Positions 1 to 64,000 of a stretch of DNA of 64,000 nucleotides are shown piece after piece (within the stretch, counting starts at the first letter, position 1; each line of letters starts with the position of its first letter). Both the position numbers and the translations under genes were made by a program. The stretch spans positions 7,812,001 through 7,876,000 of the forward strand of contig NC_135261.1 of the NCBI RefSeq assembly GCF_964204865.1, given 5' to 3'. The stretch comes from Styela clava (Eukaryota). The notes below the pieces were generated by a model. It had not been told where the DNA came from and ran no database searches. It worked only from the letters and a program-made list of their open reading frames with translations.

Positions 1-91
1 TTTCTCGCACATACTTCTGGTGAGACGTATCTATATGAAACTATCAAGCTGGATTATTATTTTAACTTCAAATTTTCTTTCAACTCCAAAG

Positions 92-1726
92 CATTATGCT
101 ACGCTGGAATTGCTTCTGGAAAAATTACGGCCTCATCAACTCATGGATCCTGCCAGCTGAAAAACGTTCATATCAATTCCGGCGGTGCTTGGTGTGCAGG
201 AACAAGTGAGTGTCATTGTGTTATTCTTCATTTTATTCGTACTCCTTCTTCACCCTTCCTATTGCTTGTTTATACTTGTTTTTTTGCCCCATTTTCTTAC
301 TTACACCTCACATATATTCAGCACATTTCCTTTTTTTGCCACTACACAGTTGTCTTCCTTACTCAGTAATATTTGAACTCTGGTGTCTTTCTTATTGTAT
401 TGGAATTGTACATATGGATCGTTTTATTATTATGTTGTTGTTGTTCTTGTTGGTATTTTTTTCTTCTTATTGTTATGAGAAAATTGCTTCGAAATATTCA
501 GAGGTCGAAGATTGAATTTTTTGCTAGAAGGCTATTACTTCTGTTTATTTCAAAAAATTTCTGTGAAATTGATGTTATTTGTCTACTGTGATAGATTGCA
601 TCGTACTACCTTGTTTTGGTCTTAGTGTCCATATATTTGAGCATCGCACTCATGGTTTTTTTTTTCTACTTCTCTCAGGCTTCAATGTGATTTTTAGTTT
701 GTAACTTAATTAGGTCTCTCTTCTAATTCGTCTTGTTGTATAACTTCTGTACTCACGACTCTTCATAACAAAATATTTGAAATACTATACTTTTATATAT
801 TATTCTATATTATATTGCTATTCAGATGACGCAAACCAATGGGTTCAGGTTGATCTGAAAAGTCCAAAGCAAATTACTGGCATAGCAACGCGAGGAAGGT
901 TTGATTGTTGCCCCCAATGGATAAAAACGTACAAAGTTTCATATGGAAATAGCGTGAGCAATCTCACAATATACGAAGAAAATGGATCACCGAAGGTTAA
1001 ATTTGTCAATGTTTTGCACATGTTTCAATGAACAAAACATAACATCATAAAAGTGCTTTAAATTACAGTAACGCAATCATCAAGGTATCACATGTATTTT
1101 TCACACAGTATTTTTTGGAATCAGCAAAATGACATTTTATTTGTCGTTTTATAGTAAAGACATGAATTCCTTCTTTGTGAAGTAAATAAAAAGCTTACAC
1201 GTTCCTGTATCTGATTAGTATTATAAAATGTCAATGGAGAGGACTTTGAAAATACTATAAAATAAACGGCGCTCCAGAAGTATGTGTACCAATATGGAGG
1301 CAACTAATTTTGTTCGCCTACGTTATATCAAGTTGTTTAAAAGAACTGGAACCTATGGGCAGGGGGTATATTCACTTGGCTAACACAGACAGTCCCCGAA
1401 CTCGTAATAGAACTAAAATACAGAAAATCGAAATAAAATCATAGCCTAACCATAACCTGGTACACATACTACGGGACTACCAAATAAAAAGCTGTAGCAA
1501 TAAATAAGATGTGGAAAATATTGGTAAGAATTTATTAATAAAATCTGTCCTAAATCAATAATGTTTTCATTTTTGTATCAATTTTCAGATATTCTCCGGA
1601 AATTCCGACAAGAACACGATCGTGAAAAGATACTTCCGCGAATCCATCACTGCGCGATACTTTAGAATTCATCCTCTTGCATTCAATGATTGGAGAAGTA
1701 TGCGCATAGAGTTGTTAGATTGCTGA
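92..1726 (+). CDS. Discoidin/FA58C (F5/8 type C) domain protein, copy 1; 3' part only (exons 92-205, 826-995, 1589-1726)
   Basis: GT-AG exons join in phase: LCYAGIASGKITASSTHGSC...GAWCAGT / NDANQWVQVDLKSPKQITGIATRGRFDCCPQWIKTYKVSY / IFSGNSDKNTIVKRYFRESITARYFRIHP...SMRIELLDC*. These are canonical FA58C motifs. The 5' exons lie outside the window. Confidence 0.9.
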
Positions 1727-2494
1727 ACAACATCTGAATTACGATCAAATCCAAAAACATTAAAAAGATTGAATGATCACTCTGTAAAATTTAAAACATT
1801 CCACAAATATATATAACACGGAAAGCAATAATGTAGAAAACTTATATTAAAATACCTTTTTTAATTGATAGAAGATTGAACCAAATAGAAAGAATCTATT
1901 ATTAGGTCGATATTTGAAAGAGAATATAGAACTAAGAAATTTCATTTCATCAATTGTGACTAACTGGCCTAATTTATTTTTCCATACAAATTAATTTTGT
2001 AAATGTTTAAGCAAATTTTTTATGTTTTTTTTTTTGAATTCTCATAGTCGTGAAACTATTTTGTACTGTAATCCAAATGAGTCGAACGATCAAAATTTAA
2101 GAGAATAGCGAGAAAAAGGTATAATTTATCTATCTAAATATTCATCTAAACTTTCACACAGTATGTGGGTTATAGTTGAATTTTATAGTTTATAAATTTG
2201 TGTATTTTTCACTTAATACATATTGCGTTGTGAATACATAATAAAAATTTACATTGATCGTGCGCCTTCTTGCAGCTGATTATCCCGCGTTCAGTTCAAG
2301 GCCTTTCCATGAAGAAACTTGCGTAGAAAAAGATGTGAAAATCTTACGTAACGGGATATTGCTATATCCTATCAACAGGAGTTGAAGGGTACAAAAATAG
2401 TAATCAGCATAAATAAAATAAATATTCGTAATCCTAAATCTAAAATTTGTCTTCAGATTGCTTTGATATGATAGTGTAACAATTATTCTAGTGC

Positions 2495-4128
2495 CAGCAT
2501 TTCCTAGCCTGGGGTAAATTTACCCCTGGGGCTAAATTTCTTCATTCCTGGGGGTAAATTTCGTTATTAGGAAAAAATATTTTGAACAAACGCAAAACAT
2601 ATCTATTTGCTTGTTTTGTTACGAGAAATCAGTGTCAGCGTATTATTTATTAATAGTGGTCCTATTTAAAACGAAACTGGAAACCAACACCCATAAATAA
2701 GTCGAGTTCTTTTCAATAAATTTTGACCCCCCTCCTTTAAAAGACATGGAGGACTCAAAAAATCGTTAGTAACGTGTGCGATTGCAGTTTACTATAATCG
2801 TCGATCTTTTTGTCAGCGTGGCTTGTTATTTTGGTCGTAAACACCTTAACGTCGGTGTTTATTCTCGCTAAATCACATATTTCCTTCAACAAAAGTATGT
2901 CTTATGTTCATCGGCGGGGATATGTCAAAACAAAAATAATTTAATTATTTGGCTTTGGATTATTCATTTAGTAACGCTAATTTATTGCTTGAAAATCGGC
3001 AATATAAAATACTAAAAATAAAACCCAAAACAATAGAAGTTTTGTCATAGGAGGCATGCGACGATTAAAAACGCCTCTTTATCCATTGTGAATCCCAAAA
3101 ATTCCTGTGTCTATAGCACACATTATGTTCAGTCGGCGTTGGAATCCATAGCGTCAATGAAATCGAAAAACAGTCAATTGTGCCTGCTGAGAAAGTGGCG
3201 TATTCGCGGCGAAGGCACTTCAATAGCCTTTCGGAGGGGATTTCGAGGCGAGCAATATGTATTTTTGATTTACTAATATATTTCATGTGTATTTTTATTG
3301 CCCTAAATTAAATTGTAATTTATGTGAATTTATATCAGATCTTTTCTAACGGCGATTACGAATTCGCAAAATCAAAAAAATAGGATCAAAGCTAAATATA
3401 ATCGGGCAGTTCATCTCATATTTTCATGTTTGCAGATTACCTTGGTAATTTAGACTTTAGAGTAGTAATGTTTTTCCTTTGCCGTAAGAAGAAACAAGCG
3501 CAAGTTACGTTGAACACAATTAAATTACTATAGAAAGACATTTTAGATTCTCATAATTGCCAGGGAATTGAGGAAAGTCGGCTGCAAAAGTGGGGTCTTT
3601 TAACGAGCGCGTAATCGCGACGACTGTTTCAGAAGGGAATGGATTTTAACCCTGTGTCTAAATCTTAGCTGCGCCCCTGATCAGAGCGATTTTTTATATA
3701 TTGAGTTGACGTATCTTTTTCACGATGGTCTTTATATTCCCCAGAGTGTTCTGTGCAAAAAGCACATACGATTGGAGAAATCATCCTGAAAGCTTTTTGT
3801 GATCGATGATTTCATTTTCCCACTCCGAACTATTTTCTCAACTCTCTATCACTTCAATATCCCACCGCATACATCCCCCCCTCCCCCTGCCACACCACTC
3901 TTTTCCCATCGAACCCCACTCTCTTATTTTTCACGCCGAACTGAAGCCCAATACAGAGGCGAAGACGGGGTATAAAAAAGAAAGGGAGAGAGAGAGAGAC
4001 TTCGCGTCTGAATTTAGAGCTATTTATACTTTACCTGACGAATTTTTAATATCTGATGTATTTCGGGTAAATCTTGTAACCTTGTTTGATAAAGGGGTAA
4101 ATTATTCAAAAAAGGTTAAGAACCACTG
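2495..4128. mobile_element. Degenerate non-autonomous hAT-like element
   Basis: Imperfect ends (CAGCATTTCCTAGCCT ... AGGTTAAGAACCACTG) and GGGGTAAA subterminal repeats at both ends. No clear TSD. Confidence 0.45.
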
Positions 4129-5174
4129 CTCTGGTCAATAAAAATTTACCCATCACAAGAAACAGAAAAGGATAAGTAAGGTAAAACAAAGGTCGAAGGT
4201 CAACCTACTTTTCGATAAACCGTATGGAGAAGGAACTACTAATCTATATTTGAGGCATTGTGCAAGTTTATGAATAACTCTCTGATTACGAGGCATTTGG
4301 TTTTTGTCCCCGGTTTATTTCTAATTAATTTGTTATAATATGTATTGACATATTATTATTTTTTATTTAGGTATTTTTTTTAGAATATTTGAACATATTT
4401 TAATTATGTTTTATGCAATTGCAGTATCAAACCTAACTTATACATAATTGACTTTTTTAAGTAAAATCCGAGCAAGATATTTCTCTCGTTATACCATTAC
4501 CTGACACTGCAGTAAACATTGCATAATTTTTGAACCAGGAAATAAAAGTTGACACAGTAATTAAACTAAATAATAGCGCTATTGCAACTATACGCACAAA
4601 AATTTAATGAGGTAATTAATAATATATTTTTAAACTATAAAACTTTTGCTGATACACGAATTGATTCGATTTAATTGAATTTAAAAAGGCGATTGAGTAC
4701 ACACGGTAACATTCTATATCGTTTTGATTGAGAGCAGTTGGACATTGAGTTAGGTCAGATGTAGGGTAAAGATGTTGATGTAGCATAGTATCAACGTACA
4801 TGTAGAGACTCCAAAACCAAACTTTTTGCCGTGATCTCAGTGCGCGAAAACCAGATGCGAATTAGTTCAAAAACTAAACTTGCCAGCTGGATTGATCTTT
4901 TAATCAACTAGCACAGAGGCGTGCAACCATTATTACAGATACGAGTTTATATATTTTATATCGTAATATTCGATAACATGTTCATTGTTGTCAATTATAA
5001 ATAAATTTGCTTTTAACTTGGTTGCAATGGAAAAAAAACTACATTTTTTTCCTACAGTAATAACCAGGCGTTTTGTAATATTTTAATCTTCAGTGGATAC
5101 CGTAATCGATAGTCTCTGTAAAAATATTACTAATCAACCCATTGACAAAAATATTAATTGCTTTTATCGTTCAG

Positions 5175-7494
5175 CTCAAACTACGGAACAATCTTGTGGA
5201 TCATGCGGTGGGAAATATTTTGAATTCACTATCGAGGTAAGTAAAACTAAAATAAATAAGCATCCGATGTATGTCAACATGTGTCAAAAATATTTGAATT
5301 TTTTACTGTAAAACTGTTTACTCAGCTTGTATGGTAGAGAAATATCTATTTCTTACATTTATTTCTAATAATACGTCACAATACATTTTGTATTGTCGAT
5401 TTGAGAATCCTGAACAGTCGTCCTATATTTTCAGATAAAAATTTATTACTTCATACGTTTGTTGAAATAATAATTCAATATAATTTATTTATTGTGATAT
5501 TTTTATTTTTCAGTCTACAAATTTGAAAGGTGGGCAAAGTCTATTTTTTCACATCAATATTGTTAGCTTTTATTTCATCATTTATCGATTTTTATTCAGA
5601 TAATTTTGCTTTCGTTGTGATTGAATAATTTACAAGATTATGAAAAAAATATAACAGTCCATACATTATTTCATCAACGTTACTCATTAGCGTTCTTCAA
5701 TCAAATATCACTTCTACTGCATGTTGCGTGTCACCCAGTAATTAATGGAATCACGTCACAAAAAAATTTAATTACTGTATTATGATGATATATATATTTC
5801 AGCATATAGTGTATTATTAGGTATGATATAATATATGTGTGCATAGTTCAGATTTTATAGAGTAAAAGTTATGAAATATTGTATTTTCTGTCTAATTTAT
5901 TCAATGTATGAACTTCACGAATTGATTGATCTAATTTAGAGAGAACATATTTTGAAAAATAAACATATGACAAACTTTTATAAAATATACATATAATAAG
6001 ATATTGAAATTTGTCGTTTTTCAGCCTAATGTAAATTGCATAACGTGTAATTGTCTTATTCTGAAATGCGGACAGTTTGATTTTCAATTTAATCCACTCT
6101 TTATTGTATTTAAAATCTCAACGTTTAATCAAATTATTTTTAGATCTGGAAAAAGAATTAAGAAATAGAATCACCTCTATCTTGAATGAAGATTTTGACA
6201 CTGAAAACGTGGAAATAAAGGCAGAGCTTATTCGTAATGATCACAATAGAGTTAAGTTACCCCCACTGACCACTCCCACAATCAAAGGAAGCGCTAATAA
6301 TGCTGCTACCAGCAAAGCTAAGGCTATTTCCACGGCTGTTGCTCTGACTTCGTCAACCACAAATTTGGCGACGACTGGAAGACCGAGTAAGTCTTAATTT
6401 TTGGTATGAAACAAAATTTTTTTCAAGACTTATTAGGATGAGTTCGGAAACTATTACTTTTATTTATTCCAATTCTTTGGCCTCCCTGTTCTCATTTTAT
6501 TTGGTTTTCGTGTTCGTATATTTAAGCATCGTCTTTGTATTTTCTTTTATATTCAGCTTGCTACGCTGGAATTGCATCTGGAGAAATTCCCATATCAAGC
6601 ATTACGGCATCATCTTTTCATCAAGACTGCTGGGTAACAAACGCTCCTCTCAACTCATCGGTAGCTTGGTGCGCAGGACACAGTGAGTGCTCTATTTTTT
6701 ATATTTAACACCTCAATTGATTTTTTTACATTTGTCCATATTTATTTATAGAAATATTTTGAATCTCTATAATATTTTTTTAGGCACGCCGAACAACCCA
6801 ACTGACTGGCTGCAGGTTGATTTGGAAACTCCAACGAAAATTACGGGCATAGCAACGCAAGGAAGATTCAATTGTTGCCACCAATTTGTAAGAACTTACA
6901 AAATTTCGTATGGAAATGATGCCACGGAACTTCGTATGTATGAAGAGAATGGGACTGTCAAGGTACATAATTATATTACATTATTTGATTTTTGGAAATA
7001 CATCAACGCTTGTTTCATACAGACTTGTGTGGAACAAATAATAGATAGTAAGGCGTAGATTGTAGTAGGCAATGAAGGCATGTTTCATGCAAAAATACGT
7101 GGATGGAAAGAGAATAATAAAAAAATTTCGAAAGTTTACAAATGCAGATAACCAAAATAAAACGGGCAAGATCTAATTTAACGAATATTTCTATTTTTGA
7201 TTATTTTCACGCCACCCTTTGTGGGGAGCGCCACCTTTTGTGAACCACTGTATGTATTGGTTTAAAAACTTGAAAACTTCTTATAAAGAGCTCTCATTAT
7301 TATCAGCATTGAAATAACATTTTATGATAATAAATTTAATAAATTCCTTATTTTAGATTTTCCCGGGGAATTCGGACAAAAACACAATCGTAAAAAACTA
7401 CTTCCTGAAACCTATCATTGCAATATATTTCAGAATTTACCCAGTTACTTACAATGAATGGATGAGCATGCGAATTGAACTTTTGAAATGCTAA
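5175..7494 (+). CDS. Discoidin/FA58C domain protein, copy 2: CxxC + coiled coil + Thr/Ala stalk + FA58C (exons 5175-5236, 5514-5529, 6144-6386, 6557-6682, 6784-6962, 7357-7494; first exon not located)
   Basis: Exon phases are consistent throughout. FA58C motifs: CYAGIASG, WCAG, DWLQVDL, GIATQGR, FPGNSD, YFRIYP, SMRIELLKC*. Intron positions match copy 1. Confidence 0.88.
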
Positions 7495-10400
7495 AGTAGG
7501 AGACTGGGAATTTTGGAATATAAATATGGAATTTGGAGCACGCCACATACACTTCATATTCGGAATTTACTATTTACAATTTGAGTTGGGACATTTATAA
7601 TTATGTAATATTTATAGATATATATACGTATAAGTATATAGAGGAGCGCAATGGCCTAGCCCTGACATGGGAAAACTATGGCCCGTAGGTCAAATCCGGC
7701 CCGTTGGGTGATTCATGCTGACGCGTCGGATGCTGCCACCATCAAACTAGAGCCAAAACTAAAAAATCTGTTGAGATTGCGGTTAAATTTAGTTTTGGCA
7801 CGAGGTTTATTGTTTCTCCTTTTTTCTTTTGTAACACTGAAAATATTGTTCATAAAATGTAACTTTTTACGTCACTCTTACATGGCTGGCCACACTAGGG
7901 GGACAAAACTTTTGGCCTCTTGTCGCATCGTGAAAGCTTGTACAACGACTTGTACGGAGCGAAAGTTGCGATTAAGGGCCTTTTTAAAAAAATAATTGAT
8001 CGAAATTCTTCCAATTATTTGCATTGGAAGTTTCGAACATACATCGACAATATGTACTGTACGTTATATAACTGACTTCCCATCTGGATTTTGAATATTT
8101 GGACATAAGTCTGACGTATTCGTGTATGCTAAGGACATTATACCAATCGAATACAGTAATAACGATTAAATAATCTTCTATCTACACTTCATTTTTATTT
8201 TAGCTTTTTGTTTCATAGCCGTCATATTTTTTTTCTGTATGGGCTATTCCAACTCGGCTGAGGCATTCTTATCGACGATTTTTTTTCTTTTGGGAGGGGG
8301 GGACTGATGTCTTGGAATTTTCCTTCAGCAACTGTTTTATGGTATATAACTACTTCTGATTTTTTTTACGACTGCAAATTTAGCGTTCAAGTAATCTTTT
8401 CATACTCACCATATGTATGTTTCTTTGAGACTGAAGATCTATATCCTAAGTACAGAGCGATTACGAATTTTTTTTTTTTACCCTTTTCTAGCTTCCAACA
8501 ATTTGTTTTCATGTTTGTTCACTTTGTTCACATTCACATTCAATGATTTCTGCTTCTTCAACGTGGTTTTTATTTAGTGCCTTTTTTCTGTATTTTTCCT
8601 GCTATTTTGCGTATATGCAATATGCATGTATTGTTCCTAAATACACTGTCCAAAAACATATTGCTGCAACAAAACAAAATCAGTTTTACATAGCCCTCAT
8701 ACTTTTTTCAAATAAAGATGCAATGGGTGGAGGTCACATGAGTCCATTTATGATGGGAATGAAGCTTACATAGACACAAAAGCTATTATCTCTGTGCAGT
8801 ATACATGAAGTTGGTTTTTCCCACACATTGATAAGAAAGTTTCTGGTAAACATGAATAGCTTACATAGACACAAAAGCTATTATCAATGGAAAAGATTTC
8901 CCCTAAGTTACACTACGTTACGAATTTTGTTTAAAATATTCATGAGATCAATAAAATTGTACAGTTTCGGAAATTTGCAGACGAATTTTGCACACGTCTT
9001 GAAAAAAATTGCATTGCAAAAAAAGAGTACTCAGGTCTAAATGCAGGTCAAAAGTTACTTTACCAAAATCACAGATTTTTATACAGTTGACTATGTGGAA
9101 TGTGTAGAACAACACCATATGCTTTATTGCCATTGTCTTATTTTTAACTCCTTGTAATTTAAGCCTACGAAAAGCAAGGACATGGACAGATATTAGTTTG
9201 ATATATACTTTAAAAATAACTTTAAAAGTGCAATTAAAAGTTTTATGACAGTATTATACATTCTGCCAGTTCTCTCTTATTCTAACACGTTATTAAAGTT
9301 TCGCTGGAATACTTTGTTTCGTGAATCCACGTTGACGTATATATTTCTCCAGCTATGGTTACAAAACATATCATCTTTATTGGACATGAATTGCCATTGG
9401 ACTTATAAAGTTGTTAATAATTGTTCTTGTCGCTGAAGGGGTATTACTTTTATTTATTCCCGAAATTCCTGCGTACCTTGTGGCAGTTCCACGTTTGCGT
9501 TCGTTACAATATCAGGGTCAGGCAAAGTCGTGAAACTGCGGTACCAGTAGTAGTATACTGTTAAAGATTGCATATCCCTACTACTTCGTTTTGGTCATCG
9601 TGTCCATACCTTTGAGCATTGCTGCCTTGCTTCATTCGAATAACGCCTGCTCAGAGTGGAGTGTATAAATATTTCATTTTAATTGGTTCGCCTGTATTTT
9701 AATGGTAGCCTGATAACTGGTAGTATACAAGCAAAAACAATATCATATCAACGGATATTATTGTATGAGTCAAGTGTATGACTGCGCATTTGTCTTGTTG
9801 CGGTATAAAATGACTCACGAGTAATGCAACTACGGAGTATTTACAGGATATAGCAACATGTTTTTTTCTGGTTTGAAAATTTATTAAAATTTGGAACAAT
9901 GAGTTAACTACAACGAATCGAGTAAGTCTTTCATATAGTTCATATAAGACGGCTGAAGTTTAATTAACCAGCTTTCACCATGACAACAAGAGGACAAATT
10001 GACGACAGGATTTTATGATAATGAATTCTGTAATAAATCTGATGCAATTTCCATCCACATATTGTCGTATATTTTCCATTTATAAAACATGATTATATTT
10101 CTGCACGCAATAAAAATACCAGCGTGATGTACCGGTAAGTGTAATAAATAGACTGCGAAACTGAATGGAATTCTCGATCAATATGCTATACCTTTGTTCT
10201 CAACGCAGTAGATTAACATTACAATCGCAAGTTTGGAATCTGATATAATTCAAATCCTGGATTCGATACTTCAATCAGAAAAGAATTCTGAATTGATTGA
10301 CTTTCTTTTATCGTCGACATACTAATAGCTTTGCTCGTAGCGAAATTTTTAAGAGCTTCACAAAATATTAATGTATTACAAGTTTTATCGCAAGTCATAT

Positions 10401-11599
10401 TGTGTCTGAAGGTTAGTAATCATAACAGTGATGAGGTGTTCCATCAGGACTAGGACGAAAGAAGTATAGATATATAGTATAAGTATAGGCACAGCTTCGG
10501 ATAATTCATCACTCGGCCAATTTGTAAACTATTGTTTGCCCATAAATCACGTATTCAGCGATATATAGTCAAAAAAACCTTAGGTCTATTGAGTGAGTCA
10601 GTTTGTCGGTTATTATTCTCATATTTTCAAGCGAAGCAAAAATGTTCTTAAAATGACGTATTTTTTAACAAAATCAAGCATGTTTTTTCAAAGAAAAGAT
10701 TATCAATGAGGTTCAATTACGTCTGACGAAAAATATTTCAAGACGTCACCGTATTATTAATTGCCTGTGTGAATACGCAAAATACAGTTCAACTACTATA
10801 GGCCAAAATAGGAAACGAAATCAGTTTCCGGATATGTGCAGTTTCCTATGTAGTATTTTTGGTAGGAAAATATATGGCGAGACCGTGCGCTCATTTTTTA
10901 CCCACCAAATAATTAACAAAATTATCACAAGGTTTCATTTTTGTATTCTAAAGTCATGGTTGGCATACGCAGGTAAGACTAAATTTTTCGTATTGCGTTA
11001 AATTTGGCCTCATTGGACATGAAGTGTATTTGTGGATTATTTAGAATTTAATATGAATTATTCCGCTTAAATTTTTGTTGCGGTTGTTGCTGTTGAATTT
11101 GTGATTGTTGTTTTTGTGAAAAATCGCTCTTCTCGCAACTAATGGCCCGATAAATTTCGAATTTTCAGGATATAAAGAAGCTAGGAGGCCACTTACTTAT
11201 ATTATTTATATTATTAATTTATTCTTTGAAAATCAATGTAATTTTACTGTTTATGTTAGTTCCTGGGAATAATTTTAAATGACCTTTGACCTTTCGCATC
11301 TTGCCTCAGTGTAGATCTGCTTAATTTCACCAGTCTGTTGTTGTTCATTTCAATTTCGAATCCATTTTTTTAGCCGTTGTTGTGTTCTGACTTCACAAAC
11401 CTACCGAGGTATGTATTGTATTAATATTTACAGCAAATGGCTGACTCGACTAATACATCTTACGCTTAGTACATTATAATGCCGGTAGAAGGGCTGTTTT
11501 CGTGATCAATGGCAATGAAAGGTGACGAAGATTTTACAAACCTCTATCAGTTTAAGACCAGAATCACAATGGATGTCGCATTGAATTAAACATGTATAG

Positions 11600-12268
11600 C
11601 AGGGGTGGCCAACCTGCTTTCGATCATCTATTTAAGATGTATTCAAATAGTACAATTCGGATCTACAGTCTGTCTAATTTTTAGTCGTAAATCGTAAAAA
11701 CTTGTATTAGTATTTATGCCTTATTTAAACAGCAAAAAATATATATTTTCAAACTATAAATGTTACATGACTGATCAAACTTCAGTGTCTAATTTACAAT
11801 TTCCTCCGAGTCCAATTCTTCGCTCGCTCGGAATTAGAAAAAATTTTGCATTCTGATGTCACTGCTGCCGTTGCGAGTAGAAATTAATTTTAAAATTAAA
11901 CAAACTACTCTTGGAGTAAGACAATAACTTTCACATACTGCAAAAGTTATTGTAGGATTGTTTGTCAGTCAAGACACACAATATTCGGCACGTTCATTCC
12001 TGCCAGAACCTTGGCATCAGCGAAGTTTGTATTTGTTACGCACAATAATATGCTCTATCTCGGACTTTCCCAGACTCAAATAGTGTATGTGTATATCGTA
12101 TTTTGCGCATGTACAGTACTGTATTCTTCCTGTTTAAAAACACACAACAGGCGCTGCATGAAACTGGTTCAAGGCAACTTTTTGGGGAATAATATTAAAT
12201 TCAAATTAACCCAACCCAACATTAGACGCGATCGACTACTCGAGATCAAGACGTGACGACCACCCCTG
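11600..12268. mobile_element. Non-autonomous hAT-type element
   Basis: Ends CAGGGGTGGCC ... GACCACCCCTG with CGATC subterminal motifs. TSD not preserved. Confidence 0.6.
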
Positions 12269-13021
12269 TATACATGTATTGCATAGCATGTAATTCCATT
12301 GCAGTTTGATGCAATCAAGTACAACAATATACGAAATCAGAATACACATTTGTCATAAAAATATTTTTACGTTTTCCTTGGGATGATCTTTTCGAAGTTG
12401 AAGGCTAAATTGGTCTCAATTCAAAGTGGGATATTATTTTTAGGCTATGATAGTCGATAAGACGTTTTGAACAAATGACCCCCAATTTTGGATCTTACGT
12501 AACTTTCAAAAACATATATTTAAGCGTCTTATTATTATTTTATTACAATAAAATATGGTATAATAGTATTTACATCATTTTAATTTTTCAACTTTGATTT
12601 TTATTATTTTTTAACTCGTTTTTTTTATGAAAAAAATGGTAGAAGTGGAGAAACATGTTACCGAGACTTAATCATCTAAACTTTTCGATGGGAAAGGTGA
12701 CATCTAGAGCAGAAGCACTAGACTATGCGTGCTGCAAGTTAATATTACAAATCTATATTATGCAAAAATGTATTTATTATATATTATATCCTGAACGATA
12801 TTAAGTCTGAATGGATATAAATATTTTTGTGATTACGTCTGATAAATGATATATATAAAATTAAAATGAGGAATTAAAATCATATTTGACTCACAATAAT
12901 CAATTACAAAGAAAAGGGTATCAAGCATATTTTATTCTTTATTCTGTTGCAAACACTCTGCTTAGAAATTGAAAATTTTGACTATAAACAGATTCGTACA
13001 AATCTTTTTAACGATAAATTT

Positions 13022-15998
13022 TTAATTTTTCTTTTTGTCAACCACAGAGTAAACATCGCCTCCTGTTACCGCACTGGTGGTTTTATCGGAGTTGTTCTTC
13101 TTGTTTTTCTTATCGACAACTGTGTATAAATCCCCCTCGCCAGGTTGTGCGTCTGTATTTCCATCGTACAATATATTTTCTGTTATATTCGTTTCACTTA
13201 CATCTTTTTTTGGTCCTTTCTTGTCTACAATGGTATAAAGTTCAATGTCGCCGACTCTTTCGGGTTCAGAATTTGCTTCGTATAAAACATTTTCCTTGAT
13301 TTGACTTTTTGTTTTTGTTTTCTTGACAACAGTGTACAGCTCGCCGGTTTCTTCTGCTTCTACGTGCATCACAGATTCTTTGCTATCCTTGTCAATATCT
13401 GCACGCCTTCTAGAACGTTTAGTGATATAAATGAACTTAAAACACAAGTTTTACTATTCACGTACCATTACCAACACTCGAAAAGCAAAATAAAAAATAA
13501 TGTTACTCGTAATATATGACGGGGATTATTAAAATTAATTAGAAGTAGGAATTATGAGCAAAAATTCAATTTAACCCAAAATCAGGAGCACAATTAACAC
13601 TAATTTTATTTCATAAACGGTAAAGATTTATATTAGATCTGGAACAATAACTATAGTTAAATTTAACTGGTTTAACTATCATGCATTATAAAAACACAAA
13701 TTGAATTATTAAAGTTTATATTTCCTACCTCTTCTGACATAAAATTTTGAAGTACTTTTATCAATCTTCAAAAGCACAAAAGTTAAGATATTTTCGCAAT
13801 ATTACTCCAATCAATTGTATTCACTTATTATAATTTTACGTCGTTTACAAACATTCCGCCCTTCTTGTAGATAGGTAAAGCCAAATATTTTCATGTTTCA
13901 CCCGCATGTAATGATTGGAATATTATAATACTAATAAATACTTACTTCCTGCATAATAAAACAACAAGCAAGATGATCAACAGAAGGCAAACAAGACCGG
14001 TTATTCCTCCAATTATTGCTATTTCCTTTGTTCCTAACACTTTTCTGTCGTTGATGGTCGTTGTATCTAACATAAAATTTGTCTCAGTTGCCATTTGTGT
14101 AGTAGATTTTGAGGTTGTTTCTAATAAGCACAAAAAATAGTGCTGAAAACCAGAAAACTCGCGGTTCCAGGTTCCAAACCTAGCCCAGCTTTTACCGAAG
14201 GCACAATCGCTCAAAAACAACGTGGACGTAAATTGAATCATTAAAAGCAATCGAATTATTCTCAAGGGTGACCGTACATTTGAACCCATGTACATTTGAA
14301 CCCATGCGTATATCCACGGGTTCAATCTATATGCGGGTGCTAAAACCCATGGGTTAGGGTTAGTATGGGTTTAACTATCCGTGAAACAAAAAACATTCCA
14401 TAGGTGCAATAGCATACAGGTGCAATTGTCATGGGTTCAAATGTACGTGGGTTCAAATGTAATGGAACCATCCTTAAGTTGTGGTAATATATTAGACTGG
14501 TATAGTTATTCTTATTTAAGGCGGGAGTGACCATCGTTGAAATAATGTTGGATGTTGTTAATGAATTTTTCTCCTACGACACCATATAAAAACATAAAGA
14601 AATATGCATATACAACAATTTTTACGCTTTTACTCTTTTCTTATTTGTATTTCTATTACTAACCTTTATTAGTAGTGATGATTGTTGTAGTTGGAAGGGA
14701 TGTTGTTTGAGCATCTAAAAGGTTTGAATAGTACTGTATACTTCGGAATTTTTTTATGGTGAGTCTTCATATTTGAATCGAAGCACCAGCATAACAAATA
14801 ATTCTAATATTACCCATATATTGAAAACGCACTAAGAAGACTGAGCCATGCAGTATTATTTCCAGGTTTATTAATCTGAGTTTAGATAACCAGTCAAATG
14901 ACCAAATGGACATGGATAGTGAAGGGAGTAATATTGGTAATGTGGAAAGCACGATTACGTCCATAAAATTTATACTTTAGACGCACTTGTAAATCAATGG
15001 CACCATGAAGGTCGATTTACTTTGATTTAATTCAAGCATACAATAATATTGGGTCCATTGTAAATTAACTCACCGGTAATGCAAGATATTGAAACGTTGG
15101 CAACGTTGACATGATGGGACGAATCAATGGAGCAGTTTGGACAAAATCTGCCGCCAAGATAATTACACATCCGAGTTTGATTTTCTCGTGATACAGTAGC
15201 GTTTAGCAAATCTGAAACACAGCAATGGGAATTTGAATTCAAGGTTATCCAATAAATTGACTTCAGACAGAAAACGTTATGTCACATTCTATTCGTTGTA
15301 TTGTAGAATATTATACTTCATAGTCCACGTAACTCACACAGCACACAATGCCCAAACTAGATGCAAAAATGAAAACTATCAAAATAGTATCAAATTTAAA
15401 CGGCCTGATATCTTATAAAAACATGCAATCCTTGAAAATTTTCGAAAAACACAGAGACAAAACATTATATTGTATAAAGTCAATTTCAAATTAAGTTCAA
15501 AATTCCGGCCAAATCTACTACAAATCCCAACTACCATGAACACGCAATATTACGCCACGGTATAACAACTAATGAATTAACTACTTCCCAGCAAAATCCT
15601 AACTTAATATTAAGTGAATTTACGAGTTCCGATTCAAATCACCTGTCATATCAATGTTCGCTTTGCACAAAAGATCAGTTGCATTAGTTAGATTGTAAAC
15701 AGCGGCTTGCAATTTCATGTTCTCGACAACCGAAAAACTGCAGTTGAAAAGAACTTCTAAAGGAGGCGACATTGTAGCTACATTACTGTCTGAGTCATCC
15801 TTTACATCAGGTTCTTTAGGCTGTTTTTTACTCCCACATGCAGTTGAATCTTAATAACAAGTCGGAATAACAGACATTTCAGAAAAATTGTACAACTGTT
15901 CAAAACTTTAAATAGTGTCAATCGATAAATAAAAAAATCTTACTTTGAATAAGAACTTGAAAGAAGATCAGCATCAAAAATATTCGGGAATTCATCAT
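13022..15998 (-). CDS. Orphan type I membrane receptor with tyrosine-motif repeat tail (exons 15944-15998, 15643-15849, 15074-15211, 14664-14714, 13946-14120, 13022-13409)
   Basis: Signal peptide MMNSRIFLMLIFFQVLIQ; Cys- and N-glycan-rich ectodomain; Thr-rich stalk; TM IAIIGGITGLVCLLLIILLVVLLC followed by RKRR; tail with 6 Tyr motifs. All splice phases are compatible. Extra small exons are possible. Confidence 0.82.
14267..14469. mobile_element. Foldback MITE (Mutator-like) in an intron
   Basis: TIRs built of TACATTTGAACCC repeats, a central GGGTTAGGGTTAG, and an imperfect 9-bp TSD attctcaag/atccttaag. Confidence 0.65.
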
Positions 15999-16352
15999 TA
16001 TGCTTAAAATGGCACTTATAAGTGCAACTAAAACATAAATTAAAAAGTTGATCAACATTGAAAAGCTGAATACACACATTCAAATACTATTTTAGCTAGC
16101 TTTTCGTGTAACGATGTGCAATTTCAATTTTTGTTTTCTCTTCACCTCTATTAGATTTCACAAATAAATAAGGATGAACTTTTAATAAAGATTCTAAATT
16201 AGTCATTTTATCTGACTTTCCTTGTAAAGATGTGCAATCTGAAGTGAATTTTAGTTCCGGTTAGTTCTTTATAAGATTTTAAAATGGATAACGATACACA
16301 TCTATTTATAAAGAATTCTAATGATTCGCCGCCACTCCAAGACTCAAATTTG

Positions 16353-16588
16353 GGTGCTCCCGAAGTATGCGAACCAAGATGGCGGACATCGGAACGTAAC
16401 ATTGGTAACAGGTTAGGGTAAGGCGATAATTTTTTTCCAATTTTTCTTATTTCAGCGCTATTAGCAGTTCGAACACTAGCCAAGAGCCTCCCGTAGTATT
16501 TATACCTAAAATTATGGCCTAACCCTAACCTAGTACACATATTACATTCCGATGTCCGCCATCTTGGTTCGCATACTTCGGGAGCCCC
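16353..16588. mobile_element. ~236-bp palindromic MITE with 8-bp TSD (Merlin-like); family A
   Basis: Long TIRs GGTGCTCCCGAAGTATGCGAACCAAGATGGCGGACA... and a perfect TSD caaatttg. Other copies at about 1-20, 1268-1480, 20822-20997, 27318-27527, 30345-30579, 52131-52245 and 60667-60902. Confidence 0.8.
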
Positions 16589-19066
16589 CAAATTTGAGCA
16601 AACCGATTTTTACACGCTTGTTTATTTTTATGTATAGTTCTATAACTTATACCACAACAAACAAAGCTTGAGCAAGGATTGGACCAGAAGCATAGAACAA
16701 TGACAGGTATAGCAAGTTCGCTCAAATTAAAACTAAATCCAAACCATTATGTTCTCAAGTTTTTCTTTGTCAAATAAGTCAAAGTTGTTTATTTAAAACT
16801 ATTTTAATGTCTTTATCAAAACTCTATTATCAAATTATCAAATGTTGTATTCCCTATTTACAAATACTGTCAAATGTAATGTCGACCAGGCGCATGCATG
16901 TTTAGAATTTTTGACCATCTGTGTGAATATCGATAAAACTAAAATATAGATAAACTTTGTGATAATACAAATAGCGGCAACATTTTCATAAGTGGGCTTG
17001 TCATGTGTTTAATCCAATATCTTCCCTCCAATATAACTAACTATTTTTGTTTTGCATAGTACGCACTATGTTGTGCTAGCATAAAATCCCATTAATTCTC
17101 TTTGTAGTGTTATGATAATAGTATCAAATTCATGTTTCGATCACGGAATAAACTTATCTGACACTTCACAGACTGTGTTATGGCTTGGGTTGACAATGGC
17201 AAAATGGGAGAATCGAAATTAAACAAACTAACAAGATTTTCTAACTCGCAACCTTTCCTTGCTAAATTTTCACTTTGGCGGTTGTTAGCTTATTACAGCG
17301 AGTTTACTTGATTGAAATTGTATTGAAAGTAAATCTGAGACACTTTGCTGCTGTAGTCAGTTCACTAATATTCGTTTGCCAACAACATATTCTTCAGAAT
17401 AAGCACGCTGTTTATTGTAACATTAGATAGTATAATTTCCGTCGAGATCCTAATTTGCACTGGCCTTCCGCAATGCTTTATACTGAACTGCTCTATTTTC
17501 GCAAGCATTTCTCAATTTATTGAAGACGTTTAATGAGTCAGTTGCTTCGACCTGCAGGTACACCGAATGCGTATGTTCATACGTGGTGAGTGATACTGCC
17601 TGTGATACACTACAATGAGTAATTGAAATACAGTCAATTTTAGGTCATATCGGTTATTTTTCCAAGAAGCACAGGGACTCAATTTCCCCATAAATGTGTG
17701 TAGGAGACGCCGAAATAATCAAAAACCTTTCTAGTGCCTGGATAAATATTTTCTTTAAAAACTAAGTAGCAGTACAGTTACCAACGTTTTTCAAAGTGTT
17801 TGTCAAAATAACATAATCAAGTAAGATATTATATATTCTAATAATGTCTTACATTCTGCCTGTATATTGTCCTGTTCAGAGCGATACAATTAAGCGTTAA
17901 TTAAAGTTTCAACTTTTTCGTGAATTATTGTGAAAAAACGAATATTAACATTATGCTATTTTATATCGATGTTCTTCTAATATAGTCTATAGTCTATAGT
18001 TAATAATAAAATCTCTATATTAAACCGCCAATCATCGCAGAGAATAATAATCGGAAGTTTACACTGCACGTAAACCGCAAATGCCATACCGTCCCTGGCA
18101 TGATCAAGTCTGCACGCAATATTTATATCTTTTGAGTTATTGTAAACAAAAATTGGTATTAAAACTGTTTGATGAAAATTTTTTTTAAAACAGCCTTGTT
18201 TTTTTAATAAATTGATTTACTGCTCTATTATTTTTGAAAATTTTGTGTAAATTAAATCCAGTGCACGTTGATCATTATACTGATGACGATTATGATTAAT
18301 GCTCTCATAATATTATCTTCTTCAGCAGTGTTTCATTTTTGTGCTCGCGTAATTTTTTTAAACGTTCAGTAAACAATGGTTACCTTTATTCACTCGAAAT
18401 CAATTTGTTAACCTAACGTTGCCATCATTCAAGTAATATAAGCTACATGAATTTGAATCAGAACTATATTGACTAAGACAATACGACACGCTATTATCTG
18501 CAGGTATATAACTAGCTGATACCGAGAATTCTGCCTTGGACAACAGTGAAACATCTACCAAACTGCGATTATACAGTAACTGTAAACGTCGTGCAAAATT
18601 ACCATAAGTTCGTTGTATGATTTGTTTATCGGACTTCATCGACTTCCTCTTTTACTTCCGCAGTATTGGCTAATAGCATCAACAGTGAATTCAAATTCTA
18701 GCAACCGATCAAACACATTTTTCACTCGCACAGAATTCCATGCATATCTCGGCTGATTACTTCCTCGTTTTCGTGTTTCTGCTAACTATAACTTACAGTT
18801 GCGATCTACCAAAATCGGCGTTGAAAAAACATTCACTTTTTTGATGTGTAATTTGTCTTTAAGCATTTTGCAATCTCATCATTTGAAAAACATTTCGGAC
18901 AAAATAACTAAAAACATGTTATTATAGCAAAATGTATGTGCATGTATGAATGTAAAATTTCCTACTTTTTAAATTAGGTCCTGAATTAAGCAATGACTAC
19001 TATTTGCGATTCTGAAACTAAAGTTTGATTCCTACTCGATGGCTTAAATTCAATCCAAAATTGATT

Positions 19067-19436
19067 GAATTTGTCCCTCTCAATATCCAGTGTTATGCTC
19101 ATATTTTGTTTTAGTTTAGTTAGAGATTATTTGAATACATTCTCTAATACTCAAATGAGTTTGGGGATTTCTCAACCAAATTTGAATTCTGAGTCTTCTT
19201 TACATCAATTCGACATTCTCAAAGGTGTGTTATATCTTTTCAATGTGATTGGAATTTGTCCCTCTCAATATCCAGTGTTATGCTCATATTTTGTTTTAGT
19301 TTAGTTAGAGATTATTTGAATACATTCTCTAATACTCAAATGAGTTTGGGGATTTCTCAACCAAATTTGAATTCTGAGTCTTCTTTACATCAATTCGACA
19401 TTCTCAAAGGTGTGTTATATCTTTTCAATGTGATTG
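19067..19436. repeat. Perfect tandem duplication, 2 x 185 bp
   Basis: 19067-19251 matches 19252-19436, with TGATT(G) microhomology at the junctions. Confidence 0.95.
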
Positions 19437-22069
19437 TCGTGAAAAATAACAATATTTGATCTTCGTCCTGGTGATGTGTCGAATTCTACGTTTGAAGTCT
19501 TCTGATACGAAATTGTCGTTCTTTTATATCTAAAGGCAAACAAAAAAATCCGATTCGTATCTTCGATACTTCTTCTAATTACTTATCGAACTCGATCGGT
19601 ATATATATATATGTTGATAGGTATTTGTCTGTTTGTTTCACTTCCGTATGTTACGCAATATCTCACGAAAGCGAGGTTAAATCATCTCCAAGTTTTGCAT
19701 GTGCATTCATCATATCTCGGACCAGAAGTCTTGATTGATTTTGGATGAATAACGTCCTGTATTTAATGAGTTATTAATTGATTAGTGATGGGACACGCGG
19801 TGTCGCTATTGAGTCAGAGCAAAAAAAAAAATCGAAACCGCAAGATCGATAAGTCGGCGGTCTCCAATCGCTATCTAGTTTCTATTTTTATGTGTATTTT
19901 ATATGCTCAGTGGCATGACGCGTCGTTCCAAGACTTAGGAATACGCTTCTCATCGCACCTCTGATGATACAAGCGTTCGAATTCCACGGAGGAGATAATA
20001 AACAGAGGATAGCTGAACTCCTATGGTCGGTTACGACTGTCACCACCATCAAACCAATGTATCTGAAATAAATAACCGGACGAGAGGCCGTGGTCCGCTA
20101 TATTATTGAGTCGTCCTCTAGGCTTTCCTCTCCCTCGGGATAGATATAAAAATCTTGTCTAATGTGAGATAGAAGATACAAAAATTGTGAGCAACATATA
20201 TATTAGAAAGTACAAAGTTGCCCGCGTGCTATTTTATTTCTTTCCATATCTAAGGTTCTAAATTCCATGATAATTAATGAAAATTACGAAAAAAGCAATT
20301 AGAGCATGAACCTCTAAAAGAGAGCTACTTCTAATCAAATCCTCAAATCCGGCATATAAGCATCTAGTTTCCTAATATACAGGAGAGAGTCATTAACCGG
20401 AAATGAATTTTATCGCGCTCAAATATTGAAATAAGATAAACACATTGTTTTCTCACCTACGTATCAGAAATATTAATAATATCATTCCTTCCAATCCAGC
20501 AACTACGGACAACACTATCATTGAAGTTAAATATAAGGTAGAATGATTATTGACTCCATGCAGCGTCCCCTCGGGTCCTGATCCAGTATTTTTGTTTGCC
20601 GCTTGAAATTTTGCCATTGCTCTCTCTGAAAAAAAAAAACAGCTGCCTTTTATTTTGAAATATACATAATAAAATCATATGTATAATAAACATGATGCCA
20701 TCCGCGGGTCGGGTGGTGCGACAGAAGCGTGCAAGATTGGTAGTTAATAAACAAAGCTTATGTCAAATGAGTTGGATCACCATTGAAGTTATGAAAAGCA
20801 TGAAAAATGAACAAGGTCGTCGGTACTCCCGTAGTATGTGTATCAGGTTAGGGTTAGGCCATAATTTTATTTCGATTACGAGTTCGGGGACTGTCTGTGT
20901 TAGCCAAGTGAATATATGGGTTCCAGTCCTTCCACACAACTTGATGTGAAGGGGAACACAATTAGTTATCTCTATATTGGTACACACACTTCTGGAAGGA
21001 CTGATCATCATATATAAGAAAAGCAATGCTCAAATATATGGACACGAGAGCCAAAAAAAAAGTAGTAAGAGTATGCCTAACCATCAGGTATCAACTTACG
21101 CAGAAGTGGAACCGCCACAAAGTGCGCAATTTTCAGTTGAGATGCTACAATATATTAGGTTTGAAATACATAATATCAATCTTATTCACCAATTTTATTA
21201 TAGTCTTCCACACATGGAACATATTCATACTCCAGTTTAAAATACCGTCCACCCATCCAATCAGCCAGTCCGTTTGGTGTAAACACAATTTCTAATGAAC
21301 TATCTTTATTTTCTTGGAATAATACAACTCTCTGTTTGCAGTTTATTGGTGTTTTGATTTGTTCAACATTTTGACAATGCAAGCCATTTTGCAGAACTAT
21401 CACACAAGTGCCCTCCGTAAAAATAGCCATATTTTCGCCTGTAAGAATATCATATGTGCCATTATCGAAGATGAACAAAAAATAAATAAAAAAAAACATT
21501 GTATCAGCAGTTATAGTAAAAATATATTAAGCTGATTCTGGATTTGATTTTAGTTTGATCCATAGAATTTTCAATTACTTATTATACCTGCAGAACCCAA
21601 TTTTAAATTCACTCGCGATAATTTACAAATATGCAACAGTGCGGAATTGATATGTTTTTAGTTTCAGGAAATTGAGCAAGGATGTATATGTACGGAAGAA
21701 AGTAGTCTGAATATTAATATTCCCAATAGGGCATCAAAAATAGCACACAGCTTCCAAATCATTCATAACCGAAATTCAGGTATTTCTACTTTCCAATCCC
21801 GCAAAGTGAATATTTCACTATATACCTACCCCCCACTACCAAGTTTCCGGTAAGGAACTTCCTGTTGAGTTTGTTAGCAGTTAATAATTCATTTTCTTTG
21901 ATACGAATAATCAGAGACGAATTCACTTCAGCTCCATGTGGTATGGCCCAATGCGAACAATCGTTTTCTGTGAACATATCTGGATATCTGGGAGATTTTA
22001 TTGTTCCATTTTGTGATCTTCTCGTTGTCACGGTAGGAACACATTCTGAACTCACATTTGTTGTATATG
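19415..22069 (-). CDS. CUB-like domain type I membrane protein with a short tail (exons ~21830-22069, 21190-21438, 20457-20625, 19415-19529; candidate first exon 22189-22286)
   Basis: CUB start C...NGTIKSPRYPD...C.HWAI and CUB end SSLEIVFT...FKLEY. TM LTSMIVLSVVAGLEGMILLIFLI followed by RRYKR. The end of the first CUB exon and the 5' exon are uncertain. Confidence 0.7.
19582..19878 (+). mobile_element. Non-autonomous Helitron/Helentron-like element
   Basis: 5' TA/TGTY microsatellite, an 'atatctc...aagttttgcatg' body typical of HINEs, and a GC-rich subterminal stretch followed by terminal CTAG-T. Confidence 0.5.
19905..20150 (+). mobile_element. SINE-like repeat (deleted copy)
   Basis: Shares CGCACCTCTGAT, TGGTCGGTTACG, AACCGGACGAGAGGCCGTGGT and a CCTCTCCCTCGGGATA tail with copies at 23120 and 56140. 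A-box-like GCTCAGTGG and B-box-like GTTCGAATTCC. Confidence 0.6.
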
Positions 22070-23119
22070 CTGTTTAAATGGAATTAAAAGCGTGTATGAA
22101 GATAAAATGTACATAACAATAAATTGATGATTACTTATTCTAAAATTAAATAAAAAAAATTACGAAGAAAAATAGTACAACTTTTTACTTTGAATACATT
22201 GGCGATCAAAAATTGCTGAATGCAGAAGAAAAATTTTTTTTCAAAATTTTGACTATTTTCGAAATTTCGATTTTTATATTTTTCATATATTTATTTTCCA
22301 GTTACAACAAAATATCATATAACATTCAATATGCGACGTGGCAACTGTGTACAATATTGTTCTAATCCTATAAATGAGACTACTCACCAAACATCCACAA
22401 TAATATTACCACAGTTTTCATAATAATATTCATCAATGTCAACACCTGATTTTGCAATCCTATTCAAACAGACTCAAGTACTGGTATGGCGGCAGTTTAG
22501 GAAGGTGGCATTTCTTTTCACCCGTAGACATCATATTTTTGCGTTTCATGTTTGATCATGCAAACACTGATATTATCAGCGGATCTATCAATTTAGTTGT
22601 GTTTTTATGCGTTGACTGACCCCATGCGTACAATATTCCCGGACTTTAAAAAAAAAGTAATGCTAATGACATTTAGCCGTAATTAGAATTTTTATTTGAC
22701 TCCTTTTTGTAAAACTGCGATTTACTGGCCTGGTTATCACGTTGCAACAAACTAAAATCCTACGGTTTTTTTACTCAAAATATTTTCTACCTTTAGGTGG
22801 CAATATATATATCTGTGCAAATATAAAGATGTGATAACGTTGAAAAGTTGGTAACTTTGTAATTTTGTTTATGTAGTTTCAATTTTTACTGGACACCATA
22901 GGGCAACCTATTCAAATTACTTACGGAAATTTTGCGGGTTAACAGGGGTCAGAGGATTTCCTAATTTTAAATAATTTCCGCTTGTAACGCGATAAAATTG
23001 GAAATAGGTCATGACGTGCGGTGAGTTTATTCCTATACGTAGGCAGGGCTCAAAACCGACGAACAGTAATTAGTATTAAATGACACATACATGTTTGTTT
23101 AAAAACATACAAAGTCATT

Positions 23120-23400
23120 TGGCTCATCGGTCGCGCTAAACGCTCACCACCGCACCTCTGATTACCCTGTGTGGGTATCCTGTCAGGGATAATTATGTGC
23201 GAGAGGATTACTGGATTCCTCTTCGCCGTAGAGGGTTCACGTAACCGCTGGTCGGTTACGGCTCCCTCCACCATAAAGTACAATGCATCTGAAACAACTG
23301 GCTAACTAATCCTATACCCGACATGGACTGGTAACCGGACGAGAGGCCGTGGTTCGCCATATGATTAAGCCATCTTGTCGGCTGCCCTCCTCCGAGATAA
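23120..23400 (+). mobile_element. SINE-like repeat
   Basis: Homologous to 19905-20150 and to the reverse complement of 56140-56410. Confidence 0.65.
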
Positions 23401-23494
23401 TTCAAACTCATCTCAACTCGTAAACGTACACGTCCGAATGCTTGTTACATCGTAATTTATATCTTAAAGGCTTCCTACTAATCAGTACAACTGC

Positions 23495-24322
23495 TCTCAG
23501 GTACGAGGGCCGCATGTAGCCCGCGAACACATTTCGTGCGGACGCATTTTTAGCAAAACATTTTTTAGCTATTCTAACTGGGGTTGAGATCCCGAGAAAC
23601 CCTTTTCCTAATCCCAACGTCGGAAGTGATGATCACGAAATATCAATGTTGTATCTCTAAGAGTCTAGACGATGCTGACATGGGAATAAAGTACAAGGAG
23701 AATGGAATGTCTTGTGCAGGACCCAGCCGATGAGATGAGTCGCGCTTTTTGTCTCAACTTTGCACCTTAAGCTTGCATCAAGCAACTTCTTATCTGGAGA
23801 AACGTTTTGTGCCTTTATTTTAGTAAAACACTCCTCCATTTTCAAACTTGGGCCATGTGACAGCAATAACGAAACGCAGAGCTGACTTAGCGCAGCGCGA
23901 TCGAGGATTTTTTAGCTGGGTCTCGAAATTCCAACTTAGGCGGACTTGGTTGTTCTTTGACGACGGCGCTAGGCCCACTCGCGCTGCAAGTTAATATAAT
24001 AGTCAAATATAACAATTCACCATAAAATGAGTTTCAAAGACAGAGGAAGACTGGTTGGAAGCGTATTTCATTGCGCACAACAGCGGTAAACCCCAACTGT
24101 GTCAACTGTGCTTTCAAGTAATAGCTGTCACTGAAGAATATAATTTTAATTAATCAACATTACAAAACCAAACACGAGAAAAGATACAAAAAATACCACG
24201 GTGCTTCTCGGGAAGCAATTTAAAAATAACTTAAGGCTTTTTATATTTCACTTAAAATGAATAATTTAAAAAGAAGTTAAAAGTTTTTGCGGCCCTTCAA
24301 CCTCGCAACCTTGGACCACCCT
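23495..24322 (+). mobile_element. hAT (Buster/SPIN-type) deletion derivative with transposase N-terminal remnant
   Basis: About 24040-24195 translates to EEDWLEAYFIAHNSGKPQLCQLCFQVIAVTEEYNF*..HYKTKH, resembling the SPIN/GTF2IRD2 zinc finger. GGCCCG subterminal motifs and a TTGGACCACCC right end. Confidence 0.6.
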
Positions 24323-26075
24323 TTTGTATTTATTTGGCTTGATAAGATGGCGGGAATGCATGCCGAACTCACTCGGAGGATTGTATATGTATTGATGGAA
24401 GAATGTAGAATTACTTGTATCCAATGACTAATGGAGTTATTAACTATCGAGAAGTTTGATGTTGACGTTTTTCGGTGTTTTTGTAGATGTGTGTTTTTAA
24501 ATGAAAACCATATACATTTAGAAATTCAACAAAAACCTGACGCTATGTGAAAACATTAAATGTCTTGCGTTATTTTTGATACATTATGTGTGTTGTTTGC
24601 CACAAGGAATGAACGACCATTTTGATCCAATACCGCACAAGTCTACAAAAACAGTCACGGTAACGGCATAAATGTCTACAAGCAATTTCATAGAATGGAC
24701 TAACAGTACAAATTTCCTTGAACATCATAATGAAATACTCATTTTTCATTCGCAATTTGACAAGAAATGAATATCCAATACGAAGCGAAGAAATTTCTTA
24801 CATTGATTTTAATAGAAATAGACCCGAGCAACTCTTGACAAACTATTGGACGTTTAGTAGATTTCTATTGAGAATTTCAATATTTATTGATTCACATTTC
24901 TCAATCTAAACATGCCAGAGAATCAGTCGAGAACATGTTGATTTTATGAAGCTGTTGACAAACACGACAATAATTTGTTCGATTGATTGGATGATTCACC
25001 GGTTTTTTAGAGTTTGTATTAATAGTTTATGAAACAAGTTCAAAATTCTTTAGACCATCTGTGTTCTAATCCTCATTTCTCAATTAAATTGAAGACCTAC
25101 TGAGTTCATTTCTATATTCTTATTCCTTCCGTATTTACTCCCATTCTGCAAGATTCCTACAAGTTACGTTACAATTATTGGCAAAATCTTTCACCTGAAA
25201 TCTAAAATTTTCAGAAAATTTACGTTCAACTCAATTTTATAAATTATATTTCGTAATGCTAAATTTTCAATACGAATAAACGAAAAATACTAAGTAATAG
25301 ATTTGTTGCATAAATCAAAGAAATGGAGAATATTGCTTCCGCTGTGATGGTCAGTGTAAAATACTTTCGTCAAAACTAGCCTCCAATCGTTTAATTGAAT
25401 TGGAGATGAGCAGAAAACATCTAATTAAATAATTGAATGAGTAAGCAAATCAAATTTAGGTAATTTAAAAACGAATATATATATTACATAATGATATGCA
25501 TTTTTCAGTTTGCGTTACATAGTTTCGGTTAGATTTGCATGTCTTCAATTCCGAAAAGGGTCATGAAGTCCTCGACTATTTTCTCTTATTCTTCTTCGAG
25601 AGCGGAACAGCTGGAAATATACATTTTTATTAGTAAAATTAGGCATGACCCAATGGTAACAAGTTACTCTCTCAATTCACTATTTTACTAATTCACTAGT
25701 CAATAATTTATCCATTTTAGGTTGAATTTTTTATGCATTCCGATTTCTCGAGTATGTTAAATAATTGTACGGAAACCTGGTAAATTGGTAATTATGGCTG
25801 ATATCGTTATGACATGAACCATATATCGGTATATTTTGGGTTTAAAATCTGATTTTTTTTTTAGCTGGAAAGTTAAGGCTACACCAGGACGTAATAAATT
25901 GAATAATCTATTAAGCCTACTTTAAGGCCTACTTTAAAATACCTCGTTATCTAATTATATACACGACATGGAATGAACGGATGAAAGGTCGTGGTTGTTT
26001 GTCAAGTTTGACACTCATTTGTTTGCTAAGTGAAGACTATCATCTTCTATTCAAATAAGTTACGGCAAATGCTAC

Positions 26076-29000
26076 TCACATTAATCGACAAAGGCAGCAA
26101 AATATCCCTCCGGTAAAGTCCAAATCAATGTCTCCACAACAGTCAAGGTCACAACAGTCAAGGTCACAACATTCAAGTTCACAACATTCAAGGTCACAAC
26201 AGTCAAGGTCACAACAATCAAAGTTGCAACATTCAATAACACAGCAACTGCAATCATTCGTCGAATCGTTCGAGCCTGTATGTACAGAGATAGTTACTTT
26301 CCAAAGAAACGTATCCCAACATGGGAGGAATATCTCCCAACGGAAGAAGTGAGCAGGGATTGTGCCTAGTATTTGTTGTAATATTACTAATAGTTTTTTT
26401 TATTTTTTCTATTATTACTATAATATTTATTCACGAACACATAATAAACTTGAACAAAAACAAGAGTGCGACTTGCGCACAACACTAGAAAAGTTTAAGA
26501 TAGTTACATGCAGGAGGGGGCGGATAAAGAGTTCCAAAATAAGCAAAAGGAGAAACTTGACAAAAAATATTGAAACACTGCGGCTTTAAAGAGACGAATC
26601 AGTGCATTAGATTGCAAAGTAGAAACATTAAATTTTAAAAAAAAACTGTATTTATAATACGTATACACACTGAAGAACCAAATGAACGCATTTTTCTAGG
26701 ATACCGTTGTTAAAATAATAAATTACTGTCGCTCTGCTCATACTTCTCAAGCTAAATCGTTGAATCAGCTGGTGGTAAATAGCAATGGCGCAGTAACAAA
26801 ATTGCATCACATATTGGAGAGGCTAATCTGTTTTTCCTCTTAAAATTTAATAAAACAACTCTAATGCAGTCTCTTTACTGACTACCCTATATTTTGGACG
26901 TATAGACAAAGGAGATTAAAGTATTTCTCATATTTAAAAAAAAAAAGCAAGGTTGTTTTTTTAACAACTGTACTGATTGTGGGATAGATTTCAATTTTGC
27001 ATTCTTTAATAGGAGAGGCTAATCTGTTTTTCCTCTTAAAATATAATAAATCAACTTTACTGCAGTCTCTTACTGACTACCCAATATTTTTGACGTATAG
27101 ACAAGGGGATTGAAGCACTTCTCATATTTTAAATTAAAAAAGAGCAAAGTTGTTTTTTCAATACCTGTACTGCTTGCGGTTGAGATTTCTATATTGCTCT
27201 CCTCAACTGAAAATAGAAGTTTGTGTTCAACATATCCAAATTAGATTCAACAATCGATAGTAAACATGCTGAAAAACTACGTCTTCAATGTTTATGTATT
27301 TACTATGCTGAGTATTTGGTACGCTCGCAGTGTGTGTACCATGTTAGTGTTAAGCCATAATTTTATTCTAATTTCCCACATTTTAGTTGTATTACGAGTT
27401 CGGGAACTGTGTGTGTTAGCCAAGTTAATATACCCTCTGTCCATAAGTTTCAGTCCCTTTACACAACTTGGTGTAAAGTAGGCGAACAAAATTAGTTACC
27501 TCCATATTGTTACACACACTTCTGGAGCGACAATTGTTTTTGTTTACTTGGTTTTTCATATGAAAAATTCTAATCCTAATGATATTGTGTAAAATCGTTA
27601 GGTAAAAGTCAAGGTATAGTATGTTTTAAATAAGATTAATATTATGCTTAAAAGCATTACAATTCTCAGAGACATTCGTTTCCTTCTTTAACTAACAGTA
27701 ATGTTTTACTGGTCATCCAACATTCAATAACTAGCCGATTTATCGATTTTTACCCCAGGCATTCGATTTGCAATACTAATTCAACCCAACATAAAAATTC
27801 AAAATAACATTTCGGATTCACCTTTGCAATTTTCACAAATATTAGCTTTATTCTTGTGATGAACTCCGGCACCCAAGCATTCGGCGCAAAAAGCTCTCTT
27901 GCATTTGTTACAAAAGCTGACAAAAATAAAATTTGAGGATGTTTTTATAGCAAGGACAAAAATAAGTTTCAATCAGTAGGTTTTATATCTCAATTGTTAT
28001 ATAAAGTCCGAGTCGTATTCTTCTGATCAATATCCCTTGCCCAAAATTAGATTTATTCAGTCTTGCTAAATGGCATTCCATTTTCGCCAAGTCATGTCCG
28101 ATATAAGCCAAGTGGTTTTAGGAATTGGATATTTTAAGAATAAGAATTATGTATCGTAAAGTAATCGATATTTTTGTCTCTGTCCATCTCGAGTCAGTTC
28201 CGAGTCTTCATATCACGGTATACGTCAAAGAAAAATTATCGAGCAAATGTATCATAATTGGACTAGTCATTCAGTCGCGATAAAGAATAAAAATAAAAAA
28301 TTTCACTCGAGGTATCTCTTTTCTTCTTTGGCTCTCAAGCTATTTCTAATATGCTAATATTCAATTAATTATCTTTTATTTGTTTTAATTTTACTTACTG
28401 AACCATTCCTTTAAATTTCTCTGTACATCGGCAGCATCTTGGTGCCGAGTATCCAATTTCAGCCTCGTATTGCAGATTGCTTTGTGTTGTGTATAATGGC
28501 CATTGATGACTTTGAATACCCAGTCCCTGTAATGAACGTGTACGTCATTTGCGTGCACGAGAAAGCAAATAAAGTGAAAAGAAAGAAAGAATTGAGAAAA
28601 TTGTAGAAAAACGAACTATATGCTAAAACTAGAAGCGTTTTTAAGCAAATGAAGCATATTTTACCTGAATTTTTTTTAGGCAGCTGTCGCAAACGTTTTG
28701 AGGCTTTTCGACGGGAAGATATGGGAGGCAAATTCGATTTTTACTACATTCATCACAAAAAACATAACCACAAGCCCTGCAGTTAATCCTAAAATATCAA
28801 AAAATACCTCGATAATGAATAGCTATGTTATTTCAAAAATAAACTTTTCATTATTTTAATTCAATCACGGATTGAAAAGTGATTAAATATATAGATATAT
28901 TCTTCCGAATAATGAGATGACTGCTTGAATATCTAATTTTATTTTAATGAAACAAATTAAAAAGTATCCATATTTTCCTAAAACCAAAATAATGAAAAAT

Positions 29001-29683
29001 CATCAAGAGATAAATGTGTAAATGAACACCTCACGGAATTAATATAAAAATTAAATAAGAGTTCATCTGCCTGACAGTACAGCTGATGATATAACCTACA
29101 ATACAATATCAGTATCTTAATATAAGAAATATGCTCCTACCTTGAGTCTATGAATACTGTCTCACAATTATGGCAATTCTGTACAGAGTCTGACTGAACG
29201 AAAGGAGGTTTCTTTTCCACCAAATCTAAATTTAAAAATACAAACCAAAAATATAAAAACGAAATGAGGTAGAGAAAACATACTTTATTTTGGAATGATA
29301 TTTTATCAGTTGAGCAGTTTTTCTGATCATGGCTATGGCAGGAGTCATTTGTCACAGAAACTAAACATTCAGTCATTAAGCAAATATTAATTTCTCTTTT
29401 GCAGTGGCATGCGTAGTCAATTAAAGTAAACATGTATAGTGTTGGAGTAGAGCGAAATATGACTGGCAGACTCATCGCAATTAGAATGTTTTAGCGACCA
29501 TTCAGGTTTGAAGAACTAGTGATCGTGACATAACTAGCATCTCGCTGAGACCCGAATGCGCTAAGATATAAACCGAAAATATCTCAATTATCTTCACAAA
29601 GCACGCTTTTGGTAAGTTTTCGTGTTTATGTTCACCCTAAAAGTTTCAAACTAAACAAAATAAAACGAAATCTTACGTGGCAT
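26076..29683 (-). CDS. Tandem atypical FYVE-finger protein with acidic di-cysteine repeat and CaaX end (exons 29677-29683?, 29141-29225, 28665-28788, 28399-28526, 27822-27916, 26076-26365)
   Basis: Five exons join in phase: LVEKKPPFVQSDSVQNCHNCETVFIDSRINCRACGYVFCDECSKNRICLP..QNVCDSCLKKIQGLG...APRCCRCTEKFKGMVHFCNKCKRAFCAECL..NICENCKGTIP...(CCxxx)8...IFCCLCRLM*. The start exon is uncertain. Confidence 0.85.
26136..26246 (-). repeat. 15-bp coding minisatellite (TGTTGTGACCTTGAC) encoding CCDLD-type units
   Basis: Eight units: CCVIE CCNFD CCDLD CCDLE CCELE CCDLD CCDLD CCGDI. Confidence 0.92.
26816..27200. repeat. Diverged intronic tandem duplication, period ~196 bp
   Basis: GGAGAGGCTAATCTGTTTTTCCTCTTAAAA begins at both 26816 and 27012, and homology continues through the unit. 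Confidence 0.85.
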
Positions 29684-30344
29684 TGTTGAATATCGTTGTA
29701 TCAATATTCTGCTGTAGCGTACTAAAGTCCACTCACCCAAACCTTACTATTTTACCCTGTCTGCGTATCCTCACAGATGTCGTAGGTTATACGTACTAAA
29801 AGCAAATGTTAGGCATACCACGATTGCGTATTAGCAATTTTAAAAGTAAATTTTAATTAATAGGAGAAATGGCAATATCAAGAATCATATCATGTTGTTT
29901 GTTAAACACATCGCATTGTTGATGAATCACCACTGAAATAACTTGCAGTGTTTTTATAATATTAGTTGCCGATATTCGAGCTTCACCATTTTGTGCCTGG
30001 CTTTTCGGCCCACGCAAGCTGGAGTGCCGAGATATGTTTAGCAACATTGCGCAACGCCATTATTTCATGTTTTGTTAATGTTTCATTAAAGTATTTCGTT
30101 ATCATAATTATTAAGTGGAGGCGAAGTTAAGAGTCCCAACGCACGTTAAAATTAGGGATCGCGTTATTTTGTTTGCGTTGAAAAATTTTGAGTTAGCCTC
30201 TCCTTCATTAAAAAAAATAACAGAACAATAATAATACAACTCTACAACAATACTCTAACAATAATAATACAACAAAGGGAACTTCACTTTCATCAAGCAA
30301 TCGCGACCATCGTTCCTCGTGTTTTATCGCATCGTCCATTGTTG

Positions 30345-30579
30345 GGTACTCCCGAAGTATGTGAACCAAGATAGCGGACACCGAAACGTAGTATGTGTAG
30401 GTTGGGGTTAGGCCATAATTTCAGTTGCAAATACTACGGGAGTCACTTGGCTAATCCCTGAACTGAACTCGTAATAAAACCTAAATATGAAAAATTGGAA
30501 TAAAATTATGACCTAACCCTCTCCTGGTACACATACTACATTCCTGTGTCCGCCATCTTGGTTGACATTCGGGAGTACC
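30345..30579. mobile_element. Family A MITE (Merlin-like)
   Basis: Ends GGTACTCCCGAA ... TTCGGGAGTACC with a perfect 8-bp TSD cattgttg. Confidence 0.8.
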
Positions 30580-30870
30580 CATTGTTGCTATTATTTTGTT
30601 TTCAACAATGATACATGGCTTCCGACAGTCTACAGATGGCGGGTTTATGTCCCGAACCTATGTCATCATTAGTATATATCGAGAACGGTGAATGAAACAG
30701 TATAAGTCAATGATATGAAAATTTGCTTAGGAAATATTTACAAGTCCTGATACTGAATTCAATATTTGTATAGCTATCAATGATGGCCATATATAGGCTA
30801 TAGACTCTGAGCTCCTATAAAATCAAGAGCATTCTCATAGCGTCACTCTCAATTTGCGTTGTTTACTTAA

Positions 30871-32056
30871 CGCTTTCGCTGCCAAGCCATATTCAACATT
30901 TTTCCAAAGTTTGAGAGTCATGTTTCCAAATGGCTATATTTTTAGAACCGTTTTAACCACAAAAAAAAATTATGAAAGTTGTTTTAGTTTTTTCAGAGCT
31001 ATCTAATGATCATTTTATTTGTGTTCTATAAGGCTCGATTGAAAAAATTATAATAACATTGGCGTGGTAAATGCACATATTCTGTATAATGGAGTCCGGA
31101 AAGATGGAAAAAAATTGAAAGATTTTATCCTCGATATATGCCTTGACTTGTTAAAATCTCGCTGGCCAACTCTTCGATATATCATGATTTCAATGTTCGG
31201 ATCGACGAACAAGAACCAAATATTTTTGGAGGGGTTGTGGTGTTGCTCTTTGCCCCGCACCATGTACAAAGTACAAGTTATATCGCATAAAAATACATAA
31301 TCGTTGACAGCCCCATATCGTTGTCTACTGTTCCTTCACCTAAATTTCCTGTTTATTTTCATTCACCCAAGTTTCTTTTATTTTTGTACGTTTTATATTT
31401 TCTGGTGTTGGTACAATATACAATTGGTCACGGCATCAGGACCAAAACATAATCGCCATTTGCCGTTTAACATCATTATTGCGTTGTCGCAACTTTTTGC
31501 CCATTGCTTTGTTCTCTCTGCTGGCGCCACCATATCGCCATAATCGTGCGCTGCGTAGAAAACGTCAGTCACGTCATCAACGACGTCACCGTAATCAGCG
31601 ATCGTGCGTCGACGCGACTCGTAACCAACGCAATTTAATAATATGAAACCATGAAGATACCAATGACATCCAAAAATGGCAAACTTAATTGACTATAACT
31701 CAGCGACAAATAAAGATGTCATATTTAGTTTAGAATCGATGGAAAGATATTTAAACAGTGCACATTTTTTTTTGGCGAGTACTTTGCTCTATCTTACATA
31801 AATTACGATATAATCGCGTATGAACCAGGCATAACCAATATCGATTTTTTTGCAAAATTCTCCGGTATATTTTGCTCATTTACACAAAATTTTCAAATAG
31901 CAATTATGTATTTTTATTTGTCAGTTAGCAAGGCAATTGATTGCAATTTCTGTCGATGTGAATATTGTTGAAATTGATCCATCCAACGTCGAGATATTGT
32001 GCAAGAAAAGGAGTCAGCTGCTTCGGCCACTATAGTGGCCCGTGGCAGCGAAAGCG
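30871..32056 (+). mobile_element. Non-autonomous piggyBac element with transposase C-terminal remnant
   Basis: TTAA on both sides and a 14-bp TIR CGCTTTCGCTGCCA. From ~31055 it encodes GVVNAHILYN...LKDFILDICLDLL, a piggyBac C-terminal motif. Confidence 0.85.
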
Positions 32057-32324
32057 TTAACCCTATCTACCCTATAATGAGTGAGTGATCCACTCAGTTA
32101 GTACTTTTAAAGCGCAGGAAAGTTATCCCTTATTGCACGGGTCACCAAACTTTTTTGACCGCGGGCCAGGTATGACTCAAACTGTGTTCAAACGGGCCGG
32201 AGAAATATTTTTGTCAATGCAATACAATAAATTCACAAAAGTTGGAAATCCATTTAATTTATTCAACAATATGAATTTCACATTTCGGAAGTCTTGAATA
32301 TTAAATTCTTATTGCAGAATATAA

Positions 32325-34497
32325 CACTGGCCAACAAAAAAAAATTTTTTTCATGGTGCCTAAGATGTTTTAAACGTTTTTAGCACATTTGAGGGCGCTG
32401 ATTCCAGAAATGCTGTTACTTTTTCTCTATCAGGTCTAGTTTTTCCTCTATGGTATATCCCTCTCTGCAGGATGCCGATAGCTACAATAAAGATAGGCAA
32501 ATGAAGAAACAACATTTTTCTGTAATTTTATTGAATATATCCATGGAATCTCACCAAAATATTCACAATTGAAGCTGGAACTTGTAATAAATGCTAACTA
32601 ATAGATGTCATCGGCTATAAATTGACGTTTTACTGATTTTCTAAAATGAGGGGCCTCGGCATCATCGCGCTTGATAGACCAACAGTAGTCTGCAAGCATG
32701 GTGGAATCCCAACGACCTTGATAGCGAACTTCCATGTCGCTGATATCTTGATGGAAGCGCTCCCCTTGCTCATCGCTCACATCACCTAGATTTTCTGGAA
32801 AACGGGCAAGATGGCTATGTAAAAAATGTAACTTGATGCTCATATTTGCACCCAGTTGACGGAGACTTGTAAGTAGTGTTTCAGCAAGCTCTTTGTAGTT
32901 GGGCGCCTTCGTTTTTCCCAAAAAGAATTTTACTCCATTTGTAAACGCCGTCCAAGCCCTCAATTCTGTTCAATTCATAAAATTACAGTAAGTTACATCA
33001 TTCATTAACTTTCGAATCTGGGGTCCATCAAAAATTCCAGCTCTTAATTTTCCTGTGGTTAGACCTGGAAATTTCCTGCAAATATGTTTGAAACAGTCGC
33101 CATCTTTCTCAAGAGCCTTCACAAACTGTTTCATGATGCCAAGCTTTATGTGAAGAGGAGGAAACACAATTTTTGAACGGTCGACCAAAGGAGGAGCCAA
33201 AACATTGAGAAAGCCAGGAATCAACTCACTGCGCACAGGCCAATCTTTTTTTATCCAATGCTCTGTTCTTGCCCTGCTGTCCCACAAACACAAGAAGCAA
33301 GGAAATTTTGTGTAGCCACCTTGTAGCCCAAGGAGAAATCCAACCATTTTCAAATCGACACATATGATCCATTCATTGGTGCTATCTGTATGAAATTTTT
33401 TCCAGTGCAAATTTGATTTCATCATATTTTTCTTTGAGAGTTGTTGAATGACCTAGAGGAACTGATCCAAATAAGTTTCCATTGTGAAGAAGAACACATT
33501 TTAAACTTCTTTTGGAACTGTCTATAAAAAGGCGCCAATCTTGAGGATCATACTGTTGGACACCAAGCTGCCGCAGCAGGCCGGCAACGTTGTTACAATA
33601 TACTATGTCTTTTTCCTGAGTGAAATATGACAAGAATTCAATAGGGCGTTTTCTATAGAATGTTATGAGAGTTCCGGGCTGAAGTAGAATTTTTTCATTG
33701 AGTCTTGAAGCTAGAAGTTCAGAAGATTCTTTGAAAAGGTTGAGATCTCTAGTCAGATCATTAAGTTCTTCTTGAGAAAAAAGCTGTGGCAGTGAAGAAG
33801 GAGAAAACCAGATATCTGAAACAGTGCCCTCACTACTTTCAGTGGAGGTTTGATATTCTTCAGAGCAGGGCAATTCCAATTCGGGCAAGCCTTCAAACAC
33901 TGGAACAGGAATTTCATTGCAGTGTGGAATTGGCCTAATTGCAGACTCGAGGTTTGGATAAACCAACGATTTCCTGTTCTTCCTATTGATTCCCTTAGTG
34001 TTTATCTTGATCACCCAGCATTACTTTGAAGTAGGCAAGATAAGCAAACCTCACTAATTTACTGATCCCTTTCCTGTTGGATTGCAATGTATATTCTCCG
34101 CAAATATAGCAAAATACATTTGGATTGTTTGAACAATGTCGCCTAAGAGAAGATGTAGCCATACTTAATTTTTGCTCTAAAAATCTGCAACTCAACCAAA
34201 ACAATGCAGCCTATTTATTTCATGTCTGACTTCTATATATATAAAATGTGACTTCTATAAGGCGTGTGATGTCATAATCGTTTGGCATACATCACAATAA
34301 AAACCTACACTTTTAATTATAACGCTAAAATTCATATAGAAACGCCCCTAATTTTAAGGAAAAAAGGTATAAAATAGCAAATATTTCAAAAATTTGACCT
34401 GATGAGAAAAAACGAGTATGATTTTTGGACTCAGCACCCCCAAATTAATCTAAATCAGCGTAGAAACCTTGGGCACTAAAAAATGTGTTGGCCAGTG
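32325..34497 (-). mobile_element. Chapaev3-type (CMC) DNA transposon
   Basis: TIR CACTGGCCAACA, a 3-bp TAA TSD, and internal transposase homology. Confidence 0.85.
32598..34162 (-). pseudogene. Disrupted Chapaev3 transposase
   Basis: Motifs FCYICGEY, WRLFIDSSKRSLKCVLLHN, DLKMVGFLLGLQGGYTKFPCFLCLWDSR, LHIKLGIMKQFVKAL and SDEQGERFHQDI are split across four ORFs. An internal deletion follows DQDK. Confidence 0.85.
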
Positions 34498-34734
34498 TAA
34501 TAGATCAAGAACATCATAGCAAAACAAATACAATATGTCTAACAACTGTCCTGAGGTTAGCTGTTAACATAACAATCTGTCATGAATATCCGCATGTAAG
34601 CAGTACAAAAGCAAATGGGACTTGTACTAATGCACGTTCGACGTTTATTTTAGCATGAGAAATGTACACAGCAACAGTTCCGCGCCACGATTGTACGAGT
34701 GCATTCTTCGCAGAATCGCTGCGTGCGGTATAGA

Positions 34735-36009
34735 ATTTCAGCCTATTTTATCACAGCTATTTCTAGACAATTTTTGATTACTGCAATTAAACTACAACTC
34801 CTACGAAGGAAAAATACTGATTGACTTATTTGATTCATACTGAACATTCTGAGTCACGATCAAAAACTTACGAATAGCATTCAAAATCGCGAAAACGAGA
34901 TATTATATGAAACCACAACTGAAAATCTGGAGCGGAGCGAAAAGGTCTATTGTTAGGTCACGTTTTGCATCTTGCTGATTGGCCTATGTTACGAAATCAA
35001 CAAGGAAGTCGATGCTCGGGGAAACATTCCTTGGAAAATAATGCGCCATTTTTTCATGTTATTGTGGGCCAGATGAAAGGACACCACGGGCCGGATCTGG
35101 CGTGGTGACCCTTGCCTTATTGGGTATAATTGACCTACCTTGGCGAATATTCTCGCAAGCAAAAAAATCATATTTCATCGACTACATGAATAGGCTATCG
35201 GTTCCATTCCATCACATGTTCGAATGTGGCTCTTGAAAGCAACAGGTTGCAACGTCCTCTGCTGCGTAATCAATATTATTCCTTTCGCACCACAAAGAGA
35301 TTCTTTAGGGTCAGATAAACAGATTTTCAATTTCTACATTCATATAAATTTTCGTAAATATCATTTTCCGCCCTTTTGGTCATATTGAATAAAATATGCC
35401 AAGGAATAGCAATTGCATTGCATATCAAACGAGTGAAAAAAATAAGAATATGAAATAGTATTTCGATAAAACCAGAATCAGAAATACTGATTGAAGCTAC
35501 TGTATTTTACGGACCATAAGGCGCACTGTCAATAAATTGTTTTCCCCGACCTTTGACCCCCGAAAAATACTTCCTACACTTTCTCATTGCAAAATTTTCG
35601 GGGCTATTTTAAGAGTGCTTTTGCGAGTTGGCGCCTGTAAAATGGGGTATGTGTTTCAAACCATCATTATCATTCATCGCATACAACAATCTGTTTTTTA
35701 AAAATACCGGTAAAAAATTTCAGCCTAGTCTATCACAGCTATTCTACACTAATTTTTTAGTATTGTAAAAAATTAAAAATTCTAGGAAGACAGAGTGATC
35801 ATTGAATCATCTGATTTATATTCAAGTTTCCAAAGCACAATTGAAAACTAACGAATAGAGTTCGAAAACGCGAAAACGAGGTAATGTTTATGACCACGCC
35901 TGAAAATCTGAGTGAGAAAAGTGTGGGAGCATTGTTACGTCACATTTTGCATCTTGCTGTTTGGCCAATGGAAGAGTAAGTAAGCATGGAAGTCGATGCT
36001 CGGGGAAAA
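34735..36009. repeat. Two diverged copies of a ~290-bp repeat (34735-35023 and 35717-36009)
   Basis: Shared AATTTCAGCCTA..TATCACAGCTATT, CGCGAAAACGAG, TTTTGCATCTTGCTG and GGAAGTCGATGCTCGGGGAAA. Confidence 0.8.
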
Positions 36010-36805
36010 GTCCATACGGTAATTGAAATTTGGGGAACATATAATACTCGGAAAGCGCCGTTCAATTTTGTGGGAAAACATAGTTTTAAATCTGATGAGT
36101 TGTTCATGAAAACATATTATATAAGAATAGCCAGAGTAGCAATGTCATGATCTTCAACTTTCAGATCATGGCAAAATCAAACGAAATGTCTATGATATTA
36201 TAATCGTGAATAAAGTCATTTTACATCAAAAATGCGTTATGTTATTTCGAAAAAATTGCTAGAATACTATATCGACTACACATCACCGCACAGAATGCTA
36301 GGTTTAATGGAATCCCCAAGTCAAAGTGAGGGAATATAACCGATAGCTGGATTGAGGGGGTTTCGTTTTTTGGAATGCTGTGGTAATCACCCGTTTTGTA
36401 GGTTGCACAAGAACACATACATCAATTTCTGAAATGAAGGAACCTGTTGTCAGTGGGTTCGATTCAAAATAGAAGCCGTTGAATCCCACCACCGAATTTT
36501 AAGTTTTTGGCGACGCATTGCTAATTATTTTCAGCATAAAAAGAACAATATTCCGTATGACACCATCGATTTATGGACAATGTGGATCAGGCAGCGAACG
36601 TTTGACGACATTGTGCCGATTAGAACTAACACAAGTACAAATTGAAAGATTCGAAATCCGCATCTGTCAGTCTGCTTCGTAGGTTCATACGTGTAATTAC
36701 ATGTTAAACGCATCAACATGCAATGCAGAATATTTGATTCTACAAATCTGATTTGTTTTGAAATTTATTTTCAGTAAGGCAACAATTTTCACAAAATGAT
36801 TACAC

Positions 36806-36910
36806 GACAAAAACAATCACAGTGATTATTGATGAAAACAAATTCACCCAGAATATAAACTCCCTGTTTTCGGCGTCCGGGTTACTCTTGCTTTAGATTA
36901 CGTTGAGGAG
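36806..36910 (+). promoter_or_regulatory. Conserved proximal promoter/5' block of EGF-ZP gene A
   Basis: TATAAA at 36854. The block is conserved with the reverse complement of 45285-45389, including 39 identical bp. Confidence 0.65.
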
Positions 36911-37013
36911 TTCGCGTTGTTTCGCATCATTTGTTGATCTGTGTTCTGTAGTTGGGTTAAAGTTTTCCAATTAATTTAGAACGTTGCTGAATTTTTTTTC
37001 AAAGTGTTCGAAA

Positions 37014-39361
37014 ATGGCAACCCTGCGTTGGTAAGAGAACTATAGTTTGTATGTTCTATTGAGTTTTAGATCGCGGTGTAATTTGTTTTTTGATTTTAGG
37101 TTTCTTCCGCTGCTCCAAGTTGCGATTTTGTTTGTTGGTACCCGCGGTAAGTTGATTATATTTTCCATGACTGATACGAACGTTTTCTTCGGTTTGTTTT
37201 TTATCTACTTTGCCTTTCCAACGTTAGGTGATGATGCGCCTGCGGAGGGGGCTGATTCGAACGACAAAGGAAATGAGACGGTGGGTGGCAGGTCTTTCGT
37301 GCCACATTTCCACGCCGCGTCTGCTTGTTCAAACGTGGTTTGCATGAATGGCGGTACATGTTATTCTACTGGCAGCAATCAACCTAATACAGCCAGGTGA
37401 GATCGCTGAATGACTCGTGATGTTGTTGGCTCAATGTTGTCTGTAACACACGTGAATTTGTTTTCAGGTATCAATGTCGGTGCATACTTCCATTTCATGG
37501 TACTCACTGTGAGCATGGCCAGAGATCCATCGTTATTCCAAGTACTAATCACTGCTATCCGAATCCGTGCATGAATGGAGGGTCTTGCTATACTTCAGGA
37601 AAGGGGTATGAAGAAAAATTCAATAATTCAGCTTGGTAATGTCTGTTTACAAATCTTTACCTCGTTGCGTTTTTGTTTTAGATACACATGCCGTTGTGCT
37701 GGCTCCTGGAGCGGCACTCATTGTGAAACTCCGTTGTATGTGAATCCTGTAGTGGTGCGCAACACTCCGTGTACACAGGGCTTCAACCCTTGTAATAACA
37801 TGTGCGAATGTGTAAATTCCTGCCGACATTCTTCTGGTTATTATTGCCGAAGCGCAAATGGCTATTTGGGAAAGAATTGCACGATTCGTGAGTATCTGTT
37901 GCGTGCAGTAGTATCAGTGGTATCTCTGGCATATTCTATTAATCTGTATTTGTTTATCCAGCTCCTCCAAACATTCAATGCTTGGCCAACCAAATCATCG
38001 TTACCGTGGACGATGCCTTTGTCCGTGAGTACGACTTAGGAATCGGGAACAGCAGGTTGTATCTTGGTCGAAATGGGGGCGGAGTTGTCGGTCAAGATTG
38101 CTACGCAATAACCAGCAACGGCATATCTCACACCTTCACCATACCTCTGCCTTTTGGAAAATGCGGCACATCTGTACAGGCAATCGGAGGCAAAACCGTC
38201 GCCAACAACGTAATCTGGTTAAACCGCTTCACCAATGCAGCGTATGACATGCCTGTTCCAGTTATTAATTTCGAGTGCACATACACTAAAGAATATATTA
38301 TCGTGACGTCGCTCCAGCCCGCGTAAGTTTTCATAGTTTGCATAATGCTGCGTTGTTCCGAAGAAATCTCATTTTGGATATTTTCAGAATCGACCAACCA
38401 CCCACTCTCCGGGAAACCGGATTCACTCGCGTGAGAGGAACTATAGAACTTTGCAAAGTGTCGTCATCTTGTCCTAACACCTGTCCGACAAATTTTGCAG
38501 TAAGGGAAGCTGCAGTTTATACGATTGGAGAAATGATTCATCTGAATATCAGGGGCGATCAAAGTATACAGGTCCGTGAATCTTGAACTTGAAGTGTAAT
38601 TCCTGGTTGTTAATTTAGTTGAATTCTAGTCTCCGGTCGGACCTTTTTTGGTTACAGGGAATCGTCGCATTGAAAACACTTTACCTCTCTTGTGACGCAA
38701 GTCCAAGCAATGCAATAGTGAGGCTGGTAACAAATGGATGCCCAGGAGGTTCACAGAATTACATGCCAACTAGAGTGACCTACAGTGGACGATCTTCTTC
38801 AGTCTGTGCCTCGTTCCAAGTACCTAGATTGCAGGGTTGTCCTGTCTTCTATATACACGCCGAATTGGAAACCTGCATTCCTTCAGTGGTAAATACTATT
38901 TATATAGCTTAAATTTTTCTAGTGAACCTTGCTTGGCAAACTTGAATCTTGTTTTTATTGCAGGGCTGTACTTATAATCCTAGTACTTGCGGCCAGCAAA
39001 TTATGCCCGGTCGTCGACGAAGAGATTTAAACGAAACTGAACATAAAGTTACAAATGTTTTCGGCCCAATTTATGTCCTGTCCGGAGAGCGCGGCGTTCC
39101 CTACGAAACCTTGTTCCCGAACACCACTATCGTATCGTCTCCAGCTCAGTTTTTGGAACCGAAGCCAGCTTCCGAGATTGTTCAAGGTTTGTTTGTATAT
39201 TCTTCTCTCGTTGCGTAAATAAAGATCAATTTTGTAACCAGATTTTTGTTTTTTAAGATTCCACATCTCTCCTGCTCATCGTTGGCTTGTCTTTGCTCTG
39301 CTTCCTGGTCATACTAAGCATTTCAGGATTAATTGTATACCGCTCTCGGTACTCCAAATAA
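37014..39361 (+). CDS. EGF-like x3 + ZP domain + furin site + TM protein, copy A (exons 37014-37030, 37100-37146, 37228-37396, 37468-37605, 37682-37887, 37962-38322, 38388-38571, 38658-38888, 38964-39186, 39258-39361)
   Basis: Signal peptide MATLRWFLPLLQVAILFVGTRG; EGF patterns C.NGGTC..YQCRC..F.GTHCE; ZP-N/ZP-C cysteine pattern (CGT, FECTY, CIPS..C); RRRR cleavage site; C-terminal TM. All splice phases are compatible. Confidence 0.92.
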
Positions 39362-39908
39362 TTTTAATTGTTTTACTTGTATTTGAATTACAAATAAAAA
39401 ACATTGTTGTTTTTGCACATAATTTGTCCTTTTGTTGGTTTAGCTTTAAACGGTTTTCGTCCATTGATGTGGTGGGCTAGGCTAGTCAGAAATTCTATTA
39501 GGAACATCTTTTATGAGATCGCAATCTACAAGAGGACTGATTTCGATAGGCTCGTTACAAAAACTTGGGCAATGCGTTGTCTTGGGATATTGCATTGTGG
39601 GTTGAATTACAAAAACGAAACTCTGGTAAAAAAAAGACCTGGTTGTCTTGGGATATTGCATTGATTATTTTATTTTCCAAACCTAGCTCCTAATTAAATC
39701 GGAAACTCAGTTTTGTGGTCGGTTCCGCAGATTTCTGTCGTGTCCGTAATTGATTTGTGTGTTCCCTCCTTACTAGATCCTAAGACGATTGCATCGTAAG
39801 TGAAGTGAAGAAATACCGTGCTGCCTACGATAAGTAATGAGAAAAACGGTTGCAATCTCTTACCAGCCATAGCTACGCAGAGTTGCGTCTATACAGATGC
39901 TGCTACAC

Positions 39909-41266
39909 CAGGGGTGGGCAATTACTTTTATGAGTGGGCCGGATGCGGATAATAGACTTGGTTACTGGTCCGGAGGATGAAATATCGATATTATCAAAAT
40001 TAATTAATGGGACTTCATTACAGGGGTTGGCAAATTACGGCAGCTGCGCAGAGAAAATATCTCAACAGCCATATTACCGTTTGATATTAAAGACAGCACA
40101 ATGTAACACTCTAGGTCATTATATATTATTTGATAAATAGGTCATTCAATAAGAGTAAACACCATCAAAAGATCAGCAAGTGACATGAATACAGACAGAA
40201 TAACTTAAGTAGTGTAACTGATGTACTACAGTGGTTCTCAAACTTTTTTGTACCGTCGCCCACGTAAAATACTTTTACGTTATCATCGACCCAAAACTAC
40301 AACAAAACAGCAACTTACAAACAAATGTATTAAAAAAACAAATAGAATGATTGCGGTGATCACTGCCTGATTATGATGAGAATTGATTTGATCGCAAAAT
40401 CCAAGGGTCGACCATGAAATCTTATGTGTACAATTTATTACAGTAATTTAATTCAATTAAAGTCAAATCATTACAACTCCTGGGATAATGCGACAATCTG
40501 GCGCCGTACCAACAAATGTTTGGGAGCAGCTTCGTCTTTACTTCGTCTAAAATAATCTTTAATCTGTCGAGGCACTCCTAAAACAATATTTATGATGTTT
40601 TCCGTTATATTTTATTTCAATATATATTTAGACACCGCTTCGTCTTACAATATTCACTTCCTCATTTTCAGTCGAAAATTGGATTTGAGGATTCAATATT
40701 TAGTTTGTATTTAGCGTCTAGTCTCAGATGATCACATAATAAGAAGTTTTTTACAATTTATGCACAGTTCCGGTGGAAAACATTTTTCGACGTCCTCATG
40801 GCACTTGTCATGCGGAATACTTGCGAGGTATAGTTCGCCGAAATATAGTTTGCCGATTTTCACGTTTTAAATACCCACGTTAGGCTGAAGAAAACAATTA
40901 CCGATTTAACTTAATTTTGTTCACCGAGTATGGATGATTCACCTCCCCTATGGATTTTCCACTCATTGTCTTATTCGTTTCGCGGCATTCAGGAAAGCAC
41001 GAACAAATTTGCAGGCCCAAATGCTGATATACCGGGAGCTAGAGTTTTTGAATGACATAAATAATTCGGATCGATGGTTTTGCACATTATATTCAGTGCT
41101 GATGATACGGGAGGAATTACGGTATTTACTTTAGCCGACGATCCGTTATTTCATCGATTTTTTAAACGGGAATTTATATCCATAAAAACAATATATAATC
41201 ATGATTTCAGCAGGCACAAGTGGGCCGGATGAAACACTCCAGCGGGCCGTAATTTGCCCACCCCTG
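39909..41266. mobile_element. Composite non-autonomous hAT element
   Basis: TIR CAGGGGTGGGCAA and TSD tgctacac/tgctacaa. Further hAT-type ends lie inside, at 40021 and 40229. Confidence 0.8.
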
Positions 41267-41403
41267 TGCTACAATAATTGTAATGTCAGAAAAATCATAA
41301 CACTCAATTTTTTGGCGACAGATGGCGTACTTTATTATCACACAGATTGCATGTCCCCAGAGCCAAAATTCAGACAATGCAGAGGCTATGCCACTTGTGA
41401 GGA

Positions 41404-41549
41404 TTTTGGTTACAGGGAATCGTCGCATTGAAAACACTTTACCTCTCTTGTGACGCAAGTCCAAGCAATGCAAAAGGTAAGGCTTATAACAAATGGCTGC
41501 CCAGGAGGTTCACAGAATTACATGCCAACTAGAGTGACTTACAGTGGAC
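41404..41549 (+). pseudogene. Orphan fragment of EGF-ZP exon 8 with its splice acceptor
   Basis: Near-identical to ~38647-38791 (GIVALKTLYLSCDASPSNA...NYMPTRVTYSG), with a 1-nt insertion. Confidence 0.9.
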
Positions 41550-41719
41550 CCCTCTTTAGCAACGACGTCACAAGCAATGTATCATGACGTCATATTCTTT
41601 CCGCGGTTATGTAAGGGGATATGCAGTGAATTGCGTGAAATACTAAGATTTTTAGCTACAGGTAAAATACGTAGGTCAATAGCAGTAAGTAATGTTATGT
41701 CATAAAAAGTCATGGTATC

Positions 41720-42820
41720 AGAAATCTGACGTTATAAACCAGTTACTTCAATTAATAATATGAAGCTTTAGGTTAGTGGTACCGACTAAAAATTATTCGA
41801 TTGAATTCGATTCATTCCAAGTGTTCAGTTAAATACAGTGTTTAATCCGGAACAAGCCGGTATAAACCATTTGCACAATTTTGTCACGGCAACAAAAGCT
41901 CTTAAGTCCGTAAGACCGCACTTCTTTTACCTAAATCGGAGGTTAAAGAGAACCCCTAAAATTATTAAACGTTGCGCCCCGGCGAACTAACTGGCATACA
42001 AAGACACAACCCTAGCCGCAAAATCTCGCTCGGGTTGCCGCATTACGGCAGTGGTCACCGTGAGAATAGACACCATATGCAAAAACGACGATGTTTTTAT
42101 TATAACTTCGAAACACAAAATACGAAATTACAATTAAAACGAATAAGAGATCATTTCGAGTATCGAGAACGGTAGATAACCAAGGCGGAACCAAGGCGGA
42201 GATGCTCAAGACCACAAGGAAGCAGAGCAAAGATAAGCCAACGATGAGCATGAAAGACATAGAATCTGAAAATGACAAATGAGAAATCTGACGTTATAAA
42301 CCAGTTACTTCAATTAATAATATGAAGCTCTAGGTCAGTGGTACCGATTAAAAATTACTCGATTGAATTCGATTCATTCCAAGTGTTCAGTTATATACAG
42401 TGTTTAATCCGGAACAAGCCGGTATAAACCATTTGCACAATATTGTTACGGCAACAAAAGCTCTTTTAAGTCCATAAGACCGCACTTCTTTTACCTAAAT
42501 CGGAGGTTAAAGAGAATACCTAAAACGCCCCGGCGAACTAACTGGCATACAAAGACACAATCCTTGCCGCAAAATCTCGATCGGGTTGCCGCATTACGGC
42601 AGTGGTCACAGTGAGAATAGACACCATATGCAAAAACGACGATGTTTTTATTATAACTTTGAAACACAAAATACGAAATTACAATTAAAACAAACAAGAG
42701 ATCATTTTGAGTATCGAGAACGGTAGATAACCAAGGCGGAGATGCACAAGACCACAAGGAAGCAGAGCAAAGATAAGCCAACGATGAGCATAAAAGACTT
42801 AGAATCTGAAAATGACAAAT
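41720..42820. repeat. Tandem duplication (~562 bp) of the last exon and 3' UTR of EGF-ZP copy B
   Basis: 41720-42280 matches 42282-42820 closely. Confidence 0.92.
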
Positions 42821-45182
42821 AAAGAATTTTTACTAAATGGGAAGTCTTTTTAACACGATGCAAGTTACATACGAACACAACACAAACCTTTAATAATTTC
42901 AGAAGCTGGCTTCGGTTCCAAAATCTGAGCAGGAGACGATACGATAGTGGTGTTAGGGAACAAGGTTTCGTAAGGAATGCCACGCTCCCCGGTAATAACG
43001 TAAATCGGGCCAAAAACATTCGTATCTTTATGTTCAGTGTCATTCAAATCTCTTCGTCGACGCCCGGGCATAAGCTGCTGACCGCAGGTACTCGGATTGT
43101 AAGTACATCCCTGTAGGAAAAACGAGATTCATGCTAGCAAGGTTCAAGAAAAATTAGAATTTATATCATAGTATTTACCACTGAAGGAATGCAGGTTTCC
43201 AATTCTGCGTGTATATAGAAGACCGGACAACCCTGCAATCTCGGTACTTGAAACGAGGCACAGACTGAAGAAGATCGTCCACTGTAGGTCACTCGAGTTG
43301 GCATGTAATTCTGTGAACCTCCTGGGCAGCCATTTGTTACAAGCCTTACTATTGCACTGCTTGGATTTGCGTCACAAGAGAGGTAAAGTGTTTTCAATGC
43401 AACGATTCCCTGCAATTTACAAACATTCCAATTTGAACAATCAATATGAAACCAGAAAATTGCAAGTCCAGATTCACGAACCTGTATGCTTTGATCGCCC
43501 CTGATATTCAGATGAATCATTTCTCCCACTGTGTAAACTGCAGCTTCCCTTACTGCAAAATTTGTCGGACACGTGTTAGGACAAGATGAAGACACTTTGC
43601 AAAGCTCTATGGTTCCTCGAACACGAGTGAATCCGTTTCCCCGCAGAGTGGGTGGTTGGTCGATTCTGAAAATACGCTAAACAATATTACCTTGAACAAT
43701 TTGAGCATTCTGCAGAATTAGGAATAACTTACGCGGGCTGGAGTGATGTCACGATAATATATTCTTTAGTGTACGTGCACTCGAAATTAATAACTGGAAC
43801 AGGCATGTCATATGCCGCATTGGTGAAGCGGTTTAACCAGATTACGTTGTTGGCGACGGTTTTGCCTCCGATTGCCTGTACAGATGTGCCGCATTTTCCA
43901 AAAGGCAGAGGTATGGTGAAGGTGTGAGATATGCCGCTGCTGGTTACTGCGTAGCAATCTTGACCGACAACTCCGCCCCCATTTCGACCAAGATACAACC
44001 TGCTGTTCCCGATTCCTAAGTCGTACTCACGGACGAAGGCATCGTCCACGGTAACGATGATTTGGTTGGCCAAGCATTGAATGTTTGGAGGAGCTGGACA
44101 TAAATAAAAACCAGATTACTCAACTATAATCGCGAGTCCTAAATACTACTGCACGTAATAGAGATACTCACGAATCGTGCAATTCTTTCCCAGATAGCCA
44201 TTTGCGCTTCGGCAATAATAACCAGAAGAATGTCGGCAAGAATTTACACATTCACACATGTTATTACAAGGGTTGAAGCCCTGTGTACACGGAGTGTTGC
44301 GCGCATTTATAGGATTCACATACAACCGAGTTTCACAATGAGTGCCGCTCCATGAGCCAGCACAACGACAGGTGTATCTAAAATAGAAATTGGACGAATA
44401 AAACAAGATTTGACATACAGCATCGGAAGGAATTTTTTTTAAGTTTTCTACATACGCATTTCCCGAAGTATAGCAAGACCCTCCATTCAAGCACGGACTC
44501 GGGTAGCATCGATTCGTGTTTGGAATAACAATGGATCTCTGGCCATGCTCACAATGAGTCCCGTGGAAAGGAAGTATGCACCGACATTGATATCTAAAAA
44601 TAACTCGATCAATCAGTCATTCGTCGTCACAAAAAAATGCACAAAAAAATGGTACAGAAACAAAATAAATATACTAACGCGAGGGACCTTGTTAGGTCTT
44701 CAAGAAGCGACAACGAGGTGCTGTTACCAGTTCAGTGTAAAACAACAAAATAACTGATATAATTGACCATTATAAGAATGTTACAAACCGTTCAGTCAAC
44801 CTACCTTGCCACATTAGACTGAAGGCTCCCGGTAGCGTAGCACGTACCGCCATTTAGGCAGATTACATTCGCACAAGCAGATGCGATGCGCTGGTGTGAT
44901 ATTGAATGTCTGCCCTCGGCTTTCCCACTTTCTTCATCTTTCGAATCGGCTACTCTCTGCTTGTCATCACCTTAAGATAAAGAATTGTTTTGAAGCACAA
45001 GCGAAGTGAAAAATCTTCTGAATATATGACAAAGTCAGTCCACTTACCGTGAGTACCCATGAACAAAATTGCAACTTGGAGCAGCGGAAGAAACCTAAAA
45101 CCAAAAAGACACAATGTATCGCGGATCTAAACCCATCGAAGAATACAAAAAATAAAGTGTCTCACCAACGCAGGATTCCCAT
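42702..45182 (-). CDS. EGF-like x3 + ZP domain + furin site + TM protein, copy B (inverted paralog)
   Basis: Same 10-exon structure as copy A. Runs MGILRWFLPLLQVAILFMGTHG ... PGRRRRDLN ... MLIVGLSLLCFLVVLCISALVIYRSRYSK*. Confidence 0.92.
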
Positions 45183-45284
45183 TTTCAAACAATTTGAAAA
45201 AAAACTTCTAACGGACTCCTGAGGAATAACTACAATCTAACCAAATACGAAACGCAAGTCAACAAAGAACGCGAAAAACGTAAG

Positions 45285-45389
45285 CTCCTTAACGTAATCT
45301 AAAGCAAGAGTAACCCGGACGCCGAAAACGTGGAGTTTTTATTCAGGGTGAATTTGTTTTCGTCAATAATCACTGTGATTGCTTTTGTC
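45285..45389 (-). promoter_or_regulatory. Conserved proximal promoter/5' block of EGF-ZP gene B
   Basis: Reverse complement matches 36806-36910 at the same distance from the ATG. Confidence 0.65.
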
Positions 45390-46782
45390 TTGTGATTATT
45401 TTTATTGCTCTTGTATTTGTCGCGCACTTTAAAGTAAATAGTAAAATTAATGAGATATTGTAGTATGCGTATACAAATGCATTGCGTGTTATTAATGCCA
45501 TACCACTTCCAAATAGCGAAAACAGCTAATAATTATGAAAATTTCAGCGAATGCATCACAATGATATTCCACTAGAAATCTGAAAATAGATTTTCATCCG
45601 AAGTAATATCATACAATGAATCCCATACTTGAAACTCCTGAATAACATCTCTTTCATCATTATTGTAATCGAGATTTCATCATAAGCATCAGGCAGGTAA
45701 AGATAAGCTCGGTTTAAGAGATCACCTGTTTGTCGTTGAAGGCTTCTGTGCATTTAGTGGTGCATATTCAATTTAATAGATTAGGTAATTGTAAGTAAGT
45801 ATCTTAAGTGTTATTAAGTCATAAATTGGTATAATAAACTCATTCAGAGAAGTAGGGTGATTCAATTGTTGCGCCGATGTTGTCCGAATGGCTAAGGTTG
45901 TTTGCTATGTGCTAATTTCAATTCCACATGGCACTTATTGAAGCTTTGTTTAAATCATCAAATGGTACATTCAGATGATGGTCTAACACTCTAACTAACT
46001 GATTAGTTTTATTATTTCTGTTTCAATCTTGCTCGGTTTCGAATATTAGACCATTTTGACAACCTACCTAATACATTTTACGCAATGGCTTCATAAGCTA
46101 AAATGATGTAGAATAGTAAAAACTAGTCCACCATGTTGTTTAAATGGTTGTATTTCCTTCAAACCAAGAGAGCGATTTTCAAATATATATATGGACACGA
46201 AAGTCAAAACGCTGTAGTACAGGGGTATGTTAGTCGTTGAGTACAGGTATTGCAATTTTTCACAGTAGACTATCGTTGCCGCAGTATTCACGACTTCGTA
46301 TATATATGTATATCATTGTCTATATCCAATGGCTATATATGAATAATAATAATAAAAACTATCATTCACCCTTGATAAGCAATATATTTCCCATGGAAAA
46401 TAACTGCTATTTCAGTATCATACTGCCTTAATACTGACATCTGATAATTGAAATAATCTGGACTTTAGTTTGTCTGAATGTGTAACAGGTGAAATAAGTA
46501 GATATATCCCAGCTTTTTATGCATTCTATTAATGATAATTCAGACTTCTCAATTTAGAAATTAATCTCCAGCAATAAACCGTTTGGCATTATAATTATTA
46601 ATCTGGTATTAAGTTTGGAAAAAATGTTACTATGGGAGGGCAAATAATGTTTGTTACAATTCGTTTTCCGTTTACTAAGTAATTCGTCTAATTATGACAG
46701 TGTGTGAAAATGAAAAGTATATTTTACTTGCGTGAATGCATCTGAAGACTTCTTTTTGCAACATCTTTTATTTAAATTATGT

Positions 46783-46990
46783 TGAAGCGAACTAACTTCT
46801 TTCTAACAAGAAAAAGACTTTGAACTATGTTGATGTTTAATCCATAACAAAGCAATGTTAACGACAAGCGAACAGAAAACAGAATGACAAGTTATCGTAA
46901 GAAAAGCACGTAAGTAATCATGCGTGACAAAAACATAAACAAAACAATTGTGACTCATAACGGCTATTATTAGTTAAGTGGTTCGCCACA
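46783..46990 (-). repeat. 3' LTR
   Basis: Identical by eye to 50865-51072. Confidence 0.96.
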
Positions 46991-47012
46991 CTACCCCCCC
47001 AGACGGAATGAG

Positions 47013-50000
47013 TTATAAAAATCTAGTGGGTTTACGAGTTTTTCTACCAAATTTGGTTCTGTAATCATAACCGGTTGTAGGTTGATCGTCTGTAGAACGC
47101 TGATTGTTCGTTGTTGTTTTAGGGATTGGAGGACGTCCTCTTGGTTTAGGAATGGATACAGAAACAGGATGGTCGAGATCAAGATGAGCTGGCTTTAACC
47201 TGTCAACAGAAATAGTTTCGCTTCGGTTTCCAATCTGTACTTTGAAAGTTTTATTCCCATGTTGCAAAACTTCGAATGGTCCTTCATAAGGTCTTTGTAA
47301 AGGAGATCGGTGTGCGTCACGACGAATAAACACGAACTTGGCTTGATTGAGTGCGGCTGGCATTCTTGCTCTGAAAGGACCATGGTGCGACGTAGGAATT
47401 GGAGCCAATGATCCTACTCTTTCTCTGAGAAGCCGAAGATTTGTGGTCGGGCAGCTATTGTCTTTAGAGTCTGATATGAAATCACCGGGGACAGTGAGGG
47501 GAGCGCCATAAACAAGCTCAGCTGACGATGCCGTAAGATCTTCTTTCGGAGCTGTGCGGATTCCCAATAAAACCCATGGAAGCACGTCCAACCAGTTTGA
47601 ATCATTGAGTCGTGCCTTAATGGCAGATTTCATTGTTCGATGAAAACGTTCTACCAAACCATTTGCCTGTGGGTGGTAGGCTGTAGTGTGATGAATTTTT
47701 GTTCCCAATAATTCGGCAACAGCAGACCAAAGGCCTGAAATGAACTGTGATCCTCGGTCAGAAGAAATGTGAAGTGGAACACCAAAACGGGCAACCCAAT
47801 TTGACAGGAAAGCTCGGGCACAAGACATAGTTGATATGTCTTTGAGGGGAATGGCTTCTGGCCACCTTGTGAAACGATCTACTATTGTAAGAAGGTAATT
47901 GTATCCTTGTGATGGTGGTAAAGGACCAACTAAGTCAATGTTGATATGGTCAAAACGTTTGTCTGGCATTTTGAAATCTTCTAAAGGGGCCCGTATATGA
48001 CGATTTATTTTAGACTTTTGGCATTCCAGGCATGTTTTGGCCCATTGTCCAATTTGTTTGGAGAGACCATGCCACACAAATTTTTGTGAGATCAGTTTGC
48101 GAGTGGTACGTATGCCTGGATGCGAGAGCCCGTGAACCGCATCAAAAATTTTTCTGCGCCAGCTGGCAGGCACTATAGGTCGTGGTCTACCCGTAGATAC
48201 GTCACACAGCAATGTAAATTTGCCGTTGCAAAAAGGGATATCTTCGACCCGAAGACCGGTGATAGCAGTGCGGTAAGCCTGTGTATCCTTGTCGTTTAGT
48301 TGATCTGTGGCCATAATTTCATAATCGATGCCGTCATTGATGTCGTTGATGACCGCGCGCGACAGGGCGTCGGCGACAGTATTATCCTTACCGGAAATAT
48401 GTTTTATATCTGTTGTGTATTCAGATATGAAATTGAGGTGACGCTGTTGTCGCGCTGACCATGGCTCAGAGACTTTTGCCATAGCAAAAGTGAGGGGTTT
48501 GTGATCTGTAAAAACCGTGAAGGGTCGTGCTTCGAGAAAATAACGAAAATGTCGTATTCCTAAGTAAACGGCCAAAAGTTCCTTGTCGAATGCACTGTAT
48601 TTCGTCTCGGGTTTGCGTAGCTGTCTACTATAAAATGCAATTGGCTTCCAAGATCCATTTAACTTTTGCTCGAGAACACCTCCTAAGGCAACGTCCGAAG
48701 CGTCGACTGTGAGGGCAGTTGGTGCGTTTGGTTGTGGATGTGTAAGCATAACTGCATTTGCCAGTACTTTCTTAGTTTTTTCAAATGCACATATCATACT
48801 GTCAGTCCATTCGGGCAAAACCTTCGACTTCTTGGGCAGGCCGGAAAGTGCTGCGAATAGTGGTTGCATTATTTGGGCAGCTTTGGGCAAAAACCGATGA
48901 TAGAAATTAACCATGCCAAGAAACTCTTGAAGGCCTTTTACAGATGAAGGGCGAGGGAAATTAGTTATCGCCTTCACTTTATTGGGGAGAGGAAAAGCAC
49001 CCTCCTTTGTAACAGTATGTCCCAGGAACTCTAATTCGCTTAAACCGAATTTACATTTGGCAGGATTGATAACCATACCGTGACTTTTTAGCCTTTGGAA
49101 AAGATTTCGCAAGTCCTTTTTGTGTTGATCTTTAGACGTACTGGCGATAAGGATGTCGTCAAGATAGACAAATACGAAAGGCAAACCTCGACAGATGGTA
49201 TCCATTAAACGCTGGAATACCTGGGCGGCGTTTTTAAGCCCAAACGGCATGCGGAGGAATTCAAATAGGCCAAACGGTGTGATAATGGCAGTTTTGGGGA
49301 TATCTTGTTCATGAATAGGTATTTGATGATAACCGCGAACAAGATCCACTTTAGAGAAAATTGTCCTTCCCGCAAGACGGGCCGTAAAATCTTGTATGTT
49401 TGGGACTGGGTAGCGGTCAGGCACGGTCATATCATTGAGACGTCTGTAGTCTCCACATGGGCGCCACCCGCCGTCCTGTTTAGGTACGATGTGAAGCGCA
49501 GACGCCCAGGGGCTATTTGAGGGTCGGATGATTCCGAGTTCAATCATGTTATCAAACTCTGCCTTTGCCGCGGCTAGCTTATCGGGGTGCAATCTTCGAG
49601 CCTTTGCGTGCACCGGGGGGCCTTCTGTAACAATATGATGCTTTACCCCGTGTGCAGTGGTCGGGTTGCTGAATGTGGGGCGCGTTAAATCAGGAAATTC
49701 GTTCAGAATTTTGGCAAAATCGTTTTCGGCTACGTAGTGAAGGCAAGGCGGGGTGCCAGTAATGGTTCTGGTTGGAATACAAGCGTATGTGCTTGCCTCG
49801 ATAAGTCGTTTGCCCCTGATGTCAACCAAAAGTCCGTGAGAGCGCAAAAAATCTCCCCCGATAATTGCCCGTGAAACATTGGCTAATGTGAATTTCCAGG
49901 TAAAATTTCTACCGCATATAGTCAAAGGCACTTTTCGTGTGCCATATGTCGTAATTGAGGTGCCATTAGCTGCCAAAAGTGCTTGTCCTGGTCGCCCGTA

Positions 50001-50150
50001 ACGACGGTCATGACCGGTGGCAGGCAGCACGCTGACTTGTGCACCCGTATCAACTAAAAAACTGCGTCCAGAGTTTTTGTCTGTGACGTAATAAAGGTTT
50101 GAATCGCCGACCGCCAAAGAGGTTACTGACGGTCGGCTATGGCGTTTTCC
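47013..50150 (-). CDS. pol: Pol polyprotein (protease, RT, RNase H, integrase), probably expressed by -1 frameshift from gag
   Basis: LVDTGA, YLDD, TVDAS, HHCC zinc finger, IDLVGP / SDRG / VERFH catalytic DDE, GPF module and a PRGRP AT-hook. The ORF is uninterrupted. Confidence 0.96.
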
Positions 50151-50803
50151 GAAACCACAAAAGAACATGGCGGGCGACATTTTTTGGCTTTCTTGCCGAA
50201 TTTCCTGTGATAAAAACACATTTCAGACAAAACATGAGATGGTTGTTTTTTGCATGAACTGGTTTTTTGTACAGCGTTTGTCACCTCATAGCCTTTTGCA
50301 GTTAAAATATCATCTGCTTTCCTTGCCAGCTTCCGAAAATCGTCGCCCGTGGTTGTTAAAATGTCTGTAAGTTGAGACCGGACGTCTGGTGGCAGATGAC
50401 TGACGAACAAATGGCGAAATAAGAAATCAGGTGTCTTACCTACTGGATACAATGCAAGCATGTTGTCCATAAGTTCCGTTGCCGTTCCATCCCCTAGTCC
50501 AGGCATTGAACAAAGGCGCGCAGCTCGTTCAGGATCCGTTAGCGAACATTTAGTAGTGAGCTTCTCTTTGAGATCTTGGTACTTGTTCGTTTCCGGCGGG
50601 TTATTGAGAACATTAAGAATGCTGGCAGCGGTATTGTCATCCAGAGCGGCAACCACGTAGTGGTATTTTGTTTCATCTGTTGTGATATTTCGAACAGCGA
50701 ACTGCGCTTCGACTTGGTGGAACCAAACGGCAGGATTTTTAGTCCAGAAAATCGGCAGCTTTAATGATACCGCTGTTAGGCCTACTTTGTTGTCTTCACT
50801 CAT
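50123..50803 (-). CDS. gag: Gag protein
   Basis: KLPIFW...[10 protein letters not shown]-terminus and [18 protein letters not shown] (C-X2-H-X9-C-X3-C), typical of CsRn1/Boudicca/Kabuki. Confidence 0.95.
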
Positions 50804-50864
50804 ATTCTTCGTTATGTGCGTATTCTTTTCTCAAAAGTATGCTTTTGAGGTCGGGGTCACCATT

Positions 50865-51072
50865 TGAAGCGAACTAACTTCTTTCTAACAAGAAAAAGAC
50901 TTTGAACTATGTTGATGTTTAATCCATAACAAAGCAATGTTAACGACAAGCGAACAGAAAACAGAATGACAAGTTATCGTAAGAAAAGCACGTAAGTAAT
51001 CATGCGTGACAAAAACATAAACAAAACAATTGTGACTCATAACGGCTATTATTAGTTAAGTGGTTCGCCACA
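50865..51072 (-). repeat. 5' LTR
   Basis: Identical to the 3' LTR and followed on the minus strand by the PBS. Confidence 0.96.
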
Positions 51073-51642
51073 ATGTCCGTTTTAAACGTCGGGTGGTAAA
51101 ATAAGAGAAAAAAATTTCATAGTCAAGCGTCGGTGAATGCAATGCAAATGGCGTCGAAGAGTCGATGCAGTTCGCATGCATGGCATATTTTCATGTATGC
51201 ATACTTGTTAGGAAGCTATTCAAAATTAATTTGAATATCGAAAAAATTGACATCATACATAAATGAGGCTTGTTTGTAGCTTTGATTGTAAATTCGATTT
51301 GCAAATCAGCTCCCGACTCCAAGCGAGACTGATTTGAGACACATTACTTTGATTCTCAAATTTGAGTTGTAAATTTAAAAGTTAACTAAATGCCTTTTAG
51401 TTAAATTCCCATTTCTGTATTATGAACTACGACTCCGACGACTGGAAGTCAGAAGTTTACACACCTCGCTGGTTAAAATATGACTCCAGCTCCGGCAGCT
51501 CACTCATTGAGTCTGATATATTTTGGGTTCGTTGTTAGCTTCACAGACAGACCAGCAGACAGAGGTTGATTATTGTCGTTTTGCTTGTCCAGGCTTCGGA
51601 AAATACTTTCTACATTGCTGTGCCTTGTTGTTAGAGATAAGA

Positions 51643-54600
51643 ATGACGACTTCGCAGCTGTTGCCACTTGGTGAGTACCGTTACCTATTCAAGTATTCCT
51701 TGGAACTTTAAGTTAGACGGCATTTGTGAGAGTCTGAGAGTGGTGTGCGATCAAGATGAAAGACGGCTTAATGACGTGGTGGTTAATGCCCTCTCTCCCG
51801 GTTAAGTTGCCTCTTCATGTGAATTATGCAAAAGATAGACAGTTATTCGTTTTAATGGGGTCTTACTACTTACTGAATACAGCGCGAAACACCGCAAAGA
51901 GCGCAAAACGGCGCGAAACAGCGCAAAACATAGAAAAACAGCGCGAAACAGAAGGAAACCAGCGCAAAACGGAGGGAAACAGCGCAAAACAGAAGACGCA
52001 GTCATTACCACCTCCTGCCACAAAAGTACCACGGCGCCTCTCGTCATGGTTTTATGGCGCTAATTCCGGTATATTTACAAGGTTATGTACCGGATTATAG
52101 GTCATCATACGAAATTTTATCTACCTTTTTGGTGCTCCAGAAGTATGTGCAGCAATATGTCGCACAACCTGAATCCACTACACACACACACACATACTAT
52201 TTTCAGGTTGTGCGCCATCTTGGTGCACATACTTCTGGAGGTCCCTTTTTACCTAACCCTAAAGCCAACCATATCCATATGGAAAATGTTCTAAATTATG
52301 GTACCCAAAATGTGTCACCAGCAGGGGCAGACCTGCCATTACAGCATTACTGGCTACATACGTTGGTTTGTGTTTTTAATTTGCTGGTGCCCAACAAGGT
52401 GCCCCAAACTCATTGCAAAATTTTTTTCTGCTTAACACTGTTTCACTCTGTTTTGCGCTCTTTCGCACTGTTTTGCGCTGTTTCCCCATTGTTTTGCGCT
52501 GTTTCCCTCTGTTTTGCGCGGTTTCGCGCTGTTTTGCGCTCTTTGCGGTGTTTCGCGCTGTATTCAGTAAGTAGTAAGACCGTTTTTAATGTTATGGAGC
52601 ATGTAAAATTATTTTCTTGAATGTTTGGTTGATGAAACAATAAAGTGTAATTAGATGAACCACTCTAAACCAGTAAACAAATTCTTTCAATCTTTGAGCA
52701 AAGCAGTTCCAAAACTTTTTGTTTGGAAAAAATGCTGCTTTTAAACTCAATTTTGTGATTGGTTATGTTTGTAAACATGTACGCCTATGTAATAGACTGA
52801 ATAGAAGTGAAAGATACGGTAACTCTTTTCCTCATCTCTACCTGATTTTGTTTTAAAATGCTGAAAAAATCACTCCTGTTTCTGTGTTCACTAAACTCTT
52901 TCAGCAGACAAATCAAATATTCAATCATATTTTAGTTATGTAGAGTCTATAACACAATTTTGTTAATTTTGTGGAGAACTCAGCAACTCACACATTTCGG
53001 TAAACTCTGCTTCAGCACATATTCATGCTCACAAGATTTTAAATCTGCAAACCCACGTACAGACGTAGGATAATCCAGTAATCAGAGTGATGATGGCAAT
53101 AATTTTAACACTTCCAAAAAACAGCTTAACTTGTTTCAGAACTCGTGGACAAATGCATTGGGTCCAAGATTCACATCATCATGAAGAGTGAAAAAGAAAT
53201 TGTTGGAACCTTACTTGGTTTCGACGACTTTGTCAGTATCCTTCACAATAATACATTACGCAATTCCATCTTCTTACACATGCCTTACATTGATTTCAAT
53301 CTTGGTTTTGATTCAAGACCCAAACAATCTAATTACTGAATTATTTCACAACATGTGTGGTTATATGTAGGATTACACTATTACAGATTATGGGAGGTCA
53401 AACTAAAAAAAAAAGTATAAATCTTTCGCACAGGTTGACGCTTTTCAAATAGAATTTGATATTTTAACACAACTGGTATAGACTTAGAAATGGCTATTCA
53501 ATCATGCTATATATCTTATGCACATGGATCAGTAGTATATATCTGAATACTGTATGTAATGCCCAAAATGTGCACTGCATCTACAAAAGAAAAGGCAAAT
53601 ACTTGTATATAGTAGGCCTATATTGTTTTTATAACGAAACTATGCTAAGCTCTATCTATCATTTCGCAGTCTGAATAAACCGTTTTTTCACTACATAAAA
53701 TGAGGTCAAGTAAGTTTGTCATTAACTTTGGAGTCCCTAACCGCTGTTTTTGTAAATACAAGTTCATGCATCTGAAACGAACAACTGCAGAACTGATTAA
53801 ATATTCCCATATCCGACATATACTGGTAAGCAGATAAGAGACTGTAATTTGCAATATATTTAAGCTATTATATCGGCATTCCTCTCCATCAGGATAAGTA
53901 TGGTAATCCTATCCTGAATCAATGGAATCTCTTTTTGATTCAGATTTAATCTTCATACAGAAAGTTTTCGATGTTGCATGGTATGCGAATGTTATTTTCC
54001 ATTTAGTTATCATAGTTTGGTAATAGTATTATATTTTCCCACATTATACAATTCGAAATTTTCCTATCATTAGTGTAAAACAGATATGGTTTTAGAAGAT
54101 GTGACTGAATTTGAATCAACACCTGAAGGAAGAAGAATTACTAAACTTGATCAAATATTATTAAATGGAAATAATATAACAATGGTAAGAGTAGACATCT
54201 TGCTTTGGTTAACTTAATATGTAACAAATTTGATGTGATTCAATACAATAGTCTGTGTTGATGAATGGTTGCTGGATTTTGATAATGATGGTAATTAAAG
54301 TAAAATTTCCAACAGAAACCAAAAGGGCATTTTGTTTTCATATGCCTAAGTTTTTATGGTCTAAGCCAGGGGTGTGCAACCTTTAGTACATAAGGGCCAG
54401 ATACAAATAACTTAGTGAAACCGCAGGCCGCACTGTTATTTTACATATGCTTTCTTGTAGTTGCAGGCACGAAAATTATGGGGTTTAATTGGTTATTAAA
54501 CAATTATTGGCAATTAATTGGTTATTGATCTTGTGACATGCGTTGATCGCCTTGCCTGAGCTAACTGTTAGGGCAATTTGCCGCCATGGTTTTGCGTTTC

Positions 54601-55845
54601 TTTGTATATTAAACCACTTTCCTTTTCCGCAATGCCCAATCTAGCAATCAGTGTAGTTTTTCATGGCTTGGTCTTAAAAGCTTTCATGGCTTCATGAGTA
54701 TGCAATCGTCGACTATCGTCGCAAATTTATTACATTCCACTCCCCACATTATCTTTGAATGAGATTGTATTGGTCATTATCAACGTAAGTGTTAAAAGTA
54801 CAACAGCCCGAAAGTTCAATACTATCGTGTATTTTGTTTAAGTTTGGCCCAAGCCTCATTTAACTGGGCTTGTGTTTTTGTTTGCGTGCTGGTGGGCAGG
54901 CACATGAGATACTTCTCATGTTTTAAACTTTTTTATAGGTTTTGCTTGCCCTCCAGAATTCTCCATTTTTAATTTATGTTTGTTATGGAGTTTTCAAAAT
55001 AAACTATCTATCTATCAATTAACGTCATATGCATAGTTAATGAATTGGACTCAGGAATAGGCTAAGCAACGCAAGGGGATTGGAATTACCCACACAACCC
55101 AAATTAAACTAATTTAAAAACATGTTTTGCGGGCACAATTTTTCCTTGTGGGCCGCATTCGGCCCGCAGGTTGCACACCCCTGGTCCAAGCCATCTAAAC
55201 TGTAAATTTACTAAAACCTGGAATTGGATTCAAAATTCTCGAGTCAAAATTAATCTTTGGTAACTCAAGTTTGCAGTCTGGTACAAATATTACCAGACTC
55301 TGTAGTCATGGTGGTGGGATTTGTGGTCAACAAATTAGACGACACCCTGTTGCAGGGTTTTGCAAACTTTTTGGACCGGGAACCACTATTTGTGGATCTT
55401 AGTGATGATGCACCCCATCCTATGCTGTATCAGTTTCTGTGCAAAACCGACGATAAATGATAATGTTTCATTCACAACACAACAATACAAACAACATTAA
55501 TGCGATGGATGTGTTTGCTTTTCACTACATAATTTATCGATTCTCGGAGACTTTGAGACTACAAATTTGTGACAAGCAAACTCGTAGAAGAGACTTTACG
55601 GGAACTCTCGGCTTTTGTGCATTCATCACAGACCCCAGTTTGGGAAACCCCGCCCTGTTGCATATGTGCATTAGCGGTGTAATATTTTATATGTAGTACC
55701 CACACGTTTCTCTGTTTCCAATTCTACCCTCTTTTGCTACATCATGTTTGTACGCTATAATAAGAAATTTGATATAATATCACCAAATGTAACTTGTATT
55801 TAAAATTCTCAGCTGGTTCCAGGAGGAGAAGGGCCTGAAGTGTGA
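51643..55845 (+). CDS. LSM5: U6 snRNA-associated Sm-like protein LSm5 (exons 51643-51670, 53140-53235, 54084-54184, 55813-55845)
   Basis: Spliced product [85 protein letters not shown] is recognisably LSm5. Confidence 0.97.
51858..52582. mobile_element. Foldback/Mutator-like MITE in LSM5 intron 1, with a nested family A MITE remnant
   Basis: ~130-bp TIRs: GGTCTTACTACTTACTGAATACAG followed by 11-bp CAGCGCAAAA-type repeats. 9-bp TSD gttttaatg/tttttaatg. Confidence 0.8.
53236..54083 (+). other. U12-type (minor spliceosome) GT-AG intron
   Basis: Donor GTATCCTT. No polypyrimidine tract. A degenerate branch-point-like TTCCTATCA lies ~14 nt before the CAG. Confidence 0.8.
54367..55183. mobile_element. 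Non-autonomous hAT element in LSM5 intron 3
   Basis: TIR CAGGGGTGTGCAACCT and TSD gtctaagc/gtccaagc. Confidence 0.85.
55353..55652. mobile_element. 300-bp hAT MITE in LSM5 intron 3
   Basis: Ends CAGGGTTTTGCAAAC / GTTTGGGAAACCCCG and a perfect TSD ccctgttg. Confidence 0.85.
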
Positions 55846-56139
55846 CGATAACTCTTTTAATTCTCTTGTTTCATTCAACTATTAGCTTAGAAAAAGCTAT
55901 CATATGCTGACAAATGTCAATGGCTCAATCCAGTGCTGCCTACAAAAGCTTCCTTGTCAAGCATGGACTATTTCTAATTTATTTTATATATCTTACTCTC
56001 AAACTTTGGTTGTTTTAAGAACTTGGATTATGTTTGAAACTGTCTGGGATTGATACTATGTCATCAAATTTGTGTCAAAACGGGGATTTATTTTGAGGAA
56101 ATGCTACTACTACTAATATTTAGGTGTCTTGGGATGTGG

Positions 56140-56410
56140 ATATGATAGGATTTACAGATTTATCCAGGGAGAGGAAAGTCAATAATACGGCTTGATCGTT
56201 AAGCCGTAACCGACCAGCGGTTGCATGAACCTCCCTATCGCGGCAGGGAGCTTCATAGGCGTGAACTGGGTGGCGCAGTGAATCACCCTACGGCGGCAAG
56301 GAGTCTAGAAACCTTCTCGCACATAATTATCGCCAATCGATTCGATCCTGTGAATTCAGACAGGGTAATCAGAGGTGCGGCGACCTGCGCATTCCTCGTG
56401 CGTAGCACGA
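56140..56410 (-). mobile_element. SINE-like repeat between the convergent LSM5 and sulfotransferase 3' ends
   Basis: Reverse complement shares CGCACCTCTGATTACCCTGT, ATAATTATGTGCGAGA and AACCGCTGGTCGGTTACGGCT with 23120-23400. Confidence 0.65.
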
Positions 56411-56916
56411 TGCTACATCGTCGTGAAAGTATTGTTCGTAAGAGGGAGAGTCGCATGGAATATATGTTGAAGTGTGGTACTTTTAGTCTCACTTCATTAA
56501 ATACCTCTTGTTCCGGCGTAGTTTCCCCATGGCGATAGCTGGTATACTTTCAGAATATGGTAGTGCTTTTTATACGCTGACGACAATAGCGTTATTAACA
56601 ATACTATATTTAGATTGTCGGAAATGGCGACAGTAAATTCACTGTTTGATGCGTACAATAGCTTATTTATCAAAAACACAAGTAAAAACCATGTACGACG
56701 ATTAAATTTTGCACATCTCAAATATATACATCACAAGTCAAGCTTTCTGAATATTGCAGTAATTGGTTTGTAAGAGTAACTGGAATATAATCCGAATAAA
56801 ATGAAAACGACATTTTCATAAGGAAAGATTTGGCGATGCATTTCTACTTGGACATTCGATTTCTTAACATCGAAACAAATGGAAGATTTTTTGTTCCAAT
56901 GGAACGTTCAGCGGTG

Positions 56917-59822
56917 TTAAAGTAGTAGCACTAATGCTGGAACCAACAAAATCATTAAAGTAATTGAAATATACATCTCGTAAAACATTCCTTGTACTTT
57001 TGGGTCGCTTTTAAATCTCTGTGCCCAAATGTTTCCTCTCTTATTGATGTGCGGAAAAGGTAAATTTGGTTTGTCAAGCTTTAAAAAGTCGCACAAAGGA
57101 GTCCATCCATCTTTTACGCTGCATACCAAAGTTCTATCTTTCGGTGCATTCTAAATAACAAGTGAAAACTTGACCGGAGCCGATCGTATTGTAAAATTCT
57201 ACAAAATTGACTCAATAAATAGAAAACAAAGATTATATTTTTGATTGCAATGGGACCTTCGGTATTTGTTAGTAAATTGATATCCCTGGTGAAGTCATTA
57301 AATGACCTATGACCAGATCACATGACACGTACCCGATGACCTGATGTTAGCACTTCAAATCTATAACCTGTCTTGTCAAAATTTGGCTGATTTAGAGCAA
57401 ATAATGGTCTTGATGGCTAGCCAAATATTACAATATTTTCAAACAATTCTGAGGAAAACGTAAAACCGATGATGTAAGAGCTAACAAATATCTTCCATAC
57501 GTATCACGATTGGTATCGCACATTTGTCAAGTTTTTTTTATTACTGGACAATATGGAATACAAATATCGTCCTATTCTATGAATTGGGCGTTTACCGACT
57601 TTCGTAACCTATTGCAACTTCCGCATTCGATGATGCAAAAAGAGCTGTCGCGGTTGACGCCTAAGATTTCTCGGCCTGAACTGAAGTTGGAACAGGTCAA
57701 AGGTTATAAATGTCAGCAATCTCAGTCGTTTACTATATTCAACAGTCAACATGATAAATTTATTTTTATACCTGTAGAATATCTTTGTTGTGCCTCCTGA
57801 AAGCATTCAACATTAGTCGATCTTCCAACTTCAAGTATCGTTTACGGGGAGAAAGATATTCTGACCACGTTGGTCGATACGATGGATCAACATGTTTTTT
57901 CACTTAAAAAAAGGTTTGTACCTGGTGCATGATCACGCTTAACAAATTTTTCGAACAAATGAATGAATATAAAACGTTTTAACGTGTATTTTATGGCGAG
58001 CGGTCGCCACCAGGCTTGCCATTCACATAAAAAAAAAATCACGACGTTCATAAACTCAGCAATGCCGTCTCAAGAATCACCGAATCCGAATCCCGTGAGG
58101 GATAGTTATGTGCGAGAGAATTGCTGTATCTTTACAAAGACCACGTAGTCAAGCGCAGAGAAAGATCTATCATTTTTATGCGCGCCTAAAACGTATATTT
58201 GGTCACTTTATTATTTTTTTTATGAGAATTGTGTTGAACATATCTAATATATGATTGAATATTTTACATATTGTATTTATTATTAATGTTTTATTGTTTC
58301 TTATTTTAAATGCTATGTATATGAATCAATAAATTCATTTTATCTTTTTACGTTTTTTACTATGTTACGCAGTATCTGGCTCTATTGTTACGCATAATAC
58401 ATATCATACGAGCACTGTTGTGACATTTTGTCACACCACACTATTATATTTCAAATTAAATTAAACAGAATCGTGACATTTATTAAAATAATTATTAATG
58501 AATATTATTTCGAACATTATTGGAAAAATTGTCTCCATTAGTCTGGACAAACTCAAGCTACTCACGACAGTTATTGATAAATGCAATCCACTGTTTTGCT
58601 TTGGGTGAAAATACTGACAATGGAAACGATAATACACCCTGATTCACAACATCGACCTGGTGTTTCCAGCTGTCTAACCATCTTTCTTCGTCCCGGGTGA
58701 AAAATATCAACTGAAAATTAGAAATTTTGAGATTGGATTATAAGTCAATAACTTAGCATAAGCACAAAGCACTCCATAGAAAGTGAATTGTGTTAATTAA
58801 TGCAACGCAAGCCATACAGCGGAAACGGAAACCATTACTGCGACAACCTGTCACATGTGGCACGAAGTGTAAAGTATGACACAAGTGTAATATGTCTAAC
58901 AAACTGCTGGCATCATAGTATCAGCTCAGTGATCACAACTATCAACTGCATGTAAGATGGCGAAGCACGATAACCATAACTGTAGTTTAGAAGTATTGGA
59001 CATAATGAACTATTGCAATTTGGTATTTGTCACTTGCTATTGCTATCCACCTTCAAACTATAATATTGCATTGACCTATTTTGAAAAAAACTTGAATTTT
59101 TACCCAATATTGGACTTGATACGAGGGCTGGGCACTTCGATTCGAATAGTAAATTATTTAAATCGGTTCAGAGCAAATTTCCGAATCGCCGCCATCTTGT
59201 TTTTTTTTCCTTTCCGCCAATGGTTTTTCAATGCAATTCTGACATATGACTATTTTCTGTAGTGAGTTATTGACAAATAAGTGTTTTTCATTGTTTGTGA
59301 ACGCTCAGCAATCTGTCTTAGTGATGTATTTCTATGTTTTCAGTAATTCATTGGTTACAGAACCAATTACAATAAAAAAGTCGCATACAATTACATATCT
59401 CTCATTGACTCCCTAAATATTCGAGATTCGATTCGAAAAAAATATTCGATTCGATTCTGAAATCATCAAGCATTCGAAAAAGTCCATCCCTACCTGACAC
59501 AGGCTTTGATTTTTCATGATTTTGGTTGTAGTGTTTAAACTTTAATTTTAGGTATTCAATTTTCTATTACCTTCAAATCTGGAAAGGCTTCGAGAAATTC
59601 TCTCCAGTAAAAGTACACGGGTATGCCACTTATTACATCATATTTGTTATACATTCTCCTCAAATCACTTGGAATTGCCTTCCCATCGAAAATCTTATTC
59701 CACTCATTCCCAAAAGTGAAACAGGATAAGGTAGGATCAGCAACTTTGAACCCCAATTGCCGAAGAGCTTCATCGGCCGTCTTGCTCCCGGTTTTACTGA
59801 ATCCACATATTAGGATTTTCAT
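56917..59822 (-). CDS. Sulfotransferase-family P-loop protein (Sulfotransfer_4-like) with C-terminal TM (exons 59571-59822, 58566-58710, 57772-57902, 56917-57150)
   Basis: Motifs MKILICGFSKTGSKT..ALRQLG, W.EFLEAFPDLKLIFFTRDEERWLDSW, RRHN..I...APKDRTL, DGWTPLCDFL and PFPHIN, then a hydrophobic C-terminus. Splice phases are compatible. Confidence 0.88.
59123..59492. mobile_element. hAT-like MITE with TTCGA subterminal repeats
   Basis: Ends GAGGGCTGGGC / GTCCATCCCTA and an imperfect TSD cttgatac/cctgacac. Confidence 0.6.
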
Positions 59823-60261
59823 CTCAATTATTCTATATATTATATTCACTGTTTCTGCGAATGAGGTAAATAATTTGCACGAAAATTCCCATCTGCGTTA
59901 GACGCACAGTCTTTCCCTAATCCTTGCACTCTTGCTGCTTTGCTACTACTTACTACTAGCTAGATTGGAGAAAAGTCTGATTCTTCACATTGACTGAAAA
60001 TATTCCAACGTTACTGCACTGAAACGATCTTTAAAGGAAACGACAAGTCAATTTTTTTTCTCATACGTGCACGTGACAAAACTACTATTTCAACCGAAAC
60101 AGTTCATGCAAACTACCTACTTAAAGTCAACGATTTGAACTTCGAAAATGATCGCTGGTGAAATAGCAAACAATGATGAGTCAAACGTTTCAACTCACAA
60201 AGTTCGTTTTATTCAATTGTGATAAATATATACGGGTATATATTTCTTGTTACATGCTGAG

Positions 60262-60358
60262 AGCGATACTTAAATATATGGACACGAAAACCAATACAAA
60301 GTAGTACGGCAATCTTTCACAGTAGTCTGCCGGTACCGCAGTCTTCACGACTTCACCA
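60262..60358. repeat. Dispersed short repeat family (other copies at ~592-648, 9535-9625, 21022-21075, 46180-46297)
   Basis: Shared core AAATATATGGACACGA...GTAGTAC...GCAATCT..CACAGTAG...CCGCAGT..TCACGACTT. Confidence 0.7.
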
Positions 60359-60666
60359 AACCACCAGAAAGCAACCAACGCGAACAATTTTTAATTTTGG
60401 TGACGCCATCGCAGACAAAAAAACGAACCCTATAATGCCCACAGATTCTTTTGAAATAAACGAAAGTAATGGCTATTAGCAACAATAATATTCGTCACCA
60501 CTGAAAATTTCAAAGCAATTGGTCCAGTAATTAAAGAGAAAGGCGACCTTTCAGAACATATCCACAATGACAAAAAAGAGTAAAAGAATGCCACCATCAA
60601 CAACATATATAATAACATAACGATCCATAGGTACACTTCGTATGGTCTGAAGTTCTCATGTTCTTC

Positions 60667-60902
60667 GGTACTCCCGAAGTGTGTGAACCAAGATGGCTGA
60701 CACCGGAACGTAGTATGTGTACCAGGTTAGGGTTAGGCCATAATTTTATTCCAATTTTCTCTATTTTAGTTCTATTACGAGTTCGAGGACTAGTCAAGTG
60801 ACTATCATAGTATTTGTACTCGAAATTATGGCCTAACTCTAACATGGTACAGATACTACCTTCCGGTGTCCGCCATCTTGGTTCACATTCTACTGGAGTA
60901 CC
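60667..60902. mobile_element. Family A MITE (Merlin-like)
   Basis: Full palindromic copy, GGTACTCCCGAAG ... TGGAGTACC. Confidence 0.75.
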
Positions 60903-62599
60903 AAATATCCTACAATAATAGTAGTAATATTTTTATTGTACGTTAAAGTACATAAAATATACTTGTTTTCAAAATGTAGAAGTTAATGCGCATCCATATC
61001 AGTTCAAAAGACATAAATAAAACGTGAAAAGGGGCATTCCTAGGTAATTTAGTAACGATTTTCTAAAATATCCCATTGGGGGTGGACATATTTTTATTGT
61101 ACATTAAATTTACTTGTTTTTAGAATGTGAACAAATAGAATATAGAATGCCCCGAGCATTCAGCCTACCTTGCGTAATGATGAATTCGGCCCTGGTTACG
61201 GCTTGTTCTTCGATCTTTCGAGCAACCTCGCTGCTTATCTGAGACTGATGCTACCGATTCGCGACCTCCATGCCATTATAATTGAGCCTGGTTATTTTTT
61301 TTTTATTTAAATTCAGAAATTATCATCGCCTAAATACAATAACAAGTATAACAGCATAATTCAAAAACAAAAAACACAAGGTTCTTCTGTCTATTTGTTG
61401 CTTACAATTACCTTATATATAGCAAATATAATGAATATATATTGCTAATTTGTAGACCGTCTCAGACTTGCAAGTCACCCGTTCACCCTTCCAGCGCCAA
61501 TGCCCAATCTCTATTTGATTTTGGATCTCCGCTCTAGGAGACCCTTATTATCAGGTCGCCTTTTAAATTTGTCTGTATGTATGGCTTGCTGTAGCGTCTG
61601 AAGGCTGGACAGTTCTGAATGAAATTTCTCAAGTGGGTTATCCTATCCCCCTAGTATTGTGGGTTTCAGTGACAATCCGAATTAGTGTTTCGTTTCCATG
61701 GCAGCAGCAAAAATACGCGCCGATTGTTGAAAAACTTCGAATTTAGTCGTATTTTTCGCCAATTTATCGTAAACCCGAAAATCAAAATTCCGAGAACGCT
61801 AACCCCTGCTGAATAAACTACTCTTTCGAACAACTACTCTTTCGTCCTCCATCACCGCGGTACACCATAAATTGGGGAAGCCTTATGGATTTTAAGTAAT
61901 CTTATTTCGATTATTAGCTTCAGTATATCACTCACGCGTGAATGTCACGTAACGCGCAGTGCCTAAAACAAACTGTCAGTTTCGGTAACCCGCTCACTTA
62001 ATCACGCTGCCGTTTTAGATACGCAAGTTCCTATGGATAGACAATAACTTTATTTCATCATGCAAGAAATCACAACACAAATTCAAAATAGGAAAAAATA
62101 ATTATGCGTTACAGTAACTGGAAGTCGCGAAGGACCAGAAATGGTCATCATAAATCTGCGACACCAAGATTAAAAACGAGTCAATAATAAAAATTGAAAT
62201 AAATAAATGAAAGCAATAAACACGAAGAGAAACTTATCCATTCAATAATTAACCAACAGGATTGATATTAATCATCATATATGATTTGGGAGAGAAAGTA
62301 AAAATAAAAGTCGGGAAAATCCAATTGATATACAGCAATATTAAAAATAATAATCCACCATATCATTCAGCTGTGCTCATGTTAGTCGTTGGCTGTGCTT
62401 CTGTACATTTGCAGCGATTAAATTTTCATCTATTGTCATATGCAACATTAAATCGAGCGATCATTATATTTGATGAGAAAAATTAAATTAAGCAACCTCC
62501 ATGTACGAATTCTAATGCACAATTTATACATACTCCATGTACAACTTTTAGGGCGAAAATAGAATTTTGCCCAGAAAATGGAAGTTGGCCCAAGGTCGT

Positions 62600-63950
62600 T
62601 TATTTCATTTTTTGGTACCCGTGTACTTGATTGAGTTTTGTGTTCTTGCAGTAGAATATCTGGGCACAAAATAGTTTTCACGCGCAGAAGATCGGGTGTA
62701 ATATGTGTGGGTGTTACACTGATTAGTGAAATCTTTATCGAATGCTTCAGGTAGGGATTTATTTTGGTGTTGATGCATTAGTTTTGCAATTTCAAAATTG
62801 AATAAGTCTGTCAATTTCAGAATGTCGAGTGTCGAATAAAGCTGATTAATCTTAGTTCTAGGTACTGCATTGAAAAGAGATCTAGCAATTCGGTTTTGTG
62901 AAACATTAATTTGTCCTAAATATTTTTGTGCAGCAGCTCCCCATGCTAAAATTCTATAATCTATATTGAACATAAGATTGAAAAATTGAGGTGAAAAATA
63001 CACAGAGCGCATAGTTGACGTAGATATGTATTGTTCGAGCTTATAGAATGTAGGTGATGCCGACTGCTCTGGTTATTTTTTTCACTACGTTCTCAATATT
63101 TTTGTCCCATTTAAGACCAGAATCAATAAAAATTCTTAGGTATTTGTATGATAGCACATTTTCTAATTTGGTACCATCAATTTTTATTGGCAAGTCATGG
63201 TTTATCTGACGCTTTTGGAAGTAAATATCATAGATTTTGATTTTTCAATATTAATTATCAGTTTATCTGAAACCATCCAATCACGTACCTTCACCATTTC
63301 ATAGTTTACATTATTCTCTAAAGTTGGAATTGATTCAAGACTGGAAAGAAGACCGGTGTCGTCGGCGAATAGTTTCGTTAAAAGGTTTGAGCAGTTGGTG
63401 AGATCATTAATATATATTAAAAAAAAGATTGGGCCTAAACATGATCCCTGTGGACGCCGCAAACTATTGGTAAAGTTTTAGATGTTACTTCGCCAATTTT
63501 TACAAATTGTACTCGGTTTGTTAGGTAGCTCTTTAAAAGTGATTGGGCGGGTCCACGAAATCCATAATTAAATAGTTTGTAAAGCAAAATTTTGTGGTCA
63601 ACTGTATCAAACGCTTTCTTTAAATCAATGAAAACAGAACAAACAATCTCATTATTTTCTAATTTGTCACAGATGTATGACATCATTACTAAAATAGCAT
63701 GGTTTGTTGAATGGTTTCCCCTAAATCCAAATTGAGACTTATTTAATATATTATGTTTATTGATAAATTTCATCATTCTTTCGTATATTAGTTTTTCAAA
63801 AAGTATGTTTAAACAAGAAAGAATAGAAATTGGTCTGTAGTTAGATATTATTTTATTATCACCAGATTTTAAAATTGGTGTTACTGGAGCAATTTTGAAT
63901 ACTGAAGATTACATACCCTACTGTATTGACGCATTAAACAAAATCATAAG
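62600..63950 (-). mobile_element. Decayed non-LTR retrotransposon (L2/Crack/Daphne-like) reverse transcriptase fragment
   Basis: YRPISIL, QFGFR, DLKKAFDTVDH, PQGSCLGP, FADDT and YYTRSS motifs, spread over frameshifted ORFs. Confidence 0.88.
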
Positions 63951-64000
63951 GACCGGCGATGGTAACGACCGGATGTTAACTGATAGCCTGAGTGAAGGCC

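What the first reader, a model, noticed from the sequence alone, without database searches (positions are those of the whole stretch)
13022..13409. Receptor tail built from alternating repeated phosphotyrosine motifs
Seen: one exon encodes ELYTVVKK, ENVLYE, ELYTIVDKK, ENILYD, DLYTVVDKK and DVYSVVDKK*. That is an internally repeated module with four acidic-Y-[TS]-[VI]-V sites and two NxLY sites. Established: acidic-flanked YxxV resembles Src-family substrate and SHP/Csk SH2-docking sites (ITIM/EPIYA-like, though position -2 is not the strict ITIM residue), and NxxY is a PTB (Dok/Shc) ligand as in CD200R. Inference: an orphan inhibitory or adaptor-type immune/recognition receptor that docks both SH2 and PTB proteins.
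Basis: partly seen in the sequence, partly recalled or inferred. Interest (0 to 1): 0.75.

Follow-up and report, generated by a model that had tools for sequence, protein, structure and literature searches.

The report
Sea-squirt receptor with repeated tyrosine-motif tail
An expressed but unstudied sea-squirt (Styela clava) membrane protein has a variable outer part and a conserved inner tail made of repeated tyrosine motifs, a signalling-type cassette that other receptor genes of this genome share and that resembles one left unexplained in the allorecognition receptors of its relative Botryllus.

Summary
Window 13022-13409 (minus strand) is the last exon of a six-exon Styela clava gene, RefSeq "uncharacterized protein LOC144411658". 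It encodes a signal peptide, a small glycosylated Cys-containing ectodomain, a Thr-rich stalk, a TM segment and a 128-aa tail.

- **Splicing:** spliced contigs from three studies join the TM exon to the tail exon exactly as predicted. The DNA run does not.
- **Motifs:** all six tail tyrosines sit in motifs, 4x [DE][LV]Y[TS][VI]V and 2x EN[VI]LY. None of 200,000 shuffles gave more than one.
- **Known motif classes:** none is an ITIM, ITSM, ITAM or hemITAM. The last, DVYSVV, fits the Botryllus FcoR "core-2" motif, whose function is unknown.
- **Shared cassette:** the pair (ΦYSVV[DN]K followed by [DE]N[VI]LY) recurs in a tandem family on contig C1 with an unrelated ectodomain. It also recurs, at motif level, in sponge p190RhoGAP-like proteins.
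- **Alleles:** two alleles differ at 18/69 residues in ectodomain exon 2, against 5/169 in TM plus tail. All six tyrosines are kept.

Docking of SH2 and PTB proteins is plausible but untested, and "inhibitory" is unsupported. No ortholog was found.

The scan had noted other Styela receptor clusters with tyrosine tails elsewhere in this genome (s1-812120, s1-815900), but not this gene.

The parts
15944..16079 (-). Exon 1: 5' coding exon with a hydrophobic signal peptide. Candidate ATGs are 16079 (used by RefSeq P0001), 16058 (position of the P0007 start) and 15998 (MMNSRIFLMLIFFQVLIQ). The donor lies after 15944.
   Evidence: translation; P0001; RNA-like contigs X2 and X6 cover 15944-16029 and 15944-16022. 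The start codon is not resolved by the contigs.
15643..15849 (-). Exon 2: N-terminal ectodomain, the most polymorphic part of the protein (phase 1-1).
   Evidence: joint 15211->15643; X2 and X6 contigs carry 17 other letters in 145 bases, with 68 letters unaligned; 18 of 69 residues differ between the alleles P0001 and P0007.
15074..15211 (-). Exon 3: second ectodomain exon with four Cys (phase 1-1).
   Evidence: 4 of 46 residues differ between the alleles.
14664..14714 (-). Exon 4: Thr-rich stalk (AQTTSLPTTTIITTNK).
   Evidence: joints to 14664 from 14120 or 14066; 0 of 17 differ.
13946..14120 (-). Exon 5: stalk end plus transmembrane segment (TM about 13951-14022, IAIIGGITGLVCLLLIILLVVLLC) and the start of the RKRR stop-transfer. 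An alternative acceptor at 14066 removes 18 stalk residues in frame.
   Evidence: phase; 14120->14664 in X1 and X2; 14066->14664 in X1 and X6. P0001 uses the short form and P0007 the long form. 0 of 41 residues differ.
13022..13409 (-). Exon 6: the 128-aa cytoplasmic tail plus the stop codon (13022-13024). This is the finding itself.
   Evidence: joint 13409->13946 in X1, X2 and X6, not in the DNA run X10.
13319..13342 (-). Motif ELYTVVKK (tail Y25).
13277..13294 (-). Motif ENVLYE (tail Y43), NxxY type.
13217..13243 (-). Motif ELYTIVDKK (tail Y58). It reads YAIV in allele P0007.
13163..13180 (-). Motif ENILYD (tail Y81). It reads GNILYD in allele P0007.
13106..13132 (-). Motif DLYTVVDKK (tail Y95).
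13031..13057 (-). Motif DVYSVVDKK (tail Y120). It fits the Botryllus core-2 [A/D]VYxxV exactly and lies at the C-terminal end.
13025..13036 (-). C-terminal KKKN. It fits the KKxx dilysine pattern; the meaning of that pattern is recalled, not tested.
12399..13021 (-). 3' UTR, at least this far.
   Evidence: X1 record 1 runs 12399-13409 and continues into the TM exon.

Best explanation
The exon is the cytoplasmic tail of an expressed, lineage-restricted type I membrane glycoprotein of Styela clava. I read the tail as a multivalent phosphotyrosine scaffold built from an old internal duplication of a roughly 40-aa bipartite cassette.

Shown:
- The gene model, the splicing and the topology features.
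- The motif repeats and their retention in two alleles.
- The sharing of the cassette with a tandem gene family that has an unrelated ectodomain.
- Ectodomain-biased allelic divergence.
- SH2, PID and IRS-type PTB genes in the genome.

Inferred:
- Clustering of the polymorphic ectodomain lets a Src-family kinase phosphorylate the six tyrosines. Each has an acidic residue within -2 to -4 and an aliphatic residue at -1.
- The four pY-[TS]-[VI]-V sites then dock SH2 proteins of the Csk, SHP or SHIP preference class.
- The two E-N-[VI]-L-pY sites dock Dok/IRS/Shc-type PTB proteins.
- The tail thereby assembles a complex near the kinase.

The sign of the signal is open. I lean slightly to feedback or inhibitory, by analogy with PAG-Csk and CD200R-Dok. 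The Botryllus data associate the related core-2 motif with an activating partner.
For: - **Gene and splicing:** all introns are GT-AG with consistent phases. Spliced contigs in X1, X2 and X6 from three studies carry every junction; DNA run X10 carries none. RefSeq models P0001 and P0007 agree.
- **Topology:** there is an N-terminal hydrophobic leader and 8 N-glycosylation sequons plus 7 Cys before the TM. RKRR follows the TM, and the tail has no Cys.
- **Non-random motifs:** 6 of 6 tyrosines lie in motifs, against at most one motif in any of 200,000 shuffles. Motif codons differ at synonymous sites and the linkers have diverged.
- **Conservation beyond Y and +3:** positions -2, -1, +1, +2, +4 and +5 are also kept. 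That is more than a YxxΦ sorting signal needs.
- **Shared cassette:** the strict motif pattern hits the genome 9 times, against 2 for the control. Six of the hits lie in a tandem cluster on contig C1, whose tails read ...NIE[DA]MYSVVNKNAKTSKNAESE.EMVDNVLYNM*.
- **Cassette homology:** window tail aa 44-82 aligns with the C1 tail aa 68-105 at 39% identity, pairwise E 3e-4. The ectodomains show no similarity, E 1.8.
- **Another C-terminal copy:** a further receptor-like tail, L066, ends ...DDIYSVVSK*.
- **Cytosolic occurrence:** the only non-self HMMER hit below E 1e-5 among 1.84 billion representatives is P0002, at E 7.8e-8. It belongs to sponge p190RhoGAP-like proteins. 14 of its 16 family members carry 3-11 ΦYS[VI][VI] motifs plus NP[LI]Y. 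A cytosolic protein cannot be using these as endocytic signals.
- **Alleles:** all six tyrosines are kept. 5 of 169 TM plus tail residues differ, against 22 of 115 in ectodomain exons 2-3; Fisher p 6.5e-6.
- **Literature:**
  - The Csk SH2 site of Cbp/PAG is YSSV (PMC3492796, passages).
  - The Dok1 PTB domain binds phosphorylated NxxY in integrin and RET peptides (PMC4479986, passages).
  - Botryllus FcoR tails carry core-1 Yxx[ILV] and C-terminal paired core-2 [A/D]VYxxV (PMC12582321, section 13).
  - Botryllus expresses Src, Syk, SHP-1 and SHIP homologs (PMC12582321, passages).
- **Readers exist in S. clava:** 50 SH2, 9 PID and 7 IRS-PTB exon-level matches.
Against: - There is no evidence that any of these tyrosines is phosphorylated or binds anything.
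- 0 of 6 fit ITIM, ITSM, ITAM, hemITAM, NPxY, YxN, YxxM or YxxP.
- The four YxxV sites equally fit YxxΦ sorting signals and acidic-flanked LIR cores. NxxY is also a sorting-type motif: the start of the PMC8007030 abstract says NPxY motifs are mostly known for trafficking. The C-terminus KKKN fits KKxx.
- No ortholog was found, so conservation rests on two alleles and on paralogous cassettes within one species.
- One C1 copy (L026) has lost the second tyrosine. Only 5 of 11 near-full C1 tail exons keep both motifs in one open frame.
- The sponge resemblance is at motif level and may be convergent. No P0002 homolog was found in S. clava with that query.
- The relaxed motif pattern is not enriched genome-wide: 82 hits against 113 for the control.
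- The tool only guesses that the runs are RNA. They are contigs, so tissue, expression level and strand are unknown.
- The Csk and Dok consensus preferences and the Src substrate preference are partly recalled, not retrieved.
Confidence: 0.5

Rival explanations
1. The tyrosines work unphosphorylated, as sorting signals. On this reading the four YxxV sites are YxxΦ signals for AP complexes. The two NxxY sites are ligands for endocytic PTB adaptors (Dab2, ARH or Numb type), and KKKN-COOH is a COPI retrieval signal. The protein would then be a constitutively cycling or endocytic cargo receptor rather than a signalling receptor.
For: All four YxxV sites fit Yxx[ILV], both NxxY sites are present, and KKxx lies at the C-terminus. 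The start of the PMC8007030 abstract states that NPxY motifs are mostly known for trafficking. PID-type PTB genes are present.
Against: Conservation extends well beyond Y and +3, to acidic -2, aliphatic -1, S/T at +1, V/I at +2 and [DNK]K at +4/+5. Four to six copies is unusual for sorting signals. The same motif pair is repeated in a cytosolic sponge RhoGAP region, where sorting signals make no sense. The C1 family tails end in NVLYNM with no KKxx, so KKKN may simply be the end of the DKK unit. That YxxΦ prefers bulkier residues than V is recalled.
Confidence: 0.2
2. An ER-resident membrane protein whose acidic-flanked Y-x-x-V cores are Atg8/LC3-interacting regions, as in a multi-LIR ER-phagy receptor, held in the ER by KKKN.
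For: Four acidic-flanked Yxx[V] cores and a C-terminal KKxx. Both the LIR and the KKxx definitions are recalled.
Against: A heavily N-glycosylated, allelically hypervariable ectodomain suggests surface exposure and ligand contact. The NxLY partner motif has no role in this model. The homologous C1 tails lack KKxx. Tyr is the least common LIR aromatic (recalled).
Confidence: 0.05
3. A young, fast-evolving gene whose tail repeats persist through duplication history and composition without a specific tyrosine-based function.
For: No ortholog or Pfam domain was found. There is a partial, frameshifted copy on contig C19. Many C1 copies are broken.
Against: Synonymous divergence of the motif codons, together with peptide conservation and diverged linkers, argues for selection on the motifs. 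The tail is far more conserved between alleles than the ectodomain. The gene is spliced and expressed in runs from three studies.
Confidence: 0.1

Closest known systems
Botryllus schlosseri fester co-receptors (FcoR), 'core-1' Yxx[ILV] and 'core-2' [A/D]VYxxV tail motifs (PMC12582321; section 13 read in full, other parts as passages)
   Same: Both come from the same ascidian family, Styelidae (the family placement is recalled). Both are type I membrane proteins with long tails holding two or more tyrosine motifs. The window tail has 4 core-1 matches and 1 exact core-2 match (DVYSVV), placed at the C-terminal end as described for core-2. In both, ectodomain-biased polymorphism and alternative splicing just before the TM occur.
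   Different: FcoR ectodomains have three Ig-like domains plus a sushi domain and the proteins are 520-610 aa. This protein is about 340 aa and has no detectable Ig or sushi domain. Core-2 is described only in pairs 29-33 residues apart, whereas here the last two tyrosines are 25 apart and the -1 residue is L in three of four sites. The NxLY partner motif is not mentioned in that paper: 0 occurrences each of NPxY, PTB and Dok. Direct tail comparison was not possible, because the FcoR tails are in the SI figures.
Cbp/PAG1-type transmembrane adaptors (Csk docking at pYSSV) and CD200R-Dok (PTB docking at NPLY)
   Same: Y-[ST]-x-V resembles the Csk SH2 site YSSV of Cbp (PMC3492796, passages). NxxY resembles the Dok PTB ligands (PMC4479986, passages). 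Both are multi-tyrosine tails, and a Cys sits at the membrane-cytosol border.
   Different: There is no sequence homology. Adaptors of this type have very short ectodomains (recalled), whereas this one has about 150 residues, is glycosylated and is polymorphic. The NxxY sites here lack Pro at -2. Nothing has been tested biochemically.
Tandem receptor family at S. clava contig C1:27.61-27.94 Mb
   Same: It has the same bipartite cassette in the same order: acidic-Φ-Y-S-V-V-N-K, then about 17 residues, then D-N-V-L-Y. The pairwise alignment gives 39% identity, E 3e-4. In both, the tail is encoded in one terminal exon after a TM exon.
   Different: The ectodomains are unrelated. The C1 tails have one cassette, against two plus two extra YxxV sites here, and a long QQENE-rich spacer. 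Many copies are broken.
Middle region of sponge p190RhoGAP-like proteins (e.g. XP_065903412.1, Dysidea avara)
   Same: 14 of 16 family members have 3-11 copies of [DE..]ΦYS[VI][VI] followed mostly by [DNQ]K, plus 1-2 NP[LI]Y towards the C-end. This family gave the best non-self HMMER hit, P0002 at E 7.8e-8.
   Different: It is a cytosolic multidomain GAP from a different phylum. The similarity is confined to the motifs, so convergence is as likely as common descent. It was not found in S. clava with that query.

Membership tests
ITIM-bearing inhibitory receptors | [I/L/V/S]xYxx[I/L/V] in the cytoplasmic tail | tested here: not met
   0 of 6 tyrosines fit. Position -2 is E, E, D, D at the YxxV sites, and +3 is N at the NxLY sites.
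ITSM / ITAM / hemITAM receptors | TxYxx[VI]; Yxx[LI]x6-12Yxx[LI]; [ED][ED][ED]xYxxL (the last as defined in PMC12582321, section 13) | tested here: not met
   0 matches for each pattern.
Botryllus FcoR family | Ectodomain of Ig-like domains plus a sushi domain | tested here: not met
   Pfam finds no Ig or sushi domain on any ectodomain exon; the best hits are below cut-off and unrelated. PDB sequence search found nothing at E <= 0.5.
Botryllus FcoR family | Tail with core-1 Yxx[ILV] and/or core-2 [A/D]VYxxV | tested here: met
   4 core-1 matches and 1 exact core-2 match, DVYSVV at the C-terminal end.
Botryllus FcoR family | Core-2 occurs in pairs 29-33 residues apart at the C-terminal end | tested here: inconclusive
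   The last two YxxV tyrosines are 25 apart, and the penultimate site is DLYTVV (L, not V, at -1). The other spacings are 33 and 37. How the paper counts the separation is not stated in the text I read.
Botryllus FcoR family | Encoded next to, and co-expressed with, a fester-family (three-TM) partner | not tested
   The upstream neighbour, at 20456-22073 on the minus strand, has a weak CUB match (E 0.029, below cut-off) and one TM exon. No fester-like gene was looked for.
NPxY / NxxY PTB-ligand motifs | N at -3 of Tyr (NxxY); Pro at -2 for canonical NPxY | tested here: inconclusive
   NxxY is met 2 of 2 (NVLY, NILY). NPxY is met 0 of 2. Binding was not tested.
Transmembrane adaptor proteins (LAT/PAG type) | Very short ectodomain, juxtamembrane palmitoylation Cys, multi-Tyr tail (definition recalled) | tested here: not met
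   The ectodomain plus stalk is about 150 aa with 8 sequons. One juxtamembrane Cys and six tail Tyr are present.
KKxx ER-retrieval cargo | Lys at -3 and -4 from the C-terminus of a type I membrane protein (definition recalled) | tested here: met
   The C-terminus is KKKN in both alleles. Whether it functions is not testable with these tools.

The most novel reading that the evidence does not exclude
The pair [DE]-Φ-Y-[ST]-V-V-[DN]-K followed 15-25 residues later by [DE]-N-[VI]-L-Y is a discrete, exon-portable immunoreceptor signalling cassette of styelid tunicates. It is the full form of the 'core-2' motif left unexplained in the Botryllus allorecognition co-receptors. It would work by co-recruiting a PTB adaptor (Dok-like) and an SH2 enzyme (Csk, SHP or SHIP-like), giving an ITIM-independent control pathway in animals that lack LAT and SLP-76. 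The window gene would be a polymorphic recognition receptor carrying a duplicated version of the cassette in a solitary, non-fusing ascidian.
Probability: 0.2. Interest if true: 0.8.

Novelty: new variant of a known kind. Interest (0 to 1): 0.55.

Why it matters
[quoted passage not shown] The Botryllus allorecognition work (PMC12582321) found that most co-receptors carry tyrosine "core" motifs whose function is unknown.

This Styela gene shows the same kind of motif in a simpler, duplicated and clearly delimited form. The motif is paired with a second motif (NxLY) that the Botryllus text I read does not mention. The pair is shared with a tandem receptor family that has an unrelated ectodomain.

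That turns an unexplained motif into a defined cassette of about 40 residues. It can be tested directly with phosphopeptide pull-downs. It can also be searched for in other ascidians, to ask how receptor signalling was wired before ITAM adaptors such as LAT.

The ectodomain-biased allelic divergence also makes the gene a candidate polymorphic recognition receptor in a solitary species.

Tried and rejected
- **Pfam** on each exon separately gave only sub-threshold, unrelated hits (Nitrophorin, Ariadne, YnfU, Syndecan). I rejected them.
- **PDB sequence search** with P0001 gave only Rab-3C at E 0.53. Rejected.
- **Own-genome search with the tail exon** found only itself, so there is no close paralogous tail.
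- **Own-genome searches with ectodomain exons 2 and 3** found one extra copy on C19. BLAST showed it to be a partial copy, exons 1-3 only, with frame changes and a Cys-to-Trp change. It has no TM or tail exon within the 20 kb fetched. I read it as a pseudogene fragment, not a second receptor.
- **HMMER hits P0003-P0005** are internally repetitive proteins with no tyrosine motif. Rejected as compositional.
- **P0002 search in S. clava** gave no match.
- **Relaxed motif pattern** gave 82 hits against 113 for the control, which is background. Of the 23 new loci from that call plus four stretches I fetched at other hits, only L066 looked like a receptor tail, and L072 possibly. The three C14 hits (ELYSIVDK) sit at the start of open frames with no receptor features. 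I set them aside.
- **Motif strings in papers** (YSVVNK, IYSVV, LYSVV, YSVVDK) gave 4 irrelevant papers. Searches for Styela with ITIM or immunoreceptor terms gave only reviews, so I found nothing in print on this gene or cassette in that library.
- **Ectodomain comparisons:** the C1 ectodomain compared with the window gene and with the neighbouring CUB-like exon showed no similarity.
- **Irrelevant call:** the bacterial promoter/terminator scan does not apply to a eukaryotic gene and is not used.
- **Neighbour's tail exon:** I looked for it at 18403-18651 but could not place an acceptor. I make no claim about it.
- **Earlier findings by sequence** were blank.
- **Not seen:** the supplements of PMC12582321 (SI Figs S13-S15, FcoR tail alignments) were not opened, because the session states that they are closed. 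They could show whether FcoR tails also hold an NxLY site.
- **Joined model:** Searches of my model were done exon by exon. Full-length comparisons used the database proteins P0001 and P0007, returned.


Full report
**What is there.** The finding lies on the minus strand. Window 13025-13408 is an open frame of 128 codons followed by a stop at 13022-13024. It reads RRADIDKDSKES...GELYTVVKK...ENVLYE...ELYTIVDKK...ENILYD...DLYTVVDKK...DVYSVVDKKKN*. The only slip is the end, which is KKKN*, not KK*.

All six tyrosines of the tail sit in the two motif types. I shuffled the tail's own residues 200,000 times. 83 shuffles had at least one [DE][LV]Y[ST][VI]V, 103 had at least one N[VI]LY[DE], and none had more than one motif in total. 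The real tail has six.

The first bipartite unit aligns with the second at 39% identity, pairwise E 1e-7. Tandem Repeats Finder sees no DNA repeat, and the motif codons differ at synonymous positions. This is an old internal duplication in which the motifs were kept and the linkers drifted.

**Gene model and expression.** Upstream on the same strand I found five more exons with GT-AG borders and consistent phases:
- a signal-peptide exon with its donor after 15944
- two ectodomain exons, 15849-15643 and 15211-15074
- a Thr-rich stalk exon, 14714-14664
- a TM exon, 14120-13946
- the tail exon, from 13409

The TM exon ends ...LLCRK, and the junction gives ...CRK-RRAD.

One run search listed 13 holders from four studies. 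Nine are small contig sets that the tool guesses to be RNA. I laid three of these (X1, X2, X6; three studies) and one large, presumably genomic run (X10) on 12200-16200.
- All three small runs have a contig that joins 13409 to 13946, with GT..AG on the minus strand. X10 does not, and it covers the introns.
- The other junctions are also seen. 15211 joins 15643 in X2 and X6, about 14714 joins 15074 in X2 and X6, and exon 2 joins exon 1 in X2 and X6.
- Two alternative acceptors are seen for the TM exon, 14120 (X1, X2) and 14066 (X1, X6). The second removes 18 stalk residues in frame.

The exon is spliced to it.

These are contigs, so they show presence and structure only. They give no level, strand or tissue. 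That the runs are RNA is the tool's guess, which the intron-less contigs support.

**Identity.** A HMMER search of the tail exon against 1.84 billion representatives returned one strong hit, P0001 (E 2.5e-72, 100% identity). The cluster table names it XP_077974697.1, [quoted passage not shown]. Its 346 residues match my exon model with the short acceptor and an upstream ATG.

Full-length work used this database protein.

A word-based search with P0001 found only one further protein, P0007. It is S. clava LOC120330115 isoform X1, 359 aa. No Pfam family reaches its cut-off on any exon, and no solved structure is related by sequence.

As far as these searches reach, the protein is restricted to this species. 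The ectodomain was searched only with the word-based tool, not with HMMER.

**Topology.** P0001 has a hydrophobic leader. Before the TM segment it has eight N-x-[ST] sequons and seven Cys. It then has a Thr-rich stalk, a 24-residue hydrophobic segment, and RKRR. The tail has no Cys. This is a type I membrane glycoprotein with the tyrosine tail in the cytoplasm.

**Alleles.** P0007 is the same gene from another assembly. TM and tail are nearly identical, and the RNA-like contigs of X2 and X6 carry the same tail variant (V to G at tail residue 114). The differences are very uneven.

| Region | Residues that differ |
|---|---|
| Exon 2 (ectodomain) | 18 of 69 |
| Exon 3 (ectodomain) | 4 of 46 |
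| Stalk | 0 of 17 |
| TM exon | 0 of 41 |
| Tail | 5 of 128 |

Ectodomain against TM plus tail gives Fisher p 6.5e-6. All six tyrosines are kept. Two of the five tail changes touch a motif without removing its tyrosine (YTIV to YAIV, ENILY to GNILY).

This is the pattern of a receptor whose outside is under diversifying or relaxed pressure and whose inside is constrained. It rests on two alleles only.

Contig C19 holds a partial copy of exons 1-3, with introns, at 77-89% nucleotide identity. It has frame changes, and it is closer to the P0007-type allele than to the window allele. I read it as a pseudogene fragment.

**What the motifs are not.** None of the six tyrosines fits any of these patterns:
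- ITIM ([ILVS]xYxx[ILV])
- ITSM
- ITAM
- hemITAM
- NPxY
- YxN, YxxM or YxxP

"ITIM-like" should therefore not be read as membership.

**What they resemble.** The four Y-[TS]-[VI]-V sites fit the Botryllus "core-1" (Yxx[ILV]). The last one, DVYSVV, fits "core-2" ([A/D]VYxxV) exactly and lies at the C-terminal end.

The PNAS 2025 paper on Botryllus fester co-receptors is PMC12582321. I read section 13 in full and other parts as passages. It states that core-2 motifs occur only in pairs 29-33 residues apart at the C-terminal end, and that their function is unknown. It also says that the dual core-2 receptor FcoR1 pairs with the activating receptor uncle fester, and that monomorphic FcoRs never carry ITIMs.

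Here the YxxV tyrosines are 33, 37 and 25 residues apart.

[quoted passage not shown] This protein has neither domain by sequence, so it is not an FcoR. It does share that family's tail vocabulary. The paper's text does not mention NPxY, PTB or Dok (0 occurrences each).

**The cassette is shared.** A degenerate DNA pattern for [DE]xY[ST]VV[DN]K hit the S. clava genome nine times, against two for the reversed control. Two hits are in the window tail. Six lie in a tandem cluster on contig C1.

Their terminal exons read ...NIE[DA]MYSVVNKNAKTSKNAESE.EMVDNVLYNM*. That is the same two motifs, in the same order, at a similar distance.

A protein search with one such exon found 11 near-full-length copies plus fragments, all within C1:27.61-27.94 Mb.
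- Five of the 11 keep both motifs in one open frame.
- One (L026) has YSVIN and has lost the second tyrosine (NALHNM).
- The rest have stops or frame changes.

The window's second unit aligns with the C1 tail across both motifs at 39% identity, pairwise E 3e-4. The ectodomain exons of the two families show no similarity, E 1.8. In C1 the tail exon follows a TM exon. So a cassette of about 40 residues sits on unrelated ectodomains.

A relaxed pattern was at background, 82 hits against 113 for the control. Among its hits, one further receptor-like tail (L066; a TM exon, then 259 aa) ends in ...DDIYSVVSK*.

The scan's earlier notes describe other S. clava receptor clusters with alternative tyrosine tails (s1-812120, s1-815900). 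I could not establish whether the C1 cluster is one of them (one search was blank).

**A distant echo.** The best non-self HMMER hit, P0002 (E 7.8e-8), belongs to a family of 16 unnamed proteins. One cluster member is XP_065903412.1, "rho GTPase-activating protein 5-like" of the sponge Dysidea avara. The matching part is the region between the pG1/pG2 and RhoGAP domains.

15 of the 16 family members carry 3-11 copies of ΦYS[VI][VI], mostly followed by [DNQ]K. 14 of those 15 also carry one or two NP[LI]Y near the C-end. P0022 has a single copy and no NxxY, and P0019 has five copies and two NPLY.

This is motif-level similarity and may be convergent. No homolog was found in S. clava with that query. 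Still, it shows the same motif pair repeated in a cytosolic signalling protein, where endocytic sorting cannot be its role.

**Mechanism.** I commit to the following at a confidence of about one half. The tail is a multivalent phosphotyrosine scaffold.
- **Shown:** the anatomy, the splicing, the conservation pattern and the cassette sharing described above.
- **From papers:**
  - The Csk SH2 site of Cbp/PAG is YSSV (PMC3492796, passages).
  - The Dok1 PTB domain binds phosphorylated NxxY in integrin β tails and a RET peptide (PMC4479986, passages).
  - Botryllus expresses Src, Syk, SHP-1 and SHIP homologs and lacks LAT and SLP-76 (PMC12582321, passages).
- **Recalled, not retrieved:**
  - the Src-family preference for acidic residues upstream and an aliphatic residue at -1
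  - the Csk SH2 preference pY-[TAS]-x-[MIV]
  - a Dok PTB preference for N-x-L-pY
  - the NKLY site of RET
- **Inferred:** clustering leads to phosphorylation of all six sites. SH2 proteins dock at pY-[TS]-[VI]-V and PTB adaptors at E-N-[VI]-L-pY. Repetition gives avidity.

The sign of the signal is open. PAG-Csk and CD200R-Dok suggest negative feedback. The Botryllus association of core-2 with an activating partner suggests the opposite.

**Rivals.**
- **Sorting signals (about 0.2).** The same residues fit unphosphorylated sorting signals: YxxΦ, NxxY, and KKxx at the C-terminus. The start of the PMC8007030 abstract, which is all I saw of that paper, notes that NPxY motifs are mostly trafficking signals. 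Three things argue against this reading. Conservation extends over positions -2 to +5, the copy number is high, and the motif pair occurs in a cytosolic sponge protein. The homologous C1 tails also lack KKxx.
- **Multi-LIR ER protein (about 0.05).** This fits the acidic-flanked YxxV cores plus KKxx. It does not fit the polymorphic glycosylated ectodomain or the NxLY partner.
- **No specific function (about 0.1).** Selection on the motifs and expression in runs from three studies argue against it.

The functional inference is plausible and now better framed, but untested. "Inhibitory" is unsupported.

The gene is annotated but uncharacterised. My paper searches found nothing on it or on the motif strings.

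I class it as a new variant of a known kind. It is a tunicate type I receptor with non-ITIM "core" tyrosine motifs. It has a novel small ectodomain and a duplicated bipartite cassette whose NxLY half is, as far as I could see, undescribed.

Noticed in passing
G000:C1:27.61-27.94 Mb (loci L009-L014, L018-L039): A tandem cluster of small type I receptor-like genes. Their terminal exons end ...MYSVVNK...DNVLYNM*. There are 11 near-full tail exons plus fragments, and 5 keep both motifs in one frame. In L018 an adjacent gene has a related ectodomain exon but a different Tyr-rich tail (HGIYENN, SGYELP, SSVYEPT, ...YHDIEY*), which suggests paired genes with alternative tails.
   Followed up: partly
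G000:C19:93951-95535 (L007 5951-7535): A partial copy of exons 1-3 and their introns of the window gene, at 77-89% nucleotide identity. It has frame changes in exons 2 and 3 and a Cys-to-Trp change, and no TM or tail exon within the 20 kb fetched. It is closer to the P0007 allele type than to the window allele, so it could be a source or relic of the allelic lineages.
   Followed up: partly
window 14210-14477: A high-copy repeat inside intron 4. Summed contig depth there is thousands of times that of its flanks in all four runs, with many loose ends. It is probably a short interspersed or MITE-like element.
   Followed up: no
window 20456-22073 (minus strand): The upstream neighbour gene has two exons with a weak CUB match (Pfam E 0.029, below cut-off). 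Its TM exon has a Glu inside the hydrophobic segment (...VVAGLEGMILLIFLIRR) and ends at a GT donor. I could not locate its tail exon.
   Followed up: partly
G000:C3:19879106-19879882 (L066 748-1524): Another receptor-like gene: a TM exon followed by a 259-aa tail exon. The tail holds MNPALY, NHQYATISL and NFNPYSVA and ends in ...DDIYSVVSK*.
   Followed up: no
proteins P0002, P0008-P0022, P0033: Sponge p190RhoGAP-like proteins carry 3-11 ΦYSVV[DNQ]K repeats plus NPLYQ[ST] between the pG1/pG2 and RhoGAP domains. This is a conserved multi-tyrosine array that I did not find described under those motif strings.
   Followed up: partly
window 744-1028 and 6687-7055 (plus strand): Open frames with F5/8 type C (discoidin)-like sequence (...WVQVDLKSPKQITGIATRGRFDCCPQWIKTYKVSYG...). 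Recognised by eye only.
   Followed up: no
window 47016-50830 (minus strand): A long open frame of 1069 aa plus an upstream 235-aa frame. It looks like a retrotransposon gag-pol. A reverse-transcriptase-like frame also lies at 62608-63908. Judged by eye only.
   Followed up: no

What the first reader, a model, noticed from the sequence alone, without database searches (positions are those of the whole stretch)
26076..29683. Hidden gene: two non-canonical FYVE fingers, an acidic (CCxxx)8 array and a CaaX terminus
Seen: the ORF track largely misses this gene, but five minus-strand exons splice in phase. They give two 8-Cys FYVE-like fingers, then CSCCVIECCNFDCCDLDCCDLECCELECCDLDCCDLDCCGD, and end in IFCCLCRLM*. 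Established: PI3P binding by FYVE needs WxxD, R(R/K)HHCR and RVC; here these read FVQSD, SRINCR or MVHFCN, and NVC or NIC. CRLM fits a CaaX farnesylation signal, with adjacent Cys residues as palmitoylation candidates. Inference: this may be a FYVE scaffold that swapped phosphoinositide binding for lipid anchoring, with a Cys/Asp array that is either multiply palmitoylated or a metal chelator. I do not recognise this architecture.
Basis: partly seen in the sequence, partly recalled or inferred. Interest (0 to 1): 0.8.

Follow-up and report, generated by a model that had tools for sequence, protein, structure and literature searches.

The report
Sea-squirt double FYVE-like finger protein
This is a real, expressed sea-squirt (Styela clava) gene, already in RefSeq as an uncharacterised protein, that encodes two degenerate FYVE-type zinc fingers and a cysteine/acid-rich tail; the proposed CaaX lipid-anchor ending does not exist in the mRNA.

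Summary
The gene is real. Spliced contigs from three studies define eight minus-strand exons, with the CDS at 29683 to 25586. The product is 233 aa and is identical to NCBI "uncharacterized protein LOC120330079 [Styela clava]".

Confirmed:
- The four FYVE-exon junctions.
- Finger 1 is a true FYVE fold (Pfam 51 bits; model matches endofin and EEA1) that lacks WxxD, R(R/K)HHCR and RVC.
- Finger 2 has the same eight-Cys register but only weak similarity.
- The in-frame (CCxxx)8 array is expressed.

Wrong:
- The acceptor is 26275, not 26365.
- A 42-nt exon (27206-27165) was missed.
- A donor at 26080 removes "M*", so the protein ends ...CCLCRL-I-CSALEEE. There is no CaaX box.

At least three paralogs and one pseudogene on the same contig share the plan. 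They carry only CCDxDCC, so the array is a 90-nt (6 x 15) in-frame expansion unique to this gene. No relatives were found outside S. clava.

Best reading (inferred): a cytosolic protein without canonical PI3P binding, tethered to membranes by S-acylation of the conserved hydrophobic Cys cluster. The function of the array is open. This is a lineage-specific variant of a known kind and of modest interest.

The parts
29677..29770 (-). Exon 1: 5' UTR (seen at least to 29770) plus start codon ATG 29683-29681; the CDS part is 29683-29677 (M, P, first base of H)
   Evidence: joint 29225|29677 in X2 and X3; X3 record 12 reaches 29770. No other ATG lies between 29770 and 29684. P0151 starts MPH.
29141..29225 (-). 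Exon 2: LVEKKPPFVQSDSVQNCHNCETVFIDS(R). This is the N-terminal half of finger 1, with FVQS in place of WxxD
   Evidence: Weak ungapped alignment to the endofin FYVE N-terminus, W to F and D to S.
28665..28788 (-). Exon 3: INCRACG...NVCDSCLKKIQ. This is the C-terminal half of finger 1 (FYVE core)
   Evidence: Pfam FYVE E 3.4e-10 for the exon alone. PDB FYVE domains match at E 8e-9 and weaker. Joints.
28399..28526 (-). Exon 4: linker GLGIQSHQWPLYTTQSNLQYEAEIGYSAP plus the start of finger 2 (RCCRCTEKFKGMV)
   Evidence: It is 66-76% identical in paralogs A and B.
27822..27916 (-). Exon 5: FCNKCKRAFCAECLGAGVHHKNKANICENCK, the rest of finger 2
   Evidence: Weak Pfam B-box/FYVE hits. All eight Cys are in register with finger 1 and with a FYVE profile.
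27165..27206 (-).
   Evidence: joints 27206|27822 and 26275|27165 in X1, X3 and X5. Equivalent Ser-rich mini-exons occur in paralogs A and B.
26080..26275 (-). Exon 7: SNDSTND, then the CC-pair array, then GDIDLDFTGGIFCCLCRL. The acceptor is at 26275 and the donor at 26080
   Evidence: This exon occurs once in the genome.
26135..26236 (-). 15-nt tandem repeat (TGTTGTGACCTTGAC = CCDLD) inside exon 7
   Evidence: TRF. It is 90 nt longer than the same exon of paralog B.
25400..25610 (-). Exon 8: (I)CSALEEE, stop TAA at 25588-25586, then 3' UTR. X1's contig runs about 91 nt beyond 25400
   Evidence: joint 25610|26080 in X1 and X5.. The ending is conserved as CSALEDE* and CSDLEDD* in paralogs B and A.
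26276..26365 (-).
   Evidence: no joint at 26365. Only one low-depth unspliced X2 contig crosses it.

Best explanation
SHOWN. This is an expressed eight-exon gene of the ascidian Styela clava (RefSeq LOC120330079, named only 'uncharacterized protein'). It encodes a 233-aa protein with no signal peptide or transmembrane segment. The parts, in order, are:
- a FYVE-fold zinc finger at the extreme N-terminus that has lost WxxD, R(R/K)HHCR and RVC and has a membrane-insertion loop two residues shorter;
- a conserved 30-residue linker;
- a second eight-Cys finger with the same ligand register but a hairpin five residues shorter;
- a Ser-rich acidic mini-exon;
- an acidic array of eight CC pairs;
- a hydrophobic Cys cluster (GGIFCCLCRLICS);
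- an acidic end (ALEEE).
The gene belongs to a small family on one contig (paralogs A, B, C and a pseudogene) under moderate purifying selection. The array is a 6 x 15-nt in-frame expansion of an ancestral CCDxDCC and is found only in this copy.

INFERRED. The fingers no longer bind PI3P in the canonical way and probably act as protein-binding or non-canonical lipid-binding modules. Membrane attachment probably comes from S-acylation of the conserved distal hydrophobic Cys cluster, not from prenylation. This would resemble exclusively palmitoylated peripheral proteins (cysteine-string protein, SNAP25, GAP43) and RFFL/CARP2. The expanded acidic CC array is a recent low-complexity addition. It may add acylation sites or bind metal, or it may simply be tolerated.

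The confidence given (0.45) is for the inferred mechanism. The gene model and domain content are near certain.
For: Gene model. Seven GT..AG joints appear in contigs from three studies, and one 973-nt contig spans exons 2 to 8. Exon peptides were derived. P0151 is identical to that model and is named by NCBI.

Finger 1. Pfam FYVE scores 51.1 bits against a cut-off of 27.8. The AF2 model has pLDDT 86-95 over residues 11-70. Foldseek matches endofin 3t7l at E 1.4e-5, TM 0.82 and rmsd 1.6 A, followed by EEA1, Hrs and Vps27.

Lost motifs. Among the 148 nearest non-family FYVE proteins, 121 have HHC[RK]xCG, 141 have R[VIL]CxxC and 86 have WxxD. The Styela proteins have none of these.

Finger 2. All eight Cys align with finger 1 with a single 5-residue gap. 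A FYVE profile aligns over positions 6-59 of 62, scoring 5.5 bits in P0151 and 13.6 bits in P0002.

Family.. dN/dS is about 0.3 over exons 2-5, and all 16 ligand Cys are kept.

Array. TRF result. The array is unique in the genome. No length variants appear in the contigs (table 4).

Tail logic. The distal cluster and ending are conserved: GELCCCLCRI-I-CSALEDE and GELCCCLGGI-I-CSDLEDD. Paralog C instead has a Cys-bearing hydrophobic end, IGGGFLFFRECWIGF. The tail holds 21 Cys, 23 Asp/Glu and 1 Arg in 86 residues.

Precedents. Soluble proteins modified only by palmitate use a weak intrinsic membrane affinity (PMC3010063). RFFL combines a FYVE-like domain with Cys5/Cys6, which are needed for vesicle localisation (PMC12211564).
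Against: No experiment or predictor of S-acylation was available, so the anchor is an inference from composition and conservation. The array has a net charge of about -20, which should disfavour approach to acidic membranes. Paralog A has lost two Cys of the distal cluster (CCCLGG). Loss of the PI3P motifs argues against canonical binding but does not exclude other lipid binding. Finger 2 is statistically weak: Pfam does not report it in P0151 and its pLDDT is 55-74. The tail is modelled at pLDDT below 50, so nothing structural is known about it.
Confidence: 0.45

Rival explanations
1. Metal chelator or buffer. The Cys/Asp/Glu tail (16 array thiols plus about 20 carboxylates) binds Zn, Cd, Cu or Fe, like metallothioneins or genetically encoded (Glu-Cys)n phytochelatin analogues. 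The expansion in this paralog would raise its capacity.
For: Composition: 21 Cys and 23 acidic residues in 86 aa. The protein is cytosolic, so free thiols must be either metal-bound or acylated. The acidic context is unfavourable for membrane contact. The expansion keeps Cys and acidic positions, and the only differences between units are D/E changes.
Against: There is no Pfam or NCBIfam metallothionein-type match. No related Cys array exists in 5.8 billion proteins. The paralogs manage with two CC pairs. No metal data are available. The units are about 89% identical, so the conservation may only reflect youth.
Confidence: 0.2
2. Pentapeptide-repeat-like beta-solenoid. Read as C-D-L-D-C, the array fits four of the five positions of the pentapeptide-repeat consensus. 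[quoted passage not shown]
For: The only four PDB sequences matching exon 7 at E<=10 are all pentapeptide-repeat proteins: designed 4yfo, QnrB1 2xty, and MCBG-like 2xt2 and 2xt4. CCDLD aligns to GADLN and xCNFx. The published consensus allows C at position 1, D/N/E at 2, L/F at 3 and D/E at 4 (PMC8145042).
Against: The E-values are 0.79-5.9, which is not significant. The Pfam Pentapeptide models give nothing at E<=10. Only 6-7 units are in register, against the eight or more contiguous repeats used to recognise the family. Position 5 is Cys, which lies outside the consensus. AF2 gives no strands, with pLDDT about 45, both with and without an alignment. The paralogs lack the periodicity.
Confidence: 0.05
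3. One reading: a farnesylated CaaX protein (CRLM) with adjacent palmitoyl-Cys. It would be made from an mRNA that ends the ORF at 26076, for example by retention of intron 7.
For: Read without splicing, the genome gives CRLM* here and CRIM* in paralog B.
Against: X1 and X5 contigs splice 26080 to 25610. No run shows depth in 25794-25990. The TGA is part of the GTGAGT donor in a phase-2 intron. Paralog A has GTAAGT and would read CLGGIM*, which is not a CaaX box. Exon 8 peptides are conserved. The NCBI model ends in CSALEEE.
Confidence: 0.03

Closest known systems
Canonical PI3P-binding FYVE domains (endofin/ZFYVE16, EEA1, Hrs, Vps27; Pfam PF01363)
   Same: Finger 1 passes the Pfam threshold, has the eight-Cys cross-brace, and its model superposes on these structures at 1.4-1.9 A.
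   Different: WxxD reads FVQS, R(R/K)HHCR reads SRINCR and RVC reads NVC. The loop before the basic motif is two residues shorter. Canonical PI3P binding is therefore unlikely.
RFFL/CARP2 and RNF34/CARP1 (FYVE-like domain plus palmitoylated Cys pair)
   Same: These pair a degenerate FYVE-like finger with a Cys cluster that is needed for membrane or vesicle localisation (PMC12211564). This is the same logic proposed here.
   Different: In RFFL the Cys pair is N-terminal and the protein carries a C-terminal RING E3 domain. Here the Cys-rich part is C-terminal, there is no RING, and there is a second finger. No sequence relationship beyond the FYVE fold was shown.
DFCP1/ZFYVE1 and small tandem-FYVE proteins (for example hits P0017, P0007, P0011)
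   Same: Two FYVE-type fingers in tandem. P0017, P0007 and P0011 are of similar size, 159-232 aa.
   Different: Those proteins keep RRHHCR, RVC and WxxD in both fingers and lack the Cys/acid tail. They score only 59-64 bits against 101-102 for the family. The statement about DFCP1 rests on my own knowledge.
Cysteine-string protein (DNAJC5), SNAP25 and GAP43: peripheral proteins modified by palmitate alone
   Same: A hydrophobic Cys cluster in a soluble protein, with no prenyl or myristoyl signal (PMC3010063). Compare IFCCLCRLIC here.
   Different: There is no J domain or SNARE motif. The extra array here is strongly acidic, unlike the hydrophobic or basic context of known Cys strings. Acylation is untested.
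Pentapeptide repeat proteins (Qnr, MfpA, AlbG; PF00805)
   Same: Five-residue periodicity with C, D/N/E, L/F, D/E at positions 1-4. These are the only PDB look-alikes of exon 7.
   Different: The match is not significant. There are fewer than eight repeats, position 5 is off-consensus, there is no Pfam hit and no beta-helix is predicted.

Membership tests
FYVE zinc finger (Pfam PF01363) | Profile match above the curated threshold | tested here: met
   P0151 residues 12-72 score 51.1 bits against 27.8, E 1.5e-13. Exon 3 alone scores 40.3 bits.
FYVE zinc finger (Pfam PF01363) | Eight Zn-ligand Cys in cross-brace spacing, and the FYVE fold | tested here: met
   Spacing is CxxC-x10-CxxC-x4-CxxC-x18-CxxC. 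The model has pLDDT 86-95 and matches 3t7l, 1joc and 1vfy at TM about 0.8.
PI3P-binding (canonical) FYVE | WxxD motif | tested here: not met
   FVQS aligns to WVPD of endofin. The motif is absent in all family members, whereas 86 of 148 relatives have it.
PI3P-binding (canonical) FYVE | R(R/K)HHCR basic motif | tested here: not met
   The motif reads SRINCR in finger 1 and MVHFCN in finger 2. Of 148 relatives, 121 have HHC[RK]xCG.
PI3P-binding (canonical) FYVE | RVC motif | tested here: not met
   The motif reads NVC and NIC. Of 148 relatives, 141 have R[VIL]CxxC.
PI3P-binding (canonical) FYVE | Actual PI3P binding | not testable with these tools
   This needs liposome or PIP-strip assays.
Second finger as a FYVE domain | Significant profile match | tested here: inconclusive
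   Pfam reports no second stretch in P0151 but does in P0002. An ad hoc FYVE profile aligns end to end at 5.5 and 13.6 bits with high bias. Exon 5 gives weak B-box and FYVE hits. pLDDT is 55-74.
CaaX-prenylated proteins | Cys at the fourth position from the C-terminus of the translated mRNA | tested here: not met
   The mRNA splices at 26080 and the protein ends CRLICSALEEE.
Pentapeptide repeat proteins (PF00805) | At least eight contiguous repeats fitting the consensus, and a profile match | tested here: not met
   There are 6-7 units, position 5 is Cys, no Pfam hit appears at E<=10, and PDB hits have E>=0.79. The consensus is from PMC8145042.
S-acylated peripheral membrane proteins | Thioester-linked fatty acid on Cys | not testable with these tools
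   Only composition and conservation of the distal cluster are available.
Metallothionein-like metal binders | Family profile match or measured metal stoichiometry | tested here: not met
   No Pfam or NCBIfam match was found for the tail. Metal content is not testable here.

The most novel reading that the evidence does not exclude
The tail may be a genetically encoded, membrane-tethered thiol/carboxylate metal chelator that a harbour-dwelling ascidian enlarged by slippage of a 15-nt unit. Less likely, the slippage created a pentapeptide-repeat-type beta-solenoid de novo. In either case a FYVE scaffold that has lost PI3P binding would place the tail on a particular membrane.
Probability: 0.15. 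Interest if true: 0.6.

Novelty: new variant of a known kind. Interest (0 to 1): 0.3.

Why it matters
If the inferred mechanism holds, this family would be a second, independent case, after RFFL/CARP, of a FYVE-type finger that gave up PI3P recognition and relies on Cys acylation for membrane targeting. It would also be a clean, datable example of a coding microsatellite adding six Cys-pair units to a functional tail. In practice the result corrects the gene's 3' structure, removes a false CaaX call, and shows that the protein is a species- or lineage-restricted uncharacterised family. It does not bear on a long-standing open question.

Tried and rejected
- Exon-by-exon Pfam gave FYVE only for exon 3 and nothing for exons 2, 4 and 7. 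NCBIfam gave nothing.
- The word search with exon 7 alone and with residues 148-233 of P0151 found no relative of the Cys array.
- The representative search with an exon-3 profile found only two family clusters, both S. clava. After them the score drops from 101 to 69 bits, into generic FYVE proteins.
- A group of hits with DKHNC in place of RRHHC looked like possible kin. They have a different, longer N-terminal half and keep RVC, so I rejected them.
- The pentapeptide-repeat idea was tested by PDB sequence search, Pfam and two AF2 runs and is not supported.
- Rfam found nothing in 25000-31500.
- Pfam found nothing for the transposase-like ORFs at 32598-34014.
- The search of earlier findings held nothing on FYVE.
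All searches of the window gene were made exon by exon. Full-length work used only the database proteins P0151 and P0002, which an exon-level search returned, and these were given by id.
Full report
**Observation**

The region was read on the minus strand and each candidate exon was translated separately. The genome is AT-rich at 33-40% GC and clearly eukaryotic.

It also found four DNA runs holding 78-94%.

Contigs of X1, X2, X3 and X5 (three studies) were laid on 25400-31300. They gave seven joints, each with CT..AC ends on the plus strand, which is GT..AG on the minus strand:
- 29677|29225
- 29141|28788
- 28665|28526
- 28399|27916
- 27822|27206
- 27165|26275
- 26080|25610

One 973-nt X1 contig runs from exon 8 through to exon 2. 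A 641-nt X3 contig runs from exon 7 to 29770.

The runs are only guessed to be RNA. However, intron-less contigs can only come from mRNA, because exon 7 occurs once in the 377-Mb genome, so no processed copy is known.

The Cys array is in frame and is transcribed.

Three points are wrong:
1. The acceptor of the Cys exon is 26275, not 26365.
2. A 42-nt exon (27206-27165, EESNIEISTASST) lies between finger 2 and the Cys exon.
3. The ORF does not end at CRLM*. A donor at 26080|26079 cuts between AT and G. The next exon starts at 25610 and reads (I)CSALEEE, with TAA at 25588-25586.

No run has depth in 25794-25990, so intron 7 is not retained in the contigs laid here. The TGA is simply part of the GTGAGT donor of a phase-2 intron.

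**The protein is already in the databases**

I searched exon by exon, and did not join my exons.

A profile of exon 3 from the window and two paralogs was run against 1.84 billion representatives. It returned two clusters at 101-102 bits, then a drop to 69 bits into ordinary FYVE proteins.

One of the two, P0002 (211 aa), is a full-length paralog. The word search with P0002 returned four proteins, all labelled Styela clava by NCBI or UniRef. Among them is P0151, "uncharacterized protein LOC120330079", 233 aa, on a contig of 21,360,319 bases. That is the length of the window's contig C16.

P0151 is residue for residue what the contigs imply, including VEESNIEISTASSTG and the end CCLCRLICSALEEE. 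The gene is therefore annotated but uncharacterised. From here on, P0151 and P0002 were used by id.

**Finger 1**

Pfam FYVE matches residues 12-72 at 51.1 bits against a cut-off of 27.8. AlphaFold2, run with a 40-row alignment, gives pLDDT 86-95 for residues 11-70. Foldseek places that part on several solved FYVE domains:
- endofin (E 1.4e-5, TM 0.82, rmsd 1.6 A)
- EEA1
- LM5-1
- Hrs
- Vps27
- RUFY1

The three PI3P motifs are all gone:
- FVQS aligns with WVPD of endofin.
- SRINCR stands where relatives have RRHHCR, with a two-residue deletion just before it.
- NVC replaces RVC.

Of the 148 nearest non-family hits, 121 keep HHC[RK]xCG, 141 keep R[VIL]CxxC and 86 keep WxxD. None of the Styela proteins has any of these.

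**Finger 2**

Its eight Cys align with those of finger 1 with a single five-residue gap. A FYVE profile built from the 148 hits aligns over positions 6-59 of 62. The score is only 5.5 bits in P0151 and 13.6 bits in P0002, with high compositional bias.

Pfam does not report finger 2 in P0151. Exon 5 alone gives weak B-box, ANCHR-like B-box and FYVE hits. Its pLDDT is 55-74.

I call it a FYVE-like duplicate by ligand register. It is not a demonstrated FYVE domain.

**The family**

Exon 3 finds paralogs on the same contig near 6.70 Mb, and a copy with stop codons at 7,614,438. Exon-wise tblastn and reading of the loci give the following:
- **Paralog A** is P0002. It ends ...DNCCDSDCCMLFCECMELGVAIGELCCCLGGI-I-CSDLEDD.
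- **Paralog B** ends ...DNCCDFDCCERIDFDIGELCCCLCRI-I-CSALEDE.
- **Paralog C** is more diverged. It ends GSDCCDDIIGSIGRCIGECIGGGFLFFRECWIGFNE.

Paralogs A and B also have a Ser-rich mini-exon. All 16 ligand Cys are kept in the window gene and in A and B. Over exons 2-5, dN/dS is about 0.3, with dS 0.22-0.49 (computed per exon and summed, with no joined sequence).

In paralog A the donor is GTAAGT, and an unspliced reading would give CLGGIM*, which is not a CaaX box. The spliced acidic ending is conserved in A and B. This settles the CaaX question.

**The array**

TRF finds a 15-nt period with 6.8 copies and 89% matches. Exon 7 is 196 nt here, against 106 nt in paralog B and 124 nt in paralog A. 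The excess over B is 90 nt, or six units, inserted where B has CCDFDCC.

The core units differ only at two third-codon positions, which change D to E or back. The contigs show no length variants. They do show D-to-E (26202) and D-to-G (26143) polymorphisms.

No protein in the 5.8-billion word index shares the array. Its DNA is unique in the genome.

The tail of 86 residues has 21 Cys, 23 Asp/Glu and one Arg. It is modelled without confidence.

**A side lead: pentapeptide repeats**

The only four PDB sequences matching exon 7 at E<=10 are all pentapeptide-repeat proteins. Read as C-D-L-D-C, the unit fits four of the five consensus positions given in PMC8145042.

The lead does not hold up:
- E-values are 0.79 or higher.
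- Pfam's models are silent.
- Only 6-7 units are in register, where at least eight are required.
- AF2 predicts no strands.

I keep it as a low-probability rival.

**Mechanism**

Shown: the protein is cytosolic, with two Zn fingers, no canonical PI3P pocket, and a Cys-rich tail. The part of that tail conserved in A and B is the distal hydrophobic cluster plus an acidic end.

Inferred: the distal cluster is S-acylated and tethers the protein to a membrane. Two precedents support this. Proteins modified by palmitate alone start from a weak intrinsic membrane affinity (PMC3010063). RFFL combines a FYVE-like finger with Cys5/Cys6, which are required for vesicle localisation (PMC12211564).

The acidic array is a recent addition. 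It could add acylation sites, bind metal, or be neutral. None of this could be tested here.

**Novelty**

This is a lineage-restricted variant of FYVE-type proteins. The gene is already annotated as uncharacterised and has no detectable relatives outside S. clava in the searches run. Those searches were limited to an exon-3 profile and word-index sensitivity, and no other ascidian genomes could be searched directly. Interest is modest.

**Limits**

- Only one read-laying run was allowed, so expression of the paralogs was not checked.

Noticed in passing
window 27329-27566 and 30325-30720: A dispersed repeat with inverted arms (27329-27401 against 30465-30537 at 81%; an internal hairpin 30359-30399/30528-30568 at 88%). 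Its summed contig depth in the RNA runs is enormous, up to about 60,000, with hundreds of contigs and many loose ends. It looks like an abundant MITE/SINE-like element that is co-transcribed in many genes. Similar sequence sits in an intron of paralog A. Rfam gave no match.
   Followed up: partly
window 26813-26967 and 27009-27161: A tandem duplication of about 195 bp inside intron 6. The copies are 71-92% identical and spaced 194-196 nt apart.
   Followed up: partly
G000:C16:6699000-6720000 (L010, L011, L013, L014, L016-L018): A cluster of three paralogs: A on the minus strand, and C and B on the plus strand. They share the two-finger plan. Paralog C has a different tail (GSDCCDDIIGSIGRCIGECIGGGFLFFRECWIGFNE*) and no eighth exon. 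B and C were not among the database proteins returned.
   Followed up: partly
G000:C16:7613487-7614623 (L012 7487-8623): A decayed copy of the family with in-frame stops in the exon 2 and exon 3 equivalents. It lies about 225 kb from the window gene and is probably a pseudogene.
   Followed up: no
P0001 (141 aa) and P0152 (128 aa): These are database isoforms of paralog A. P0001 reads into the intron after exon 3 and is labelled 'arrestin domain-containing protein D-like isoform X1', a name that its FYVE-only sequence does not support. P0152 starts in another frame upstream of exon 5.
   Followed up: no
window 32598-34204, minus strand: Three consecutive ORFs of 121, 151 and 210 aa, plus a 69-aa ORF, in a GC-richer patch. 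They look like one broken transposase-type gene. Pfam gives no match at E<=0.01.
   Followed up: partly
window 26143 and 26202: Polymorphisms inside the array in the RNA contigs: 26202 G>T (Asp to Glu; X2 and X3) and 26143 T>C (Asp to Gly; X5). There is also a synonymous change at 26118. No change in unit number was seen.
   Followed up: partly

What the first reader, a model, noticed from the sequence alone, without database searches (positions are those of the whole stretch)
37014..45182. Inverted EGF-ZP paralogs with exon-restricted homogenisation and a divergent N-terminus
Seen: the 361-bp ZP-N exon differs at only about 8 positions by my count, with identical runs over 100 bp that include silent sites, while flanking introns barely align. 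The mature N-terminus is strongly diverged (DDAPAEGADSNDKGNETVGGRSFVPHFHAA vs DDKQRVADSKDEESGKAEGRHSISHQRIA). Established: EGF+ZP+furin+TM is the architecture of ascidian vitelline-coat precursors such as HrVC120/VC70, implicated in sperm binding and self/non-self recognition. Inference: ongoing gene conversion keeps the polymerising core identical while the exposed tip diverges.
Basis: partly seen in the sequence, partly recalled or inferred. Interest (0 to 1): 0.7.

Follow-up and report, generated by a model that had tools for sequence, protein, structure and literature searches.

The report
Sea-squirt egg-coat gene twins swapping DNA
A sea squirt has two old, back-to-back copies of a gene for a likely egg-coat filament protein; their middles are nearly identical and share variants between individuals, most likely because the copies keep overwriting each other, most strongly in one long exon that likely arose by losing an intron, while their different front ends show no sign of acting as self/non-self tags.

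Summary
Real, and mostly as described. The two genes are Styela clava LOC120329404 (A) and LOC120329406 (B): 10 exons, tail-to-tail, signal peptide, 3 EGF, ZP module, RRRR site, TM. Exon 6 differs at 8 of 361 nt (dS 0.07) against dS 1.4-1.7 in exons 3 and 10. Two other samples show none of the 8 differences is fixed, and two linked sites vary in both loci, which supports ongoing interlocus gene conversion and argues against mis-polishing. Corrections: (1) 6 of 9 introns do align, so identity is a gradient, not exon-restricted. (2) The peak lies far from introns, in a part of ZP-N less conserved than its edges; exon 6 lacks an intron found in at least 9 of 11 paralogous loci. (3) The tip shows pN below pS and is almost invariant between individuals, so positive selection and allorecognition are unsupported. 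(4) The nearest named relative is HrVLP-1, not HrVC120/VC70. Both genes are transcribed; tissue is unknown, so the egg-coat role is inferred. Conversion between inverted duplicates is well known, and this scan noted a similar PARP14 pair elsewhere in this genome. Verdict: a new, well-supported example of a known process.

The parts
36793..36921 (+). Upstream non-coding block of gene A, 89% like the block upstream of B (likely promoter/5' leader)
   Evidence: only two matches in the genome
37014..39361 (+). Gene A (S. clava LOC120329404), 559 aa; coding exons 37014-37030, 37100-37146, 37228-37396, 37468-37605, 37682-37887, 37962-38322, 38388-38571, 38658-38888, 38964-39186, 39258-39361
   Evidence: 8 of 9 introns seen as GT..AG joints in RNA-type contigs
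37228..37396 (+). Exon 3 of A: predicted disordered N-terminal tip plus EGF1; not homogenised (dS about 1.7 to B)
37962..38322 (+). Exon 6 of A, ZP-N, 361 nt; conversion peak; lacks the intron near residue 241 found in paralogues
39909..41266 (.). Non-coding element with 13-nt terminal inverted repeats and an 8-nt flanking duplication (7 of 8 match), hAT-like (label recalled), in the spacer
41404..41549 (+). Orphan 146-nt copy of the end of intron 7 and start of exon 8, 95% to A, with three B-type sites
41717..42280 (-). Tandem duplicate of B's last exon and 3' region; its TM exon carries an 11-nt insertion and gives RefSeq isoform X1 (608 aa)
42702..45182 (-). Gene B (S. clava LOC120329406), 558 aa; coding exons 45182-45166, 45094-45048, 44970-44805, 44593-44456, 44377-44172, 44093-43733, 43665-43482, 43409-43179, 43110-42888, 42805-42702
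43733..44093 (-). Exon 6 of B, ZP-N, 361 nt, 8 differences from A
45274..45402 (-). Upstream non-coding block of gene B, matching that of A

Best explanation
These are two old, transcribed, tail-to-tail duplicates of an EGF-ZP gene related to HrVLP-1, likely encoding egg-coat filament subunits, whose middles are most likely kept alike by ongoing DNA-level gene conversion that is strongest in the one long exon likely created by an intron loss. Shown: silent divergence is 0.07 in exon 6, 0.16-0.6 in the neighbouring exons and 1.4-1.7 in exons 3 and 10; other samples carry variants in both loci at once. Inferred mechanism: a break in one copy is repaired from the inverted neighbour 5.4 kb away; repair needs a stretch of uninterrupted identity, and the 65-86-nt introns, which collect small indels, act as leaky barriers. 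Exon 3 and the 3' exons diverged enough to escape. The tip differs because it is unconstrained and no longer converted, not because it is selected to differ. Inferred function: after signal-peptide and RRRR cleavage the ectodomains would polymerise through the ZP module, so A and B would be near-interchangeable subunits that differ mainly in a flexible 30-residue tip.
For: Per-exon dS gradient; chi-square for fourfold sites in exons 4-10 p 0.0007 and run test p about 1e-5. DNA run X1 has one 324-nt contig over 37957-38280 at depth 92 against 44-59 for locus-specific contigs, B-type at 38020/38108/38118 and A-type at 38239/38242; RNA-type run X5 has one contig over 38039-38322 at depth 2695 (A 1093, B 1256 in exon 4), B-type at 38108/38118/38239/38242 and A-type at the last three sites. 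So 0 of 8 exon-6 differences are fixed, and 38239+38242 occur in both states in both loci. 38834 G>A is in all X1 contigs but in neither window copy. Controls: ZP paralogue pairs with 58-68 of 70 identical residues differ at 9/30 to 21/27 fourfold sites, including a same-strand pair 12 kb apart (15/27), against 5/58 here. 0 of 38 codons more than 120 nt from an intron differ silently, against 63 of 377 nearer (p 0.003), and that zone is less conserved than the exon's edges in 7 of 8 distant homologues, equal in 1. Intron near residue 241 seen with both ends in 9 of 11 paralogous loci. ZP fold: best structural hits are ZPD and uromodulin filaments, E 2.5e-13 to 1e-10. Family.
Against: The shared-variant evidence rests on collapsed contigs from two samples; contigs drop rare variants and depth is a rough guide; reads were laid on the A side only, and the raw-read run X21 gave 43 reads. 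The distance-from-intron effect comes from a single exon, so it is one observation; below 120 nt there is no trend (15-18% in every bin), and exon 9 (223 nt) is more diverged than exon 5 (206 nt). Exon length versus pS is weak (rho -0.71, p 0.05 for exons 3-10; p 0.11 for exons 5-10). The intron-similarity gradient is not significant (p 0.11). No second species was available, so species-wise clustering of A with B was not tested. Tissue of expression is unknown; ZP proteins also act outside egg coats (own knowledge). Pfam did not detect the ZP domain and the model's domain arrangement is unreliable (pTM 0.36).
Confidence: 0.8

Rival explanations
1. One reading: conversion plus selection keeps the polymerising core identical so A and B co-polymerise, while the exposed tip is driven apart for sperm binding or self/non-self recognition, as in abalone VERL.
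For: Tip is predicted disordered and N-terminal (pLDDT under 50 for residues 20-51); pN 0.42 in the tip against 0.007 in exon 6; VERL precedent of divergent N-terminal repeats and homogenised rest (PMC2704960, passages); selection against conversion in the tip cannot be excluded with two sequences.
Against: pN 0.42 < pS 0.64; EGF1 and the TM exon are equally unconverted at silent sites; tip differs by one residue between RefSeq versions of each gene and by 0-1 nt in X1 and X5 contigs of A, unlike the polymorphic HrVC70 (PMC9265791, passages); the peak of identity is not the most conserved part.
Confidence: 0.15
2. RNA-templated conversion: a reverse-transcribed mRNA of a highly expressed germ-line gene is the donor, which would favour exons and could also explain the lost intron.
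For: Exons more alike than introns; one precise intron absence shared by both copies; high contig depth in an RNA-type run; a retroelement with an open pol frame and identical terminal repeats lies 1.6 kb away.
Against: All 9 remaining introns are kept in both copies; 6 of 9 are still alignable and several intron 5' edges match at 9 of 10 nt; 3' exons are the least homogenised, opposite to the 3' bias expected of cDNA (own knowledge); the orphan fragment in the spacer includes intron sequence, so it was copied from DNA.
Confidence: 0.07
3. No conversion: a duplicate whose exon silent sites are held by purifying selection while introns and ends evolve fast, or a recent duplicate.
For: pN and pS correlate across exons (rho 0.90); exon 6 has somewhat higher GC3 (65/119 vs 132/323, p 0.01).
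Against: Equivalent ZP-N exons in other paralogue pairs are 30-78% diverged at fourfold sites; dS 1.4-1.7 at the ends excludes a recent origin; variants shared between loci are not explained; fourfold-only GC is not significant (p 0.2).
Confidence: 0.04
4. Assembly artefact: reads of one copy were polished onto the other.
For: Copies are close and 98% identical in exon 6.
Against: Other samples are more alike in exon 6 than the window is; older RefSeq versions of both proteins, which differ from the current ones at 10 and 8 residues, show the same pattern.
Confidence: 0.02

Closest known systems
HrVLP-1 (Halocynthia roretzi VC70-like protein-1, BAF56474.1)
   Same: Signal peptide, EGF repeats, ZP module; best named hit (49% overall, 51% over ZP); same clade at SH-aLRT 99 in a quick tree with S. 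clava LOC120335331 and an unnamed protein. Described as a VC70-binding vitelline-coat ZP protein (PMC9265791 section 3.2).
   Different: 848 aa with 5 EGF repeats against 559 aa with 3; one-to-one orthology unresolved, LOC120335331 is an equal candidate; no VC70 binding tested here.
HrVC120 / HrVC70
   Same: EGF-ZP precursor of the same ascidian family (39% identity); O-fucose consensus C-x-x-G-G-S/T-C in EGF1 and EGF2 of both copies.
   Different: 12 EGF repeats, released from the ZP part as VC70, polymorphic among individuals. Here 3 EGFs and little allelic variation; HrVC120 groups instead with LOC120338939 (SH-aLRT 96).
Abalone VERL
   Same: Egg-coat ZP protein with N-terminal part divergent and the rest homogenised (PMC2704960, passages).
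   Different: VERL homogenises tandem ZP-N repeats inside one gene and its repeats 1-2 are positively selected; here two separate inverted genes, no positive selection detected.
Gene-converted inverted or tandem duplicates (Capitella Dlx pair; Arabidopsis halleri HMA4; Drosophila amylase, Hsp70 as cited in the Dlx paper)
   Same: Mosaic identity including silent sites, tail-to-tail linkage, tracts leaking into introns (PMC3199776, passages); silent sites protected near constrained sites, introns escaping, shared polymorphism (bioRxiv 10.1101/2025.10.29.685298, abstract and passages).
   Different: In HMA4 short introns stay homogenised; here 65-86-nt introns have largely escaped, and the peak falls in an exon fused by a likely intron loss.

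Membership tests
ZP-module proteins | ZP-N and ZP-C beta-sandwich domains | tested here: met
   Predicted strands over residues 196-301 and 331-447; top fold hits ZPD, uromodulin, ZP3; uromodulin-labelled chain by sequence E 6e-6. Pfam ZP model did not hit.
ZP-module proteins | Signal peptide, consensus furin site after ZP-C, C-terminal TM helix | tested here: met
   N-terminal hydrophobic helix 2-18, RRRR at 468 (A) and 467 (B), helix 520-557; no dedicated signal-peptide predictor was run.
ZP-module proteins | Polymerises into filaments | not testable with these tools
   Inferred from fold only.
Ascidian vitelline-coat ZP family (HrVLP-1, HrVC120, Ciona Vc182/Vc569) | Sequence clade with known coat proteins | tested here: met
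   tree is the quick IQ-TREE run of 49 rows, the careful search did not finish.
Ascidian vitelline-coat ZP family (HrVLP-1, HrVC120, Ciona Vc182/Vc569) | Oocyte expression and presence in the coat | not testable with these tools
   Spliced contigs of both copies in RNA-type runs, tissue not given.
HrVC120/VC70-type allorecognition receptor | About 12 EGF repeats processed to a ZP-free fragment | tested here: not met
   3 EGF-like repeats; HrVC120 pairs with another S. clava gene.
HrVC120/VC70-type allorecognition receptor | High polymorphism among individuals in the exposed part | tested here: not met
   One tip residue differs between RefSeq versions of each gene; 0-1 nt in two samples for A. 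Small sample.
s/v-Themis-type self-sterility locus | Linked polymorphic sperm-side (polycystin-like) and egg-side (fibrinogen-like) genes | tested here: inconclusive
   No such Pfam hit among 50 of the 119 listed frames scanned; short exons would be missed.
Concerted evolution by interlocus gene conversion | Clustered silent identity in an old duplicate | tested here: met
Concerted evolution by interlocus gene conversion | Polymorphisms shared between loci | tested here: met
   38239+38242 and 38834, from unphased contigs of X1 and X5.
Concerted evolution by interlocus gene conversion | Paralogues group by species in converted regions | not testable with these tools
   No orthologue from a near species was found.

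The most novel reading that the evidence does not exclude
Loss of one intron created a conversion hotspot: by fusing two short ZP-N exons into 361 nt of uninterrupted homology it locked two old egg-coat genes together in ZP-N, so that gene architecture, not protein constraint, decides which part of an egg-coat filament protein evolves as a single shared allele pool, leaving two fixed N-terminal tips displayed on one interchangeable filament.
Probability: 0.35. Interest if true: 0.55.

Novelty: new member of a known kind. Interest (0 to 1): 0.4.

Why it matters
It is a compact natural test of what limits gene conversion: short introns, equal protein constraint across four exons, one long exon, and segregating shared variants that date tracts to within the species. 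It also warns that a conserved core with a divergent tip in a gamete-surface gene pair can arise from recombination mechanics alone, without selection for recognition. For ascidian fertilisation it names two candidate vitelline-coat subunits related to HrVLP-1 and points to LOC120338939 as the likelier VC120 counterpart.

Tried and rejected
Pfam did not find the ZP domain; fold search was needed. X20 (another organism label, depth 3-6) looked like the same species' alleles at low depth and was not used as an outgroup. Residues where an older RefSeq allele matches the other paralogue (4 of 10 for A, 6 of 8 for B) were rejected as proof of conversion, since any private variant in a near-identical region gives this. 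GC-biased conversion: GC3 is raised in exon 6 but fourfold GC is not significant, left open. A swap of 3' halves by spacer inversion was not seen in the older RefSeq proteins. Read evidence covers the A side only; the spacer and B's unique parts were not checked against reads. No complex prediction was run. Literature searches for Styela clava with vitelline coat (3 papers) or zona pellucida (1 paper), for ascidian ZP with gene conversion, and for intron loss with conversion and exon length listed nothing on this pair or on this mechanism by title and abstract start; the library lacks most subscription papers. Earlier scan notes near this place or on this protein: none.
Full report
What is there. 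Self-comparison shows a 2-kb inverted match between 37458-39420 and 44603-42626 plus upstream matches. Both arms are intact 10-exon genes with GT-AG introns, 559 aa (A, + strand) and 558 aa (B, - strand), tail to tail. A is identical to RefSeq XP_039251945.2 of Styela clava (LOC120329404) and B to XP_039251946.2 (LOC120329406). Exon 6 and the upstream block each have only these two DNA matches in the genome. Contigs of RNA-type runs show 8 of 9 predicted introns as splice joints and carry both A-type and B-type exon 4 at similar depth (1093 and 1256 in X5); RNA status is the tool's guess, supported by the joints, and tissue is not given.

Protein. Hydrophobic N-terminal helix, a predicted disordered tip (residues 20-51), three EGF-like repeats, ZP-N and ZP-C, RRRR at 468, TM helix. 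Pfam missed the ZP module but the model's best fold matches are ZPD, uromodulin and ZP3. Named homologues are ascidian coat proteins: HrVLP-1, HrVC120, Ciona Vc182 and Vc569. In a quick tree of 49 ZP regions (rows covering under 200 residues and isoform P0004 left out; careful search unfinished) the pair groups with HrVLP-1 and LOC120335331 (SH-aLRT 99), while HrVC120 groups with LOC120338939 (96). HrVLP-1 is described as a VC70-binding coat protein with 5 EGF repeats, and VC70 as the 12-EGF fragment of HrVC120 (PMC9265791, section 3.2 read; other passages). Ciona coats hold 11 ZP proteins (PMC8849226, passages). The egg-coat role is therefore an inference from family, about 0.7 likely.

The observation. 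Exon 6 differs at 8 of 361 nt, longest identical run 120 nt. Silent divergence (JC dS) by exon: 2, 0.38; 3, 1.66; 4, 0.47; 5, 0.16; 6, 0.07; 7, 0.32; 8, 0.18; 9, 0.59; 10, 1.42. Fourfold sites are heterogeneous over exons 4-10 (p 0.0007) and silent identity is clustered (p about 1e-5). Introns are more diverged than exon-6 silent sites but 6 of 9 align above shuffles; the three that do not (2, 3, 9) flank the two most diverged exons, though the rank correlation over 9 introns is not significant (p 0.11). The pattern is a gradient with a central trough, not a clean exon/intron split.

Is it conversion? Controls: in four other S. clava ZP paralogues (6 pairs), the second ZP-N exon keeps 58-68 of 70 residues yet differs at 9/30 to 21/27 fourfold sites; the same-strand pair 12 kb apart differs at 15/27. 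A/B exon 6 differs at 5/58. So protein constraint alone does not hold silent sites. Other samples: in DNA run X1 a single 324-nt contig covers 37957-38280 at about twice the locus-specific depth, so A and B are identical there, B-type at three window sites and A-type at 38239 and 38242. In X5 a single contig covers 38039-38322 at about the summed depth of A and B, B-type at 38108, 38118, 38239, 38242 and A-type at 38281, 38308, 38311. Hence none of the 8 window differences is fixed, and the linked pair 38239/38242 is found in both states at both loci. 38834 G>A is in all X1 contigs and in neither window copy; a four-site cluster at 38520-38526 is B-type in the one X1 contig covering it (depth 78), matching V359 in the older A protein. 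By contrast exon-7 sites 38430-38481 separate A from B in X1, X5 and X20. Shared polymorphism is the expected signature of interlocus conversion (bioRxiv 10.1101/2025.10.29.685298, abstract and passages; its supplements are closed). Limits: contigs are unphased and drop rare variants, the table showed only the best-supported rows (70 not shown), and raw reads (X21) were few; X21 read B-type in 8 of 8 reads at the exon-7 sites, which is unexplained. These data also argue against mis-polishing, as do the older RefSeq proteins, which I take to come from another assembly because they differ at 10 and 8 residues.

Why exon 6? Long-term constraint, measured as identity to 8 distant homologues, is flat over exons 5-8 (0.44-0.47), and codons 234-273 are less conserved than the exon's edges in 7 of 8 homologues. 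Yet codons more than 120 nt from any intron have 0 of 38 silent differences against 63 of 377 elsewhere in exons 4-9 (p 0.003). Such codons exist only because A and B lack a phase-1 intron just after the ZP-N cysteine near residue 239-243, seen with both ends in 9 of 11 paralogous loci, with the acceptor only in 1 and unresolved in 1; the nearest paralogue in the tree keeps it. I infer an intron loss in the A/B ancestor that created the longest uninterrupted homology. This rests on one exon and is a hypothesis; the need for a minimum length of identity is established knowledge, discussed in PMC3199776 (passages).

The tip. Over 28 aligned codons pN is 0.42 and pS 0.64; EGF1 in the same exon has pN 0.16 and pS 0.70. 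The whole exon has escaped conversion and the tip is merely less constrained. It is nearly invariant among alleles: one residue per gene between RefSeq versions, 1 difference in 684 nt in X1 and none over exon 3 in X5 for A. HrVC70 is polymorphic among individuals and VERL repeats 1-2 are positively selected (PMC2704960, passages); neither feature is met here, on a small sample. Whether the tip survives processing is unknown.

Comparison and verdict. Conversion between closely linked inverted duplicates with mosaic identity is well documented, and the scan noted a similar inverted PARP14 pair in this genome (e1-9853280, not checked here). Searches listed no paper on this pair; those were seen as listings only. 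The finding is real and the conversion inference is good; the recognition reading is not supported; the intron-loss link is the one fresh, testable element. Interest 0.4; new member of a known kind.

Noticed in passing
window 46782-51072: LTR-type retroelement upstream of gene B: two identical 209-nt direct repeats, an open 1069-aa frame with protease, RT, RNase H and integrase hits, and a 235-aa frame (DUF7041); apparently a young insertion.
   Followed up: partly
window 41404-41549: Orphan piece of intron 7/exon 8 in the spacer, A-like at its 5' end with three B-type sites that X1 also shows without an A-type alternative; possibly a templated insertion from break repair.
   Followed up: partly
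window 41717-42820: About 560-nt tandem duplication of B's TM exon and 3' region; the distal copy is frameshifted by 11 nt; a loose end in X1 shows the duplication exists in another sample.
   Followed up: partly
window 39909-41266: Non-coding element with terminal inverted repeats and an 8-nt flanking duplication in the spacer.
   Followed up: no
L006 (G000:C19) and L009 (G000:C8); L008 and L010 (G000:C19): A compact four-member ZP subfamily (LOC120334245-like); L006 and L009 are 78% alike over 2 kb on different contigs with a shared upstream block; L008 and L010 lie 12 kb apart on one strand without homogenisation.
   Followed up: partly
window 56920-59897 (-) and 6687-7058 (+): Exons with sulfotransferase (PF17784) and F5/8 type C (discoidin) hits; neighbouring genes not annotated further.
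   Followed up: no
window 26059-26369: 15-nt tandem repeat array open in several frames, possibly a mucin-like coding stretch.
   Followed up: no
window 1259-1507, 16343-16598, 20822-20996, 27292-27540, 30339-30581, 60664-60905: Dispersed family of about 240-nt palindromic elements.
   Followed up: no
window 38430-38526 in run X21: All laid reads (8 of 8 and 5 of 5) were B-type in exon 7; either sampling at low depth or a converted A allele in that sample.
   Followed up: no
window 62608-63908 (-): Fragments with reverse-transcriptase hits in separate frames, a second, broken retroelement.
   Followed up: no
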